The notes under the pieces were generated by a model that was not told the origin of the DNA, searched no databases, and saw nothing but the letters and a program-made list of their open reading frames with translations. The position numbers and the translations under genes were made by a program. From Candidatus Latescibacterota bacterium (GTDB taxonomy: Bacteria; Latescibacterota; UBA2968; UBA8231): a stretch of 64,000 nt of DNA. Shown in pieces: positions 1 through 64,000 of this stretch; position 1 is the stretch's first letter; every line of letters begins with the position of its first letter. The stretch lies in assembly GCA_965197905.1 (NCBI GenBank), contig CBDAOB010000001.1, positions 96,001 through 160,000 on the forward strand, read 5' to 3'.

Positions 1-150
1 CCTCGTTGAAGCCGATCCACCTCCCCGATTTTTCCCTTGGTCGCCACACACCAGGGGCAGTATCTTCGTATTCTATTACTTTGTCGTCACCCTGTTGGAG
101 CCGGTGCGATTCCGCGACAGGGCTACAACCACCCTCACCTGACTAATCAG

Positions 151-2287
151 ATGCGAACGAATACGAGATTGGCGTGGAGCACCGCCGGGATAAGCCTTCT
201 CGTACTGCTGCCCTTTCTCGCTAGGTGGGTCATGCAGGAGACCGCCAGGTACCGAATCCGCGGCGACGAATCAAGGGTTTCCGAGCTTTTGGCCAACAAA
301 AAGTTCAAGCAGGCTCGACGGCTGGCGACGAAGCTCGCCGCTCGCGAGGATCTCGAGCAGCAACCGCGCAACAAGCTCATTCTGCAGAAGGCTATCAGCG
401 AGCTCTCCATGGGAAAACCGGAACAGGCGTACGCCGATCTGCACGAGATCGAAGGCACCCTGGAGCTGCTGGCGGATCATCTCAGTTTCTGGATGGCCCA
501 GGCGCTGGAGAACATGGGTGAGCGCCAGGGAGCTATCTCCGCGTACGAGGACTTCCTCATGCGTTCCGAACACCGGGCGCTGCGGGACTCGGTCAGTCTC
601 CGTCTGGCGACCCTCTACGCGAAACACAATAACTTCGAGCGACCCCTGGAACTCTACGAAGAGACGGTTCGCCGGTCCCCCCATTTGAGACCCGAGGCGC
701 TCTTTCTCATGGGTCAGACCCTGGAAGCAGACGAGAGCCGGGAAGCGGCACGGAAGAAATGGAGACAGCTGATCGCCAGCTATCCCGCCCATCCCCGCGC
801 CTTGCAGGCGGTTTGGAAGCTACCGGCCAAATCCGGTCCGCTGGGAGCGTATCGGCGGGCGATCGTCTACTACCGACATGGTCAACACCGCCGTGCAGCC
901 CGCGCTTTCCGGCAGTTTCTTGCCAAGTACCCGAAGCACAATCTGGCCAGCGATGCGGAGTACCAGCTCGGCCGTTCTTACCTTGGTTCGGGCCAATATG
1001 CCAAGGCGGAACAAACCTTTTCGAAAGCACACCGGAAACACCGGATACCGGCCGCCCTCTATCGCATGGCGGGCATTCAGGTCAGAAAGAACCGCGACCT
1101 GGAAGCAACCGGCACCTACGAGCAATTCGCCGACAAGTATCCGCGTCACGAGCTCGCTCCCAGGGCGCTGTGGCAGGCGGCCAAAGCCGCCGAGCGCCAC
1201 AACCGGTTTGCCAGCGCCGAGCAGTACTACACAGCGCTCGCGGAGCGATACCCCGAAAGCGATTATCGCGAGCCGGCCGCCTGGAGCGTCGGTTTCATGC
1301 GCTATTGCCAGGACGAATACCGGGAAGCGATGCAGTTGTTCGGGGAGCTCGCCCTCTCGATGCGCGAGCCCCATCTGGTCGACCAGAGCTTTTACTGGGC
1401 TGGGAAGTCGGCGGAGCGCCTGAAGCTGAAACAGCGCGCCCAGAGCTATTTCACCAAGGCCGCCAGAGGTTTCCCTCGCTCATACTACTCGGCCCGTGCG
1501 TTGAGCCTGGGCTACTCGAATCCGACCCAGGTGAAACCGCGTCCGGGGCTGCGTGCACCTCCCGAAGATATGGCCGGGATCGACCAAATCGAATTCCTGC
1601 AACGAGCCGATATCCTGCACGAGCTCGGACTCGATCATCTGGCTGCGGTGGAACTGCGGGAGGTGGAGCGGATCAACACCAAGAATACCGCCGCCCTGAA
1701 GGTGATCAGGGACCGCTACGAGAGCTTCGGGCTATTGGACCGCGCACTGGTGATGGCGACGCGAATTGCCAACGCGGATTCCAGCGAGGCGACCCTGGCC
1801 CACCTCTATCCGGACTATTATTGGAGCGAAGTCGTCAAGGCGAGCCGGGAGGCCGATCTCGATCCCTACCTGATCCTGGCCGTCATCCGGCAGGAAAGTT
1901 TCTTCAACGAGGACGCCGTATCCCGAGTCGGGGCGCGGGGATTGATGCAGATAATGCCCCGCACCGGCCGCCGTCTCGCCCGCAGCATGGGGGTTGCGGC
2001 GGTTCGAGAGTCGGACCCTGTTCGACCCCTCGGTTTCCATTCGCATGGGCAGCCGCTTTCTCGGCGATCAGGTCCGGGCATTCGACGGTCAAACCAGCGG
2101 GATGGGGTTCCAGCTGGGCTTGGCGGCCTACAACGCGGGACCCCACATCGCCCGCAAGTGGATCGACCGCTTTCCTCTGGAGGATCCGGACGCCTTCGTG
2201 GAGCGGATTCCGTACCGCGAGACCCGACTCTACGTCAAGAAGATCTTGAAGAACTACACGATCTACAAAGCGTTGGCGGATGTCTGA
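151..2287 (+). CDS. TPR-repeat soluble lytic transglycosylase (Slt-like), frameshifted near 1990
   Basis: N-terminal hydrophobic anchor, many TPR/YfiO-like repeats, SLT motifs [15 protein letters not shown]. The C-terminal half ([20 protein letters not shown]) is in the 1994..2287 frame; the shift is at a G5 run (atgggggttg). Confidence 0.85.
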
Positions 2288-2494
2288 GCTGCCAACCGAC
2301 GACCGGGGATCCGAAACTGGGGAGAGGACATCTTCATCATCCTCTGCATCGGGAGCTTGTGGCCCACCATCGTCGGCTGGACCAATCCGATCTACGAGTT
2401 CCTCCTCTACGGCGCGCTGATCGGCCTGGCCGTGATCTTCGTTCGTCGCGTCCGGCGCCTGCGCCAGGCCCGGGATGAGCTGCACAACGATTGA
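2280..2494 (+). CDS. small two-TM membrane protein, apparently frameshifted (not in ORF track)
   Basis: ATG 2280 overlaps the slt stop. After a shift near ccgggga (~2305) it reads [59 protein letters not shown], two hydrophobic segments plus a basic tail. Confidence 0.5.
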
Positions 2495-2600
2495 TCGACC
2501 ACCGAGGCGCACAGCTCGTAAGGCGTCTGAACGAGCCCCTGTACTTCAGGAGTACGGCGAGAGAAGGCAACGCAGCGAGCCGGGATGGATCGGTGGTCGA

Positions 2601-3227
2601 CTAGTGGGACCAGAATTTTATCAGGTAAAACCCTCCCACCAGCAGAATCACAAAGAGAATACTCAGCAGATTGAACCGCCGGTCGATGAAGTCCCTGATC
2701 GGCTCGCCGTAGCGCCACAGCAGATAGGCGACCAGAAAGAACCGCGCCGCCCGACTCAGGGCAGAGGCGACGACGAATATGGCAAACGAGATGTCGAACG
2801 CGCCTGCCGAGATAGTGATGATCTTGTATGGAATCGGGGTGAATCCGGCGGTGAACACGACCCAGAAATCCCACTTGTCGTAGAGACCCTGCACCCGATC
2901 GAACTGTTCCACCGAAAATCCGGGCACGTTGTCGAAGAAGAACTGTGCGATGGAGCTGAATTCGCCGGGGCCTGCCCACCACAGGTAGGAGCCGACGAGA
3001 TATCCGGCGATACCTCCCAACACCGACGCTATGGAGATGAGCAGGGCGAAGTAGAAAGCGCGCAATCGAGCTCCCAGGACCATGGCGATGAGGAAAGCGT
3101 CGGGCGGAATGGGAAAGAAAGAAGATTCGGCGAACGACCAGATGAAGAGCACGATGCCGCCGTACGGGGTTGCCGCCCAATGCAGCAGCCATTCGTATAG
3201 CCGACGGATCCAGCTTTTCTGCGGCAT
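2601..3227 (-). CDS. YqaA/DedA (VTT domain) membrane protein
   Basis: SFAESSFFPIPPD and GFTPIPYKIITISAG motifs; start at MPQKSW. Confidence 0.9.
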   Translation of the reverse strand: MPQKSWIRRLYEWLLHWAATPYGGIVLFIWSFAESSFFPIPPDAFLIAMVLGARLRAFYFALLISIASVLGGIAGYLVGSYLWWAGPGEFSSIAQFFFDNVPGFSVEQFDRVQGLYDKWDFWVVFTAGFTPIPYKIITISAGAFDISFAIFVVASALSRAARFFLVAYLLWRYGEPIRDFIDRRFNLLSILFVILLVGGFYLIKFWSH

Positions 3228-3326
3228 GTAGTTATTCCTTGACCCAACAGCCCGTGGCAAAAAGCCATTCGGGCTGCGGCCGGGCTTTGTGGCCGTGTTT
3301 TGCGGCCTCGCTGTTCAAAGCGCCTT

Positions 3327-4460
3327 TCACCACGGGCTGCGAGCTAGCAGATCGAGAAGCCGGCGATGGGCGCGATCGAACGGCAGTTCGTTAAGCTGTG
3401 TCGATCCCGCCCAACACCAGTCGGTGCCTTCCCTGTTGCCAGGATGACCGTCGGCAAGGGTCGCCGCGACCGCACTCAGAGTGATGGTGAAATGTGAATA
3501 CCCGTGAGAAATCTCCGCCAGCTGTAGCCCGGCTTCCACCGAGATTCCGAGCTGCTCCCGCAAGGTTCTGCGCAACGCGGCAGCGGGACGCTCGCCGCGT
3601 TTGAACCGTCCGCCCGGAAGTTCCCACAGGCCACCTAACATCGCATTGGAGGGACGCTTCGTCACCAACAGTGCGGTATCCTGGCGAATAACCCCGGCAA
3701 CCTCGTGGTGGTGCGGCCTGGATTTCTTCGGCGCTTTGAGCGGCAGTCGTGCGGGATCGTCCAACTCCTGGCGCGCGCGGCACCAACCCCGGAGCGGGCA
3801 GCGCTCGCACGCCGGATTTAGCGGCGTGCAGACGCCGGCACCCAGCTCCATCAGTGCCTGGTTGAAGTCTCCGGGTTGCTCGGGGGAGATCAGCGTTTCG
3901 CCGGCGGCGATGAGCCTGGCCCGGATCGATGTCTTGCGCGGATTATCTTCGATGCGGAGCACGCGACAAAGGACCCGTGTGACGTTGCCATCCAGCACGG
4001 GATGGGGCCGATCGAACGCAATGCTGCTGACAGCGGCTGCGGTGTACGGCCCAATGCCCGGAAGATCCAGCAGCTCCTCGTAGGTGTCCGGGAGCACCCC
4101 TTCGCGCTCCTTGGCGACCTGTTGAGCGGCGCGACACATGTTCCTCGCCCGCGCGTAATACCCCAAACCCTCCCAGGCCTTGAGAACCTGTTCCTCCGAT
4201 GCCCTGGCGAGGTCGCCCAGGGTAGGGAAACGATCCAGAAATCTTCGGAAGTAGGCGTCCATTTGATCTACCCGGGTCTGCTGCAGCATGATCTCGGACA
4301 CCCAGATGGCGTACGGTTCCTTGTTTTTGCGCCAGGCGAGCGGCCGTTTGTTTTTTCGGTACCACAACAACAAGACACGGCGCAGATCCGCAACCATCTC
4401 TGGATCGTCGAGGAGATTCACGGCGCAACTCTCCGAAATCTCTTCACGGCTTCGGGCCAC
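3327..4460 (-). CDS. mutY: A/G-specific adenine glycosylase
   Basis: WVSEIMLQQT, WEGLGYYARARN, HhH LPGIGPYTA, VLDGNV, FeS loop CTPLNPACERCPLRGWC, C-terminal NUDIX-like GGLWELPGG. Confidence 0.95.
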   Translation of the reverse strand: MARSREEISESCAVNLLDDPEMVADLRRVLLLWYRKNKRPLAWRKNKEPYAIWVSEIMLQQTRVDQMDAYFRRFLDRFPTLGDLARASEEQVLKAWEGLGYYARARNMCRAAQQVAKEREGVLPDTYEELLDLPGIGPYTAAAVSSIAFDRPHPVLDGNVTRVLCRVLRIEDNPRKTSIRARLIAAGETLISPEQPGDFNQALMELGAGVCTPLNPACERCPLRGWCRARQELDDPARLPLKAPKKSRPHHHEVAGVIRQDTALLVTKRPSNAMLGGLWELPGGRFKRGERPAAALRRTLREQLGISVEAGLQLAEISHGYSHFTITLSAVAATLADGHPGNREGTDWCWAGSTQLNELPFDRAHRRLLDLLARSPW

Positions 4461-5479
4461 CCTTCCACGCCCAGCGCTGGCAGCTGAATACCGTTTCTAC
4501 GTATCGAATCAGCGGCCAACAACCCGTTCACGACTGCCTCTTCGCAGCAGTCGGCGGCAGCCACCGATAATTCCCGCAGCAGATCGTCCCCGGCACTCTG
4601 GAATCGCTGATGGTCGCCCGCGGTTCCCGCTCGTTCTGCGGGAATTGTTGAAAACGCCAGCGTGATGCCTTCGTCGGTGCGGGCTTCGGCGAGTCCTACC
4701 CGGTAGAGCCCCGAAGTCGCACGAAATGCCAGCTGCTGGCACTGCACCGGAATCAGCGGGGCATCGGTGGTGACCACTGCCGCGAATGTCCGTGGACGGC
4801 CGGGAAGCGGATCGACACGTTCCGACGCCGTTATCGGATAGCGATCGACACAGAGGTCCCCAAGCTCACCCCCATTGACGGCGACAAGAGCTCCGACGCG
4901 GAACGACACATCCGTACGCTGCACGAGCCGCGAGGCAGTTCCTACACCCCCTTTCATCCCAAAGGCGCACAAACCGCGACCGACACCGGCGTTTCCCTGG
5001 GCAACCTCGCCGGCTTCGAGATGCCGGAGGGCGTTTTGCAGGTGTTCTTCTCGAAACGAACCGTAGGAGGTCGCCGGAGGGTTGAGGATCGAATCGTTGA
5101 GTCCGACAACGATGGGAGGCCAGCCGGCGTAGGTGGACAACCCCGGGTCGCGACTGAGGCCGTGCTGGATCAAGCTGTCGTAGACGCGCCCGACCGTGGC
5201 GTCGGGGACGAGGGCGATGGGCGAAGAGAAGGTGCCGAAGTCCTCCGCAACACCCAGTCCGGTCAGGGAATCGCTGGCAGCGAGGGACCATTTGCCGATG
5301 GGGAGCATCCTTGCGCCGACCGTGGCCGGATACGGCCCGACAACGGTTAATCCACTCATGAGATCGTTGTCGGAGATATCCTCATGACCAACGGAGAGTC
5401 CGGACACGTCGGTGATGGCGTTTAGCGAGCCCGCCGCCAGCTTTCCGATAGACAAACCCAGATCCTGCAAGCGATTCAT
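4418..5479 (-). CDS. P1/S58 (DmpA-like) peptidase paralogue, degenerate
   Basis: NAITDVSGLSVGH, GMKGGVGTASR, TDAPL, LAFST motifs; lacks the GSGD autocleavage motif. Confidence 0.75.
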   Translation of the reverse strand: MNRLQDLGLSIGKLAAGSLNAITDVSGLSVGHEDISDNDLMSGLTVVGPYPATVGARMLPIGKWSLAASDSLTGLGVAEDFGTFSSPIALVPDATVGRVYDSLIQHGLSRDPGLSTYAGWPPIVVGLNDSILNPPATSYGSFREEHLQNALRHLEAGEVAQGNAGVGRGLCAFGMKGGVGTASRLVQRTDVSFRVGALVAVNGGELGDLCVDRYPITASERVDPLPGRPRTFAAVVTTDAPLIPVQCQQLAFRATSGLYRVGLAEARTDEGITLAFSTIPAERAGTAGDHQRFQSAGDDLLRELSVAAADCCEEAVVNGLLAADSIRRNGIQLPALGVEGWPEAVKRFRRVAP

Positions 5480-5543
5480 GAACGGGCGGGGGGCGGGCGC
5501 TTTGTGCCGGGATACGACCCCGCGAGATCGACCTGTGTGCGGT

Positions 5544-6737
5544 TCATTTGATCCGGCCGTGGGCGCGCATGACTTCCACCAGGCGATCCAGCGGCAACGC
5601 GTGAATCGTGTTGCCGTCCCTGCCAACCATAGTGGAAGCGGAGGTGAGGGAATTGAGAATCGCTTCCTCGGTTGCCTCGACAACCGCCTGGAAGACCGGA
5701 TTTATGGCGCTGTTGGCAACGGTCGTGTGGGCTCTCAGCTCGGTGTCAGTCACTCTGTTGGCTGTGGAGAAGGCAAGCACCAGGTCGCCGCTGCCGTGAG
5801 TGGAGATTCCTCCGGTGCGAGCCATACCGATTCCGGCCCGTTTGCACAAACGCCTCAACTGGATCGGCAGCAGGGGAGCATTTGTGGCGATGGCTACCAA
5901 CAGGGATTTGTTCTTGGCGGCTTCGCCCTCTTCCGGCAGCAGATCGGGAATCTCGTGACCGACCGGTACGCCGTCGACGAGCAGCTGTTCGCGCCGCCCG
6001 AAGTTTGCCTGGACCAAAACCCCAACGGTGTATCCGGGCCGCAGTTCCGGAAGATGTCGGGACGCCGTTCCGATGCCAGCTTTGAAACCGAACGCGCGCA
6101 TGCCGGTACCGCCCCCAACAGATCCTTCCGCAAGGGCGTCGGAACGAGCAGAGCTCAGGGCCTCGCGCACGTGGCGGGCTTGGAGATGGCGTCCGGCGGT
6201 ATCGTTGAGAAAGTCCGCCCACGTCTCCCCCACCACCGGGACAGGTCGGGGGGAACGGTTTAAGAGTGCCGGATTCGCCTCGAGCATCAAACCCACGGCG
6301 GCGTCATAGACCGCGCCCAGGCTCGACGTATTGGTAAACAGGATGGGGGCGCCGAGGCGGCCGGTCTGGCGTATGTAACCGAGTCCCGTCATCTCGCCGT
6401 TGCCGTTGAGGGTGAAATCGGCGGCGTAGAGCTGCTCGCGCGTGAGGTCGCCGTCGTGGGGCAGAATCGCGGTCACGCCGGTTCGCACCGGACCCATTCC
6501 CACCTGCAGGGGACCGTGGCCTTCGATCAAGGTCACGTGACCAACGCACACCCCCGGGACATCGGCGATGGTGTTGGAGGGTCCCGGCGTCAGCTGTCCA
6601 ACGATTATGCCAAGATCGCGTAGCCGCGCCCGCTGGCGCGGAATCCCGAAAACCGTGGAGTCTGCCAAGGGCAACAGCGCAGCGGTTGCGGTCAATTGCA
6701 GGAAGCGCCGACGCCCCATTGGAATAAGGGAATTCAT
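5544..6737 (-). CDS. P1/S58 (DmpA-like) aminopeptidase with Tat-like signal peptide
   Basis: GRRRFLQ twin-arginine leader; NTIADVPGVCVGH, RTGVTAILP, NGNGEMTG, EGSVGGGTGM, QANFG, THGSGDLVLAFST. Confidence 0.9.
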   Translation of the reverse strand: MNSLIPMGRRRFLQLTATAALLPLADSTVFGIPRQRARLRDLGIIVGQLTPGPSNTIADVPGVCVGHVTLIEGHGPLQVGMGPVRTGVTAILPHDGDLTREQLYAADFTLNGNGEMTGLGYIRQTGRLGAPILFTNTSSLGAVYDAAVGLMLEANPALLNRSPRPVPVVGETWADFLNDTAGRHLQARHVREALSSARSDALAEGSVGGGTGMRAFGFKAGIGTASRHLPELRPGYTVGVLVQANFGRREQLLVDGVPVGHEIPDLLPEEGEAAKNKSLLVAIATNAPLLPIQLRRLCKRAGIGMARTGGISTHGSGDLVLAFSTANRVTDTELRAHTTVANSAINPVFQAVVEATEEAILNSLTSASTMVGRDGNTIHALPLDRLVEVMRAHGRIK

Positions 6738-6783
6738 CGATCGTTCAGAGAATGTTTCCAATGGAATCCGGCTTGGGGGACAA

Positions 6784-7863
6784 CTACGAAAGGTCCTGGA
6801 TAATCTCGTCCGCCAACTGCCCCGTGCTCATTGCGCCCCCAATATCGGGAGTGCCCACACCAGGCCTTCCCAGGCTCTCGCGCACCGCCCTCTCGATCCG
6901 GTCGCCGTCGGCTATGGCTTTCTCGTCGGCATGTTTCGTCCCCAGCCACTTGAGCATCATCGCCGCGGAGAGAATGGTGGCCACCGGATTTGCAATCCCC
7001 TTGCCGGCGATGTCGGGGCCGGTACCGTGGGAGGGTTGAAAAACCGCTGCCTTCTCCCCGATGTCGCCGGATGGAGCCATGCCCATGCCTCCTACCAACC
7101 CTGCCGCCAGGTCCGAGACAATATCGCCGTACATGTTTTCCATAACCATAACATCGTAGGTTTCGGGACGCTGCACGAGGTAGAGCACCAGCGCGTCGAT
7201 GTAGACCCGTTCCTGCTCGACCTCGGGATATTTGCTGCTCACTTCGTCGTAGATGCTTCTGAAGAACGCCATCGACCGCAAGATGTTCGCTTTGTCGACG
7301 CAAGTGACCTTCATCGGGCGCGACCGGCGCTCCCGCGCCAGCTCGAATGCAAACCTCACGAGCCGCTCGGTGCCGGTTCTGGTGATCACCATGGAATCCA
7401 CCGCCACCTCGCCACGTATGTCGATACCCGCGTTCATCGAAGCGAAGAGACCTTCCACATCCTCACGCAACACGACCAGATCGATATCACCGGCAGCCAA
7501 CCCCTTCAACGGGGTGTGTTCGGTGGCGTAGAGATATATCGGTCTGACCCCGGCGTAGAGGTCCAGCTTGATGCGCAGATCGACCTGAGGCCTCATCTCG
7601 GTTCCATCCGGCCAGCGTACCTCGGGCAACCCCATGGCACCGACGAGCACCGCATCCGCCTCCCGGCAGGCCTGGAGCGTTGAAGCAGGCAGCGGGTCGC
7701 CCTGCTCCAGATAACAGCGGGCGCCGCACGGGTACTCGGTGAATTGCATCTTGGAGCCGTCGGAGAGCATCAATTGATTCAGCACTCTCAACGTGTGGTC
7801 CACCACCTCGATGCCGACACCGTCACCTTTCAGAACGGCGATCTCATATGTCTTTGCGACCAT
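6784..7863 (-). CDS. isocitrate/isopropylmalate/tartrate dehydrogenase family protein (LeuB-like)
   Basis: [49 protein letters not shown]. Confidence 0.9.
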
Positions 7864-8138
7864 AATAGCCTGGAATTCAGCGACCTTTTCCGAAAACAGA
7901 GCCCAACGGTACTCAAACGCCTGCTGGGGGTCAATAGGTTCCGCCGCGCGAGTCGCAGCCAGACTCCGTACTGCCAAAAAGGACAAAACTTAGACCGAAC
8001 AGACAACGCTACGCATATTCATGGGCCGGCCGGCGCGCATAATTCTTTACTTTGCAGCATTGATTTTACATTGCATAGCTGATGTATGCGACCGCGTGGT
8101 CGTTTGTAACACACCACAGGATCAACGACATAGATAGC

Positions 8139-9265
8139 ATGCAGCCAAGATTCGACTTTCAAGCCGCCGCCGACACGATCCTAAATTCCGGAGACGTTCT
8201 CGTCACCGATGCGGAGGCCCTGGGACAGATCGATCCGGCCCCGGAGCGGGATATCTTGATAGACGGGGATCTGCAGCAAGGCACCGCGTTCCAAAGCCAA
8301 CAATCACTTGTCGTCAATGGATCGATACGCGGCCTCGAAAACAACACATGCCGCATCGAGGCGCGTCAAGACCTGCTGATCGCTGGTGATGCTTGTCACG
8401 CGCATCTTGAGGGTCGAAACATTCATATTGGGGGCGGTAGCAAAGCGAGCGAGCTGCGCGCTCAAGAGCAGATCAGCCTTGGGGCGGATATGGTGGCCAC
8501 GAAGCTCAAGGTTGGCAACGGAGGATCCTGCAACGGCGCTGCGAAGATTTGCGCCGGCGGTTGGTTCGCCACGAGTCGAGCAAACAGCGGTGCGATCGTC
8601 AGCGGACGCAGGATGAGAAGATTCTCGATCGCACATGCCAGCTGACGAGCTTGCCGCTGGATTTGAACCTGGGAAAGCTCATTCGCCACGGAGACGGCCG
8701 CGTGCAAATCGATCTCGAATCGGTGTACCGATCTCTGGAGGACGCTTCCGAGAAGCATCTGCGGGCCGCGTTGAACGAGTTTTTCGCCAAGGGCATTATG
8801 GGCGCATTGGCTCGCACGAATCGGAAGTACATCGTCAACAATCCAACGCGGGCGCGGGTTTTCACGCAGTTTATTGGCAAATTGCGCGACTTGTACGATC
8901 TGGTGGCGAAATGCGATCACTTGGGTCGATCTCTGGAGCGGGATCGATCCGAGCTGGAGTCGCTCATTGCCCATCTACCGGAAGAACTCGGTTCGGTCCT
9001 GGTAGGAGGCTCAATCGTCGCACCTGTAACGATGGATTTCGAGCTGGCTGACATCCGCTCGCGCGATTCGAAGATCGAGGCGAGAACCGCGCGCCTGCAG
9101 ATCGAGACCCTCGAAAACGAGAACGATATCCTGCTCGACATCAGTGATATCTCCGGCGAGCACCACCGGGAGGTCTCGACAGCAGACGACCTGACGGCGG
9201 TAGAGATTCGCTCTGAGGGCGGTCGGCCTACCCTGTTGTCGCAGGTTGCGGAACTGATCTCCTGA
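8139..9265 (+). CDS. FapA/DUF342-like beta-helix plus coiled-coil protein, frameshifted near 8520
   Basis: Repeated [IV]xG[DS][LI] beta-helix motifs in the 8082..8645 frame; continues as a coiled coil in the 8549..9265 frame. Confidence 0.45.
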
Positions 9266-9377
9266 ACAGCCACTCACGTTTCTCGCCAGATCCGCTGCAG
9301 AAGTCTCAGCCCGATTCTCCAACGCTCCTGCGGCACCGCGACCCGAGTCCCCTGCCCTCGAACCCATTTGATCGTAG

Positions 9378-10487
9378 ATGACGACATCGATTGATATCAT
9401 GGACTCGCAGGTGACGGAAGACATGCTCACCTTCCGCAACTTGATCCTCTCCACGCAGCTCGAAGCATCCATGGACGGAATCCTGGTGGTGAACCGGAAG
9501 CGCGAGTGGATTTCCTACAATCAGCGCTTTCTGGAGATGTGGCAGATTCCGTCTGAAGTGGCCGCTAGCAAAGACAGCAGACTTGCCCTTGAAGGTGTGC
9601 GAAACCTGGTGACGGAACCGGAGTACTTCCTCGAACGCATAGAGGAGCTTTACGCAAACGAAGCGACGCGCAGCCAGGAAGAGATAGAGCTACGCGACGG
9701 CCGCGTCCTCGATCGATATTCTGCTCCTATGGTTGCGGGCAACCGGTACTTTGGGCGCGTCTGGTTTTATCGCGATCTAACCGACCAGAAGTTGGCTGAA
9801 AGATCACTCCGGCAGAGCGAGGAAAAGCTGAGGTTTCTGACGCGCCGATTGGTGAAGATCCAGGAACAAGAGCGGCGCAACTTAGCTCGGGAGCTCCACG
9901 ATGAGGTGGGTCAGTTCCTGACCGGCATCAAACTGATCCTGGGCACCGTGAAGCGAACCCCGGCAAGAGACATCAAAGAGTCCTTGAGCCAGGTTGAGGA
10001 CGAAATCAACGAATTGATGGACAAAATCCGGGAACTGTCTCTCGACCTGCGGCCTGCCATGCTCGACGACCTGGGGCTCCTGCCCACCCTTCGCTGGCAC
10101 TTCAAGCGCTTTTCGAAGCAGACCGGCATCGAGTTAGAATTTCTGCACTCCGGAATCGCCGACCGACATGACCCCGAGATCGAGCTCGGCGCCTATCGCG
10201 TTGTTCAGGAAGGGTTGACCAACATCGCGCGTCACGCCGAGTCGACGATCGCCGCGGTGCACATCCACGTCATGGATCGGAGACTGGAGATCCGCATCGA
10301 GGATGAGGGGGTCGGCTTCGACAAGGAGGATAGATTGGCGCGTCCCGACACCAGCGGCATATTGGGCATGAGTGAGCGCGTATCGCTCCTTGGAGGTGAG
10401 CTCTCATTGAGCTCCGCGCCGGGGGAAGGCACACAATTAACGGTTGTTATTCCCCTCTCGGACGGTCGACCGGATGAACGCGACTGA
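9378..10487 (+). CDS. PAS-domain sensor histidine kinase (HisKA_3, NarX/UhpB type)
   Basis: PAS region; QEQERRNLARELHDEVGQ; VVQEGLTNIARHA; DEGVGF; GILGMSER. Confidence 0.92.
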   Translation: MTTSIDIMDSQVTEDMLTFRNLILSTQLEASMDGILVVNRKREWISYNQRFLEMWQIPSEVAASKDSRLALEGVRNLVTEPEYFLERIEELYANEATRSQEEIELRDGRVLDRYSAPMVAGNRYFGRVWFYRDLTDQKLAERSLRQSEEKLRFLTRRLVKIQEQERRNLARELHDEVGQFLTGIKLILGTVKRTPARDIKESLSQVEDEINELMDKIRELSLDLRPAMLDDLGLLPTLRWHFKRFSKQTGIELEFLHSGIADRHDPEIELGAYRVVQEGLTNIARHAESTIAAVHIHVMDRRLEIRIEDEGVGFDKEDRLARPDTSGILGMSERVSLLGGELSLSSAPGEGTQLTVVIPLSDGRPDERD

Positions 10488-11121
10488 AATACTGATAGCC
10501 GACGATCACGAAATCGTTCGCCGTGGCATCCGCACTCTGCTGGAATCGGAGCCCGACCTCAAGGTTGTTGGGGAAGCCGGCGATGGCTTGGAGACGGTCG
10601 AAGCGGTGCGGAGATTACAGCCCGACATCCTGGTGCTCGATCTCATGTTGCCGGGAAAGACAGGCCTGGAGGTACTTCAGCAGCTGGCGGAATGGAACGT
10701 GGCCACTGGGGTTATCGTTTTTACCATGTACAGCAACGAAGCTTACGCCGTCGAGGCTCTCAAATATGGAGCCCGGGCGTACGTAATAAAAAATTCCGAC
10801 ACCGACGAGCTGATTACCGCCATTCGCGATGTTCTCGACGGGCGCCGGTATTTGAGCCCGCCGTTGTCGGAAGCCGATGTCGAAGCGTTCATGGAAGAGA
10901 CGGAAGGTCAAGGCGACCGGTTTCAGATGCTCACGCCTAGAGAAAAACAGGTTCTACGATTGGTCGCGGAAGGATCCACCAATGCAGATACCGCGCGGCA
11001 GCTCAATCTGAGCGTGCGCACGATAGAGGTTCACCGCAGTCGCTTGATGCGCAAGCTGAACCTCAAGAATCAAGCCGAGCTGATGCGGTTCGCAGTACAG
11101 CGAGGCATCGTAACTCTTTGA
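10474..11121 (+). CDS. NarL/LuxR family response regulator
   Basis: ADDHEIVRRG, LDLMLPG, LTPREKQVL...LSVRTIEVHR; overlaps the kinase stop. Confidence 0.93.
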   Translation: MNATEILIADDHEIVRRGIRTLLESEPDLKVVGEAGDGLETVEAVRRLQPDILVLDLMLPGKTGLEVLQQLAEWNVATGVIVFTMYSNEAYAVEALKYGARAYVIKNSDTDELITAIRDVLDGRRYLSPPLSEADVEAFMEETEGQGDRFQMLTPREKQVLRLVAEGSTNADTARQLNLSVRTIEVHRSRLMRKLNLKNQAELMRFAVQRGIVTL

Positions 11122-11125
11122 GCCA

Positions 11126-12439
11126 ATGGCCGACGCCGACCGCGAACTGGCACTTTTAGTTGCGGACGAGGGAGAACCTCAGGAGCTGCTGCTGCGGCCG
11201 CTGAAGCTGCAATTGAACTACCAGTTCGGTTTGGAGGCCGTGGCCTGCTCTGACCTCGACGTGGCCATGTCGAGGTTACTGGAAAACCGCGAATGTGTTC
11301 GATGCATCTGCATTCTAGGTCGTGAGGTTGTCGACAGCCAGACCGCGCTGGGCGCGAACAGTCATGCCCCCTTGCTTTTCAGCATGCCCGACGAGGTGCT
11401 TGAGCAGCAGCGTCTGAACTGCGCCGAGATGAGTGCGGTATACTTCTGCTCCTGGGAGGAGGCACTGGGCAACGGTGAGAGCAACCTGCGCCTGATTGTC
11501 GAAGAGGCGCTGACGGCGAGCGAAATCGGCGATCTGTTCGTGGATCTGGAAACAGAGACCTACTCTGCCGCCAAACGTCGGGTCGACCGCAGGCTCAAGA
11601 ACATTTCGACGTTGCCGACCCTCCCCGAGATCATTACGCGCATTCTGCAGACGATCAATGAGCCGCGGTCGACGGTGTCAGAGCTGGAGGAGCTGCTGTG
11701 TCGCGACCCCGCCATCGTCATCAAGCTGCTGCAGGTCATGAAGAGCCCTGCGTTTGCAGGAACGGGCCGAAGAGCGGGCTGGTCGCTGCCGGAAGTTATC
11801 ACCAGGCTGGGGCTCAAGAAGGTCGGGACTCTGGCGCAGCAGGTGAAATTGATCAACAGCCTCGTCCGCCCCGAGGACAGCGCCTTCGACCTTCGTCGGT
11901 TCTGGGAACACTCCGTGGGGTGCGCACTCATCATCGACAAGCTCTACCACGAACGGCTACTCCCCCAACCAATCAGCGTGCCCTTTCACGAATACTGGGC
12001 GGCCGCCCTGTTGCATGACGTGGGCAAGCTGGTATTGGGATTTTTCTACTGGGGCTGGTTTGCACGCGTGGCGGAAATAATGGGAGGCTCGGTTACCACT
12101 TTTCACGAAGCCGAAACGCAACTTGGAAGCGTGGCCAATCACGAACGACTGAGCAAGCTGCTCCTGCTGAATGCCGATATGGGTGAGGGGGTTGTTCAAG
12201 CCGTCGGGAACCACCACGCTGTCCCTGAGGATTCGACCGACCTCGACTGCTTGCTGCACATCGCCAACGGCCTTTGTAAGGATCTGGGGCTGGGTTATTT
12301 CACCGACGAAGCGGGAGAGTACGATCCGGAGATCCTGGATCGCCTGGGAATGTCTGGAGAGCAGATGGAGGTAGCGAGGGATACCCTTGCAAGCGACGTC
12401 GGGCCGGAGATCAAACAGATGGTTGAGGCGTGTTTGTAG
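11126..12439 (+). CDS. HDOD domain protein
   Basis: LPTLPEI, DPAIVIKLL, FWEHSVGCA, AALLHDVGKL, NHH. Confidence 0.88.
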   Translation: MADADRELALLVADEGEPQELLLRPLKLQLNYQFGLEAVACSDLDVAMSRLLENRECVRCICILGREVVDSQTALGANSHAPLLFSMPDEVLEQQRLNCAEMSAVYFCSWEEALGNGESNLRLIVEEALTASEIGDLFVDLETETYSAAKRRVDRRLKNISTLPTLPEIITRILQTINEPRSTVSELEELLCRDPAIVIKLLQVMKSPAFAGTGRRAGWSLPEVITRLGLKKVGTLAQQVKLINSLVRPEDSAFDLRRFWEHSVGCALIIDKLYHERLLPQPISVPFHEYWAAALLHDVGKLVLGFFYWGWFARVAEIMGGSVTTFHEAETQLGSVANHERLSKLLLLNADMGEGVVQAVGNHHAVPEDSTDLDCLLHIANGLCKDLGLGYFTDEAGEYDPEILDRLGMSGEQMEVARDTLASDVGPEIKQMVEACL

Positions 12440-12927
12440 AAAAGGATGGCGTTGAGCCGCAAGAGATTTCAGCTGCTGACGCTGATGAGCTCTTCAGCGG
12501 CACCGAAACAAACCTAGAGACCGACTCCGCGAGCTCCGTTTCCGAAAGGAGACTGCGCAAACTGATTCTGGTGATCGATGATTCCAAAATGATGAGATTT
12601 GCGATCTGCGATCTGATCGGCAAGATGGGGTACCGCACCCTCGAGGCGGGAGATTCGATGGAGGGGTTCACCAAGGCGATGGATTCCGCTCCGGATCTGA
12701 TCATGCTGGACGTCGAGATGCCGGTGCAGAACGGCATCGAACTCTTGATAGAATTGCGTAAGACTGAAAAACACAAAACCACGCCGGTGATAATTCTTAC
12801 AGTTTCCGGAGAACGTTACGACATCGAGGCGGCAAACGCTCTCGATGTGGCCGACTACATGCTCAAGCCGCCGGAAGCAAAAAAGCTGGAAGCAAGTATT
12901 GCGAAGTGTTTGAATCTCGGTGTTTGA
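12430..12927 (+). CDS. single-domain response regulator
   Basis: VIDDS, PDLIMLDVEMP, PVIILT, YMLKP. Confidence 0.85.
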   Translation: MFVEKDGVEPQEISAADADELFSGTETNLETDSASSVSERRLRKLILVIDDSKMMRFAICDLIGKMGYRTLEAGDSMEGFTKAMDSAPDLIMLDVEMPVQNGIELLIELRKTEKHKTTPVIILTVSGERYDIEAANALDVADYMLKPPEAKKLEASIAKCLNLGV

Positions 12928-13038
12928 GGTGTGGCACTTTTCTAGCTCGTCCTCCATCTTATAGTCGCAATCAATGGTGCTCCTCGCGGGTCCAGTTCGA
13001 GCTGAGCATCGGACACACTCTCCTGTTGGGAGCCCCTG

Positions 13039-13611
13039 TTGCGCATCGTCGCTGGCGACCTTCGCGGTCGGGAAATCTCTTTCAATCCTCGCCGCCACGG
13101 CGACATCCGCGTGACCTCCTCGCGTTTGAAGGAGTCGTTGTTTGGCATGCTGGGGCCCGACCTGAACGGTCAAACCTTTCTCGATCTATGCGCGGGTTGC
13201 GGCCAGATCGGACTCGAAGCCCACAGCCGCGGTGGCAAGGTGACGATGAACGAACCGCACCGAAAACGCAGCAAACTGCTCAAGGAGCTGGTCCGCGAAT
13301 GGAGATTGCGGGGCGTAGAGCTGGTGAGTGCCAAAGCCCAGGTTCTGATCCCGCGGTTTGCGGAGCAGGGCCGGGGGTTCGACACGATCTACCTCGACCC
13401 TCCGTATTGCGCCCGCTTGGGCGCCGCTCGGCTTTTTTTGGCGCTGGTCGACCGACTGAGTGACGGGGCCCTCTTGAACCCGGGGGGCCTGCTTGCCGTT
13501 CAGCACACGCGCGACGCCGAGCTGGACTCTGCATGCGGGCTCCTGCACATGGTGCGGCAACGCCAGTATGGGGATACCCATCTGAGCATTTTCGCCGCGC
13601 CTGATTCTTGA
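13039..13611 (+). CDS. rsmD: 16S rRNA m2G966 methyltransferase
   Basis: RIVAGDLRGR, LKESLF, LDLCAGCGQIGLEAHSRG, YLDPPY, RQYGDT. Confidence 0.88.
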   Translation: MRIVAGDLRGREISFNPRRHGDIRVTSSRLKESLFGMLGPDLNGQTFLDLCAGCGQIGLEAHSRGGKVTMNEPHRKRSKLLKELVREWRLRGVELVSAKAQVLIPRFAEQGRGFDTIYLDPPYCARLGAARLFLALVDRLSDGALLNPGGLLAVQHTRDAELDSACGLLHMVRQRQYGDTHLSIFAAPDS

Positions 13612-13627
13612 GCGACTCGATGAAGAC

Positions 13628-14404
13628 ATGCGTTTCCGTCCCTGCATAGATCTCCACAACGGGGTCGTCAAGCAGATTGTCGGCGCCTCTCTCGGCGAAG
13701 GGAACGAACCTGTTACCAACTTCGCAAGCGACAAGTCTGCCTCCTACTACGCCCAGCTCTACCGCGACGACGGCCTGGCGGGCGGTCACGTAATCATGTT
13801 GGGCCCGGGAAACGAAGCCGCCGCTGAGGAAACATTGAGCGCCTTCCCCAACGGATTGCAACTCGGGGGTGGTATCGACCACGGCAACGCCCGAAGCTGG
13901 CTGGAGCGGGGCGCCGCACAGATCATCGTCAACTCATACCTGTTCGTTGACGGCCGTTTCCAACAAGATCGATTGGAAAACCTGGCATGGGAGGTTGGTA
14001 GCGAAAACTTGGTGGTAGATCTGAGCTGTGCCCGTTCAGGTGAAGGCTTCGTGGCGATGACCGATCGTTGGCAGCGCCCGACCGACCTGGAAATCACCGA
14101 GCCGAATCTGACGATGCTCTCCGAGTTCTGCTCTCAGTTTCTCGTGCACGCAACCGAGGTGGAAGGCAAGCAGGAGGGCATCGCCACCGGCGTTGTTGAA
14201 CTCCTCGGAGAAATAGCTCCTATTACGACGACCTACGCGGGAGGGATCCGCAGCTTCAAGGAGATCGAGCGCATCGACGAGCTCGCCCAGGGCCGGTTGG
14301 ACTTCACCGTGGGCAGCGCCCTGGACATCTTCGGCGGGACCGGAATTCGCTACCGCGACCTCGTAGCCTTCAACCGCGCTCGCGAGGAAAACGGCGACAG
14401 CTGA
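13628..14404 (+). CDS. hisA: ProFAR isomerase, eukaryote-type (His6-like)
   Basis: MRFRPCIDLHNGVVKQIVG, GGHVIMLG, LVVDLSC, TYAGGI, TVGSALDIFGG. Confidence 0.9.
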   Translation: MRFRPCIDLHNGVVKQIVGASLGEGNEPVTNFASDKSASYYAQLYRDDGLAGGHVIMLGPGNEAAAEETLSAFPNGLQLGGGIDHGNARSWLERGAAQIIVNSYLFVDGRFQQDRLENLAWEVGSENLVVDLSCARSGEGFVAMTDRWQRPTDLEITEPNLTMLSEFCSQFLVHATEVEGKQEGIATGVVELLGEIAPITTTYAGGIRSFKEIERIDELAQGRLDFTVGSALDIFGGTGIRYRDLVAFNRAREENGDS

Positions 14405-14405
14405 G

Positions 14406-14639
14406 CTAGTGGGAGCCGCTGCTGTCCGGCATAACGTCTGAGAGGTTTTTGTCTACGAAGCTGGCCGGTGCCATATCGGGGGGCACATCCGGCGTCGGAA
14501 TGTATTCGAGAAACACTCCCCCGCGGTTCACACGGAACATCATGTCCGGGACCGCAAAGAGCAGCGCGTTCTTCAGCTTTTCGCTCTTGCTCAGTGCCTC
14601 CTTTGACACAGTCTCTTCCAGACGCGTTTTCTGTGACAT
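14406..14639 (-). CDS. short PAS-domain fragment
   Basis: ALLFAVPDMMFRVNRGGVFLEY is a PAS N-terminal segment; the ORF stops before the domain is complete. Confidence 0.45.
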   Translation of the reverse strand: MSQKTRLEETVSKEALSKSEKLKNALLFAVPDMMFRVNRGGVFLEYIPTPDVPPDMAPASFVDKNLSDVMPDSSGSH

Positions 14640-14764
14640 TCACCCCAATCCTTGATCGACGAGAGATGTGGAATATAATAATTAACTATGAGGCGTGTGG
14701 ACTATCGAGTGTGGTGGTGATAGTTTCTCTTTCCGACGGACTCACAGGGAGGGAGGATTGTGCG

Positions 14765-15124
14765 ATGCCGACCATACTGCTGGTAGAAGACAACGAGATG
14801 AATCGAGATATGTTGAGCCGGCGCCTGGAGCGTCGGGACTTCCAGGTACTCATTGCCGTCGATGGACGCGAGGGAGTGGAGACGGCAAGCCGCGAGCTGC
14901 CCGACCTCGTGCTCATGGACATGAGTCTGCCGGAGATGGACGGATGGGAGGCGACGCGGCTGCTCAAGGGCGACGAAAAAACATCTGCCATACCGGTGAT
15001 CGCCCTGACCGCCCATGCCATGGCAGGAGATCGGGAGAAAGCGCTGGAGGCCGGCTGCGACGACTACGACAGCAAACCCGTGGACTTCAAACGACTCCTC
15101 GCGAAGATCGAAGCACTTTTGTAG
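14765..15124 (+). CDS. single-domain response regulator (DivK-like)
   Basis: ILLVEDNEMNRDML, LMDMSLPEMDGW, IALTAHAM, YDSKP; GGAGGA RBS upstream. Confidence 0.92.
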   Translation: MPTILLVEDNEMNRDMLSRRLERRDFQVLIAVDGREGVETASRELPDLVLMDMSLPEMDGWEATRLLKGDEKTSAIPVIALTAHAMAGDREKALEAGCDDYDSKPVDFKRLLAKIEALL

Positions 15125-15349
15125 CCCCTCGGACCTACGAGGCTGAACCCTTACCCGCAACAGAGAAAGAGGATCGTGAATCAGGAGGCAAAGCGCGAAG
15201 CTGACAACGGTAGAACCGGTCTCGAGGAGATAACAAATCGAGCCAGAACAAGGACGAGCTCTTGCAGAGCATAACCGATCTGGTTGATAAACTTGAAGAG
15301 CAGACCAACGTATGAAATCCGTCGAAAACTCTAGACCCATCGCAGGTGC

Positions 15350-16576
15350 ATGGTTTGTCGCGCGTACCCGACGGCAACGAAGAGCCCAGTTTTGAGTCCA
15401 AGCAAGTCCAAAATTCTGGTGGTGGACGACTCGGCCATAGTGCGGCATACGGTGGCGGAGATAATTCGCAAAATGGGTCACACAGTGATCGAAGCCGAGG
15501 ATGGTACCGCTGTCCTGCCGCTGGTCGCTGAGCATCATCCGGCTCTGATTATCCTCGATATTCACATGCCCGAGAAAAGCGGATTCCAGGCTCTGGAGGA
15601 GTTGCGCGCGTCGGAAGGGGATGGGAGCGATACCCCGGTCATCATTCTCACCGCGTCCGCCGAACCCCGTTACGTGCGTCAGGCCCTGGGAATGGTGATC
15701 AGCGGCTATCTGGTAAAGTCGAGTCTTGTAGCCGCCGAGATACGGGAGCGGGTCAACCAGACGCTTCAGAAACCGGTGCGGACGAAGACTGCTGCCCGCC
15801 ATGTACGCGCAGCCAATCTCGAGTTTCACGTTCTGCTGGCAGACGACAGCTCGCAGGATCGTCAGCTCCTGTCCGGCTTGCTGTCCAAGTGGGGCTGTTT
15901 GACTACGGCGGTGGAAAACGGGAAGGAGGTCTTGAGCGTTCTAGCGGAGGACGGTTCCGTAGACGTGCTCATCATCAACGATACCATGCCTGAAATGGAT
16001 GGTTATGAGGCGACCCAAACGCTGCGGGAAAAAGAGAGTTCCGGCTCGGGTCGTTTGCCCGTTATCCTGATTTCCTCGCAACCTCTGGAGTCCGTAAGGG
16101 AGCGTTGTCTGTCGGCCGGGATGGATGCCTACATCGGCAAGCCGGTCAACCCCGACAAGCTTTACAGAACGCTCGGGGATATTCACACTCTCCGCCTCGT
16201 GGAGGAAACGCCGGCCCGATCGAGTGATGCCGTCTACGACTGGGAAGAGCTCATGGAGCGGGTCGATGATGACATCGAGCTGCTGCAGCGCATGCTGTAC
16301 CTCTTTGGCAGAGATTATCCGCAGCTGCTCGTAGAGATTCGCACGGCCGTCGAATCAGCGAATCTCGAGTCGCTGAAAGAGGCCGCGCATACCCTCCGAG
16401 GTATGCTGGCTAATTTGACGGCTCACCTAGCTGCCGACATCGCCGCAGAGCTGGAGAACGTTGAAGAGTCACGAGATCTTGCAGAATACGCGGAGATGCC
16501 GGCTCGGTTAGAAACGGAGGTGGAGCGGGCGAATGAGCAGCTTTCCAGCGAGCTCTCCAGAGTCACCAAACCGTAA
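15350..16576 (+). CDS. tandem receiver-receiver-Hpt phosphorelay protein
   Basis: Two REC domains (ILDIHMP; IINDTMP) and Hpt motif AAHTLRG. Confidence 0.85.
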   Translation: MVCRAYPTATKSPVLSPSKSKILVVDDSAIVRHTVAEIIRKMGHTVIEAEDGTAVLPLVAEHHPALIILDIHMPEKSGFQALEELRASEGDGSDTPVIILTASAEPRYVRQALGMVISGYLVKSSLVAAEIRERVNQTLQKPVRTKTAARHVRAANLEFHVLLADDSSQDRQLLSGLLSKWGCLTTAVENGKEVLSVLAEDGSVDVLIINDTMPEMDGYEATQTLREKESSGSGRLPVILISSQPLESVRERCLSAGMDAYIGKPVNPDKLYRTLGDIHTLRLVEETPARSSDAVYDWEELMERVDDDIELLQRMLYLFGRDYPQLLVEIRTAVESANLESLKEAAHTLRGMLANLTAHLAADIAAELENVEESRDLAEYAEMPARLETEVERANEQLSSELSRVTKP

Positions 16577-16605
16577 CCTCGCTGACTCAGGCAGTTGCCA
16601 CAACC

Positions 16606-17526
16606 TCAAGCGATGGTAAAGAAGGCCAGGACCGAGTTGAGTCCCTTGACCCTAGGCCGGTGAAGTAAAGGGAGCGCTTCGATATCGAATCTCCGCCGCT
16701 CACCTCCCAGATCGACTTCCTCCGATCCGCGGGAAAGCTTGCCGTTGCGCGCAGCTTGAATTAAACAGCTTCTCTTCTCGAATCCTGGAAAGGTGGGTAT
16801 GAAAAGCTTGCTGGCGGCGAAACTGATTGAGTAGGTCGTCGCGACCACCCTCATACCACCCTCCTGCGTAGCTCCGCCCTTCTTACAACGGCGAGAACGC
16901 TGCCGGCTGCCGGGATCAGGCTCCGCCAAGACCAGCGCGCAACGGTGCAGATCGCACTCCACCATGCGCCGACAGACCGCCTCCTGTGACGCGCCGTACC
17001 GGCGACATAAACCCTCCACCGAGCTCAGCGCGAAACCGGCGCAGGCCAGATCGCTCTTGAATAGATCGATGGGCATGGCAAACTCTGCCGCGGCCACATC
17101 GCAAAGGTGCTCCAGAAAACCCTGGCGGCCAAAATGGCGAACCTTCGAACCACGCATCAACGGGTTGCTGCGGTAGTCGGGAAAGAGGGTGTGGGCAAGC
17201 TCGTGGAAGATGCTGAATCGGGTTCGCACCCTGGAGCGGCCCCGGCGAAACAGAATCGTCGGCGTTCCGTTCTGAACCATGATCATCGCGTCGTCCAATC
17301 CGGGCTCATCCACCGAGACGCAACGGTATCCCAGAGCTTGCGCGATCAGCACCGGGTCGACCGGCGGAGGTGCCCAGCGGTCATCGATCTCGCGAAGAAT
17401 CCGGTCTGCATGGGCGAATCTCTCCCGGGCACGGGTTCGCACCTCATCTTCCGGTGAAACCTGGCCACCCCCGATTTCCTCGCGTTGGCCAGCGGCCAGG
17501 TCGAGCTGAAGCAGGTCGGCGCCCAT
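16606..17526 (-). CDS. ImmA/IrrE family metallopeptidase
   Basis: PPVDP, RTRFSIFHELAH (HExxH), EHLCDVAAAEFAMP, YGASQEAVCRR. Confidence 0.88.
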   Translation of the reverse strand: MGADLLQLDLAAGQREEIGGGQVSPEDEVRTRARERFAHADRILREIDDRWAPPPVDPVLIAQALGYRCVSVDEPGLDDAMIMVQNGTPTILFRRGRSRVRTRFSIFHELAHTLFPDYRSNPLMRGSKVRHFGRQGFLEHLCDVAAAEFAMPIDLFKSDLACAGFALSSVEGLCRRYGASQEAVCRRMVECDLHRCALVLAEPDPGSRQRSRRCKKGGATQEGGMRVVATTYSISFAASKLFIPTFPGFEKRSCLIQAARNGKLSRGSEEVDLGGERRRFDIEALPLLHRPRVKGLNSVLAFFTIA

Positions 17527-17528
17527 CG

Positions 17529-17933
17529 CTACTCTCCGGTCATCTCCCTTAAAAGGCCGTAGATCAATGCCCACTGATCCCGGGTGGTCGGGCGCCCGCC
17601 ACGCAGCTGGACGAAAGAGAGCGATTTGATCTCTTCCGGATCGAGCGGTTGCCCCTGCACCTTGCGCTGATTGATAAAGGCACGCAACCCCTCGTTTATC
17701 TCAGGTTCTATAAGATCGAGCGCGCCCTCTGACAGCTGCTTGCCCATCAGATGAGCCAGTGTAACACCGAGGGCTTCGGCCAACCTGAAGAGTACCTCCG
17801 CCCCAGGTCGCTTGCTCTTCCCCGCCTCTATCTCCCACAGAAATGCCTTGGAAACCTGGGCTTTGGTGGCCAGATCTGGTAGAGTAAGACCACGTATCTG
17901 CCTGTATTTCTTAATGTTATTTCCTATTTCCAT
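17529..17933 (-). CDS. XRE-family HTH repressor
   Basis: IGNNIKKYRQIRGLTLPDLATKAQVSKAFLWEIEAG; ends 2 nt before the peptidase start. Confidence 0.9.
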   Translation of the reverse strand: MEIGNNIKKYRQIRGLTLPDLATKAQVSKAFLWEIEAGKSKRPGAEVLFRLAEALGVTLAHLMGKQLSEGALDLIEPEINEGLRAFINQRKVQGQPLDPEEIKSLSFVQLRGGRPTTRDQWALIYGLLREMTGE

Positions 17934-17987
17934 TACCGCAATGCCCCCTGCATAGAATCCTTTCTCGGGAAAGTAACTCCTGATATC

Positions 17988-18021
17988 AACAAAAGCAAAC
18001 TTATGTAAAGTTTGGTTTGTT
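17988..18021. promoter_or_regulatory. imperfect palindrome, candidate operator between divergent genes
   Basis: aacaaaagcaaactt-atgta-aagtttggtttgtt in an AT-rich intergenic gap. Confidence 0.45.
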
Positions 18022-18102
18022 AAAGAAAACTGTTGTGTCTGAGAATCGAAAGCGTAGATTTGTGGGCTACAGTTCGTAAAAGCGAACCAAAAGGAGGCTC
18101 CG

Positions 18103-18312
18103 ATGCAGTTGACGTGCAGAGACCGGGTGGAACGCGCCGCCCGGATCTACACCAGCAATAAGGAAGCAAGCCGTGCTCTCGGTATTGCGGCGGGCAGCTT
18201 CGGCAGATTGTGTCTCCGCTACGGCATCGAAACACCGCATGCCAGGCGCCGACGGCGGCGGGGGGAAATGAAAATGGGAGGTCCCGCCGGGGTAATCCGG
18301 AGTGACGGCTGA
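18103..18312 (+). CDS. small basic HTH-like protein
   Basis: AGGAGG RBS; SNKEASRALGIAAGSFGRLCLRYGI resembles a Fis-type HTH. Confidence 0.6.
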   Translation: MQLTCRDRVERAARIYTSNKEASRALGIAAGSFGRLCLRYGIETPHARRRRRRGEMKMGGPAGVIRSDG

Positions 18313-18330
18313 GCCAGCGACCGAATGTTT

Positions 18331-19353
18331 CTAAGGTGTTGGAGCATCCTCTCGCAAGAGACCTTCAGACTTCAGCTCCGACCAGAGATCAGCGGGAACG
18401 GCCTGCCGGTAGAGATTCAGATTCTGCTTAACGTGGTCGGGTGCCAGCGCTCCGGGAATAATCGCCGACACGATCGGATGAGCCAGCGGAAACTGCAATG
18501 CTGCTGCTGCCAGGGGGGTCTCGTGACGGGCGCAAACAGCCTCCATCTGGCGGACCTTCTCCTGAACCTCGGCTTCGGCCGGCGCATACTTGTATTTGGC
18601 ACCCTCCACCGGCCCGGTGGCGAGAATGCCTGACGCAAATACGGCTCCGATCACGACGCGGACACCGCGCTCTTCGCATTGGGGGAATTCCGTATCCAAA
18701 ACCTCCTGGTCCAACAAGGTGTACGGCAGCGCTACCAGGAAGAAGTCGAGATCCACCATCTCCAAAAACCGAGGCATCATTCCCATCTCGTTGATGCCGG
18801 CCCCAACTCCCTTGATCAATCCGTCTGCACGCAAACGCTCCAACGCCCGCCAACCGCTGGTGGCCAGCTGATCGAGATACGCCTGCACCTTCTTCTCCGT
18901 CAGGTGAAACCAGAAATCAAGGTCGTGTATGATCAGGTATTCGACCGAAGGCAAACCCAATCGCTGCAAGCTGTCTTTGAACGAACGCATGATGCCGTCG
19001 TAGCTGTAGTCGAACTCCAGGTCGAACGGCAATCCGCCGGCCCAGAAACCCGAGTCGAAGCTGGACGGATCGCGGGTTGGGCGCAGCACCCTGCCCACCT
19101 TGGTCGAGAGCGCGAACTGGGGCCGCTCCTGCTGGCGCAGGAAATGGCCGACCCGGTGTTCACTCTTGCCGTACCCATAAAAAGGGGCGGTATCGAAATA
19201 GCGGATCCCATCGTTCCAGGCCGCTTCTAAAATCTGTTGCGCCGTAGTTTCGCCGATCACTTCGAAGAGATCCCCCAGGGGGACTCCGCCAAGCCCGATT
19301 TCACTTATTGCGGCTCCGGTACGGCCAAGGGGACGGGTTGGTATTGCTGCCAT
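18331..19353 (-). CDS. aldo/keto reductase (D-threo-aldose dehydrogenase-like)
   Basis: FDTAPFYGYGKSE, LSTKVGR, DYSYDG, SLQRLG, AALQFPLAHP. Confidence 0.9.
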   Translation of the reverse strand: MAAIPTRPLGRTGAAISEIGLGGVPLGDLFEVIGETTAQQILEAAWNDGIRYFDTAPFYGYGKSEHRVGHFLRQQERPQFALSTKVGRVLRPTRDPSSFDSGFWAGGLPFDLEFDYSYDGIMRSFKDSLQRLGLPSVEYLIIHDLDFWFHLTEKKVQAYLDQLATSGWRALERLRADGLIKGVGAGINEMGMMPRFLEMVDLDFFLVALPYTLLDQEVLDTEFPQCEERGVRVVIGAVFASGILATGPVEGAKYKYAPAEAEVQEKVRQMEAVCARHETPLAAAALQFPLAHPIVSAIIPGALAPDHVKQNLNLYRQAVPADLWSELKSEGLLREDAPTP

Positions 19354-19394
19354 ATCTGATTGTCCTCGTCTGGTTAGCTTTCCGCTGAGGTGCT

Positions 19395-20216
19395 TTAAAC
19401 CCTAGCCCGTTCGAGCAGGTTTCGGAACTCGGTGGCGTACTGGCTCAACACCCCGTCCGCGTCATGATCACTCCCCGGCGGGTGAATGATCTCCACCGAG
19501 AAATACCCGTCAAAGTCGGCGGCACTCAACAGCTGCAGCGGAGCGAAGTGATCGAAAATGCCTTGCCCCAACGGCAGGGTCGTTATCCTTCCATCCACGA
19601 ATGTGCCATCGTGTGCGTGGGTATGGACCACGTACGGCCTCAGCACCTCGAAACTCTCCGCCGGCCGCTCGAATACGCGTTGCGGGTGCATTAAATCCCA
19701 CAGTGCCTGCAGATTGGGATGGTTTGTTTGCTCCAACACCGCGCGCACCGACACCGAGTTACTCCAGTGGTCGTGGGTCTCGAGCAAAATCGTCACCCCG
19801 CGCTCACGCGCCTGATCCAGCACCTGGGCGTATCCCTCGACCATGTAGTCCACCATCACCTTGAGCTCTTTGTCGTGGGTCCAGATACCCCCGAAGGTTC
19901 GCAGCAGGGGACAGTTCAAATCAGCGGCAAGATCGATGTAGCGGCGCAGGTCGTCTACGTGGCCGGCACGCACGGCCTTGTCTTCAGCCGCCATCTGGAC
20001 ACCCGTGGCGATACAACAGAGCTCGAGACCTTCGCCGGCAAACCGAGCTTTAAGTTCCCGCCGTTCCTCCGCTGTGCGCTCCAGCTCAATGCCGCAGGCG
20101 TGATCCCATTCCACCCGGGGTTCGAATCCTCGGTAGCCATGGCGCTTCATGCCGGCGAAAACATCATCAAGCTTCCAGTCTGGACATACGCTGCTCATGG
20201 TCGCCAATTTGATCAT
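19395..20216 (-). CDS. sugar phosphate isomerase/epimerase (AP endonuclease 2 TIM barrel)
   Basis: LLETHD, WDLMHP, HTHAHD, FSVE metal-binding pattern. Confidence 0.85.
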   Translation of the reverse strand: MIKLATMSSVCPDWKLDDVFAGMKRHGYRGFEPRVEWDHACGIELERTAEERRELKARFAGEGLELCCIATGVQMAAEDKAVRAGHVDDLRRYIDLAADLNCPLLRTFGGIWTHDKELKVMVDYMVEGYAQVLDQARERGVTILLETHDHWSNSVSVRAVLEQTNHPNLQALWDLMHPQRVFERPAESFEVLRPYVVHTHAHDGTFVDGRITTLPLGQGIFDHFAPLQLLSAADFDGYFSVEIIHPPGSDHDADGVLSQYATEFRNLLERARV

Positions 20217-20346
20217 CGATAGAGCCTCCTCATCGTTTCAATCTGCTCCATCCGCGGGCCTCTTGCAACCGTCTTGCCAGCATTGGATTAGCTTGATTCA
20301 GGTCTTCAATCAGGTATGTTTGGTCACTCGTCAACAGGGGGAAACT

Positions 20347-21162
20347 ATGAAATATCGTTTTGCGGAGATGCTCTGGAAGGAAACCAAAGAAGCAGCTGAG
20401 CAAAATCGAATTGCCGTCGTGCCGGTCGCCACCCACGAAGACCATGGACCCCATCTACCGGTCGATACCGACGTTGTGCTCACCAACGAGATCTGCGAGC
20501 GAGCGGTGGCGCGCATTCCCGGCGAGGCCGTGCTTGTGCCTCCTGTCGTTCACGGTTACAGTCCCCATCACATGGATTTCCACGGCACCCTGACCATCGC
20601 CTGGGATACCTTCATCAAATACGTGAAGGATGTCTGCTGCAGCCTTGCCCACCACGGGTTCCTGCGCATTCTCGTGGTCAACGGGCACGGCAGCAACAGC
20701 TCGCCGCTGGACATGTCGGCGCGGTTGTCCAATCTGGAATACAACGGGGAAATCCTCTGCGCCACCGTCAATCACTGGGACCTACGGCGCGTCAAGGATC
20801 TCGCAGTCGAGCTGCGAGACAGCAGTTACGGTGGCGCCGCGCATGCCGGCGAGTATGAAACCTCCCTCTACCTGGCATTGCGACCGGAGCTCGTAGAGAT
20901 GGACAAGGCAGTGGACGAACGCACCCCACTGCCCCCCAGTTTCCAGATCGATCTTCTCGCCGGCATCCACCCCGAAGGCTCGGGCGCCAAGATGGTTCCG
21001 TACTGGAGCTCGCAGACTGCCAGCGGAGTCCTAGGCGACGCCACCAAGGCATCCGTCGAAAAGGGTGAGAAGTTTCTTGAGGCCGCCACCGAAGGTCTGG
21101 TCGATTTGATTCGCGAGCTGAGGGGCACCGAGATCCCGCCGCGACGCAACCAGCACACCTGA
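20347..21162 (+). CDS. creatininase family amidohydrolase
   Basis: EDHGPHLPVDTD, GYSPHH, NGHGSN, HAGEYETS, GVLGD. Confidence 0.92.
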   Translation: MKYRFAEMLWKETKEAAEQNRIAVVPVATHEDHGPHLPVDTDVVLTNEICERAVARIPGEAVLVPPVVHGYSPHHMDFHGTLTIAWDTFIKYVKDVCCSLAHHGFLRILVVNGHGSNSSPLDMSARLSNLEYNGEILCATVNHWDLRRVKDLAVELRDSSYGGAAHAGEYETSLYLALRPELVEMDKAVDERTPLPPSFQIDLLAGIHPEGSGAKMVPYWSSQTASGVLGDATKASVEKGEKFLEAATEGLVDLIRELRGTEIPPRRNQHT

Positions 21163-21185
21163 ACCTTGGTACACGGCGATTCGAG

Positions 21186-22487
21186 ATGAGGTTTCGATTG
21201 GCTCGTAGAGACGGTGTCCTGGGCGCCATTGTATTGCTCCTCCTGGTACCGCTGTTTCCGGTCGCCATAGAGGCTTCCGGCACCGCCACGACCAGAGCCG
21301 ACAGCCTGTCCCTGGCGCCTGCGAAACCTCTCCGCTATCGCTCCCGCGGTGAGCAGGCGCTCGCCGTACCCGGGCGCATCGTGCATTTCCCGTTTCACCT
21401 GTTGTTCGTTGGCGGCCGCTACAGCGCTCATCTCGTTTGGGAGGTCCGCTTGATCGATCGGTTGAAAGGTTGGCTCACCACGGAGGATGGGCGGATTGGG
21501 ATTCGTCCACTCTCCAACACCGATATCGGATCCGGTTTCCGTCTTTTTTACAAGCGCCTGCCGAGCACAGCAGACGGCGAGCTTACTTCAACCGTTGGCG
21601 CTGCACCGCGCCAGCGCCAACACCACACCGTTGCGCTGGCGTGGGATAAACCTGCTGCCCTTCCGGGGCGCCTGCATTTGGATGCAGGTCTGCGCAAGGA
21701 ACCGAAAGAAAGCTACTTCGGGGTCGGCCAGGAAACTCCAAAGAATGACCGCACGAGTTTCTTTCAGGAAGACCTCCATGCAGGGCTGCGCTGGGAGCAC
21801 CGGATCGATCGTTCGTTGAAAGGCCAGGCCGCCATCGGCTACCACTCTGTAGACATCGGTGCCGGACAGAGCTCCACGGCCCCAGAGATCGGCATTGCCT
21901 ACACTCCCGTTACCTTGCCCGGCCTCGATCAACGGGTGCATTTCATCGAAAGCTCCGTCGGCGTGCACCGCGAGGTCGTCGACGTTCCGGGAAGTCCGAC
22001 CCGTGGCAATCGCACCCGGCTGCTGCTGGCATACCACCGCGCGTTGGACGAAAAATTCTCGCACCTGCGCATCAACGCAGTGAGCGAGCAGTTCGTCGAG
22101 CTCTTCTACCGACGCACCGCATCCTTGCGCCTGGGCATGGATTGGCGCCACGCCCCTGGGGATGATCGAGTCCCGTTCTACAACCTTGCCTACCTGGGCG
22201 GGATCGAGAATCTGCGCGGTTACACAAGGGGCAGATTTCGCGATCGCGGAACCCTGTTTGCTTCTGTCACCTACAAGTACCCGGTATGGCGCCTGGTGGA
22301 CGGTACTCTGTTTTACGAATCCGGGCGCGCCTTCCATGCCCTGGACGAGCTGGAGCTGGGGGGATGGGCGAGCTCGATGGGAGCCGGCTTGCGAGTGTGG
22401 GTACCCGGCGGCCTGGTTTTCGAACAGCTGGTAGCTCGCAGCGAGGAGGAGCTTCGTCTGTTGGTCAATTTCAAAACAATCTTCTAA
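21186..22487 (+). CDS. Omp85/BamA-TamA family beta-barrel without recognisable POTRA domains (copy 1)
   Basis: Signal peptide, amphipathic strands, LGG..LRGY.RGRFRD loop-6 motif, C-terminal Phe (NFKTIF). Confidence 0.8.
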   Translation: MRFRLARRDGVLGAIVLLLLVPLFPVAIEASGTATTRADSLSLAPAKPLRYRSRGEQALAVPGRIVHFPFHLLFVGGRYSAHLVWEVRLIDRLKGWLTTEDGRIGIRPLSNTDIGSGFRLFYKRLPSTADGELTSTVGAAPRQRQHHTVALAWDKPAALPGRLHLDAGLRKEPKESYFGVGQETPKNDRTSFFQEDLHAGLRWEHRIDRSLKGQAAIGYHSVDIGAGQSSTAPEIGIAYTPVTLPGLDQRVHFIESSVGVHREVVDVPGSPTRGNRTRLLLAYHRALDEKFSHLRINAVSEQFVELFYRRTASLRLGMDWRHAPGDDRVPFYNLAYLGGIENLRGYTRGRFRDRGTLFASVTYKYPVWRLVDGTLFYESGRAFHALDELELGGWASSMGAGLRVWVPGGLVFEQLVARSEEELRLLVNFKTIF

Positions 22488-22491
22488 GTCT

Positions 22492-24135
22492 ATGTTTGCT
22501 AAATTGATACCGATCCTTGCGATCTGCCTCGGTTGCGGAAGCGCCCTGCCGCCGCCGCCGTCGGCGGCCTTTCCCGATCCCGCCCGCCCACTGGCGAAAC
22601 CAAAACGGCGCAAATCGCGTTTGGTCGTAGAGATCATCGATAAGAGCTTCGACTACCAGATCAGTCAGGTGCTGGATCTTCCGCGCATGGGGAGGAGGTT
22701 GATCGGCCGCCCGTATGAAGCGCTCAACGTGGACGAATTTGATGAGGTGTCCAACTCCGCCTGGTTCACCAACCGCAACGGCGTAGAGCCGCTTTCGCCG
22801 CAAGCCATCAGCCGCGGTCCCAATCGATCGAACGGACCCGACATGTCAGCGCCGTGGAAAGTGGTAGCAATCAAATCCGCTGGCGTGACGCCTGGAATGA
22901 CCATTCTCGACGGCAGGGACGACCGGTATATCATCAAGTTCGACCCGCCCGACTTTCCGCAGCTTGCCAGCGCCGCCGAGGTGGTCGCCGCTCGACTGCT
23001 CCATGCCGCCGGCTACAACGTGCCCGAAAACTACATCACCTACGTGGAGAAACGGCGACTCACGTTGGAGTCGGAGGCGAGGCTTACGGTCACCACCAAC
23101 GATTCGCGACCGCCCATCAGCTCGCGCTCGGTGCGCAGAGTCGATCTGGAGGGGCTCCTCGAACGTGCAGGCAGCGACGGCGGCCCCATACGAGTCCTGG
23201 CCAGTCGCTTTCTCGAAGGCATACCGATCGGTCCGTGGTCCTACACCGGGGTTCGGCGGGACGATCCGAACGACATCTACGCCCATGAGCATCGACGGGA
23301 AATTCGCGGCTTCTACGTCATTGCCTCCTGGCTCAACCACGCCGACATGAAGGAGGAGAACACGCTGGACATGTATGACCCGAAAACAAAGCAAGTAACA
23401 CACTACCTCATCGACTTCGGCGCCTCCATGGGCAGCAACAGCACCCACGCTAGCAATCCGCGACGCGGACAGGCAAACAGCTTGGATGTGAGAGACTCGC
23501 TCACGCGCCTGTTTTCCCTGGGGCTCTACGTTCACAACTACGAGAAGGCTCCCCGAACGGTATTCCACCCCTCGGTCGGATATCTCGACAATCGGCTTTT
23601 CAAAGCCGATCGCTGGAAGCCGATGTACCCGGTGCCGGCCTTCGAGAACATGACCAACCGCGACGCGTTCTGGGGTGCCGCCATCGTGACCTCTTTCTCG
23701 AAGGCTCAGATTGAAGCGGCGGTGGCGGCGGCGGAGTTGTCCGAACCGAAAGCCGCCCAGGGATTGGTAAACTTCCTAGCCGAGCGCCGCGATCGCGTGG
23801 GGGCGTACTGGTTTAGCCGGCTCAACGCGCTGACCAGGTTTCAGATCGAGAATGGAGACCGATTGAGCGGATCGGACCTGGCGGTGACCCGAGGTTATGC
23901 GGCTACGCAGGAGACCCGTTATCGAATCCGCGTCTGGTCCGACGGCCGACAGCTACTCCAACTGGAGAACCTCGAACCGACGTTGACATTGGAGACGAGC
24001 TGGCAGAAGCTGGGTTCGGTGGCCGTCTCGTTTCTGCCGCTCAGGGTGAACCGAGAATCTCCCAAACCAGTATGGGTCTATCTCAATTCTACGGCGGGCA
24101 GGTGGAAATTGGCAGGGTTGCGGCGGTTGGACTAG
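22492..24135 (+). CDS. lipoprotein with protein-kinase-like (PI3K/HipA/CotH-type) fold (copy 1)
   Basis: Lipobox-like CLGC; SAGVTPG, YIIKFD, AAEVVAARLL, NHADMKEEN, HYLIDFG. Confidence 0.7.
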   Translation: MFAKLIPILAICLGCGSALPPPPSAAFPDPARPLAKPKRRKSRLVVEIIDKSFDYQISQVLDLPRMGRRLIGRPYEALNVDEFDEVSNSAWFTNRNGVEPLSPQAISRGPNRSNGPDMSAPWKVVAIKSAGVTPGMTILDGRDDRYIIKFDPPDFPQLASAAEVVAARLLHAAGYNVPENYITYVEKRRLTLESEARLTVTTNDSRPPISSRSVRRVDLEGLLERAGSDGGPIRVLASRFLEGIPIGPWSYTGVRRDDPNDIYAHEHRREIRGFYVIASWLNHADMKEENTLDMYDPKTKQVTHYLIDFGASMGSNSTHASNPRRGQANSLDVRDSLTRLFSLGLYVHNYEKAPRTVFHPSVGYLDNRLFKADRWKPMYPVPAFENMTNRDAFWGAAIVTSFSKAQIEAAVAAAELSEPKAAQGLVNFLAERRDRVGAYWFSRLNALTRFQIENGDRLSGSDLAVTRGYAATQETRYRIRVWSDGRQLLQLENLEPTLTLETSWQKLGSVAVSFLPLRVNRESPKPVWVYLNSTAGRWKLAGLRRLD

Positions 24136-24196
24136 CAGCCGGCTGTGAATGCCATGACGCCGAGTTCTTGGAATTCGGTACAAGTCCCTGTGCGTG

Positions 24197-26181
24197 CTAG
24201 ACGGTTTCCTGCAATCCCACCGGCAGAACAACCGTGAAGGTAGTGCCTTCCCCGACCTTGCTTTCCACGTCGATGCGACCTTTGTGATCGGCCATGATCT
24301 GTTGACAGATCGCCAGTCCCAGCCCGGTTCCGGTGGCGGCGCCTTTGGTGGTAAACCCCGACTCGAAGATCCTCGCCAGGCTGTCGGGCTCGATGCCCGA
24401 TCCGGTGTCGCTGATGCTGACGCATGCCTCGCCGTCCCGCAAAAACGTAGCGACGCGAATAGTCCCTTTGCCGTCGATGGCCTGCTGAGCATTGTTGAGG
24501 ATATTCAGGAATACCTGGTTGAGACGACTCGGATAACAAGCGATTGCCGGAAGTTCGGCGTACTCTTTCACGACTTCGATTCTGTTCTTGATGTCATGAT
24601 GCACGAGCATCAGGGTGTCGTTTAGACCGTCGTGAATATCTACCTCGGTCAGGTGATCGTGATCGAGGCGGGCGAAATTTCGAAGACTGCGAACGATCGT
24701 AGTCACTCTGGATGTCCCCGTCTCGATGACCCGATTGCTGTCTTCGATAATCTTCAAAACACCCTGTAACCCCATGTGTTCCTTGCAGTCCTTCGGAAAG
24801 TCCCGCTCGATGGTCGACTTGAGCTTTCCAACTGCTCGCACCAGGGTATCGTGCATGCTATGGATGGCACCGACGGGGGTGTTGATCTCATGAGCGATGC
24901 CGGCCACCAGGTTTCCCAACGCCGCCATCTTTTCGGATTGCAGCAGCTGGGTATGCGCATCGCTGATCTGTTGGAGGTCACCCATGCGGCGAAAACCCTC
25001 CGACAGCACAGCCGCCAGCTCCTTCAGCACCTCCAGCACCTGCTCCGAATAGGCATTCGGCTCGTCGCTGGTCAACCGTAGTGTTCCTTCAGAGAACGGT
25101 ACGTCTACCACGGAACGAACGTCAACGTGGTGCGACTTCTCGAACGGATCCTCCGCCCCAAGGTCGTCCCTGCATGAACACTCCTGCGACTGCCACATCT
25201 TGGTGAGCTCCCCCACCCCCTTCTCCGAGTCCGACACTAGCCATTGACCCTGGCGACTCATACTGCGGGACTTTACCACCGGCGGCTCCACTGTCGTGTC
25301 GATGACGTTGATGCCGCATTCCAGATATTCGATCGCCAGCTGCTCCAACCCCTCCCCGATCGCCGCCAACACATTGGCGATGTCGTCAGCGTCTACCATC
25401 TTCCACACCTCCTCGCGCACGCGTTGCATAACGCCACCGCGCAGTTCGGTGCGTTTGCGCTCGGTAATATCGCGGGCAAACCCCACGTGGCAGAGTACCT
25501 CGCCGTTGTCGTTTTTCACCGGAAAAGCCAGCAGTTCGATATCGATCCACCGCCCCACTTTGGTCTGACTGCGAATCTCACCGCGGAAGCTGCCTTTTTC
25601 CCAGATTTCCTTACCAACCCGCTCGAAGGTCTCTTGATCGGTGTGTAGGGCGGGGGTATGCCCTGCCAGCTCTTCGTCGGTGTAACCCAGCATCTCTCGA
25701 TGCGCCAGGTTCTGCTCGATGTAGTTTCTATTGGCGTCGAGAATCACCACGGCGTCCTGGGTATTGGTGACAATCTCTTTGTAGAGCAGCAAGTTGTCTT
25801 CTAGTTGCTTGCGCTCGGTCACGTCCCGGGCGATGCCTTCATTGCGCACGAACTCGCCATTCTCGAAAATAAGGCGGCGGTTGCCTCGAAGAACTTTACC
25901 TCGCCTCCTTTGGCGAGCATGCGAAACTCGAATCGCCTCACTTCCTGGTCCTGCTTGCTCATGGCCTCTTCGAGGCCCGCTTTCATCTGCGCTTGATCGT
26001 CCGGGTGGATGAATTGGAGCGCGGAGACCCCGATCAGCTCGGCCCGCGAGTATCCGAGGATGTCTTCGGCGGCTTTATTCAGGCTCACAAAGGCGCCCTT
26101 GCCGTCGAGGGCGTAGACGATGTCCGGAACATTCTCCGTCCCCGGCAGGAGCTGTTCGTGCATTTTGCTCATTCGATCCAC
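24197..26181 (-). CDS. PAS-PAS-GAF-like histidine kinase (NtrB type), frameshifted near 25882
   Basis: First PAS in 25819..26181; remainder in 24197..25849 with SEKMAALGNLVAGIAHEINTP, NQVFLN, DTGSG, GTGLGL. Confidence 0.88.
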
Positions 26182-26660
26182 TATGAAAACGCCTTCAGAA
26201 TCTCCTGCTGAATGCCCTGAAGATCGGAATACGCCTTGTTGATCTCCGAGATCTTCCGCTGCAGCTCCGTCGCCAGCCGGTGTTTCTCAAGACCGTTGCG
26301 GATGATGATCTGCAGCTGGTCGTTGTCCCACGGTTTTTCGATGTACTGGAACAGTCCTATGTCGTTTATCGCTTTGATGGCATTTTCTTTATCGGCGTAT
26401 CCGGTCAGTATGATGCGCGGTATCTGTGGCTTCACCTCTCTCACCTTGGCGAGAAAACTGATTCCGTCCATCTCCGGCATCAGGTAGTCGGAAATCACCA
26501 TGTCGACGCGATTGCCGTTGATGAAGTCGAGCGCCTCGCCTGGAGACAGGAACGTCTTTACCTCGTATTCGGTCTCGAGCATCAAGAAAGAGCTGAGAAT
26601 GGTGAGCACCATCTCTTCATCGTCGACGAGTACTATGGTTTCGTTGCTGCCTTCCAACAT
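26181..26660 (-). CDS. response regulator (REC plus coiled coil)
   Basis: LVDDE, ISDYLMPEMDG, IILTGY, YIEKPW. Confidence 0.9.
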   Translation of the reverse strand: MLEGSNETIVLVDDEEMVLTILSSFLMLETEYEVKTFLSPGEALDFINGNRVDMVISDYLMPEMDGISFLAKVREVKPQIPRIILTGYADKENAIKAINDIGLFQYIEKPWDNDQLQIIIRNGLEKHRLATELQRKISEINKAYSDLQGIQQEILKAFS

Positions 26661-26685
26661 GTATTACTCCTGTCTTACCAGCGTA

Positions 26686-27120
26686 CTAGGAACCGGGGGC
26701 ACCGACTCGGCCCAGCAATCCACGCACGCGATCTACCAACGCCTTGAGAACTCCCTGGGTGATCGCCACGTTGTCGGCAAGCAGGTCGATGAAATCTTCC
26801 TTGTTCAACCGCAGCAGACGCACGTCCTCCAACGGCGTCGCCGCAGTGACTCTGGGCTCGTCGTCAAAGAGCGCCCATGTACCGAACGGCTCCCCGGGAC
26901 CGACCACGTTAATCTCCAGATCAGACCGATGTAATCGCACCTTGCCTTCTAATACGACGAACATGGAGTCAGCTGGATCCTGCTCGCTGAAAATCGCTTG
27001 TCCCTTGGGGTGATCTTCCTCTTCGAGGATCGCTGCGAGGTAGGCCAGTTGTTCCGTCGACACCTCTGAAAAGACATCGACGCTCTGCAGGGAAATTACC
27101 TTTTCAATCGTAGTCAGCAT
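26686..27120 (-). CDS. stand-alone cyclic nucleotide-binding domain protein
   Basis: MLTTIEKVISLQSVDVF, MFVVLEGKV, FGTWALFDDEPRVTAA. Confidence 0.88.
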   Translation of the reverse strand: MLTTIEKVISLQSVDVFSEVSTEQLAYLAAILEEEDHPKGQAIFSEQDPADSMFVVLEGKVRLHRSDLEINVVGPGEPFGTWALFDDEPRVTAATPLEDVRLLRLNKEDFIDLLADNVAITQGVLKALVDRVRGLLGRVGAPGS

Positions 27121-27220
27121 ACGGGGGCATTGTACAGGTTCGCCGTACGAGTGTCAATGATTCCAGAATATACGAGAGCGCGCTTGACGGCGCTCACCGT
27201 CGGTTCGGCCGCTGGGGGAG

Positions 27221-29944
27221 CTAAGCCGAGGTCCGCAGCACCATCTCCGCGGTTTCGCGTACGACCTGGTTGGCATCGTTGCGCGCCAGCCTTACCAGCT
27301 CTTCCTTACCGCTGGCGGCCCCTTCGGTAGTGCTGAACAGCGAACAAGCGCGCAACCACGGATCCCGATTATTTACCAGAAATGCCAGCACTTCCTGCTC
27401 GCCACTCATTCGGGCGTTAAAGGTTCTCTCCCCATGATCGATCGCGGCATCGACTGAAAGTGGATCGAGCAAAGGGATGAGCTGTTCCTTGAGGTGACGA
27501 TCAAGGAGATTGTCGAGGAACTCGATGGCGCTGGCCCGTGTAGACCGGTTGCCGCTGACAAGACCCAGATAGGCGAAGTACATGTCCTGCGCATCGAACT
27601 GCAACCCCAGCAGCCTGAAAATTCGCTCCGTGTTCTGATCCTGTTTCTCCTTCAGCGCGCGCTTGAGCAACTGCAGTGCGTGGCGTCCGTCGCGATCTTC
27701 GTAAAAATGGATCGCCTGTAGTAGGTCGAAATAAGCTCTGAGCGCCCGTTGCAAAAGCTGGTCGATCAACCCCCGATCGAACTCGAGACCATCGCCCCTG
27801 CTACGCAGTTTGCTCAACGATTTAATGAGGGCGAACTGCAACTGAGGTTCCACCTCGTCCAGCATACTCAACAGCAGGTCTACCGATTCCTGTTCGGCCA
27901 CCTGCCCCATGATGCGGGCACCGTTAACGCGATCGCCGTACTCTGCTTCTGCGTCCCTCACAATGGCCGCAACGGGCTCGAGAGCGTCGGACCCGTACTG
28001 GGCGAGAGCGCGCCGCGCCGCCAGTCGGTAGCGCCGGTCTCCCATCTTCTCCAGGAGCAATGGAAGAAAGTGAGGATCGCGCAGTCCACCCATGCTCAGT
28101 ATCATCTCTTCGACGACGGCGGGTTCGGGGTCGTTGAGGAACTGGGTAATGATTTCGTTGAGGTACGGCCGACCGTTTCGCTGCAGACTGGAGACGATCC
28201 TGGCGGCTTGAACCCGTTCGCTCACACCTATGGGTCCCGAAGAGGCGATGTGATGGCGAATCAACTCCTCGTCGACCAGCTGGTTCTCCTCCTCCGTACC
28301 GTATCTAGCGATGCAGCCGATAGCCGCCGACCGCAACAGGCCGTCATCGCTGTTCACTGCATTTTCGAAACACTGCTGCCGTGGTTCCCCTCCATGCACA
28401 CTGAGGTAATGCAACGCCTCGATCCTTACATCCAGTTCGCCATCCTGAGTCAGGGGTCTGACATCCTCGGGTGATATGGCAACCTCTTGACCCAAAAGAA
28501 CCTTCAAGGCCTTTTGTCGCACCACCCCGGAAGAATGTTGCAGCAGTCGGCGCGAAGGTTCCACTAGACGGCGGGCCCTGACCGCGGACAGCATGTCCAG
28601 CGCGTAATCCAGCTGTCGTTCATTCTCGCTTTCCAGGGAGGCAACCAGACTGTCCAGCGCCGCCGCCTCGTTGATATCGACGGTCAGCTCCCCGACGTCG
28701 ATCTCCCGTTTTTCCAGCGCTTGACGGAAGCTGTTCACGTAGGCCCCGCGTCCATGAAAGACCAACGCCATCCACAGCGCGATCAGCGCCAGCGAGAGAA
28801 AGCTGAGATGCTGATACGAAACCCCGAATACGGAAATTGCCAGCAGCACCAGAACCGCACCGAGTCCGGTACAGAGGTTGTCTACAGTCGTATCCAACAG
28901 CACCTTCGTCCGCTGTTTTATCGCCGCCGGAATCGGCAGGAACAGAATCTCCACCGCGGATTTGTGGATCGAGTGCCGAAAACCGCCATCCCCCAGCTTT
29001 ACCAGGATACCGGCCATCAAACCCGGGATTGCCAGCAAGGCAACCGATCCGACTGCGAGACTCACCGGCAGGAACAAAAGCGCGGAAACCACACCGAACT
29101 TGCGCAGGAAACGGGGCGTTACGAACACCTGGAAGAGGAACGCTAGAGCGCTCAGATAGGCGAAGAACTGACCGAAGAACGCGGTCTTGGCATCCTTTGA
29201 GGGAAAAGCACGATCGGCGATGTCGTTGAACTGCACGTCGACGATTGCCGCAACTACGGCGACAAGGGCGGCCATTCCTGCCAGCAACCGCAGGAGATCA
29301 GAACCGCGCACGGTCGCCCAGACATTTTGGGTCGTCGCTTGTTTCTCGCTCGGGGCGGCCGCCTGTCTCGAGCGCACGAAGTAGAGCAGCAGTAAACTCG
29401 CCAGCAGCATGCCAGCGCAGACGATGAGCAGGTTCTCGGTGCCAACCCTGCTGACGATCCAGCTGGTCACCGCACCACCGGCGATGCCGGCAGCGCCGAT
29501 AAACCCGAACAGCCGTCTCGCCTCCCGGGCGTCGAACAGGGCGTTGGCCAAGAGCCAGAGCAGCGATGTCGCCATCAACCCGTAGATGTTTACCCACACG
29601 TAAAAGAGGTAGAAGCTCCACGCCCAGCCACGGGGCAGAACGAGCCAGAAGAGCAACAGGTTGCTCAGGAGAATCAGAAAAACGACCGGAATAATGCGGT
29701 CGAGCCGCGTGCGCTGCGAAAGACCCGCGAAAAGCACTGCAACACCCGCTCCGACGAACGCCACCAGGAGCAGCACGTAAGGCAGCTGCTCGACCCCCAG
29801 CTTATCGAGAAAGAGCGCGTTGCGGACCGGCTTTAGCACGTAGAGGGAAGCCATGACCAGTCCGTACGCCAAGGTCAGCGGCAGGATGCGTGGTAACTCC
29901 TGCCGGCGTAGATCGACGACGCTGCTCAGCAGCCTATGAATCAT
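27221..29944 (-). CDS. NTT/TLC (Npt1/Npt2) nucleotide transporter fused to HEAT repeats
   Basis: ~430 aa hydrophobic MFS-like domain with LKPVRNALF, WLLANALFDAREARRLFG, RHSIHKSAVEILFLP, KVLLD; then HEAT-like helical repeats ending DANQVVRETA. Confidence 0.85.
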   Translation of the reverse strand: MIHRLLSSVVDLRRQELPRILPLTLAYGLVMASLYVLKPVRNALFLDKLGVEQLPYVLLLVAFVGAGVAVLFAGLSQRTRLDRIIPVVFLILLSNLLLFWLVLPRGWAWSFYLFYVWVNIYGLMATSLLWLLANALFDAREARRLFGFIGAAGIAGGAVTSWIVSRVGTENLLIVCAGMLLASLLLLYFVRSRQAAAPSEKQATTQNVWATVRGSDLLRLLAGMAALVAVVAAIVDVQFNDIADRAFPSKDAKTAFFGQFFAYLSALAFLFQVFVTPRFLRKFGVVSALLFLPVSLAVGSVALLAIPGLMAGILVKLGDGGFRHSIHKSAVEILFLPIPAAIKQRTKVLLDTTVDNLCTGLGAVLVLLAISVFGVSYQHLSFLSLALIALWMALVFHGRGAYVNSFRQALEKREIDVGELTVDINEAAALDSLVASLESENERQLDYALDMLSAVRARRLVEPSRRLLQHSSGVVRQKALKVLLGQEVAISPEDVRPLTQDGELDVRIEALHYLSVHGGEPRQQCFENAVNSDDGLLRSAAIGCIARYGTEEENQLVDEELIRHHIASSGPIGVSERVQAARIVSSLQRNGRPYLNEIITQFLNDPEPAVVEEMILSMGGLRDPHFLPLLLEKMGDRRYRLAARRALAQYGSDALEPVAAIVRDAEAEYGDRVNGARIMGQVAEQESVDLLLSMLDEVEPQLQFALIKSLSKLRSRGDGLEFDRGLIDQLLQRALRAYFDLLQAIHFYEDRDGRHALQLLKRALKEKQDQNTERIFRLLGLQFDAQDMYFAYLGLVSGNRSTRASAIEFLDNLLDRHLKEQLIPLLDPLSVDAAIDHGERTFNARMSGEQEVLAFLVNNRDPWLRACSLFSTTEGAASGKEELVRLARNDANQVVRETAEMVLRTSA

Positions 29945-29966
29945 GGTTTCTGTCTGGGATTTGTGG

Positions 29967-31370
29967 TCAGCTCGACAGCCCGGTTTCCTTTTCACCGAAG
30001 GACCTGCCCGCGTAGCGGGCGGCGGCGATCCAAACCACCAAGATTACAATGGTCGCCAGCGACAACCAGCGAATCGCCCCGAAGCCGGCAAAGAGGGTGA
30101 CAATCAACAGGTTGACGCCCACTGCCAGCGCCTTGGCGAAACGTTGTACGAACATGTCGATGAACGCCTTCGCTTTGTATTTCTCGTCGCGGGTAGTGGG
30201 AACGTACAATACCTCCTTGGCCGATTGGTTGATGGAATAGCTCAAGCCGTTGTCGGAGGTGTTTAGCAAGCTTCCGATCAGCAGAACCGGGGCGATGAGA
30301 AACCCCGCGGAGCCCAGCAGAGCCGCGACGGGCAGGAAGAGCAACGCGGTACCGACGCCAAAGCGAGTCATTACAAAACTGGTAAGCAGCAGCTGGACGA
30401 TCAGCGCCACCATGTTTGTGAAGGAGAAGACCCGCGGAAAGTGCTCGCCGATGGCGGCGCCTTCGAGGTGGTGGACCACTGCCGAAGTGAACTGGAAGTC
30501 CATGATCGTGGAAACCATCTCGTAGAGACCCACGATAGCCACGATCGACAACAGGTACTTCGAACGGAAGACCAGTCGGGCGCCTTCGAAAGCCGCATTC
30601 CCTTGCGGTTTCTCTTCCGACTTTGCCTCCACTTCCGCTTCCGGCGGTGGATTCTTGGCGACCACGCGGCCAGCGGCCATGGCTATGAGCGCGATGGCCA
30701 GAGCAATGCCGAGACAGACCCACATCCACAGAGAGGGACTCGAAGCCTTCACGTAGATACCGACCACCGAGCTCCCGAAGAATCCGCCAAGGACCCCGCC
30801 GAGCCCAATCAGTCCATACAACCTCTTGGCGGCGGCCGGCGCAACGCTGTCGTTGAGGAAGGCGAAGAAGCTCGCCACCATCAGGGTGCTGAACAGGTCG
30901 CCGAAGAGATAGAACGACCAGATAGTGAATGCACCGGGACTGTTCAGCAGGAAGCTGTACACCGCATACGCCAGCACGAAAAAAATGCTCAACGCATATG
31001 TAAGCTGCTGGCGACGCAGGGACCGGGCGAGGATCGTGAATATGGTCGCGGCGGCGAACGCCACCGCCATGTTCAACACCTTGGCAATCTGCTCTGCGCC
31101 TGGACCGTCGAGAACCCACCCAAACAGATCAAACGGAGTCGAGCTGTAGAACTCGAGGAAGGAGGTTTTCTTGATCGGTTTGAGAATCCAGAAGGTGGTG
31201 ATGACCAAAAAGAAATAGAGGAACATTAGCAGGGCTTGAGCCCGTTCTTCTGGGCGGAACCCTTTGATCTGTCGTCCGACGAGAACCAGAAAGATGAGCA
31301 CCAGCGGCCATTGGAGAGCCGCCACATAAGACATGAAGCTCTCAAAGAAAGCAAAACCTACCGATTCCAA
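29967..31370 (-). CDS. NTT/TLC (Npt1/Npt2) nucleotide transporter, stand-alone
   Basis: ILKPIK, AKRLYGLIG, YSINQSAKEVLYVP, KYKAKAFIDMFVQRFAK, which match ATP/ADP-translocase family motifs. Confidence 0.88.
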   Translation of the reverse strand: MESVGFAFFESFMSYVAALQWPLVLIFLVLVGRQIKGFRPEERAQALLMFLYFFLVITTFWILKPIKKTSFLEFYSSTPFDLFGWVLDGPGAEQIAKVLNMAVAFAAATIFTILARSLRRQQLTYALSIFFVLAYAVYSFLLNSPGAFTIWSFYLFGDLFSTLMVASFFAFLNDSVAPAAAKRLYGLIGLGGVLGGFFGSSVVGIYVKASSPSLWMWVCLGIALAIALIAMAAGRVVAKNPPPEAEVEAKSEEKPQGNAAFEGARLVFRSKYLLSIVAIVGLYEMVSTIMDFQFTSAVVHHLEGAAIGEHFPRVFSFTNMVALIVQLLLTSFVMTRFGVGTALLFLPVAALLGSAGFLIAPVLLIGSLLNTSDNGLSYSINQSAKEVLYVPTTRDEKYKAKAFIDMFVQRFAKALAVGVNLLIVTLFAGFGAIRWLSLATIVILVVWIAAARYAGRSFGEKETGLSS

Positions 31371-31380
31371 TGTGTCCCCC

Positions 31381-33075
31381 TTATTCCTGACGCCCGATAC
31401 CGGCTATCCGGAGCACTCCGGCACCGTCGGCATAGACATAAACGCGCGTGTATTTACTCCACCTTCCCGAGTTCTGACGCTGGGTGCGGATCTCGAAGCC
31501 GCGCACGACCATCGGTTTCAGCTCCAGATCCACCCTCCAGCGAGGTGACTCAGAGAGCTTGTCCACTCCGACGCGCCTGCCCCCGGCGTCGATGGCATGG
31601 TAGCGATAGCTAGCGGAGGAGGTCAACCCTCCCGCAACTGCCAGATCCGCGAAGCGCAGCTCGCCATCGACCACGACGAAACGATCCAACGGATTTACGC
31701 GTGCGAACCAGTATTTGCCAATCATGTCGCGGCGCTCCACCAACAATCGGGTGAGCTCGGCGGCGGCCCGCGGATCGGAATACTGGCCCATGGCCACCAT
31801 CGCTGCAATCTCCTCCTCGTTGAAGTTCATGAGGATTTTCGCTCCCCAATAGCCGTCGCGGTTGGTGCAGCGCTCGAAGGCCGGGTTGGGATAGGTAGGC
31901 ACCCAGCTGGCAGCGTCGAAGGTTTCGTTCTCGAAGTAACCCAGCTCGGGGTATTTCATGGGCAGCGGCTCTTCCCAGGGTTTGCGGTAGAACCCGAGAG
32001 AAACGATCGAACGCAGGATAGTGCGCGGATCCCACACGTACTCGTTGCCGTATTTGGGCAGATGGGGCATGAGGTTATTGCTTCCAAAGGCTGAGCCCAT
32101 ATCGATGAGATAATGTTTGACGTAACGTCGGCCTTCCTCATCCACGTACATATCCAGCGTGTTGGCGGCACGCCGATCGGCGTCGTTCATCCACGAGCCG
32201 ATCACTCGCAATCCGCGCAGCTCGCGGCGGTGCTGGTGATCTACCCGGTCGTTCGCATCGTCCTTGCGCCTGCCGTGACAATCGAAAATTCCTACCGGTT
32301 TGCCGGACAGAAACTTGCTGGCGATGCAGCGCAGGGTGCCGTCGTTCTGCGGGATGATGTTGTCGAGGATCCCCTGCAGATCTTTTTGGTTCATCGGACG
32401 CTTTTTGCCGCCCGGTACCGGAACCGTCGCTTTGGGACCGATCGTCAAACGTTTTGGATCGAAATAAACCACCGAGTTGCGCGGCACGTTGTATCCCGAC
32501 GCATGCAGAATCTTGGTGGCGATCACCTCCGCCGCGGAACCCATCTCGTTGTTCCCCTCGGAGTCGAACTTGAGCAGGAAATAGGCACCTTGGGCATCCT
32601 TTATGGTGAAGCCGGCGGTCCCCCCCTCGAACTTTCCAGCGACGATCTCCCATGGTCCGCTGGCGTGGGGCCTGGCGTGTCCCAGGCCGGTTTGCAGCTC
32701 GTCGAGCGACATGGGATGGAGAAAGTGGCGATTGGTATACCAGGAGGAGTTCGGGGTCTCGTCGAGAGCGTTGGCGTTATCCGCCTGGCGAGGTGGCGCG
32801 ACATTGAGAATGTTGCCCAGCCGGCGAGCCGACCATCCCAGGTCCAATAGTTTGCCGACCTGGTAGAACAGGGTATGGTCGGCGATGTCCCAGATCTGGT
32901 TCTCGACGATCTCCGCCGGCTCGGAAATGTTCTGGCTGTCGGCATCGAACCACTTGATCGCCGCGGCGGAAACCTCGGCCCCCAATTCCCCTGAAAGCAA
33001 CATCAGCACTGTCAGGGCACCGAGCGGCAAGAATCCGGCCAGCCGCGCCTTTGTTGGCTGGAGAGGCGGTGCCAT
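31381..33075 (-). CDS. secreted protein-kinase-like protein (copy 2)
   Basis: Signal peptide; DETPNSSWYTNR, FEGGTAG, FLLKFD, AAEVIATKIL, NDADRRAAN, HYLIDMG; clear paralogue of 22492..24135. Start overlaps the Omp85 stop. Confidence 0.72.
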   Translation of the reverse strand: MAPPLQPTKARLAGFLPLGALTVLMLLSGELGAEVSAAAIKWFDADSQNISEPAEIVENQIWDIADHTLFYQVGKLLDLGWSARRLGNILNVAPPRQADNANALDETPNSSWYTNRHFLHPMSLDELQTGLGHARPHASGPWEIVAGKFEGGTAGFTIKDAQGAYFLLKFDSEGNNEMGSAAEVIATKILHASGYNVPRNSVVYFDPKRLTIGPKATVPVPGGKKRPMNQKDLQGILDNIIPQNDGTLRCIASKFLSGKPVGIFDCHGRRKDDANDRVDHQHRRELRGLRVIGSWMNDADRRAANTLDMYVDEEGRRYVKHYLIDMGSAFGSNNLMPHLPKYGNEYVWDPRTILRSIVSLGFYRKPWEEPLPMKYPELGYFENETFDAASWVPTYPNPAFERCTNRDGYWGAKILMNFNEEEIAAMVAMGQYSDPRAAAELTRLLVERRDMIGKYWFARVNPLDRFVVVDGELRFADLAVAGGLTSSASYRYHAIDAGGRRVGVDKLSESPRWRVDLELKPMVVRGFEIRTQRQNSGRWSKYTRVYVYADGAGVLRIAGIGRQE

Positions 33076-34463
33076 CAGAACTCCTTCTCCAGAGAGAATC
33101 CGGTGAGAAGCCGCTCTGCCGAGCTGTGGGAAAGTCGGAGGCCGATCAGGAAGGCGGTTTCCGTTCGCAAGCTCAAGCCACCGCCCCACGAGCTGCGGAA
33201 GCGACCTAGCTTTACCTGCTCGTATTCGTCGAAGACCTGACCCTCGTCCCAGAACAGAAAGGCATTCCAGGTATCCCATACGGGATAGCGGTACTCGGCG
33301 CTCAGAAGCAGACTGCCCTCGCCGCGAAGGACGCCACGACGAAACCCGCGCAGCCTTTGGCTTCCGCCCAGCGTCGGTAGATCGGAGTAGGGTGCTATCT
33401 TATCGTCGCCTATGGTGTATACCTTTTCAGACAGGGCCCGCAACGCGAGTATTCGGTCTCGATAAAACAGGGTGAAAAACCGCTGAACCTCCGCCGCTGT
33501 GCGCAGAAAAGCTACCTCTTCGGAACCTGTGATGAAATCCGCTTCCAGCTGCAGCAGTCCGCCTCTTTCGGGATAGGCGAGGTCGCGAAAACTGAAATAC
33601 TGGTCGTTCGATACCAGCAGCAGACGCCCGGGCAACTGATAGTTGAGCGGATGTGAGATACTGCCGGTTGGCTCTTTGTAGTCCCGATCATCCCAGGCGA
33701 TCCGGCCGCCGAAGGAGAGCAGGGTGATGTCAAGGCCCACACCTCCGAATCCCGCTGCGGAATCCGTCAGTCCCGGAGGATCCCAGGGGGCGAAGGTCTG
33801 CACCCAGCGCCGTTGACTGAGTTCGCGGGTGCCAACCCCGATCCGCCCCTCGATATTGAGGTTGGAACGATACTCCTCCAGCTCGTCGGCGTGGGTGCGC
33901 CAGCCGAGAGTAGCTTGCAGATCGAACCGTTCGATCTCCAGCCGGCGCAGATCGTCCTCCCGAATCGGGCCGTTTACGGTAGCGCCCTCATTGTATGTTT
34001 GTAGGTACGCAGCGTCGACATGCCAGTAGAGCTTGCTACCCGCCACGTTCTGATCGCTGTAGAAAAGCTGTCCGGTCTGCCCCGCCCCCGCGTAAACAAA
34101 TTGGGCTTGGAATTCCCTCCCCTTCCCAAACAGGTCGGTGTGAAAGGTGGAGAAACCGCCGCCGGTGCCGGTTTCTCCACCAAGCTTGGCATACGGGAAA
34201 AAACCGAAGGTCCTATCCGCGTTGGTGAACAGATCGATTACCCGCTCCTGCAGCTCCTCGCGCTCGAAGTAGATTACGAACTGGCCCAAGGGGTAGACCG
34301 CGGCGGTCCACAGCAGGCGCGGGAACTCAAGGTAATAATGTTCGGTCTGGTAGGCACTGGTGCTGTCGGCGGCCGCTGCAGCTACGGCTGCCTCGTCCGA
34401 CGCCTCTGCCGAGGCTGTGATACCGCCGCAGGCAAGCAGCACAACAATCAGTAGATGTCTCAT
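33075..34463 (-). CDS. Omp85/BamA-TamA family beta-barrel without recognisable POTRA domains (copy 2)
   Basis: Signal peptide; LGGSQRLRGF, AEYRYPVW, SWGGGLSL; C-terminal Phe (LEKEF). Start overlaps the RND stop. Confidence 0.8.
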   Translation of the reverse strand: MRHLLIVVLLACGGITASAEASDEAAVAAAAADSTSAYQTEHYYLEFPRLLWTAAVYPLGQFVIYFEREELQERVIDLFTNADRTFGFFPYAKLGGETGTGGGFSTFHTDLFGKGREFQAQFVYAGAGQTGQLFYSDQNVAGSKLYWHVDAAYLQTYNEGATVNGPIREDDLRRLEIERFDLQATLGWRTHADELEEYRSNLNIEGRIGVGTRELSQRRWVQTFAPWDPPGLTDSAAGFGGVGLDITLLSFGGRIAWDDRDYKEPTGSISHPLNYQLPGRLLLVSNDQYFSFRDLAYPERGGLLQLEADFITGSEEVAFLRTAAEVQRFFTLFYRDRILALRALSEKVYTIGDDKIAPYSDLPTLGGSQRLRGFRRGVLRGEGSLLLSAEYRYPVWDTWNAFLFWDEGQVFDEYEQVKLGRFRSSWGGGLSLRTETAFLIGLRLSHSSAERLLTGFSLEKEF

Positions 34464-37400
34464 CAATAGGTGAAATCCTTGAAACGCACGCCGAAGAAAA
34501 GAGAATACAGAACCGGCACCAGCCCAAGGGTCAGTGCTGTGGCGAAGAACAGTCCGAAGATAATTGCCACTGCCATCGGTTCAAACATCGGTCCTCCGCC
34601 ATACCACAATGGCAACATGCCACCCATAGTGGTGCAGGTGGTGAGCAGGATCGGGCGCAGCCTTCCCAGGCAGGCTTGGATGACGGCGCGTGCCGGCTCC
34701 AACCCGTTCTGCTCCCGTTCCAGCTTGATCCGATCGAGGAGAACGATGGCGTTGTTGATGATGATTCCCGCCAAGGCTATCACACCGAGGAAGGTGACGA
34801 ATCCAAAATAGGACTTGGCCACCAGAAGCCCTATCACGACACCGATGAGACCGAGAGGGATTGTCAGCAGAATGATCAATGGGCGACGGATCGAGTTGAA
34901 CTGTCCCACAAGCAGCATAACGATGATCAAGCCGGCGATGGGCACCTTGACCCCGATCGATTCGTTCCCCTCCACCGACGCCTCCCACTCGCCACCGAAC
35001 TCCGACCGGTATCCGACGGGCCAGGCGATCGTCCGCAGCGAATCCCCAAGGGGCTCGAAGATCTCCATTGCATTGATGCCGGGCTCGACGGCAGCCGAAA
35101 CCGTCACCGTCTTCAGCCGGTCCCGTCGCAGAACCTTCGCCGGCTCCCAGACCACCTCGATGTGGGCCACCTGCTTCAACGGTACGGAGCGGCCGGTGAC
35201 CTGCGAGAAGATGTTGAGGCTTTCCAGCTTGCCCAAATCGTGCCGGTCCGCCTCCACGGAGCGCAGTGCGACCGGAATGACCTCGTCCTTCTCCCGGTAC
35301 TGGGTAGTCTCGAATCCGCTCAGCACCGTCTGTAGAGATACGGCAACATCCTGACTGGTGAGACCGGCGCGGCGCGCTCGCGGCTGATCGATGCGGACCA
35401 CCAGCTTCTTAGTCCAGGCGCCCCAATTGTCGCTGATGTTCTTGGTCCCGGGGATCGCGGCAAGCTGGGTCTTTACCCGGTCGACGAACTTGAACACCTC
35501 GTCGATCTCTTCGCCGGAGATTCGCACCTCGATCGGATCCATGACCGGTGGCCCATTGACGAGGCTGCGAATATCTGGTTTCACATCCGGAAAGTTCTCG
35601 AGGCAGAACCGCTCCAGCTTGGCAATCAGATCTGAGACGACCTCATAGGAGGAGGTGTTGACCAGCATCATGGTGTATTCAGGGCTGGCGTGGCGCGGAT
35701 TGAACGGCAGCGCAAACTTCGGCGGTCCCTGACCTACGAAGGTCGCCCAGTTGACCACTCCCTCGGGTCTGCCCTCGCCAGCCGTGAGCTCTTCTTCCAA
35801 AAACTGATCCACCCTCCGCGCGAAGGCCTCGGTGCGTTCGATGGGTGCCCCGATGGGCAGCTCGAATTCGGCCGTCAGGGTCGCCTGATCCTTGGCCGGA
35901 AAGAAGATTTGCGGAATAAATCCGAACCCCTGCATCGCCAGGAAGAAGACGGCGACGGCGCCCGCAACGCTGAGCAGTCGATGCCGCAACGCAGTCAGCA
36001 ACACTCCGCGATAGCGGCGGTAGAGCGGGGAGCCGAAACTCTCCTCCTGACTCTTCTGTTTGACCTTCATGAAGGTAACGCACAACATCGGTATCATTGT
36101 CAGCGAAAGCACCCATGAGCTCAGCAGGGCGATGCTCACCACTTGAAAGAGCGGGGCTGTGTACTCCCCGACCGTCGATTCCGCCAGGTAGATCGGCAAA
36201 AAGGCCGCTGCGGTCGTGAGGGAAGAGGTGAGCAAAGGGATCCGCAGCTCCCGCGCCGATTCCAGCGCCGCGTCCAGCGCCGCGGTGCCGCGAGCGATTC
36301 CCACCATGATCGATTCAGACATCACGATGGCGTTGTCCACCAGGAGTCCCAGGGCGATGATCAGAGCCGTGCGGGACATCTGATCGAGGCCGATCTCGAA
36401 CTGATCCATGATCAACAGGCTCAAGACCATGGTCATCGGTATAAGGGTTGAAACGACGAGACCAGTGCGCACGCCGAGACTCAGCAGCATCACCACCATG
36501 ACGATGGCCACCGCTTGCAGCAGGTTGCTGACGAAATCGTCCACCTTCTTGGTGACGATGTCGGGCTGGAAGGCGACGAAATCGAACTCCAATCCTATCG
36601 GATACCGTTCCTGGAGACGTTTTACGGTTGCCCGCACCTCGGTCCCCAGGTGAATCAGATTACCGCCCTCCCGCAGCGATATCCCCAGGGCCAGCGCCTC
36701 TTGGCCGTTGGCACGGACCCGGCGAGTCGGCGGATCGATATATCCGCGGTAGACGCGGGCGATATCCTCGAGATAGACCAGCTCCGAACCGCCGGGTAGA
36801 TTGATGATGGTGCGGCGGAGGTCCTCCACCGACTCGAAGTTTCCAGAAGGCTCTAAGACAATGCGCTCAAACCCGGTGTTTATGTCGCCCCCCGGCAACA
36901 GGATGTTGCGACTCTGCAGGATGTTGCGCAGGTGAACCGCTGAGATCCCCATCTCCGCCAGCCGGGCGTTGTTGTACTCGACGAAGATCCGCTCGTCCTG
37001 GGTTCCGTGAATCTCTACCTTCGCCACATCCTTGATCTTGAGTAGCTCGTTGCGAACCTGGTCGGCAACCTCCTTCAACTCCATGTAGCTGTAGCCCTCG
37101 CCCGTGAGGGTGGCGATGGTGCCGAAGACATCGCCGAACTCGTCATTGACCAGCGGCCCGATCACGCCATCCGGGAGTTCGCGGCTGGCGCGTTCGACCT
37201 TGCGCCGTAGATCGTCCCAAATCGGACGCAGCTGGCGCTCGCTCTCCTGAATATTTACGAAGACTTCCGAAACGCCGGTGCGCGAGGTGCTGTTGACGAA
37301 GTCCAGCTGGGGAATCTCCTCGATCGCCTTCTCCAGCTTGTCGCTCACCAGGAGCTCAACGCGCTCGGGGCTGGCCCCGGGGAAGAAGGTGAGCACCTGG

Positions 37401-37534
37401 GCGGTGCGAATGATGAATCCCGGATCTTCATTGCGCGGCATCTGGTCGTAGACCTGGATCCCGGCAAAAAGAATTACTATCAGCGCAACCGCGGTGACGC
37501 GGTTGTTCTCTATGGCGGCACGGGTGACGTTCAT
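34463..37534 (-). CDS. RND efflux permease (AcrB/AcrD/AcrF family)
   Basis: 1023 aa; PGASPERVE, GLLVDNAIV, GIIINNAIVL, RLRPILLT. Confidence 0.95.
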   Translation of the reverse strand: MNVTRAAIENNRVTAVALIVILFAGIQVYDQMPRNEDPGFIIRTAQVLTFFPGASPERVELLVSDKLEKAIEEIPQLDFVNSTSRTGVSEVFVNIQESERQLRPIWDDLRRKVERASRELPDGVIGPLVNDEFGDVFGTIATLTGEGYSYMELKEVADQVRNELLKIKDVAKVEIHGTQDERIFVEYNNARLAEMGISAVHLRNILQSRNILLPGGDINTGFERIVLEPSGNFESVEDLRRTIINLPGGSELVYLEDIARVYRGYIDPPTRRVRANGQEALALGISLREGGNLIHLGTEVRATVKRLQERYPIGLEFDFVAFQPDIVTKKVDDFVSNLLQAVAIVMVVMLLSLGVRTGLVVSTLIPMTMVLSLLIMDQFEIGLDQMSRTALIIALGLLVDNAIVMSESIMVGIARGTAALDAALESARELRIPLLTSSLTTAAAFLPIYLAESTVGEYTAPLFQVVSIALLSSWVLSLTMIPMLCVTFMKVKQKSQEESFGSPLYRRYRGVLLTALRHRLLSVAGAVAVFFLAMQGFGFIPQIFFPAKDQATLTAEFELPIGAPIERTEAFARRVDQFLEEELTAGEGRPEGVVNWATFVGQGPPKFALPFNPRHASPEYTMMLVNTSSYEVVSDLIAKLERFCLENFPDVKPDIRSLVNGPPVMDPIEVRISGEEIDEVFKFVDRVKTQLAAIPGTKNISDNWGAWTKKLVVRIDQPRARRAGLTSQDVAVSLQTVLSGFETTQYREKDEVIPVALRSVEADRHDLGKLESLNIFSQVTGRSVPLKQVAHIEVVWEPAKVLRRDRLKTVTVSAAVEPGINAMEIFEPLGDSLRTIAWPVGYRSEFGGEWEASVEGNESIGVKVPIAGLIIVMLLVGQFNSIRRPLIILLTIPLGLIGVVIGLLVAKSYFGFVTFLGVIALAGIIINNAIVLLDRIKLEREQNGLEPARAVIQACLGRLRPILLTTCTTMGGMLPLWYGGGPMFEPMAVAIIFGLFFATALTLGLVPVLYSLFFGVRFKDFTY

Positions 37535-37535
37535 C

Positions 37536-38631
37536 TCAATGGTCTCCCAGCAGTCTCACCCTCTGTCCGTCGACGATGCGACTGATGCCCGCGGTCACGA
37601 CCCGGTCCCCGTCGCTGATCCCTTCGATCACCTCGAAGTTCTCGCCCATGAAGTCGTCCGTGCGCACCTTCAGCGCGCGTCGGTGGACTTGACCAAATCC
37701 CTCGCCTGCCGGCACGACGACGTAGGCAAAATGACCGTTGCGGTCCTCGCCCACCGATACCAGCGGAACGTAGATATGCTCGCGCTTTCCGGTGGCGCCG
37801 AAGCTGAGCCCCACCTCCGCCGCCATGCCCGGCCTGCAGTCGGGATCGGAGTGATCCAACCGCACCGTAACCGGGAAGGTAGTAGCGGTACCGGTCGAAG
37901 TGACGCCGACCTCGGTTACGTGACCGGTGAACTCCCGATCCTTCAGCGCATCGAACTTTACGGTGGTTGGCTGTCCTTCGCGCACCTGAGCGATCAACAG
38001 CTCGGGTACGGCGATCTCAACCTCCAGCTGGGAGCCGGAAGTCAGCAACACCGCCGTCTGCCCGGGAGAGACGTTCTCGTTCGCCTCGATCCGCACGGCG
38101 GCAATGGCACCGTCAACCGGCGCCGCCAAGCGTGCATATCCTAGCTGAGATTGAGACAGCTCCAGCTTCTTGCCCACCGATTTGACCGTTTCGTCCGCCG
38201 ATACCGCCCCGGCGCGGGCAGCGTCCAGATCGTTGCGCGAGGCGTTGTTGTTTTCGTAGAGCGCCCGCACCCGCGCGTAGTTCGAGCGGGCGTTCATGGC
38301 CTGCGCTTTGGCGCTGGCCAGACTCGCCTCGGCATCCTCGACCTGCAAAGCGGTAGTCGCCGTCGTCCAGAGCCGCGAGGAGCTGTCCCTTTTTCACCTT
38401 GTCCCCCACTTCGACGGCGACACGTTCGACGGTCCCGGCTACCTTGAAGCTGAGCTTCGATTCCAGCGCGGCGCGAGCGGCGCCGGAGAAGGTGCGGGTC
38501 CTTCCGCCACCGGTTGCGAACACCTGCTCGAAACGAACCGGACGAATTACCGGTTCGGGAGGCGCCATCTCCTCCGCGCACCCTGGCAAGAATGGGGCGA
38601 CCGACACAACTATATAGAACGGGATCTTCAT
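37536..38631 (-). CDS. RND membrane fusion protein, frameshifted near 38348
   Basis: Lipoprotein start LPGC, LSFKVAG, VEVGDKVKKGQ; continues LQVEDAEA...LAAPVDG in the 37536..38348 frame; apparent extra T in cgctttgcag. Confidence 0.88.
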
Positions 38632-38679
38632 GAGCTAACCTCCAGCTTGCGCTGTTTTTATAACCGGGGCTTCCGAAAC

Positions 38680-41046
38680 CTAATCTGGCTGCGCTGATTC
38701 GGAGCGTTCGAAAAATTCTTCTACCGCGGCAAACCATTCGTTCCGTTTCTCCGCGTTGGCGAAGAAGTAGAACTTGCCTATGGCACGCTCAACCTCCATT
38801 AGATCCTTCAGAAAGTCATGCACGGCGTTCGCGGCAGCTTCCTGGGCCAAAAGCGCAGCGTTCTGGGCGTCCAGGAGATCGAGCACCGAAACCACACCGC
38901 GGCCGTACGCATCTTCAACCAACTCCAGATTCCGCGCCGCGGCCACCGCCCCGTCCTCGCTGAGTCCGATGGCAGCATAGGAAGCGCCGGCCAGGTGCAG
39001 GGCCGAGCGAATTCTTTGCTCTATCCGTTCGGCAGCCGCCTCTCGTTCCAGCTGTAATCGCTCGAGATCGATGCGAGCTTTGCTCGCGGCCGAGGATTTT
39101 GCCCCGCCGCTGTAGATCGGCAGCGCCAGATTCAGACCTAGGGTCTAGTTGGTTTCATCAAGCGGCGCGTCGGACTGCTTGCCGCCGTCGACGAATTCGT
39201 TGGTGATTTCTCCCCGTGCTGCCACCGTGGGCGACCAGTAGGCACGACGCGCCGAGGTGAGTGCCCGTTGTTGCGCCGCAATCGCTGCGTCGAGCCGCTT
39301 CAGCTCCGGTGCCGAGGCGAGTCCATCCTGTACCATGAAGCCGCGGAAGATCTTGAAATTCTGTTGATTTTCGATGAGCCGGATAAACCGTTGTTCGTGG
39401 GTGATCAGCTCTTCGTGAAAGAGTCCGGTCTCTTCGGTGGCAAACGACTCCTCGAGAGGTCGGTGCAACAGTCTGTTGAGCTCGATCTCCGCCAGGTTGC
39501 GACGGGAGTTGGCGGAGATCACACGTTGCCGGCTGGTGGCGATCTGACTCTCCCAGCGGTACACCTCGGAGGACCCAGAGAAACCGATGGTCTCCCGCAC
39601 CCTGGCCAGCTCGAGGTTGGAGCGGGTCAATTCCAGGTTCTCCTTTTGGACCCGCTCAAAGGTTTTCGCCCGCAGCAGGTCGAGGTAGGCACGTGCCGCC
39701 GCCTGAATGATATCCAGGCGCACCTGTTTCAGCTCCAGATCGCGCGCCTTCTGCAGGTTCCTCTGAATAGAGACGTTCGCCAGCGCCGCTTCAGAATACA
39801 CGAGCTGGGAAACGCTACTGCTGCCCGTTGCGTTCCGCTCCGGTTGCGGAGCGGTTGCAATATCGGCGTCCAGCGCCACTGCCGTCGCCTCGATGCCAAG
39901 CTGCGGTAGCAGCGCCGATCGAGCTGTGCGCACATCCTCGCTACCACTGCGAACGCGCAGTCTTCGAACCGCCAGATCGAGGTTCGTCTCGAGCGCTTCC
40001 CGAACGGCGCTGGTGAGGGACCAGTGCCTTTCCACCTGCCGGCGGACGGTGTTGATCAGCTCCGCCTCGGTAACGACACTCCAGGGCGGATAGACCCCGA
40101 TGGCACGTACCGTCGCCATGTTTATGGTCAGCTTTTCATGTCGAGAAAACGCCACTGGCAGTGTGCCCGCATCTTCGCCCAGGAGGATACTCTGTATATT
40201 CAGCGCGATACGTCGCCCCAGCCGCAGGATCTCGTTGGTGGGATATGCCCCGGCCAGGATGCCCCGCTCTACCAGGCCGGTGCTGAGAGCTGAAAAGCTG
40301 GGCAGGCGGCGCTCGATCAGTCCTTGCACCAGGATCTCGACCTCAACGTCTGCAAGGTTGAGCGGCAACCCGATAAATACCCCATCCACGTCGGCTGGCA
40401 ACGCCTCCAGTACCGAAGCGGCGGTCCCTTTGGCAGGCACCGGCACCACCTCGACACCGATAGATCTTCCGGCCTCGACGAAATGACTTTGCAACGGGGG
40501 AATCGCCTCCAGAATGGACCCGCTGGCGAGCAGAGCGACCTTGTTGAACGGTGCGATTTCGCGGAAAAGGCCGAGGGTGTTCGGAATGCTGGCGGGAAAG
40601 GTGATATAACTCAGGTTCCTGACGCCACTGGCCTGTCCGGCCAGAGGAATGCCCTGCAGCTTGGGATCCATGATCAACGGCGCGATGACCGGCTTTGGAA
40701 GCGATGAACGATTTGCCGCCAGGTGGGAAGAGATCGGTCCGCCTGACAGCACCAGGTCTACCTGTGGATCCCGCAGCAGCTGATCCAACGCTCGTTCGAT
40801 CCCAGGTAGCGTGTCATCAGCCACCAGGATCTTGTCGGCAGGAAACGATACGGCAAACTCCCCCGCCATGAGTTGGACGACCTCATCCAGCACCAGCTCG
40901 CGAAGCTCGGCGCGGCTGGCCGGTGTATTAGGGCCATCTACCACCAGGCCGATGCGGATCTCCGACACTGCATTGGCGCTCGAGACGATAACGCACATGA
41001 GCAGCACCGCGATGAGTGTGACCTTTGAAGCGAATCGACGGTTCAT
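38680..41046 (-). CDS. TolC-family outer membrane protein with N-terminal periplasmic-binding-like domain; in-frame TAG at 39145-39147
   Basis: N-terminal ABC substrate-binding-like region, then OEP repeats; the frame continues unchanged after TAG (DETN*TLGLNLALP...DLLDAQ). Confidence 0.85.
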
Positions 41047-41813
41047 GGGTTGATGGCTCCTTGACCGGCCGGTTGAAATCCCTGCTGCAACATCGTGGAG
41101 GTGACCGTCTCAATCGCAGCACCGCCACCGACGTAGATGCCCCACAGAACAAGCATTGCGATAAGAGCTCTTCGTTGCGAGACATCGCCCATTACCGACA
41201 TGCCGGTTGCTATTACCAGAACCTGCCAGACGTCGAAAAAATTGATGTCGGTCAATGCGCGGCCGGCAAAGGTGTGAACCATGTTTTCAGGGACGAACCA
41301 GCCCATGCCCGTTTGCACGATCGGGGACTGCTGGATGTTTTTCAGAATCGCGCTGGCGATCCACTCCAGTCCCATCACCATCGAGGCATAGCCCTTGATC
41401 ACCAGAGCTTGGCGAAACGATACATCCACCTCGAACAGGGAGCGTAGCATCACCTGCAAGATGAACGCGACCACCACCAGCGAGATGAAGGTGCCCAGCG
41501 GAATCATGATCCAGCCCTGGGTTTTGAGCATCTCCATGCTGGCCAGATAATGCTCCCGTTGTTGCTCATGCATCTGTTGCAGCTGTCCCTGCAGCACGGG
41601 CGAGTCCAGGTCGTCCATCAACGGAAGACTCAGCGCGTGCGACATCAAACCCATCAAACTCACAACGACAGCAGGTAGAAACCAGTCGAGCCAGCCCTCT
41701 CTTCCAGCGACCGCCTCGAAGCTGGATCTGGGGGCGTAATACACACGCTTGAGGCGTTCCTGTATCGTCAGCGCTTCACCTGAGAAAACCGATCCCATTT
41801 CTTGTTCCAGCAA
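41043..41813 (-). CDS. Yip1-domain membrane protein
   Basis: YYAPRSSFEAV, several TM helices, INFFDVWQ; stop overlaps the TolC start. Confidence 0.7.
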   Translation of the reverse strand: MLEQEMGSVFSGEALTIQERLKRVYYAPRSSFEAVAGREGWLDWFLPAVVVSLMGLMSHALSLPLMDDLDSPVLQGQLQQMHEQQREHYLASMEMLKTQGWIMIPLGTFISLVVVAFILQVMLRSLFEVDVSFRQALVIKGYASMVMGLEWIASAILKNIQQSPIVQTGMGWFVPENMVHTFAGRALTDINFFDVWQVLVIATGMSVMGDVSQRRALIAMLVLWGIYVGGGAAIETVTSTMLQQGFQPAGQGAINP

Positions 41814-41996
41814 TGTTCACTCCCTCGTGAAACGATGAATATATCAATAATTTTCGACCAGAAAACCCGATGGTCGCTTCACTCTGGCTCTCGAGCAGTT
41901 GCTTATTAGATTGAGACCCTGGATCGCAACCGACGGGTGCTGCGTCTAACATAGGTCGACTCGGCGCAAGATGGTCCGTTTCAGACGGAGATCGAG

Positions 41997-44213
41997 ATGA
42001 GCCGCATCCATGAATGGAATTTTCCGTTGCCCCGGACCCATACCGGGATTTTGCAGGGCAACGGAACCTTTGGGGTCATGATCTGGGGTGAAGGCAGCGT
42101 ACTCAACCTTACCCTGGGACGCGCCGACCTCTGGGATCGCCGCGGGGGTCTGGACTGGTCGGCCGAGCAGACCTACAGCACCATTCGTTCGCTGCTCGAG
42201 CAAAGGGACGAACCGGGCCTGAAAAAGCTGTTCGAGGACAGCGATCGACCCGCCGGCATTCCGCGGCGCCCCTCTGTACTTCCCCTCGGTCGATTCGAGA
42301 TCGACCTCGGCCGCGCCCGCTTGAAAAAGGGGTATCTGAAAATCGACACCGGCGAGATCGACCTGGAGATATCGGTCGACAACGCCAGCAAGCGTATTCG
42401 TGCGGTTCTCGATATGAACGCTCCGGTGCTTGCTCTGCGTTTCCCCGCCGGTTTCAAACCGAAACAGGTGCGGCCAATTCCAGCCTGGGAAGCCCTCGGC
42501 GAATACCTGCAGAGCATAAGTTTCGATCCCCCGGCGTTGTTGGAGCGCAAGAAGATCTGCGGATGGACGCAGGAACGTCCCGTTGATCCCTGTATATGTG
42601 TTGCCGGGCGACGAGATGCCCGCGTGTTACGCGTAACCGCCGTCGAAGGGGGGTCTCCCAAGTCAGCCGAAGCTTCCGCTTCGCGCCTGTTGAAGCGATC
42701 CGAAAAAGCCGGATTCCAAACCCTGCAACGTGAAAACCGCAAGTGGTGGTCTGCCTATTGGGATGACGTGCCTCGCATCGACATACCCAACAAGGACCTT
42801 TGTTTTCTCTACGAGTACGGCATGTATAAGTTTGCCGGGCTGACCAGTCCGCAAGGAGTGGCGGCCACCCTGCAGGGGCCGTGGATCGAGGAGTACCAGA
42901 TGCCTCCCTGGTCCGGTGACTATCACTTCAACATCAACGTACAGATGTGTTATTGGCCGGCGTATCACGGCAACCGCCTGGAACATTTGCGGCCCCTCTT
43001 CGATCTGCTGAAAGACTGGCGTCCCAAACTGCAGGAGAACGCCCGAAGTTTCCTGGGTATCGACGACGGCCTCATGCTTCCCCATGCGGTGGACGATCGC
43101 TGCGTCGCCATGGGCGGTTTCTGGTCCGGTCATGTCGACCACGGCTGCACCGCCTGGGTCGCCGAGATGATGCACCGGTATTACCGCTTCACCGGTGATC
43201 GCAAGTTCCTCGAAGAAGAAGCCTTCCCGTTCATGGTGGGTGCCATGCGGGTCTACGAAGAGCTGTTGGAACGGAACGGCGATAGCCTCGAGCTTCCTGT
43301 AGGTGTCTCCCCCGAATACCGCGGTTCGCAGATCGACGCCTGGGGTCGCAACGCCAGCTTTCAGCTGGCCTGCATCCATCGACTCTGCACCAATCTATCT
43401 GCGACCGCCGAGGAGCTGGGCTTCGAACCACAGCCGATCTGGACCGAGGTACGAGAGCATCTACCCCAAGCTTCCTTGATCGGCGAGGCCGGTGAGGAAC
43501 AGATAGCGCTGTGGGATGGGACTCGGCTGGAGGAGAGTCATCGCCACCACTCCCACCTGGCCGCCTTGTGCCCATTCGACACCCTCAATATCGACAATGA
43601 GGATTGGCGCCCAATCATCGAACGGAGCCTGCAACACTGGATCAAAACCGGGCCCGGGATGTGGAGCGGTTGGTGTGTGCCCTGGGCGAGCATGATCTGC
43701 GCCCGCACTGGCATGCCCGAAGCGGCGGAGCTCTGGTTGGAAATCTGGCGCCACCTGTTCACCAACGAAGGGCACGGAACCCTGCACGATGTCGACTTCG
43801 CCGGTTTCTCCCTCATGGGAAAAGGAGTGAGCGCTTCCAAGTCCACGAAGCTGGAGATCATGCAGATGGATGCCGGCATGGCCTGCGTCGCGGCGCTGCA
43901 GGAGATGCTGCTCCACGTCCGCGGCGGCGTGAACTATCTGTTCTGCGGAGCTTCCGCGAGGTGGCAGAGGGTCGGTTTCGAAGGCATGCGCACCGAAGGC
44001 GGATTCTTCGTCAGCGCCCGGCGGTGCGACGGAAAGATCAGACCGATATCCGTCACAAGCCTCAACGGCGGGGTGTTCCGATTGAAGAACCCCTGGGACG
44101 GAGAAGCCTTGTTAGAGCGCAAGGGTAAAAAGAAACGACGGCTCTCCGGAGTAGTGTTTGAGGTTGCGGCGAAACGGGGTGAGTCGTTCGTGCTCGCACC
44201 TGCCGACGGTTGA
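41997..44213 (+). CDS. glycoside hydrolase, GH95-like (alpha/alpha)6 barrel
   Basis: GNGTFG, WSGDYHFNINVQMCYW, SPE, HRHHSHL, QEMLL. Confidence 0.8.
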   Translation: MSRIHEWNFPLPRTHTGILQGNGTFGVMIWGEGSVLNLTLGRADLWDRRGGLDWSAEQTYSTIRSLLEQRDEPGLKKLFEDSDRPAGIPRRPSVLPLGRFEIDLGRARLKKGYLKIDTGEIDLEISVDNASKRIRAVLDMNAPVLALRFPAGFKPKQVRPIPAWEALGEYLQSISFDPPALLERKKICGWTQERPVDPCICVAGRRDARVLRVTAVEGGSPKSAEASASRLLKRSEKAGFQTLQRENRKWWSAYWDDVPRIDIPNKDLCFLYEYGMYKFAGLTSPQGVAATLQGPWIEEYQMPPWSGDYHFNINVQMCYWPAYHGNRLEHLRPLFDLLKDWRPKLQENARSFLGIDDGLMLPHAVDDRCVAMGGFWSGHVDHGCTAWVAEMMHRYYRFTGDRKFLEEEAFPFMVGAMRVYEELLERNGDSLELPVGVSPEYRGSQIDAWGRNASFQLACIHRLCTNLSATAEELGFEPQPIWTEVREHLPQASLIGEAGEEQIALWDGTRLEESHRHHSHLAALCPFDTLNIDNEDWRPIIERSLQHWIKTGPGMWSGWCVPWASMICARTGMPEAAELWLEIWRHLFTNEGHGTLHDVDFAGFSLMGKGVSASKSTKLEIMQMDAGMACVAALQEMLLHVRGGVNYLFCGASARWQRVGFEGMRTEGGFFVSARRCDGKIRPISVTSLNGGVFRLKNPWDGEALLERKGKKKRRLSGVVFEVAAKRGESFVLAPADG

Positions 44214-44220
44214 GACCCCT

Positions 44221-45186
44221 CTACCCGGTGTAAATCTCGCCGGCCAGGCGCACCTTCTGTCTGCCGTCCGCGTCGGCGAAGAGCCGACCATGGTATTTTG
44301 GTTTGCTGTTGAGTAGCACTCTCGCCGGGTCCGATGACCTGGTTTCAGTAGCCACAACGTCACCAACCTTGAGACCGCGCACCTCGGCGGCGCTGAGCGA
44401 AGCGCGACCCAGTTCTACTTCGACCTGAAGCGGGACCTGACCCAGGCGCAACCGATTCTGCAGGACCACCTCCGGCTCTGTCGGTCGCGCCATCTGCTCG
44501 TTCGCCGGCCGGTCGAGCAGTTTCAGGATGCTCTGAATCGTGAAATACGGATAGCAGAGTTTTATCCGCCCTTTCACGTTTTCGTCTTCGACCTCGAAGC
44601 AGAGCAGCAGAACAATTTCGCTGTCGTTGGTGATCTTCATGAAGTCCGGATTCGTCTCCAGTTCGATATCCTGAATATGCATCTGAATGATCGGTTCCCA
44701 GGTCGCTTCCAGATCCGAGAAAACTTTGCGGGCGAGGTGGTGGTATTCGTACACCTCGATCGGGGTCACACATCGCGGCTCCTGTCCGTTCGCGTCGCCC
44801 TTGCCGCCGAACCGTTTGTCCAGGTAGCCGAATACCAAGGGCAACTCGAAGTCCATGAAGGCATGCCCCTTGCATGGATTCATCCTGAACTGATAGGTGA
44901 AGGACGGGTTGCCCAACGATTCCATAGCCTCCCGGTAGGTGGTCTGATCGACAAATGCCATCTTCACCGCGACCGGGGAGCGCATCAACCTGGAAAAGGT
45001 GTAGCCCAGCAAGCGGGCGAGGTTGTCGTGTAGCATCTCGAAGAAACGCAGCTGAGTTTTGTTGACCCGTGCCGGATGTTTGAAGTCGTAGTCCGTCACA
45101 TTGCGTTGGGCGTCTTTCTCCTCGAACTGAGGGAATTGGCCGCCGGCAACTTTCTTAAGACGTTCCTTTTGAATGATGTCAGCCAT
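44221..45186 (-). CDS. fliM: flagellar switch FliM-like protein
   Basis: YDFKHPARV, FGGKG, ETNP, LCYPY, C-terminal SpoA domain; no LSQxEID N-terminal motif. Confidence 0.8.
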   Translation of the reverse strand: MADIIQKERLKKVAGGQFPQFEEKDAQRNVTDYDFKHPARVNKTQLRFFEMLHDNLARLLGYTFSRLMRSPVAVKMAFVDQTTYREAMESLGNPSFTYQFRMNPCKGHAFMDFELPLVFGYLDKRFGGKGDANGQEPRCVTPIEVYEYHHLARKVFSDLEATWEPIIQMHIQDIELETNPDFMKITNDSEIVLLLCFEVEDENVKGRIKLCYPYFTIQSILKLLDRPANEQMARPTEPEVVLQNRLRLGQVPLQVEVELGRASLSAAEVRGLKVGDVVATETRSSDPARVLLNSKPKYHGRLFADADGRQKVRLAGEIYTG

Positions 45187-46162
45187 CGTTTCCCTCCTCG
45201 GAGTCTTCACCCCCCACTTGTCGCACCGCGGTGCTAAGCTCGCGGTCCTCCTTTTCCAGGTTCGTCACCAGCCGCTCGCGCAGTTCATTCGAGGTTTTCT
45301 CAAGCAAGCTGCCAAGCGCCTGCGCGCCCCCCACTGTGCTCGTACGTTCCGCCAGCTCCATCAAACCCATGGAATCGACGACTCGATCGAGGACGCCGGC
45401 CTCAACCTCCCCCGGTGAGCCGATCCGCCGCGATACGTCCGCCTGCATTGACTCGGGAAGGTGGGAGAGGATGGCTGCTCCCTGATCCGGATTCAGATTC
45501 GCCAGTATCAGAGCCACCGTTTGAGGTAATTCCTGTTGCAACAAAGAGGCTACCTGGTCGGGCGCACACTGTTGCAGTAACTCGAAGCCGGAAGCTTTCT
45601 CCTTCTTGGCCCTGCTGATATATGCCCGGGCACCATAACCACCGAGCGCCTTCTCAAGGAATTCACGCGCCCTGCCCTCGCCGCCATACTCCAGATAGTC
45701 CCCAGTTTCAATTCGTCGGCGCACCATCTCCAGAGCGGTCATGGCGCGGGCGTGGGTCACCTCGCTCAAGTTGGAGATAGCTCGCGTCGCCGACTCCAAC
45801 GCATCACCCCCCATATGCCGAAACACCGTCGGAGCAACCTCATCGCCCAATACCAGCAGCACCGCAGCGACGATCTGTTCCGCATCGAGACCGCTAAGGT
45901 CCCCGCTCCCTCCTTCGTTGCGGTCCTGTATAGTCCGCAACACGGCGGCAGCCGCGCCGGCATTTTGAAAGACGTAGGCGTGGGTACTGTCCTCCTGGAT
46001 CCCTCCCGGTAAACGCTTCTCCTCAGGCTCGTCTGTCGGTGTCCATCCACGTCTTCTGGGCGTCTCGGGAGCTGGATGCACTTCCAGGTCTGAGGATGAC
46101 GGCCATTCCCAGTCTTTTACGGTTGCGGGGCCATCGATCGATCCGAGTATCTTCCTGGTCAT
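45179..46162 (-). CDS. fliG: FliG-like protein (N and middle domains only)
   Basis: AAVLLVLGDE, GGEGRAREFLEKALG, QELPQTVALIL, VGGAQALGSLL; ends before the MFxF C-terminal domain. Confidence 0.75.
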   Translation of the reverse strand: MTRKILGSIDGPATVKDWEWPSSSDLEVHPAPETPRRRGWTPTDEPEEKRLPGGIQEDSTHAYVFQNAGAAAAVLRTIQDRNEGGSGDLSGLDAEQIVAAVLLVLGDEVAPTVFRHMGGDALESATRAISNLSEVTHARAMTALEMVRRRIETGDYLEYGGEGRAREFLEKALGGYGARAYISRAKKEKASGFELLQQCAPDQVASLLQQELPQTVALILANLNPDQGAAILSHLPESMQADVSRRIGSPGEVEAGVLDRVVDSMGLMELAERTSTVGGAQALGSLLEKTSNELRERLVTNLEKEDRELSTAVRQVGGEDSEEGNDG

Positions 46163-46464
46163 GGCGCCACCTCCGTGGGACCGGAAGGATGGGCCAACCG
46201 CGTCATCCGGAGTGCCAGCTGCCCGACGCGTGCGGAGTGTGCTGTCTTCGGAACCGATAGAAGCCCTTCTCCAAACGGAACGCCTTCGACGAATACATTG
46301 TAGTTGCCTGTGTGGAGACCTGAGACAACCAGGACGTCGCCGGTGTTGAGCTTCCCTGCTTCTGCCATCGTCATCTTCACACGTCCCAATTCTACATCTA
46401 ACCGTAGCTGCAAGTCTCCCAGGTGAGAGACGTTTCGTTGTTCAACCGAGGAAGAGGTTGCCAT
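46159..46464 (-). CDS. FliM/FliN SpoA-domain protein
   Basis: LRLDVELGR, LNTGDVL, VFVEGVPFGEG. Confidence 0.7.
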   Translation of the reverse strand: MATSSSVEQRNVSHLGDLQLRLDVELGRVKMTMAEAGKLNTGDVLVVSGLHTGNYNVFVEGVPFGEGLLSVPKTAHSARVGQLALRMTRLAHPSGPTEVAP

Positions 46465-46467
46465 GGC

Positions 46468-46782
46468 TCACCTCACGATCTCGGTAATGCGCACTCCGAA
46501 TTTCTCATTGACGGTGACCACCTGTCCTTTGGCGATCACCTTGCCGTTGATCAAAACGTCGGCGGGATCCGCAACGTAACGATCCAACTCGATCACGCTC
46601 TCTTCGTCGAAGTTGAGTGCCTCATCCAGCGTGATCGTCGCCCCACCAACACGCAACGTCACTGCAACCGGTACGTCATCTATCTCGGCGTGGCGACCGT
46701 TGGGTTGCACGGCGGGCCGCGACTTCGCTTTAGGTAAACGAGGTGCCTTCTTCTTGCTGCTGGTCGATTTTCTGGTAGCCAT
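46468..46782 (-). CDS. fliN: flagellar switch protein FliN
   Basis: DVPVAVT, SVIELD, LINGKVIAKGQVVTVNEKFGVRITEI. Confidence 0.88.
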   Translation of the reverse strand: MATRKSTSSKKKAPRLPKAKSRPAVQPNGRHAEIDDVPVAVTLRVGGATITLDEALNFDEESVIELDRYVADPADVLINGKVIAKGQVVTVNEKFGVRITEIVR

Positions 46783-46929
46783 GGTCTGCTCCTGATACGT
46801 TTAAGTGACGCTAGCGATGGTTGATCGCGTCACCTGTGCGTTTCGGCGATCTACCTCTGCATGTTCGGCGCTTGGGGGCTGACCCAGTTTTTGCGTATTC
46901 TCATAATATCCAATATCACTGTAGATAAA

Positions 46930-47163
46930 ATGACTAATTCAACCGAGCTGACAACAAGAGACGTACTACATCAAGTCGATCGAAGATTGACCCGCATCGA
47001 GGACGACCTCCGTTCTCTCGAGACCAAGGTCGACCATGGGTTTGGCAGACTTGACACAAAGATTGATACAGGGCTTGCCCGGTCCGACGACAAATTTCGC
47101 TGGAGTTACGGTTTGATGTTCGCCTCCTGGCTTTCCCTCATGGGCGCCATTCTGCTCAAATAG
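46930..47163 (+). CDS. small coiled-coil protein with C-terminal TM helix
   Basis: Heptad pattern VDRRLTRIEDDLRSLETKVD..LDTKID, then RWSYGLMFASWLSLMGAILLK. Confidence 0.6.
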   Translation: MTNSTELTTRDVLHQVDRRLTRIEDDLRSLETKVDHGFGRLDTKIDTGLARSDDKFRWSYGLMFASWLSLMGAILLK

Positions 47164-47286
47164 CGTCACGACCTCTTCTTTCTCTGGAAACGATACCGTT
47201 CAGTGTGGGCAATGTCAATCAAATTGTACCACGCCTAAGTACCACGGTATCAGCCTGTTGAGTGCCCAAATGGCGGTGGTCGCTCG

Positions 47287-47315
47287 TTGACAATCAGCGT
47301 CCTGACCATTATCGT
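47287..47315 (+). promoter_or_regulatory. sigma70-type promoter for tRNA-Glu
   Basis: TTGACA - 17 nt - TATCGT, ending 26 nt before the tRNA. Confidence 0.6.
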
Positions 47316-48949
47316 TTTTGTGGATTTCGATGTCGAGAATTGGCCCGTTCGTCTAGAGGCCTAGGACGCCGGCCTCTCACGCCGGTAGCACGGGTTCGAA
47401 TCCCGTACGGGCTACCAACTGTTACGTCTCGCTGAACCCCCGCTACAAGGTTTTCACCTTCACCGGGGAAGAAAGCGAGACGTATTTTTTGTGGTGTCCA
47501 GATGAGGCGATTGAGGCGCAATTGGATGAGGTGGCGACGTTCCTCGTCGGTGGCCTGCTGGTAGAGGTCCCCAAAGGTGGTCAGTGAGGTCGTCAGTGCC
47601 TGCGCACTGACGACCTTCTTTTTTGCCGTATCGATTTCGTTGTCCAGCACCAGAATCTCGTCGTCGAGTTGCTCTTCTTGGGCCTCGAGTTCAACGATCT
47701 CCTTGGCCACCGATTTCGTCCGCCCCTGCTTCAACGCCTCGATTAGATGTTCGATCTGCCGTTGCACGCGACGCTGGTGGGCGCTGAGCGCACTGCGCCT
47801 TTGGGTATAATTTCCCAGCACCTCGTCGATGTCGATCATAGCCTCCTGCACCAAACGCTCGACGCTGTGATCTTGTTGGCTCAGTTCGATGAGGCGCGCG
47901 GCGACCACCTGCTCTAGGGGTCCGGCGGGGACGTTGGCCATGGAGCAGGCATCGGGTCCCCGGCGGTTGCGGTTGGAACAGGTGTAGTAGTGATAAACCT
48001 TGCCGTGGCGCCCGGCACCGTAATAGGGGGTCATGGCAGCCCCACATTCGCCACAGCGCACCAGGCCTTTGAGCTGGTAGACATGCAGGTTTTCGGCGCG
48101 GGCCTTGGCGCCTTTGTTACTGGCAGCGATACACTGCACCCGTTCCCACGAATCGGCGGCAATGATGGGCTCATGTTGGCCATCGTAGACGGCCCCTTTG
48201 TGGGTAATCTGTCCCTTGTAGAAGGGGTTGAGCAGAATCCGCTTGATCGACATGGTGGCAAAGGCCTTACCGGGTTGGATCTTACCGCGCCGGGAGACGT
48301 AGGATTTGCTGCGATACCCTTTGCGGTTGATGATCTCAGCGGTGCGGCGATAGCTCTTTTCCTGGAGATAGGTCTCATAAATCAAGCTCACCAGCTGCCG
48401 TTCCTGCGGGTTTACCGTGGGGATACCCGGGTTGTTCGGATCGACATCGTAGCCGAGGATCTGGCCGCCGTTGGCCAGTCCTTTGCGCGCCCGCCAAGCC
48501 AGCTTTTGCGTGGTGCGCTCGGAGGTCTGCTCGCGCTCCAGCTCGGCAATCACTAGCAAGATCTTCATCACCGCGCGGCCGGTGGCGGTGCTGGTATCCA
48601 GGCTTTCAGCCAACGAGATAAACGAGGCACCGCGTTGCTCGAGGGTTTCCAACAGGTGGTAAAAATCCGGCAACGAGCGCGTAATGCGGTCGATCTTAGT
48701 ACAGACCACCGTATCCACCTTGCCGGTGTCGACGTCAGCTAGAAGCTTTTGATACTGCGGGCGGTCGGTATTTTTGCCCGACTGCCCTTCTTCGCGATAG
48801 CGCGCCACCACCCGCCACTCCTCGTCGCCGCTACGGCTGCGCAGTTTAACCGCATCTTGCAGCAGATCCAGCTGGGTATCCAGCGAGCCGTCTTTTACCT
48901 GGGCTTGATCGGCGGTGCTGACGCGGGCGTAGATGGCGCAACGTTTCAT
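47309..48949 (-). CDS. large serine recombinase (integrase)
   Basis: AIYARVST, DRPQYQ, KIDRITRS, ILLNPFYKG, HEPII, zinc ribbon CGECG...YYTC...C, coiled coil. Confidence 0.95.
   Translation of the reverse strand: MKRCAIYARVSTADQAQVKDGSLDTQLDLLQDAVKLRSRSGDEEWRVVARYREEGQSGKNTDRPQYQKLLADVDTGKVDTVVCTKIDRITRSLPDFYHLLETLEQRGASFISLAESLDTSTATGRAVMKILLVIAELEREQTSERTTQKLAWRARKGLANGGQILGYDVDPNNPGIPTVNPQERQLVSLIYETYLQEKSYRRTAEIINRKGYRSKSYVSRRGKIQPGKAFATMSIKRILLNPFYKGQITHKGAVYDGQHEPIIAADSWERVQCIAASNKGAKARAENLHVYQLKGLVRCGECGAAMTPYYGAGRHGKVYHYYTCSNRNRRGPDACSMANVPAGPLEQVVAARLIELSQQDHSVERLVQEAMIDIDEVLGNYTQRRSALSAHQRRVQRQIEHLIEALKQGRTKSVAKEIVELEAQEEQLDDEILVLDNEIDTAKKKVVSAQALTTSLTTFGDLYQQATDEERRHLIQLRLNRLIWTPQKIRLAFFPGEGENLVAGVQRDVTVGSPYGIRTRATGVRGRRPRPLDERANSRHRNPQKR
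47342..47417 (+). tRNA. tRNA-Glu (anticodon CTC)
   Basis: 76 nt cloverleaf: acceptor GGCCCGT/ACGGGCT, anticodon arm CCGGC-CTCTCAC-GCCGG, GGTTCGAATCC, encoded CCA. Confidence 0.97.
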
Positions 48950-49020
48950 ACCTTGATCTCCACCGTTCCTGTAATTCCCTTGCCATCGCCTTGACGTAGA
49001 CGATGGCAAGGGAAGGTTTC

Positions 49021-49200
49021 TCAGTTAGACGCCGAGGGATCGTTGACCCGGCGCAGGAGCACCCGACGTGCCAGCTCGCGAAAGGCCTGGTCACGCTGGG
49101 CTTGGTCGACTTCGGCGTATGGATTACCCGGGTTCGCTACGTCCGGAGGATCGATCGCCACCGCTATTTTCTCCCAATCAATGGGCGTCTTCGCCGCCAT
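49021..49200 (-). CDS. 59-aa protein upstream of the recombinase (not in ORF track)
   Basis: AAGGAG RBS; MAAKTPIDWEKIAVAIDPPDVANPGNPYAEVDQAQRDQAFRELARRVLLRRVNDPSASN*. Confidence 0.6.
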   Translation of the reverse strand: MAAKTPIDWEKIAVAIDPPDVANPGNPYAEVDQAQRDQAFRELARRVLLRRVNDPSASN

Positions 49201-50344
49201 TGCATCGCTCCTTAGGAGCAGTGCAATGGGGGGTGAAAGGGATACTCAACATCTGAAACTTTCCTTTCGGCTTGCGCCGCGTTCCTGCAGCTTCCTACCC
49301 TCCCGCCAACAGGTCCGGCAGCTCACCCGTCTGTCGGGCAAGGATGCACTGTGGATCCGGCTCCCAGGCGGCCTGTGTTGCAACTACCGATGCTAGCTAC
49401 AGCCTCGTCTCACCTCTGTACTCGCTTTTCATATTCTAGCGTTCTGACCTCGGCGCTACGTCCTCTTTATCTACCTCCGCCTCGTCTCGGTGATCTGACC
49501 TCGACTGGCCTACGTCGCACCCAGAGAACACAAAACGCTGCTGCTCGAGGCGCATAGATCCCCCCGGCAAGCAAGCTATCGCCGTGTGGGAGGACGCTAA
49601 TTCGCTACGAGCAGCAGCGTCAACTGCTCATGTCATGCCCGCCGTGTTGGCGACGGGTCTCTCTACTCAGCTGGCGCAACCACCAGCACTTATCTTACAA
49701 AAGGCTTAGTCCATTATAGTGAACGCGCGCGAAGGTGTCAAGCTGCTGCGCCGGATAGTGGCAAGGTGGCCAAACACCGGAGAGGTTAGGTTGGCCACCT
49801 TGGGTCCTGAGCCAGTGCCCACAATGGCTTGGACGAGAATAACGCCGACAGGGTCCAGGTCTCCAACGAGATCTGGGAGTGGCGGCGAGTGTTTTCGCCA
49901 ATACAGCGTGCATACGACCTTCAGCGCCCAAAACAGGTTCGGGGCGACGATCCGCTACGAGCTCGACACGTGGATCTATAACAGCGCCACCCACAAGGAT
50001 CACTGGAAACGATTCAAGCTAAGCATTGTTGATCCAGCGTTACGTTGTGGAGACCGCAACCGTGTCCTGTTTGACGCGGATCCAGCAGATGCCCAAAAAG
50101 CCACGGCGTGCCACCATGCCCGCCGATTGGACCCCGGGATCCACGAAGTAGCAGTTAAGACCCCACACCGCCAGCCCGCCCGATTCATGACCACAACGAA
50201 TCGCCGCGGCATTACGGTATGAGGTTGGAAGGCGGTTAATAGTGGAATGTTGGTCCCGGGGCGAGGGCGGGGACCAATATTTCTCAAGTTTTCACGCCAG
50301 CCGTCGATTTCTCTAGGTGGACGCACCGTCCAACCTTGGGGCTC

Positions 50345-50394
50345 CCTGTCGAGTACCACTCCGGTACTCGACAGGGATTTTTTTACCACAAGGT
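50345..50394 (+). terminator. intrinsic terminator-like hairpin (copy 1)
   Basis: ccctgtcgagtacc-actcc-ggtactcgacaggg followed by a T7 run. Confidence 0.75.
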
Positions 50395-50395
50395 G

Positions 50396-50578
50396 TTATT
50401 CTCCGCCCACCACTCGCTTACCTCGTGCGCAGTCCGCATCGCGGGCTGCAAGGGTCACCTGCCAGGTGAAGTCCTTCGACAGCGAGCAACCGATGTTGTA
50501 GTAACAATCGCCGTCCTCGCCGCATCCGCCTAATACGGCCAGGAACGCCACCATTAGCGTGCCGAATATCCACTTCAT
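50396..50578 (-). pseudogene. internally deleted paralogue of lipoprotein 51233..51634
   Basis: Signal peptide MKW...LGGC joined directly to the C-terminal EDGDCYY...WQVTLA.RDADCARGK. Confidence 0.7.
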
Positions 50579-50653
50579 TATAATCCTCCTTGGAAGAGCT
50601 GAAGCGCCTGGGGACATTCTCTGGCGCGGCAGAGGATCTGTAGCCACCCCCGA

Positions 50654-51000
50654 TCAGACCACGAGTTTCCGAATTGATTCCAGCAACTCCTCCGCACTAA
50701 ATGGCTTCTCCAAGCTACCCTGCGCACCCAGCTCCTGCACCGCGCCAGGATCAACCCCGCCAAAGTTGCCACTCATAATCGGGACCGTGAGTCCGCTGTT
50801 CCTGACCTCCTGAATGAGCTTCTCGCCCCTCATCGGCATGTTCAAATCAGTGATAATCAAATCCATCTACTCGTAAGACCGCTGTCCAGCGCCGGCACCG
50901 CGTCGTCAAACGTGACAGGGTCATAGCCCTCGTTCCTCAATAGGGCAGATAAACTCCGCCTGACAAACGGGTCGTCTTCAACGATTGCGATCCTTTTCAT
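50654..51000 (-). pseudogene. single-domain response regulator, frameshifted near 50870
   Basis: MKRIAIVEDDPFVR... then DLIITDLNMP...LEKPF in another frame. Confidence 0.7.
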
Positions 51001-51232
51001 CTCGCGGTGCTAAAGCGATGGAGTGATTTCGGGGGCGGTGTCCCAACCATTTTGGCCATCAATCTTGAAGGTCGCTAGGGTCGAAAGAATCCTACCGGGG
51101 ATCGACCAGGTCCAGAGTGCCGATCCAACGCTTAGACGCTTCATGAACATGTCTCCAGGGAATGGCTTACGTGGACACCGGAGCTGATGACGAGTCCGGA
51201 TACCAGCTCACGGCCATATCGTCTCATCGCAG

Positions 51233-51634
51233 CTACTTGCCGCTGCCTGTCACCAACTTACCTCGTGCGCAGTCCGCGTCACGGGAGGCAAGCGTAACCT
51301 GCCAGGCGGAGTCCTTCGACAGGCTCCGTCCAACGTCGTAATAGCAATCACCATCCTCGTCCGCCACTCGTAGGTCGTATTTGCCCGAAATGAGATCAAT
51401 CTGCTTCGACTGGCCAAACTCCAATATCTCCGTTGCGCCCAAACGATCATCTCCCCAGATGGCGCTGCCGGCAGGAGAAACGTGGACCGTGACTATGTTC
51501 CATGTGGCGCCTTCATTGGTCAGCCTATTTTCAACGGTCAGGGTCACCGTCTTCGAAGACGCCGGATTGTCATCGCCGCAGCCGATTGCGACAGCCAGAA
51601 ACGCCACCATCAAAATACTGCGCAGCCACTTCAT
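51233..51634 (-). CDS. small lipoprotein
   Basis: Lipobox AIGC; VSP...WGDDRLG, GKYDLRVADEDGDC; GGAGG RBS. Confidence 0.8.
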   Translation of the reverse strand: MKWLRSILMVAFLAVAIGCGDDNPASSKTVTLTVENRLTNEGATWNIVTVHVSPAGSAIWGDDRLGATEILEFGQSKQIDLISGKYDLRVADEDGDCYYDVGRSLSKDSAWQVTLASRDADCARGKLVTGSGK

Positions 51635-51972
51635 ATTTTCCTCCGTGGAAAAGCAGCAAAGCCTCTAAGACAACCGTGTCGAGCGCGTCCTCAAGTGCCT
51701 TCACTGCGGTGAAGAGCAGGTTGTTGGAGATCGCCAATGAGGTCCGTACTTACTGAGGTAGGCTATTCCGACTTCCATCCACCAACACCTTCGCCTCGTA
51801 CCAGAACGGCCCACAGCAACAGCACGATCGACATTTTTTTTACATTTTAATACTCAAACTACTCGAGAGGACAATATAATTACTTCCAGTATGTATTGCA
51901 ATAACATCGCACTTAAAGGACGTAGAGTCTTCCAAACGTTCGCTCATAGATTTGCGTATAGGAGGCATTGTT

Positions 51973-52344
51973 ATGGGCGAACAGCCAGATACAGAGGCAC
52001 TTAAGAAGGCCTTTGGGCAAAGACTTCGAGCGCTTCGCAAGAAAGTCGGATTAAGCCAAATGGCGCTTGGAGAGCGTGCGGGGTTGGACTACAACTACTG
52101 CGGACAAGTGGAGAGAGGCGAAAGAAACATCTCACTGGAGGCGATGGGCAAGTTGGCCCAAGGCTTGAACATTGAAACAGTTGAGCTATTCTACTTTTCG
52201 GTTGACCATTCTTCCCTCCTCAACCCTCAGCTTGTGCAGATCTTAACAGACTTGGAGAGCGAGGATGAGGGATTCTTGAATAGAGTGCGAGACGTAATTG
52301 AGGTTCTTTTGCGTTGGAAAAGGAGCGCACCGAACTGGCGGTGA
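51973..52344 (+). CDS. XRE-family HTH regulator (controller-protein-like)
   Basis: FGQRLRALRKKVGLSQ...GQVERGERNISLE; AGGAGG RBS. Confidence 0.88.
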   Translation: MGEQPDTEALKKAFGQRLRALRKKVGLSQMALGERAGLDYNYCGQVERGERNISLEAMGKLAQGLNIETVELFYFSVDHSSLLNPQLVQILTDLESEDEGFLNRVRDVIEVLLRWKRSAPNWR

Positions 52345-52960
52345 AGGTTGGAACAAACCGATGTGGTATTCCAGGCCCCACTTATGCCGCCAGAACAGAA
52401 GTCCCGATACCCCATTGCTCAAAGCCCTTATAAATGCAGCTGCTCTGGTGTCGGGGCGTGGTGGTGTTTTTGTGCGGCATGGCGTTGGTGCATGGCTCCC
52501 TCGCTTGACATCTCCAATGGGTCCGGGCTCGAAGTTATCTTAAGCTATTAATAGTCAATGGGTTAAGTGCAATGGAGGTTAACGATCAGAGAGCCATCGG
52601 ACCGTCTCATCACGCTAACTGCGAAACGAACCCATTTGGCAGAACTTCAATGTTGAGTGCAACCGGATTATCTACAAGGAGTTACGACGAAGAGAGCCGC
52701 TCGGCCTGGCAAGGGAGGTGAGATACACGCTGCGAAAAATCGTAATTATCGCACGGAAGGGCGGTGACAACACAATGAAAACTCAGAACCTACGAATTGC
52801 GCTGGCGACCACTTCGGAGCGTTATGCCAGATGAATCCTACTCAGCGACCATTCCCTATGATCGCGAGGGAATGACCATCCAAAGCGATTGCATGGGGAG
52901 ACAGCGCCGGCAATGCAGGGCAAAACGCTATGGAGGCCAAGCGACGGAGGCGATGCTAAA

Positions 52961-53341
52961 ATGGCCGACCTGCTGGTCATAGATCCGAATCGAATGGTGC
53001 GCAGGGTGCTCGTGAGATCCCTGCAAGAAGGCGGGCACAGCGTTCGAGAAGCCAGTTCCTCAGAGGAGGCCCTGAAAGCAGCTGAACAGGAAAATACGGA
53101 CATAGTTTTCATTGATCCGCACGAGGAAGAGACGAAGATACAATCCCTGACCAAGCTCCTAATTCATTATAAGTTGATAGGAATGATCGTCGTTACCGGG
53201 TTTGGGTTCACCAGCCAAACCGAAGCAAGCGTGCCAAGTCATGGAAGCATTCGTACCGTCCAAAAGCCGTTCAGCTCAGAGGAAATCATGGAACTCGTGG
53301 AAGAGCTGATGCGGCGAACCGGCGAGATGCCCATCCTGTAG
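52961..53341 (+). CDS. divergent single-domain response regulator
   Basis: LLVID, DIVFID, IVVTG, QKPF. Confidence 0.7.
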   Translation: MADLLVIDPNRMVRRVLVRSLQEGGHSVREASSSEEALKAAEQENTDIVFIDPHEEETKIQSLTKLLIHYKLIGMIVVTGFGFTSQTEASVPSHGSIRTVQKPFSSEEIMELVEELMRRTGEMPIL

Positions 53342-54039
53342 CATGAAAGAGAGCGAAAAGAGCCTTCGCTGATGCCTCGTCGCTTGGCGACGGCGCGCAG
53401 GTTCCATCCATTCCACATACGGAGTTTTTGCTTGGCACATGTCGATTTTGTCCGGTAGACGTTCCGCCGTAAGCGCGAGATTCTCTTTCTCCAGGGCCCA
53501 AACGCGAAACTTCCAAGGCAATATCACTTGTTCCCCCGTTCGTGTATTAAGGGAACATGTGCCTTAGGGATGTGTCTGCTAGGTTTGAATCTTTCAAGTT
53601 TTGCTCGTAGGCATGATTCCAGGAGAAACCGCTCTTGGGGTTTCTTTTGATCAGCGTCGATCTTTGAAGAGAAGGCGACCAGCTCTCGTAGCCCCCGGAC
53701 CCCTGCCAAAAGAAGAACAGTGGGCCAGGGCCCTTTTGTCCGACGCAATGCCCTAGCCATTAGCATTACAAGGACTAATCTATTTTACACGAACAATCTT
53801 TCAAATTCGAGACGCTGTCCACGGTGATACCCCTCCACCTGACCCAACAACGGTGCTGGGCTTGTGGAGGTGAGGCTTCGTTGGGCTAGTCCCGTCCTTG
53901 GGTGCAGCTTCCGCGACTACACATCTACGCCCGCCTGACGACGATACCTAGAGCTGAGGTTGGGGCACCAATTTACTCAAGGTTTCGGATGGGCGGTCGA
54001 TTTCTGTAGATGGACGCAATGTCCAATCTTCTTGGGGCT

Positions 54040-54080
54040 CCCTGTCGAGTGCCGCACGGGTATTCGACAGGGATTTTTTT
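54040..54080 (+). terminator. intrinsic terminator-like hairpin (copy 2)
   Basis: ccctgtcgagtgcc-gcacg-ggtattcgacaggg followed by a T7 run. Confidence 0.7.
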
Positions 54081-54495
54081 GGTGGGCGATTACTCGCTGC
54101 CCACCACGATCTTACCTCGTGCGCAGCTCGCGCGGCACGGCGCTTTAACGGTCAGTGACGAATGGAAGGGCGTCGGTTTGTGAATGCCTTCACTTTCCCA
54201 GTTAGCAAGCTCTTTGCCAATGACTATCTTCTTACGTTGAGCCCGCCACACGCAGTGGAGGAAAGTTTGCCGGTCGCAGAGCATGTTCCCAACGAGTGTC
54301 CCAGGTGCGGTAGCAGCAGCCTGGGTTTTCGTGTCATGCCGGAAAAAGGGCACGCGCTCCTGTGGTGCCAGTGTCGATGGCAATGCAACTGGGTGCACAG
54401 TGTCCGATTGTCCCTTCCGGTGCTGGACGATTTGCGAGGGAGGTTTAGCTCCGGGGCGCTCCCTTTCAAACAAGGGAGCTGCGATTAACTGAACA

Positions 54496-54522
54496 TGGCT
54501 CCGGCGGTAGGACTCGAACCTG
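54496..54522 (-). other. tRNA 3' fragment (Asn-like), att-site remnant
   Basis: Reverse complement CAGGTTCGAGTCCTACCGCCGGAGCCA: T-arm, acceptor 3' strand and CCA, with no 5' half. Confidence 0.75.
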
Positions 54523-54826
54523 TCGACAACGAATCTACAAGTGCCGCACAATCCCGCACAAACACAGCACAAACCACGCATTCATTGGACTTCCGCGATT
54601 CCCAAAACTCCGTCCGACAGCAGAACTCCGCACAATCAAAGCACTCTCAGAGCACATTTCCGCAAAAAAAACGTGGGATATGCGTGGGAAAGAATTTGGC
54701 ACTGGAGACGGTCGTCGAGGCATGGGACCTACTGCCACCTGAAGTCCAAACGGAAATACTCAAGCTAGTTGACAAGTGGTTGGGTCAGGAGAAGCGCTGT
54801 GCATCGTGACCTGACATTAGTTCCGT

Positions 54827-55062
54827 CTAAGCCCTCGCGCCCGCTTCCTTCATCCGCTCGATTTCCCCGTGCCCTTTCGTACGTGCCCACGCCAGCGGGG
54901 TCGCCCACGGCAGATCGTCGGCCAGGTTAGTCTTGGTGCCCCTTTCCAGCAATAACTCCACCCGCCTCCTTTCGGCCCCATCTCGCCGCCCAACTGAGCG
55001 GAGTGGAGTGATACTCCTCGTCTTTCGTTGAGGTTCGCACCCGCTTCGACAAAGAGTCTCAT
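54827..55062 (-). pseudogene. ankyrin-repeat protein C-terminal remnant
   Basis: LFVEAGANLN and VELLLERGTKTNLADDLPWATPLAWARTKGHGEI in different frames. Confidence 0.6.
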
Positions 55063-55150
55063 CGTTTTTGGGTGCGGTTTGTAGACGCTAAAATCGGATC
55101 CGTGCTGAATACTGCCAATGGCGAGTCGATGTAGGGTGTATAGCTGTGAA

Positions 55151-55203
55151 TTGGGGCCCAGCTCGGTGGGAATCGAACCTGCAGGCAACTGATTAAAAGT
55201 CCT
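55151..55203 (-). other. degenerate tRNA-Lys(TTT) 3' fragment
   Basis: Reverse complement GACTTTTAATCAGTTGCCTGCAGGTTCGATTCCCACCGAGCT: anticodon loop through T-arm. Confidence 0.55.
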
Positions 55204-55549
55204 ATTCAGGGATTTTCGCAACTTCCAGCCAGAATAGGGGTTACGCTAAACGCCTGAACAAGTGCGGGGGCACGTGGGGGGGGTTATGCAGGGCGGCATA
55301 CGCGCATTGACACTGTTCATCTCGAGCCGTCCTTTGTCGTCATGGACAAGTTACTGCTCTTCATCCTGCCGAGTCTGGCGATTTTGGGCTGCAGCAACGG
55401 TATCGAGGAATATAATCCGGACTGAGATCTTTCAGGGAATCGAAATGGAGGGCGTTTTCCATAAATTTTATTTATGTCACCCCGCTGATCAGCGAGGTAC
55501 TTTCGGGGAGGCTAAAACACTGATGAGAAGCCTTAAACGAACTAGAGAT

Positions 55550-58066
55550 ATGATGCTTAGGACTGCCTGTTTGCTCCTGCTCAGCCTGTCCTTCCCGGTG
55601 CACGCCGAAGAGCCCACGCTGGCTCGGTTGTCCTTCTGGGTGCCGCCGGAGCGGAAGGTCGAGTTCAAGGCGGTGTACGACGAGCAGGTCGTGCCCCTGC
55701 TTAAGCAGCACGGTCTCGTAGAATCTTCCCAGCGCGGGCGGGCGACGGTGGACAGCGTGTTCAGCCGGCTATTCGCCGTAGAAACCCCGGCCGCAATCGC
55801 TGCCCAAGAGCAAGCGCTCGAGGACGATCCGGCGTGGCAGAATGTCTTGAGAAATTTACGGACGACCTTTGAAACCGCCGGAGCAGACGATGCCATGCGC
55901 CATCGTTTCGGGCTCTACACCGCCCCGGCCGGAGCGGTCAAAACCGTGCTGGCCGGTCCGGGATTCCGGCAGGGCTTGTGGCAGAACTTCAGTAGCCAGG
56001 ACGGTCTCCCGACCTATTTCGTAGGTAACATCCTGCAGGATCGGGAGGGCCATCTGTGGTTTGGCATGGGTAGAGTGGGCGTGGCGCGCTATGATGGAAC
56101 CCACTTCACCACCTTTACCTCCAAGGAGGACCTGGCGGGCAATATGGTGGGATCCATGTGGGAGGATCGGGAAGGGAACCTGTGGTTCGGCACGGGGGGA
56201 GGTGGCGTGATGCGCTACGATGGAACCCACTTCACGGCCTTCACGACCGAAGATGGCCTGGCGGACAATAGGGTGTCGTCCATAGGGGAGGATCGGCAAG
56301 GGAACCTGTGGTTTGGCACTTGGGAAGGCGGCGTGAGTCGTTATGACGGGCACAAGTTTGTCACCTTCACTGCCCAAGATGGCCTGGCGGACAATAGGGT
56401 GTCGTCCATAGCGGAGGATCGGCAAGGGAACCTGTGGTTTGGCACTTGGGAAGGCGGCGTGAGTCGTTATGACGGGCACAAGTTTGTCACCTTCACTGCC
56501 CAGGATGGCCTGGCAGATAATAGGGTGTCGTCCATAGCGGAGGATCGGCAAGGGAACCTGTGGTTTGGCACTTGGGAAGGCGGCGTGAGTCGATTTGATG
56601 GAACGCACTTCACGGTCTTCACTACCGAAGATGGCCTGGCGCACAATAGGGTGGGGTCCATTGAGAAGGATCGGGAAGGGAACCTGTGGTTCGGCACTTA
56701 TGAAGGCGCAAGTCGCTATGATGGAACGCAGTTTACCACGTTCACCACCGCGGAGGGCCTAGCTAGTAATCTAGTGGAGGCCCTGTTGGAGGATCGGGCA
56801 GAATATCTCTGGGTCGGGACTCGGCATGGGGGTGTGAGTCGATATGATAAAGCGCAGTTCGCCCATTTTACTGCCCAGGATGGCCTGGCAGTCGGTTATG
56901 TGTCGTCCATTTTGGAGGATCGGCAAGGAACGCTGTGGTTCGGGACTCGGGGCGGCGTGAGTCAATTTGATGGAACGCAGTTTGTCACCTTCACTGCTAA
57001 AGACGGCCTGGCTAATAATGGGGTGCAATCCATGCTGGAGGATCGCCACGGCCATCTGTGGTTTGGTACGTATGGCGGCGGCGCAAGTCGCTATGATGGG
57101 CAGGAGTTTGTCACCTTCACTACCGAAGACGGCCTGGCGGGCAATATAGTATGGTCCATTGAGGAGGATCAACAAGGGAACCTGTGGTTCGGCACTGGGG
57201 AAGGCGCAAGTCGCTATGATGGAAAACACTTCACCACCTTCACCACCGACAATACCGAAGGAGGGCTGGCGGACAACGTAGTGTATCGCATGCTGGAGGA
57301 TCGGCAAGGCACGCTGTGGTTTATCGGCGGCAGTAATGTGAGGGGTGTAAGCAATGTGAGTCGCTACGATGGCACCCACTTCACCCCCATGGATGGTCTG
57401 CCTAGCAAGAGAGCACGGACTCTACTGGAGGACCGGCAAGGTCATCTGTGGTTCGCGACTTGGGATGCCGGCGGCGTGAGTCGCTATGATGGGCAGGAGT
57501 TTGTTACCTTCACTACCCAAGACGGCCTGGTGGAACCGTGGATAGAGACCCTACTAGAGGATCGGCAAGGTCATCTGTGGTTCGGATCTCGCAATGGCGG
57601 CGTGAGTCGCTATGATGGGCAGGTGTTCCAGACCCTGTCCAGGCAAGATGGATTGGTAAATAATACCGTTTACGACATTCACCAGGACCGCCAGGGAGAT
57701 ATCTGGATTGCCACGGGAGGCGGCCTCACCCGCTATCGGTCCCAGCACACCTCGCTCCCGGCCATTCACCTCACCAATGTGATCGCCGATCGCCTGTACG
57801 GATCGGTTCAGGAGATTCGCTTACCTTCGTCGCAGCCATTCCTCATCTTCGAGTTCGAGGGCAGGAGCATGACCACGCGACCGGACGGCATGGTCTATGT
57901 GTACCGATTGCAAGGCTACGAGGACGAGTGGCGCTCGACACGCACAACCCGCGTGGACTACACCGACCTTCCACGGGGAGACTATGTGTTTCAAGTGAAG
58001 GCCGTGGACCGCGATTTAAACTATTCGGAGGTACCAGCAGAGGTGCGGGTGACGATCCATCGTTGA
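55550..58066 (+). CDS. secreted two-component-regulator beta-propeller (Reg_prop + Y_Y_Y) sensor domain without TM or output domain
   Basis: Signal peptide ending VHA; many EDRxGNLWFGT/DGL repeats; YVYRLQGY...YTDLPRGDYVFQVKA; then stop. Confidence 0.88.
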   Translation: MMLRTACLLLLSLSFPVHAEEPTLARLSFWVPPERKVEFKAVYDEQVVPLLKQHGLVESSQRGRATVDSVFSRLFAVETPAAIAAQEQALEDDPAWQNVLRNLRTTFETAGADDAMRHRFGLYTAPAGAVKTVLAGPGFRQGLWQNFSSQDGLPTYFVGNILQDREGHLWFGMGRVGVARYDGTHFTTFTSKEDLAGNMVGSMWEDREGNLWFGTGGGGVMRYDGTHFTAFTTEDGLADNRVSSIGEDRQGNLWFGTWEGGVSRYDGHKFVTFTAQDGLADNRVSSIAEDRQGNLWFGTWEGGVSRYDGHKFVTFTAQDGLADNRVSSIAEDRQGNLWFGTWEGGVSRFDGTHFTVFTTEDGLAHNRVGSIEKDREGNLWFGTYEGASRYDGTQFTTFTTAEGLASNLVEALLEDRAEYLWVGTRHGGVSRYDKAQFAHFTAQDGLAVGYVSSILEDRQGTLWFGTRGGVSQFDGTQFVTFTAKDGLANNGVQSMLEDRHGHLWFGTYGGGASRYDGQEFVTFTTEDGLAGNIVWSIEEDQQGNLWFGTGEGASRYDGKHFTTFTTDNTEGGLADNVVYRMLEDRQGTLWFIGGSNVRGVSNVSRYDGTHFTPMDGLPSKRARTLLEDRQGHLWFATWDAGGVSRYDGQEFVTFTTQDGLVEPWIETLLEDRQGHLWFGSRNGGVSRYDGQVFQTLSRQDGLVNNTVYDIHQDRQGDIWIATGGGLTRYRSQHTSLPAIHLTNVIADRLYGSVQEIRLPSSQPFLIFEFEGRSMTTRPDGMVYVYRLQGYEDEWRSTRTTRVDYTDLPRGDYVFQVKAVDRDLNYSEVPAEVRVTIHR
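56252..56593 (+). repeat. near-identical 126-bp tandem repeat (about 2.7 copies)
   Basis: gatggcctggc recurs at 56252, 56378, 56504 and 56630; the first units are almost identical in DNA. Confidence 0.9.
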
Positions 58067-58708
58067 AGTAATCCTTCAAGAAAGGAGAATTTCACGCTGG
58101 ATGATGACGCCTTGCTTGAACAAGCATTACATGTAATTCCGATACATCGAGAAACACCCGGAACCTGAGAAGACGTATTGATACGGAGGGCTGTTCCTCC
58201 GCAATCTACGAGCATCCCCGGCCTAATTCCGAGACATCACGCCCTCCATATATCCCATCAATTTCGAAAGTAGCCTGTTGGTCTCCTGCTGCTGATGGAT
58301 CATTTCGTCCATCTTCCCTTCCAACGTTCTCAGACGACCGTCCCCGCCGTTCCGTTCGCTGCGGTTCCCCAGGTATCGAATCAACAGTAGCGTTCCCGCA
58401 GCGCCCGATCCAGCTCCTCTTCCTCGAGCCGCCCGTCCTCCAGCGCATTGTCCCAAAATTTAACTGTCCTTCAGTCGGAGTCGTGCAGGGTCGATGCGCC
58501 CGGATTCTTGAAACTAAAGCGCTCTAGTATCTACACAATTCCACGAAGGCCACAGATAAATTGAATTGAAACTGCGATTTACAGAAAATCCCCCTTGCGG
58601 AATTCTGTTGAGACACAGAGACAGAAATATTCCAACAGTTTCGCTTTTCGTTCGTTTTACTAAGAAACGCCACTGAGCGTACAAGACCAAGCACGAAAGG
58701 GGCACATA

Positions 58709-59401
58709 ATGGAATCCGAGCAGACTGATATTACTGATGATACCGGGAAAATCGAGAACACTGGCGTCTTGGACTTTTCAGGCATGAAATCGGACGCAGA
58801 GTTGGAGAAAATCAAGGGTATTAAGAACGTCGGTGTGATTCTCATTCCTGAGTCTCTACAGCACGCTCTTGCTGGAATTTCGATGATGAATGTGGGAGCA
58901 ACCGTCCCAATCCCTGATGGGGCAAACGTCAGCGTTCAGACTGGGATGATCAAGATGACTGGAGAAGCGTTCGCAACCTGCGACGAGGATGCTATTATGG
59001 TTCTCGTAGGGATGGTGTTCGTGACATCGAGAATAGAAACGGTTGCGGCCAAACAGCTTATTGTCTCTGGTCAGATTCTCGCACCGGTTGGGAGTGAGGC
59101 GGCCCTCGGTGCCGGCATCTCCCGTTTGACTGGCCAGGTAATCTACTATTCAGGTGATGTACCCAAACTATTTATCGGTGAAGATTCGTTGGCAAGCGAA
59201 TACTTCGGGCTACTTGAGAACAAGATATCGATGATTATTGTCGGCGAGATGACGCTCGAATCCGACGTAACGACTGAAACGCTAAAGGAAAAAGTCAGCG
59301 GAATCCTTCTCGTAGGAAAGCTCCGTGTGCCCAGGAAACTGTTAGCCACGGTGCAGTACCTTACCACAGAGAAAATGGGCGTTTACGAAGTAACGCACTG
59401 A
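58709..59401 (+). CDS. hypothetical protein with internal beta-rich repeats
   Basis: 230-aa ORF with GAAAGGGG RBS; recurring VGVILIP / SGQILAP / VGKLRVP segments. Confidence 0.7.
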   Translation: MESEQTDITDDTGKIENTGVLDFSGMKSDAELEKIKGIKNVGVILIPESLQHALAGISMMNVGATVPIPDGANVSVQTGMIKMTGEAFATCDEDAIMVLVGMVFVTSRIETVAAKQLIVSGQILAPVGSEAALGAGISRLTGQVIYYSGDVPKLFIGEDSLASEYFGLLENKISMIIVGEMTLESDVTTETLKEKVSGILLVGKLRVPRKLLATVQYLTTEKMGVYEVTH

Positions 59402-59416
59402 TTGGTGATTGTTTGA

Positions 59417-59962
59417 ATGCACGACCATCAGCTTGTCTTTGACAGGATCTATCGCGAACATATTCGTGCTCTTCATTCTTTCCTTATCGGCAAAACGGGA
59501 AATCCTCAAGTCGCTCTGGATCTTCTCCAGGACACGTTTCTTCGCGTCTGGCGCAGTATTCAGAGGACCGCAGATCTAAAGTCAGAGCAATTGGGACCGT
59601 GGGTGTTTTCTATTGCACGAAATCTCCTAATTGACTACTACCGGAATCAAGCCAGGGAATCAGTCAAAGAAAAAGCGATAGGACAACGTGCGCGTGAGAT
59701 GCCCCTACCGGAAAGTGACGCACAAACCGTACTGGCAGCTAAGGAGCAACTTGCCCTGGCAGATGCTGCCATAAGAGACCTTCCGGATGACCAACGAACG
59801 GTCCTTCTTATGACCGTGGTAGGAGAAATGTCGAGCACAAAGATTGCCCAACTTCTAGAAGTTCCCGCCGGTACCGTTCGCTACAAACTATCTTTGGCTC
59901 GAAGGACACTGGTAGAAAAACTTCGATTACATGAGACGATGGAGAATAGTCGACAGGTTTGA
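59417..59962 (+). CDS. ECF sigma-70 factor
   Basis: DLLQDTFLRVW, WVFSIARNLLIDYYR, IAQLLEVPAGTVRYKLSLAR. Confidence 0.92.
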   Translation: MHDHQLVFDRIYREHIRALHSFLIGKTGNPQVALDLLQDTFLRVWRSIQRTADLKSEQLGPWVFSIARNLLIDYYRNQARESVKEKAIGQRAREMPLPESDAQTVLAAKEQLALADAAIRDLPDDQRTVLLMTVVGEMSSTKIAQLLEVPAGTVRYKLSLARRTLVEKLRLHETMENSRQV

Positions 59963-59963
59963 C

Positions 59964-60284
59964 ATGACGAATTCAGCTATCCCACAAAATGCGGCTCAAG
60001 CATTGGATGCGATATTGACAGCGTGGTCGGAAAGTCACCGTCTTTCAGTCGAGCAAATCGAAACCATCCGCGCCTCACTTATCAAAGATTCCGAAGTCAT
60101 GAGTTATGAGTGGTGGTGGACACTGTTCAAAGGCATTGGACTCGTAAATCCTGGCAACACGAGTACCCAAGACAGCATCCGTTCCCTAGCCTCACAGGCC
60201 ATTGCTCGTGCGCTGCCCGTTCCGGCTCATGGATTCGTTGGGCCAGCTGAATTTCAGCTCTATATGCGCCACCAAGTAGCCTGA
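59964..60284 (+). CDS. small protein coupled to the ECF sigma (possible anti-sigma)
   Basis: Starts 1 nt after the sigma stop; no recognised motif. Confidence 0.5.
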   Translation: MTNSAIPQNAAQALDAILTAWSESHRLSVEQIETIRASLIKDSEVMSYEWWWTLFKGIGLVNPGNTSTQDSIRSLASQAIARALPVPAHGFVGPAEFQLYMRHQVA

Positions 60285-60379
60285 CCGGACCGTCGTTTCG
60301 CCTCGCCGAGTCGGGGCAATCTTCTCTCCACCCTCAACCTGGAAAAACCCAGCCTAATGCCGACTCCGCGAGTGTCTAT

Positions 60380-60532
60380 GTTGCTGTTGCCGGCGTTACG
60401 GACCAGCGTATTGAGCTCGGTGTCGGTGGTCTGCCAGCCCTTGAGGCGCCGGGTGGATTCGGCGGCCTCGTGGGCGGTGGCCGTGCCGATAAGCACTTTG
60501 CCGGCTGCGCGGATATTGTCGAGAATTCCCAA
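60380..60532 (-). pseudogene. N-terminal remnant of a lambda-type phage portal protein
   Basis: GILDNIRAA...AHEAAESTRRLKGWQTTDTELN resembles the YEAA..GRR..GW start of lambda-family portals; truncated. Confidence 0.5.
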
Positions 60533-60541
60533 ATTTTGTCC

Positions 60542-60595
60542 AAAAAAAAGACCCCGACCGATGAACAGCGTAGTTGCCGTCCTTCAGCCGGGGTC
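60542..60595 (-). terminator. hairpin plus U8 on the minus strand
   Basis: gaccccggc...gtcggggtc-tttttttt on the reverse complement. Confidence 0.55.
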
Positions 60596-60873
60596 GTACG
60601 AGTTCGATAGGCCGGGATGTTGTGTTTACGTTTTGACACTATTGGATTCTACATGATAGGTCCGTCCGTCCGCCAACAATTGCCATCGTTTTCAAGTAAA
60701 TCGAGCCTGGGCATCCCTGTCAAGAAGAACTAACAACCGGAATTTTGTATTCGCGAATGTGCTTTCGCATGCATAATTTTGTGACTAGCCGTTCGCACGT
60801 TCAATAATGTTCCCGCTGTTAAATTGGGTTTATCGAATCGACATCGAGGCGGGAGTCAGGTACCAATACGCAG

Positions 60874-61719
60874 ATGACCAGCACGCCTTTACCTGCGGAC
60901 ATCGCAGAAGTCGCAGCAGACATCGCGAGGACGCCGCAGTTCCTCTACAAGTACGTTGCAGAGGACGGAAAGCGGTTGGCTTGGCTCACAGCTAACATAT
61001 CGAACTCGACGCTGTACTTCTCGACCCGAGATGAGCTGAACGACCCATTCGAGTTTGGTGGGATCCCTTCTTTCGATGCTACGCCCCAGGAGGTCAGGGC
61101 CTGGTGTGCGCAACATATCAATCCTTCGGGATACGGGCATCAGGACTACACAGAGAGAATCGAGGAGCTTGTGGAGGCAACCAGAGACCCTGATCAAGCA
61201 GCCTACGAGGCTAGAAAATTCCTTCAGGTTCAAGATGAGACGACCGCAATACTGAGTTTGTCGGAGGTGCCAGACAGCCTCGCTATGTGGAGCTACTACG
61301 CCGATGGCCACAGGGGTGTCTCCCTTATCCTCGAAACATCGTTGGAGACGATCGCATCGTTCTCAGAACAGCCCGTGCCTTATCCCGTGCGGGTCTCGTA
61401 CCGAGCCAAGATGCCAGTCTATCAGTTTTTCGCTGTCAGCGAGAGAGAGTTCACCAAAGTTACGATAGGCACGAAAATGCAAGCCATGAAAGAGGAGAGG
61501 GAGTGGCGTCTTGTGCAGCCAATCTCGAACCCAACACTGAAGGGTCTCCGGGCAGTGCCACCGCAGATGATCTGCGGAGTGATCCTTGGCGCCAGAATAA
61601 CGGCCAACGTACGAAGTCGCGTGGTTGGAGCGTGTCGAAGGGCGCAGTTCCCGATCCTTCTGTACGAGGCTATCCTCGGTAGGGATAGATACGGGCTACG
61701 GATCCAAGAGGCTAGTTAG
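60874..61719 (+). CDS. DUF2971 domain protein
   Basis: LYKY, ELNDPFE, LSLSE, MWSYYADGHRGV, VSY, K....EEREWR, VILG. Confidence 0.85.
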   Translation: MTSTPLPADIAEVAADIARTPQFLYKYVAEDGKRLAWLTANISNSTLYFSTRDELNDPFEFGGIPSFDATPQEVRAWCAQHINPSGYGHQDYTERIEELVEATRDPDQAAYEARKFLQVQDETTAILSLSEVPDSLAMWSYYADGHRGVSLILETSLETIASFSEQPVPYPVRVSYRAKMPVYQFFAVSEREFTKVTIGTKMQAMKEEREWRLVQPISNPTLKGLRAVPPQMICGVILGARITANVRSRVVGACRRAQFPILLYEAILGRDRYGLRIQEAS

Positions 61720-61856
61720 CACTACTGTTCCCTGAGAGAGCAGATTGTGAATATGCCCTGGATCAGTGATTCACCGGACTGGATCGCGGTCGCTGAGCCC
61801 GCGGAGATTCCTCCGCCCAGGTGATTATATCAATGTAGTCCCGAGTGAGGCCAATA

Positions 61857-62992
61857 ATGAGTGATTCAACGGAAGAGAATGGTGCAAAAAACGTCGCCCA
61901 ACAGGAGGACGGTGTTGTCACAGCTCTCCAGCAACTCCTCCCTACGGAGCTTGTTACGCAGCTTGAGGAGAGAGATGGGGCTGCTATTCTGGCTGAGGAG
62001 TTGCCTAACACATTCACAGCCTCGGAAGTTGTCTCGGCGACAAGTGAGGCCTCAAGGGCGTGGGAGCTGGTAGGTATCTACTATTTACAGCGTAACCGCT
62101 TTTTCGAGGCGATCTCAGTATTCAGCGGCCTATACTACCAACTGCTGGCCGCACAGGCTGAAGCAGGACAAATGGCATCAGAAAGGGATGCCTTTGGTTT
62201 GGATGCGAGATGCATATCTGCACCTGCGCATGCCTGTACTCGCCACGCGCTACCTGATGTTGACTCTCTGCGAAGATGCAATCCGATCAGAAGGCAATAT
62301 TCCACCTGGCCAGAGCGGGGTGTACCACCGAGCTGTGTGGGAGCAGGGGCTGGCTCATAGCGAACTCCTACGGTACACCCACGAGGTCTGGAGTTTGCAC
62401 TTAAAGAAGCCGTTAGAATCACGATATCCAGAGTGGATCCTTCAGGAGCTGGATCAGGAATGGATGCAAGAGTCCCCAAGTGAACGGGAGACAACCTACT
62501 ATGTAACAAATGTGCGTGTTGGTCGATGGATTAGGCGACAAGTCTGGAAAGACCTTGGAGCGTCTGGCTTCATACCTTATGGCGTGCATGCCTGGATGTC
62601 GCGCTTACACCCGTCAACGGAGCCACTCTACCGATTACGACGTAGTCTGCGCGCTTGAGGGCATCTACGCTGATTTCCGATCAGAGCTTGGCCGCTACAT
62701 CGTCTGTGAATGCAAAGATTGGAGTAGGCCTGCCAACTTCACCACGATGGCCAAGTTATGTCGCGTTCTCGACTCAGTGAAGTCAAGATTTGGCATCCTC
62801 TTCTCGCGCAGGGGGATTTCTGGTGCCGGAAGAACAACACAAGCAGAGCGTGAGCAGCTCAAAGTGTTCCAAGATAGGGGTATGGTCATAGCAGTCATCG
62901 ACGAAGACGACCTAAATCGAGTCGCCAATGGCGCCAACATGGTTTCAGTACTACGGGAGAAGTATGAGCACGTACGCCTGGATCTTCAGTAG
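61857..62992 (+). CDS. helical N-terminus plus Mrr-like PD-(D/E)xK endonuclease, disrupted near 62170 and 62510
   Basis: Three overlapping frames; C-terminal LERLASYL, DYDVV, IVCECKDW, GILFS..GISG. Confidence 0.7.
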
Positions 62993-63175
62993 TGAGAGGA
63001 CGGCGATGCGCAAAGCCCTGTCAGAGAGCAGTTGATGTGGCCGAGCAAGGCAATGTACCTGACGGACTTCATAGGTGGATCTAAGACTGTTGATGATTCG
63101 ACGGGCGAGATCGCTAAATCGTGATCGACAGTGTTCCCGCCCGTAGGTCAACCCTGCGTAGGCGTTCGGATACCA

Positions 63176-63990
63176 ATGAGAATTCCACCATTCGGTGAGC
63201 CAATCCTTGAGCAAGTTTGTAATGTTCTCGGTGACACCCAGACGGGCTCACTGGTAGCGAAATTGGTCGATATCTTCAGGAATGCGGTATTGCGGACCCG
63301 AATCCGGGAATGACAAAACGTATCCGCCTGTTCGATGCCCTCGCCGCCCGACAAAAAGCAGACAGTTGTGCCAATAACGTGTGCGCCTTCATTCAAAGAG
63401 TGATGAATCCCGTTCTCTACGTACAGTCGCCGGACTACTTTAGCAAGAAGCAGGATGAACTGAATCGCGTCCTGTCGTTTGAGGGACTCCGACTAACCGA
63501 TGAGGGTAGGCTGGAGCGAAGCGAGCAAGCACGAACTATATCCCACGCAGAAGCGGCTGCCAATCGACTTCGTGGCAAACTGATTGACCGTGGTGTCCAT
63601 CAGGACGTATTACGATTCTGTCGCGCCGAGCTCGTTGAAGGCAATTACTTTCATGCCGTGCTCGAGGCTGCGAAAAGCGTATCCCAGAAGATAAGAGACA
63701 AAACAGGACTAGTATCAGATGCTGCAGAATTGGTTGACCAGGCTTTTGGAATTGGGAAGAACCCCTATCCGGTCTTTGCCTTTAACGCACTTTCTACGGA
63801 ATCCGAAAGGAGCGAGCACAGAGGGCTAACGAACCTCATGAAGGGTTTCTTTGGAGCATTCCGAAACCCAACCGCGCACGCACCGCGCATCTCCTGGAGC
63901 ATTTCTGAACACGACGCCCTCGACATGATGACAATTGCGTCTCTCCTGCATCGCAGACTGGATGAAGCAGTAAAAACTCCCCGGAACTGA
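63176..63990 (+). CDS. TIGR02391 family protein, frameshifted near 63245
   Basis: LGDTQTG/LTGSEI...MTKRIRLF; NYFHAVLEAAKS, GAFRNPTAH; apparent missing G in acgggctc. Confidence 0.88.
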
Positions 63991-64000
63991 TGTTGCCGTG

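Follow-up and report, generated by a model that had tools for sequence, protein, structure and literature searches.

Kinase-fold, Omp85 and NTT systems compared with the locus

HipA is the cytoplasmic toxin of a toxin-antitoxin pair; the Fam20 proteins and CotH work outside the cytosol and, in eukaryotes, need ATP to be carried into the compartment; and the lipid kinases PI4KIIalpha and Legionella MavQ act on the cytosolic faces of membranes. Among outer-membrane proteins, the 'noNterm' Omp85 barrels are without a POTRA domain according to the portion of Heinz and Lithgow 2014 (PMC4104836) available to us, and in Leptospira, in the available portion of PMC11358297, the genes of POTRA-less Omp85 paralogues have lipoprotein genes after them. 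The characterised NTT carriers import nucleotides, into parasites and plastids, as stated in the sections of Major, Embley and Williams 2017 (PMC5381601) that we drew on; these sections also give a cyclic-nucleotide-binding gene as the usual neighbour of NTT-HEAT genes, describe the joint working of the fused NTT-HEAT domains as unknown, and offer ATP uptake or exchange as ideas.

The window, i.e., the whole stretch of 64,000 nucleotides from a Candidatus Latescibacterota bacterium that was analysed, holds genes of these kinds in two modules, with a histidine kinase gene between them:

21186..22487, forward strand: Omp85_A, a POTRA-less Omp85 outer-membrane barrel, partner of KinA (Pfam Omp85, PF01103)
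22492..24135, forward strand: KinA, 547 aa, a lipoprotein-like exported protein with a predicted kinase fold and the catalytic loop DMKEEN
24197..25849, reverse strand: PAS histidine kinase, between both modules (Pfam HATPase_c, PAS, HisKA)
26181..26660, reverse strand: response regulator, receiver domain (Pfam Response_reg, E 2.1e-25)
26686..27120, reverse strand: cyclic-nucleotide-binding protein (Pfam cNMP_binding, E 1.7e-19)
27221..29995, reverse strand: NTT-HEAT fusion, with HEAT repeats C-terminal to an MFS/NTT-like membrane domain (Pfam HEAT_2, E 1.3e-16; MFS_1, E 8.7e-10)
29967..31370, reverse strand: single-domain NTT (TLC family) nucleotide-carrier-like transporter (Pfam TLC, PF03219)
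31381..33075, reverse strand: KinB, 564 aa, paralogous to KinA, with an apparent plain signal peptide, the catalytic loop DRRAAN and the Mg-binding motif DMG
33075..34466, reverse strand: Omp85_B, a POTRA-less Omp85 barrel, partner of KinB (Pfam Omp85)

Both kinase-like ORFs described by the first-pass annotation are real, at 22492-24135 (+) and 31381-33075 (-), and its 33075 end for KinB is exact because the start ATG (33075-33073) overlaps the TGA stop of Omp85_B (33077-33075) by one base; this ATG is Met69 within a longer open frame and has GGAGAAGGAG directly 5' of it. Four nucleotides separate the Omp85_A stop codon from the KinA ATG, and 10 nt lie between the KinB stop and the start codon of the NTT gene at 29967..31370.

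In predicted fold, KinA is like CtkA (its best structural match), HipA and HipT (PDB 3akj, 4pu3, 7ab3); unlike these, the proteins of the window have an apparent export signal, an FN3-like tail, the invariant WxTxR and HEHRRELRG motifs, and a helix at the N-terminus that would touch Omp85, and no antitoxin-like gene was seen beside KinA or KinB. The atypical kinase fold is also shared with Fam20C/Fam20 and CotH (PDB 5xom, 5yh0, 4kqa, 5jda; Z 11.2 to 9.2), systems in which we saw no counterpart to the Omp85 partner or the NTT-type carriers found here. The lipid kinases PI4KIIalpha and MavQ (PDB 4pla, 7m7a) likewise have a fold like that of KinA (Z 11.4 and 8.8), and a PAP2 lipid-phosphatase-type fusion and PAP2 neighbours in the family would fit a lipid substrate, as for these two. 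The lack of POTRA domains places the partner barrels beside the 'noNterm' Omp85 proteins, and the order of barrel and lipoprotein genes is as in Leptospira, where the neighbours named in the available portion of PMC11358297 are DUF1566 and Big-domain lipoproteins. The NTT-HEAT gene followed by a cyclic-nucleotide-binding gene matches, in architecture and order, what the available part of PMC5381601 describes; unlike the loci described there, the NTT genes here stand in one string with one exported kinase-like and one Omp85 gene. The word 'kinase' is absent from PMC4104836 and PMC11358297, and the words 'periplasm' and 'export' from PMC5381601. Our literature searches found neither a description of an exported kinase-fold/Omp85/NTT system nor any ATP-dependent kinase system in the envelope of Gram-negative bacteria.

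We consider it probable that KinA and KinB belong to an undescribed family of exported kinase-fold proteins that dock on Omp85, phosphorylate an envelope substrate and are fed with nucleotide by NTT carriers. The data show a predicted kinase fold, catalytic residues that are conserved, signals for export, and genes linked to Omp85 and NTT; phosphotransfer activity, the delivery of ATP to the periplasm and the nature of the substrate are what we infer.

Predicted kinase-like fold and conserved residues of KinA and KinB

BLASTP aligned KinA and KinB over 459 positions with 39% identity (E 1e-109), in agreement with the first-pass claim that they are paralogues. Inspection of the two sequences recovered every motif claimed for them, in the order claimed: the Gly loop (SAGVTPG in KinA, FEGGTAG in KinB), the beta3 Lys (IKFD and LKFD), the alphaC Glu (AAEV in both), the catalytic loop (DMKEEN and DRRAAN) and the Mg-binding motif (LIDFG and LIDMG), as well as two further pairs, DEVSNSAWFTNR and DETPNSSWYTNR, and HEHRREIRG and HQHRRELRG, each given for KinA and then KinB. 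We take the HYLIDFG motif here to resemble the Mg-binding motif of PI3/4-kinases, and the loops DMKEEN and DRRAAN are presumably reminiscent of the catalytic loops of eukaryotic kinases in their Ser/Thr and Tyr forms.

Conservation was read from 88 sequences, i.e., 86 from related loci plus KinA and KinB, after three wrong-frame ORFs had been dropped. K149 is kept in 88/88, D285 in 86/87, N290 in 87/87 and D308 in 86/87, while the glycines G131 and G135 are kept in 86/88 and 85/88; R269, R272, W91 and R95 are each present in all 88, and the alphaC Glu, E163, is the least conserved motif (77/88). Given these counts the motifs are, on sequence grounds, not due to chance. The difference in catalytic loops that the annotation had pointed out proved to be a real clade marker, with DMKEEN in nine and DRRxAN in 14 of the 88 sequences; Met follows the Mg-binding Asp (the DMG variant) in 14/88, and from the motif table these appear to be the same 14 sequences that carry DRRxAN.

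With an E-value limit of 0.001, the family comprises 4129 clusters; it is without a Pfam or NCBIfam model. Relatives come from genome records that carry labels such as Latescibacterota, Calditrichia, Gemmatimonadota, Zixiibacteriota, KSB1, Marinimicrobia, Ignavibacteria, Rhodothermales and Acidobacteriota, and distribution within the host phylum is patchy (40/151 genomes). To judge by the models described below, this family, which is large and undescribed, would consist of exported enzymes that have a predicted protein-kinase-like fold.

The AlphaFold model of KinA (pLDDT 90.7, pTM 0.91) has a kinase core at about residues 104-444, followed by a C-terminal FN3-like domain (443-536). When this model was aligned structurally to 48161 PDB representatives, the best 13 comparisons were all to atypical kinases (Z 13.8 to 8.8, over model residues of about 104-448), which supports the PI3/4-kinase/HipA/CotH-type pattern proposed in the first-pass annotation. 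The best match was CtkA (Z 13.8, rmsd 3.9, 230 residues aligned), and the others were PI4KIIalpha (Z 11.4 and 10.9), Fam20 proteins (Z 11.2, 10.3, 10.2 and 9.2), HipA and CotH (both Z 10.1), actin-fragmin kinase (Z 9.7), entry 7wcf, whose title says merely 'the kinase' (Z 9.6), HipT (Z 9.2) and MavQ (Z 8.8). A Foldseek comparison of the predicted structure, a check that the annotation had suggested, gave the same picture, with CtkA at probability 1.00 and PI4KIIalpha, Rio2, HipT and Fam20 also among the matches. The KinA motifs would sit on the secondary-structure elements expected of a kinase: in the model strands 122-128 and 135-139 flank the Gly loop, K149 closes strand 145-150, E163 falls within helix 158-173, helix 274-281 and strand 291-296 flank D285 and N290, and D308 follows strand 301-306. 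This order, together with the global superpositions, would fit catalytic residues that share one pocket.

Sequence models of known kinase families gave no match at threshold for KinA, KinB or 39 family members, and a PDB sequence search found no match for KinA or KinB. Pfam searches at E up to 1, in which HMMER filters drop many matches above E 0.1, found no PI3_PI4_kinase (PF00454), Fam20C (PF06702) or CotH (PF08757) match in KinA, KinB or the 39 members. For HipA_C (PF07804), the KinA match of 17.9 bits (E 0.0026, N-lobe) was below the cut-off of 30.5 and KinB had none; four of the 39 members matched at E up to 1, all at E 0.0014 or worse, and hhalign against the HipA_C alignment was weak (E 0.15, N-lobe only). 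This HipA_C match is the sole sequence signal for KinA, and it points, like the fold, to HipA/CtkA.

It is quite unlikely, in our estimate, that these proteins are pseudokinases or scaffolds, with a fold that merely binds a ligand or the barrel and replaces POTRA as an accessory lipoprotein of an Omp85 machine, with no phosphotransfer. Such a role would suit the predicted position of the enzyme, which is the usual POTRA position, and the periplasm is, to our knowledge, generally held to lack ATP; moreover the alphaC Glu is variable (77/88), and in one relative (L003) Asn replaces both of the catalytic Asp residues. However, 86-88 of 87-88 sequences, from several phyla, retain the catalytic Lys, Asp, Asn and Asp, which is unexpected for a scaffold, and the family is linked to nucleotide carriers and phosphatases.

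Export signals and partner barrels

N-termini were judged by eye and with a home-made pattern. Read in this way, the KinA N-terminus, MFAKLIPILAICLGC, has a hydrophobic stretch ending in LGC and resembles a lipoprotein signal, and that of KinB has a hydrophobic stretch without Cys and resembles a plain signal peptide, the same distinction of lipobox and signal peptide that had been drawn at first pass. In 79/86 relatives a Cys directly follows the hydrophobic N-terminal stretch.

Both partner barrels exceed the Pfam Omp85 (PF01103) cut-off of 24, with 42.8 bits for Omp85_A and 51.6 for Omp85_B; against the BamA model TIGR03303 they score 27 and 31 bits, far under its cut-off of 297. The Omp85_A model (pLDDT 86.4) shows helices 54-85 and 89-97 and then 16 strands, with just these two helices and no POTRA domain before the barrel, and its best structural match is the barrel of TamA (Z 26.9, 287 residues aligned), followed by BamA, Sam50 and FhaC. 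A POTRA-less Omp85 gene stands upstream of the kinase-like gene, in tight linkage with it, in at least 69/74 related loci: this is the number, among loci with enough upstream DNA, in which a same-strand Omp85 match ends at most 600 nt upstream, and three of the five misses (L011, L062 and L075) have an adjoining upstream Omp85 match that fails merely the overlap rule.

Complex modelling placed KinA under the barrel with ipSAE values of 0.67, 0.66 and 0.68 in three runs, the best of three controls reaching 0.00; at least 94% of contacts agree between runs, and partner pLDDT is at least 85. In calibration, the ipSAE mark was reached by 116/157 solved complexes and 2/215 mismatched pairs, counts that hold only roughly here because our own alignments were used for the complex model. 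The docking contacts on Omp85 in this model are the N-terminal helix and residues 307-310 and 363-375, which by strand count would be periplasmic turns. KinA is thus predicted, from the complex model, to dock to the barrel.

The same gene pairing could be taken to mean that Omp85 translocates the kinase-like lipoprotein through the outer membrane in a manner like two-partner secretion, yielding an ecto-kinase or effector on or outside the cell, which we regard as unlikely. A barrel gene followed by a passenger gene is indeed the two-partner secretion order, and the barrel matches, among others, FhaC and CdiB in structure (Z 22.6 and 22.3). However, TpsB proteins receive their passenger via a POTRA domain, which the barrel model is without, and no TPS domain was found in KinA or KinB (Pfam, E up to 1). 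FN3-like domains such as the C-terminal one of KinA are common among extracellular proteins, and the title of CtkA, which is the best structural match, names a proinflammatory kinase from H. pylori; the complex model, on the other hand, puts the folded enzyme on the side read as periplasmic, and links to inner-membrane NTT carriers and membrane PAP2 fit a periplasmic site better. For the Leptospira POTRA-less Omp85 and lipoprotein genes, a transport role is both weighed and disputed by the authors in the available part of PMC11358297.

Nucleotide carriers, phosphatases and a possible envelope process

Downstream of KinB lie the two NTT genes, the cyclic-nucleotide-binding gene and the response regulator. 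The NTT gene at 29967..31370 scored 67.1 bits against PF03219 (cut-off 21) and matched the solved chloroplast ADP/ATP carrier 9j3j_A (E 6.6e-14); against NCBIfam TIGR00769 both this gene (73.8 bits, cut-off 387.2) and the NTT-HEAT fusion (E 9e-9) remained under the cut-off. TLC or NTT-HEAT matches were present in 33/80 related loci, and, among the 58 loci whose downstream DNA spans 2500 nt or more, 26 have such a match downstream, with an NTT gene within 2.5 kb downstream in 0/7 KinA-type loci; about half of the loci are without an NTT gene, and the NTT link is therefore frequent, not obligate. Across 151 genomes of the host phylum, in which kin are not independent, a TLC match was found in 35/40 family-bearing genomes vs 25/111 without the family. 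Relatives of the response regulator (56-94% identity) occur in 5/80 loci and those of the PAS histidine kinase (at least 50% identity) in 8/80.

Exported phosphatases also accompany the family: a Metallophos gene with a hydrophobic N-terminus is found in 16/80 loci, in several of which it separates the kinase-like gene from the NTT gene, a membrane PAP2 gene in 4/80, and one family member is a PAP2-domain fusion. A Metallophos or PAP2 relative is absent from the window.

These neighbours raise a further alternative, to our minds very unlikely, in which the NTTs import external nucleotides that the kinase-fold protein and Metallophos process in the periplasm, or in which the reaction is not that of a kinase, e.g., AMPylation. 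Kinase folds with other chemistry do exist, such as SelO and SidJ, and the position of the Metallophos phosphoesterase between kinase-like and NTT genes would be in keeping with scavenging; against this, the tight Omp85 pairing would have no obvious role, the membrane PAP2 fusion suggests lipid phosphate and not free nucleotide, and neither phosphatase has a relative in the window. We know of no characterised NTT carrier that has been demonstrated to export, which counts against the reading of an Omp85-docked kinase fed by NTT carriers. Import by all characterised NTTs, as given in the available part of PMC5381601, speaks for scavenging.

Returning to the reading of an Omp85-docked kinase, each kinase-fold protein would be made with its own POTRA-less barrel, to whose periplasmic side it would probably dock, KinA tethered via a lipid anchor and KinB as a soluble periplasmic protein. 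The putative phosphate transfer from nucleotide would most likely be to an envelope substrate, be it lipid, glycolipid or protein; the two NTT-type carriers of the KinB operon would most likely bring nucleotide (ATP) into the periplasm, and the cyclic-nucleotide-binding protein, response regulator and histidine kinase may control the system. We put forward, tentatively, a more specific version, in which NTT carriers export ATP to the periplasm, the docked kinase phosphorylates an outer-membrane lipid, glycolipid or client protein, the phosphate is taken off again by PAP2 and Metallophos enzymes, and the two paralogues, with their different loops, differ in substrate. If this version were true, the rule that there is no ATP-driven chemistry in the bacterial periplasm would be overturned, and the NTT-HEAT-cNBD genes of free-living bacteria would have a function.

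Most of the interest of the finding lies in the Omp85 partners and NTT carrier genes, which the first-pass annotation had overlooked, and the window, with two modules and different catalytic loops in one genome, is a natural comparison. An active family would amount to a new process in the envelope, explain the role of POTRA-less Omp85 barrels, and account for NTT-HEAT carriers in free-living bacteria, which are without a function in the part of Major et al. 2017 available to us. KinA and KinB, with their neighbouring genes, thus hint at phosphorylation beyond the cytoplasm, in a space generally held to have no ATP.

Genes, family and conserved residues

The two exported kinase-like paralogues, KinA and KinB, lie on opposite strands of the window:

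22492-24135, + strand: KinA, an open reading frame of 547 residues
31381-33279, - strand: open frame of KinB, with a likely start at ATG 33075-33073 and 564 residues from that ATG

GGAGAAGGAG lies ahead of the likely KinB ATG, which overlaps the upstream gene's TGA stop by one base; the coordinate proposed for this gene in the first-pass annotation agrees with this start. An alignment of 459 positions shows 39% identity between KinA and KinB (E 1e-109), which are the only family copies in the genome (6.69 Mb, 5 contigs). As KinB is 63–64% identical to its closest relatives and only 39% to KinA, the duplication is old. At its N-terminus KinA has a hydrophobic stretch ending in LGC, and KinB a hydrophobic stretch without a Cys. 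Using our own relaxed pattern in place of a trained predictor, we found a Cys after this stretch in 79 of 86 relatives; the seven without it include KinB and L075_1272, one of the two closest relatives of KinB in the loci we compared.

A complete, ordered set of atypical kinase catalytic motifs had been read in both proteins from the sequence alone, and every one of these motifs was recovered in KinA and KinB in the order claimed. Conservation was followed in 88 sequences: KinA, KinB and 86 others drawn from 80 related loci, with three wrong-frame ORFs left out. K149 is present in 88/88, N290 in 87/87, D285 and D308 each in 86/87, and E163 in 77/88, and six further residues (W91, R95, D258, D261, R269 and R272) are each conserved in 88/88. 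The conservation of the catalytic Lys, Asp, Asn and Asp speaks against one alternative to a phosphotransferase, namely a pseudokinase scaffold.

The catalytic loop (DxxxxN) is a clade marker in the family, and the earlier remark that the loops of the two paralogues differ is correct as an observation: the KinA type (DMKEEN, class A) occurs in nine of the 88 sequences and the KinB type (DRRxAN, class B) in 14; in 14 sequences, apparently the same ones by our motif table, the Mg-binding Asp is followed by Met (DMG). The differing loops may reflect different substrates. The remainder have DxKxxN (50), other DxRxxN (13) or unclassified (2) loops. A separate observation concerns an A-type relative at L003:5007-6704, which has Asn for both catalytic Asp residues (NMKEEN, TNFDG); it may be a pseudokinase, or the assembly may be in error there.

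The family is large: a word-indexed search returned 2517 relatives at E ≤0.001 among 8000 scored candidates, with no Pfam domain in the 120 best, and a full profile search returned 4129 clusters at E ≤0.001, 1472 of them at E ≤1e-30. Sequence links to known kinases are faint. KinA scored 17.9 bits against Pfam HipA_C (residues 130–188), below the cut-off of 30.5; within A1, our alignment of 39 family members, HipA_C and HipA_2 each matched four, with a best E-value no better than 0.0014, and hhalign of A1 against a HipA_C alignment (10 sequences taken from the relatives' genomes) was weak (E 0.15). NCBIfam yielded no family for KinA and gave KinB a match at chance level only, and a search of PDB sequences with the A1 profile gave no matches; KinA itself hit a sulfide-quinone reductase alone (E 0.008), which we took as chance. 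ESM Atlas matches to Fam20C, HipA_2, LepB_N and PI3_PI4_kinase, with scores of ~0.8, were treated as leads only.

Several relatives have unusual arrangements. In P0254 (955 residues), a single case, a GT4 glycosyltransferase is followed in the same frame by a lipoprotein signal and then the kinase-like region; as this is possibly a gene-calling join, we gave it no weight. Two genomes of the same class (G139 and G078) have a split family match, with profile positions 8–385 (16–385 in G078) and 385–549 lying ~1.6 kb apart, as if DNA had been inserted, and two others (G069 and G006) have family fragments in differing frames.

Predicted fold of KinA

We modeled KinA from the 39-sequence alignment (mean pLDDT 90.7, pTM 0.91). 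The kinase fold proposed from the motifs found support when this model was compared with 48161 PDB representatives, as the 13 best rows were all atypical kinases.

Best structural matches to the KinA model
CtkA: Z 13.8, rmsd 3.9, 230 residues aligned
PI4KIIalpha: Z 11.4 and 10.9
Fam20 proteins: Z 11.2, 10.3, 10.2 and 9.2
HipA: Z 10.1
CotH: Z 10.1
Actin-fragmin kinase: Z 9.7
7wcf, titled just "the kinase": Z 9.6
HipT: Z 9.2
MavQ: Z 8.8

Foldseek agreed (CtkA, probability 1.00), with weak E-values of ~1e-3. In the model the kinase motifs are predicted to sit on the expected secondary-structure elements, and residues 443–536 form a sandwich resembling FN3 (Z ~8 against the PDB).

An Omp85 barrel upstream of the kinase-like genes

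Directly upstream of each paralogue is an Omp85-family gene:

21186-22487, + strand: Omp85_A, upstream of KinA
33075-34466, - strand: Omp85_B, upstream of KinB

Omp85_A and KinA are separated by 4 nt, and Omp85_B and KinB overlap by 1 nt. We compared the loci of the best 80 of 541 confirmed relatives, whose records are labeled Latescibacterota, Calditrichia, Gemmatimonadota, Zixiibacteriota, KSB1, Marinimicrobia, Ignavibacteria, Rhodothermales, Acidobacteriota, Poribacteria and others. Among the 74 of these loci with at least 1300 nt of upstream DNA, 69 have a same-strand Omp85 match ending ≤600 nt upstream of the kinase-like gene; of the remaining five loci, three carry such a match too and were excluded only by our overlap rule, and two (L018 and L048) lack it.

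The Omp85_A model (pLDDT 86.4) has helices at residues 54–85 and 89–97 followed by a 16-strand barrel, with structural matches to TamA (Z 26.9), BamA, Sam50 and FhaC, and contains no POTRA domain; Omp85_B gave no matches in a search of PDB sequences. Omp85 proteins that lack POTRA domains have been recognised as a class to which no function is assigned (PMC4104836, PMC11358297). A complex prediction with Omp85_A residues 50–433 and KinA residues 17–547, each with its own alignment, gave ipSAE values of 0.67, 0.66 and 0.68, against 0.00 for the highest-scoring of three controls; in calibration, 116 of 157 solved complexes but only 2 of 215 mismatched pairs attained this mark, counts that are only approximate here because we used our own alignments. 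The runs agreed in at least 94% of contacts, with partner pLDDT of at least 85. The modeled contacts involve residues 51–86 and turns 307–310 and 363–375 of Omp85_A, and residues 43–78, 264, 267 and 331–352 of KinA. By our strand count these Omp85_A turns would face the periplasm, a placement that speaks against the rival reading in which the barrel displays the kinase-fold protein on the cell surface. The complex model favors binding of KinA by Omp85_A, short of demonstration.

An RND efflux set (outer-membrane factor, membrane-fusion protein and AcrB-like pump; window 34463-41046, - strand) ends exactly at the Omp85_B start. We dropped it as a part of the system, since AcrB relatives were present at no more than 4 of the best 80 loci and the adjacency thus looks incidental. 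Its outer-membrane efflux protein (39145-41046, - strand) has an unusual pairing, with an N-terminal ABC_sub_bind match (PF04392, residues 150–328) before the OEP domain. Elsewhere in the window (16606-17933, - strand), two overlapping ORFs encode a small HTH-regulator-like protein and then a 322-residue protein with a HELAH motif, which by ORF reading alone recall XRE and ImmA/IrrE-type pairs.

Nucleotide carriers, phosphatases and a proposed role

Ten nucleotides after the KinB stop begins a series of genes encoding, in order, an ATP/ADP-carrier-type transporter (TLC/NTT), an NTT-like membrane domain fused to HEAT repeats (NTT-HEAT), a cyclic-nucleotide-binding protein, a response regulator and a PAS histidine kinase. 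The NTT-HEAT and cyclic-nucleotide-binding domain arrangement is known from free-living bacteria, its function having been left open by Major et al. 2017 (PMC5381601). Just upstream of the cyclic-nucleotide-binding gene is a near-consensus sigma-70-like site (27129-27157, - strand; TTGACA, 17 nt, TACAAT; 11/12 matches); promoter and terminator scans of the window gave no excess over shuffles, sigma-70-like sites included.

Without correction for relatedness, TLC or NTT-HEAT matches occur in 33 of the best 80 loci; 58 loci extend at least 2500 nt downstream of the kinase-like gene, and in 26 of these the matches lie on that side; by loop class, an NTT lies ≤2.5 kb downstream in 0/7 (A), 3/6 (B), 14/39 (C) and 4/11 (other) loci. 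In a search of 151 genomes from the phylum with a completeness of 80% or more, the family occurs in 40, a TLC match in 60 and both in 35, with TLC alone in 25 and the family alone in five (four of these carrying family fragments only); these are counts without a test, as related genomes are not independent. Such carriers could also be read under another rival, nucleotide scavenging or other chemistry. Candidate phosphatases, again uncorrected for relatedness, were found as a Metallophos gene whose product has a hydrophobic N-terminus (16 of the best 80 loci, in several of them between the kinase-like and NTT genes) and a membrane PAP2 gene near the Omp85 gene (4 of 80); neither has a relative in the window. 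A fusion to a PAP2 domain occurs in one member of the family, and by eye this domain is closely like that of locus L026.

We found no paper on the kinase-like/Omp85 pairing and its nucleotide-carrier context in the literature covered, which lay outside subscription journals. The best-supported reading is that of an exported kinase-fold protein, a putative phosphotransferase, acting with a POTRA-less Omp85 barrel; the NTT carriers would probably supply it with nucleotide, and envelope phosphatases would probably oppose its action.
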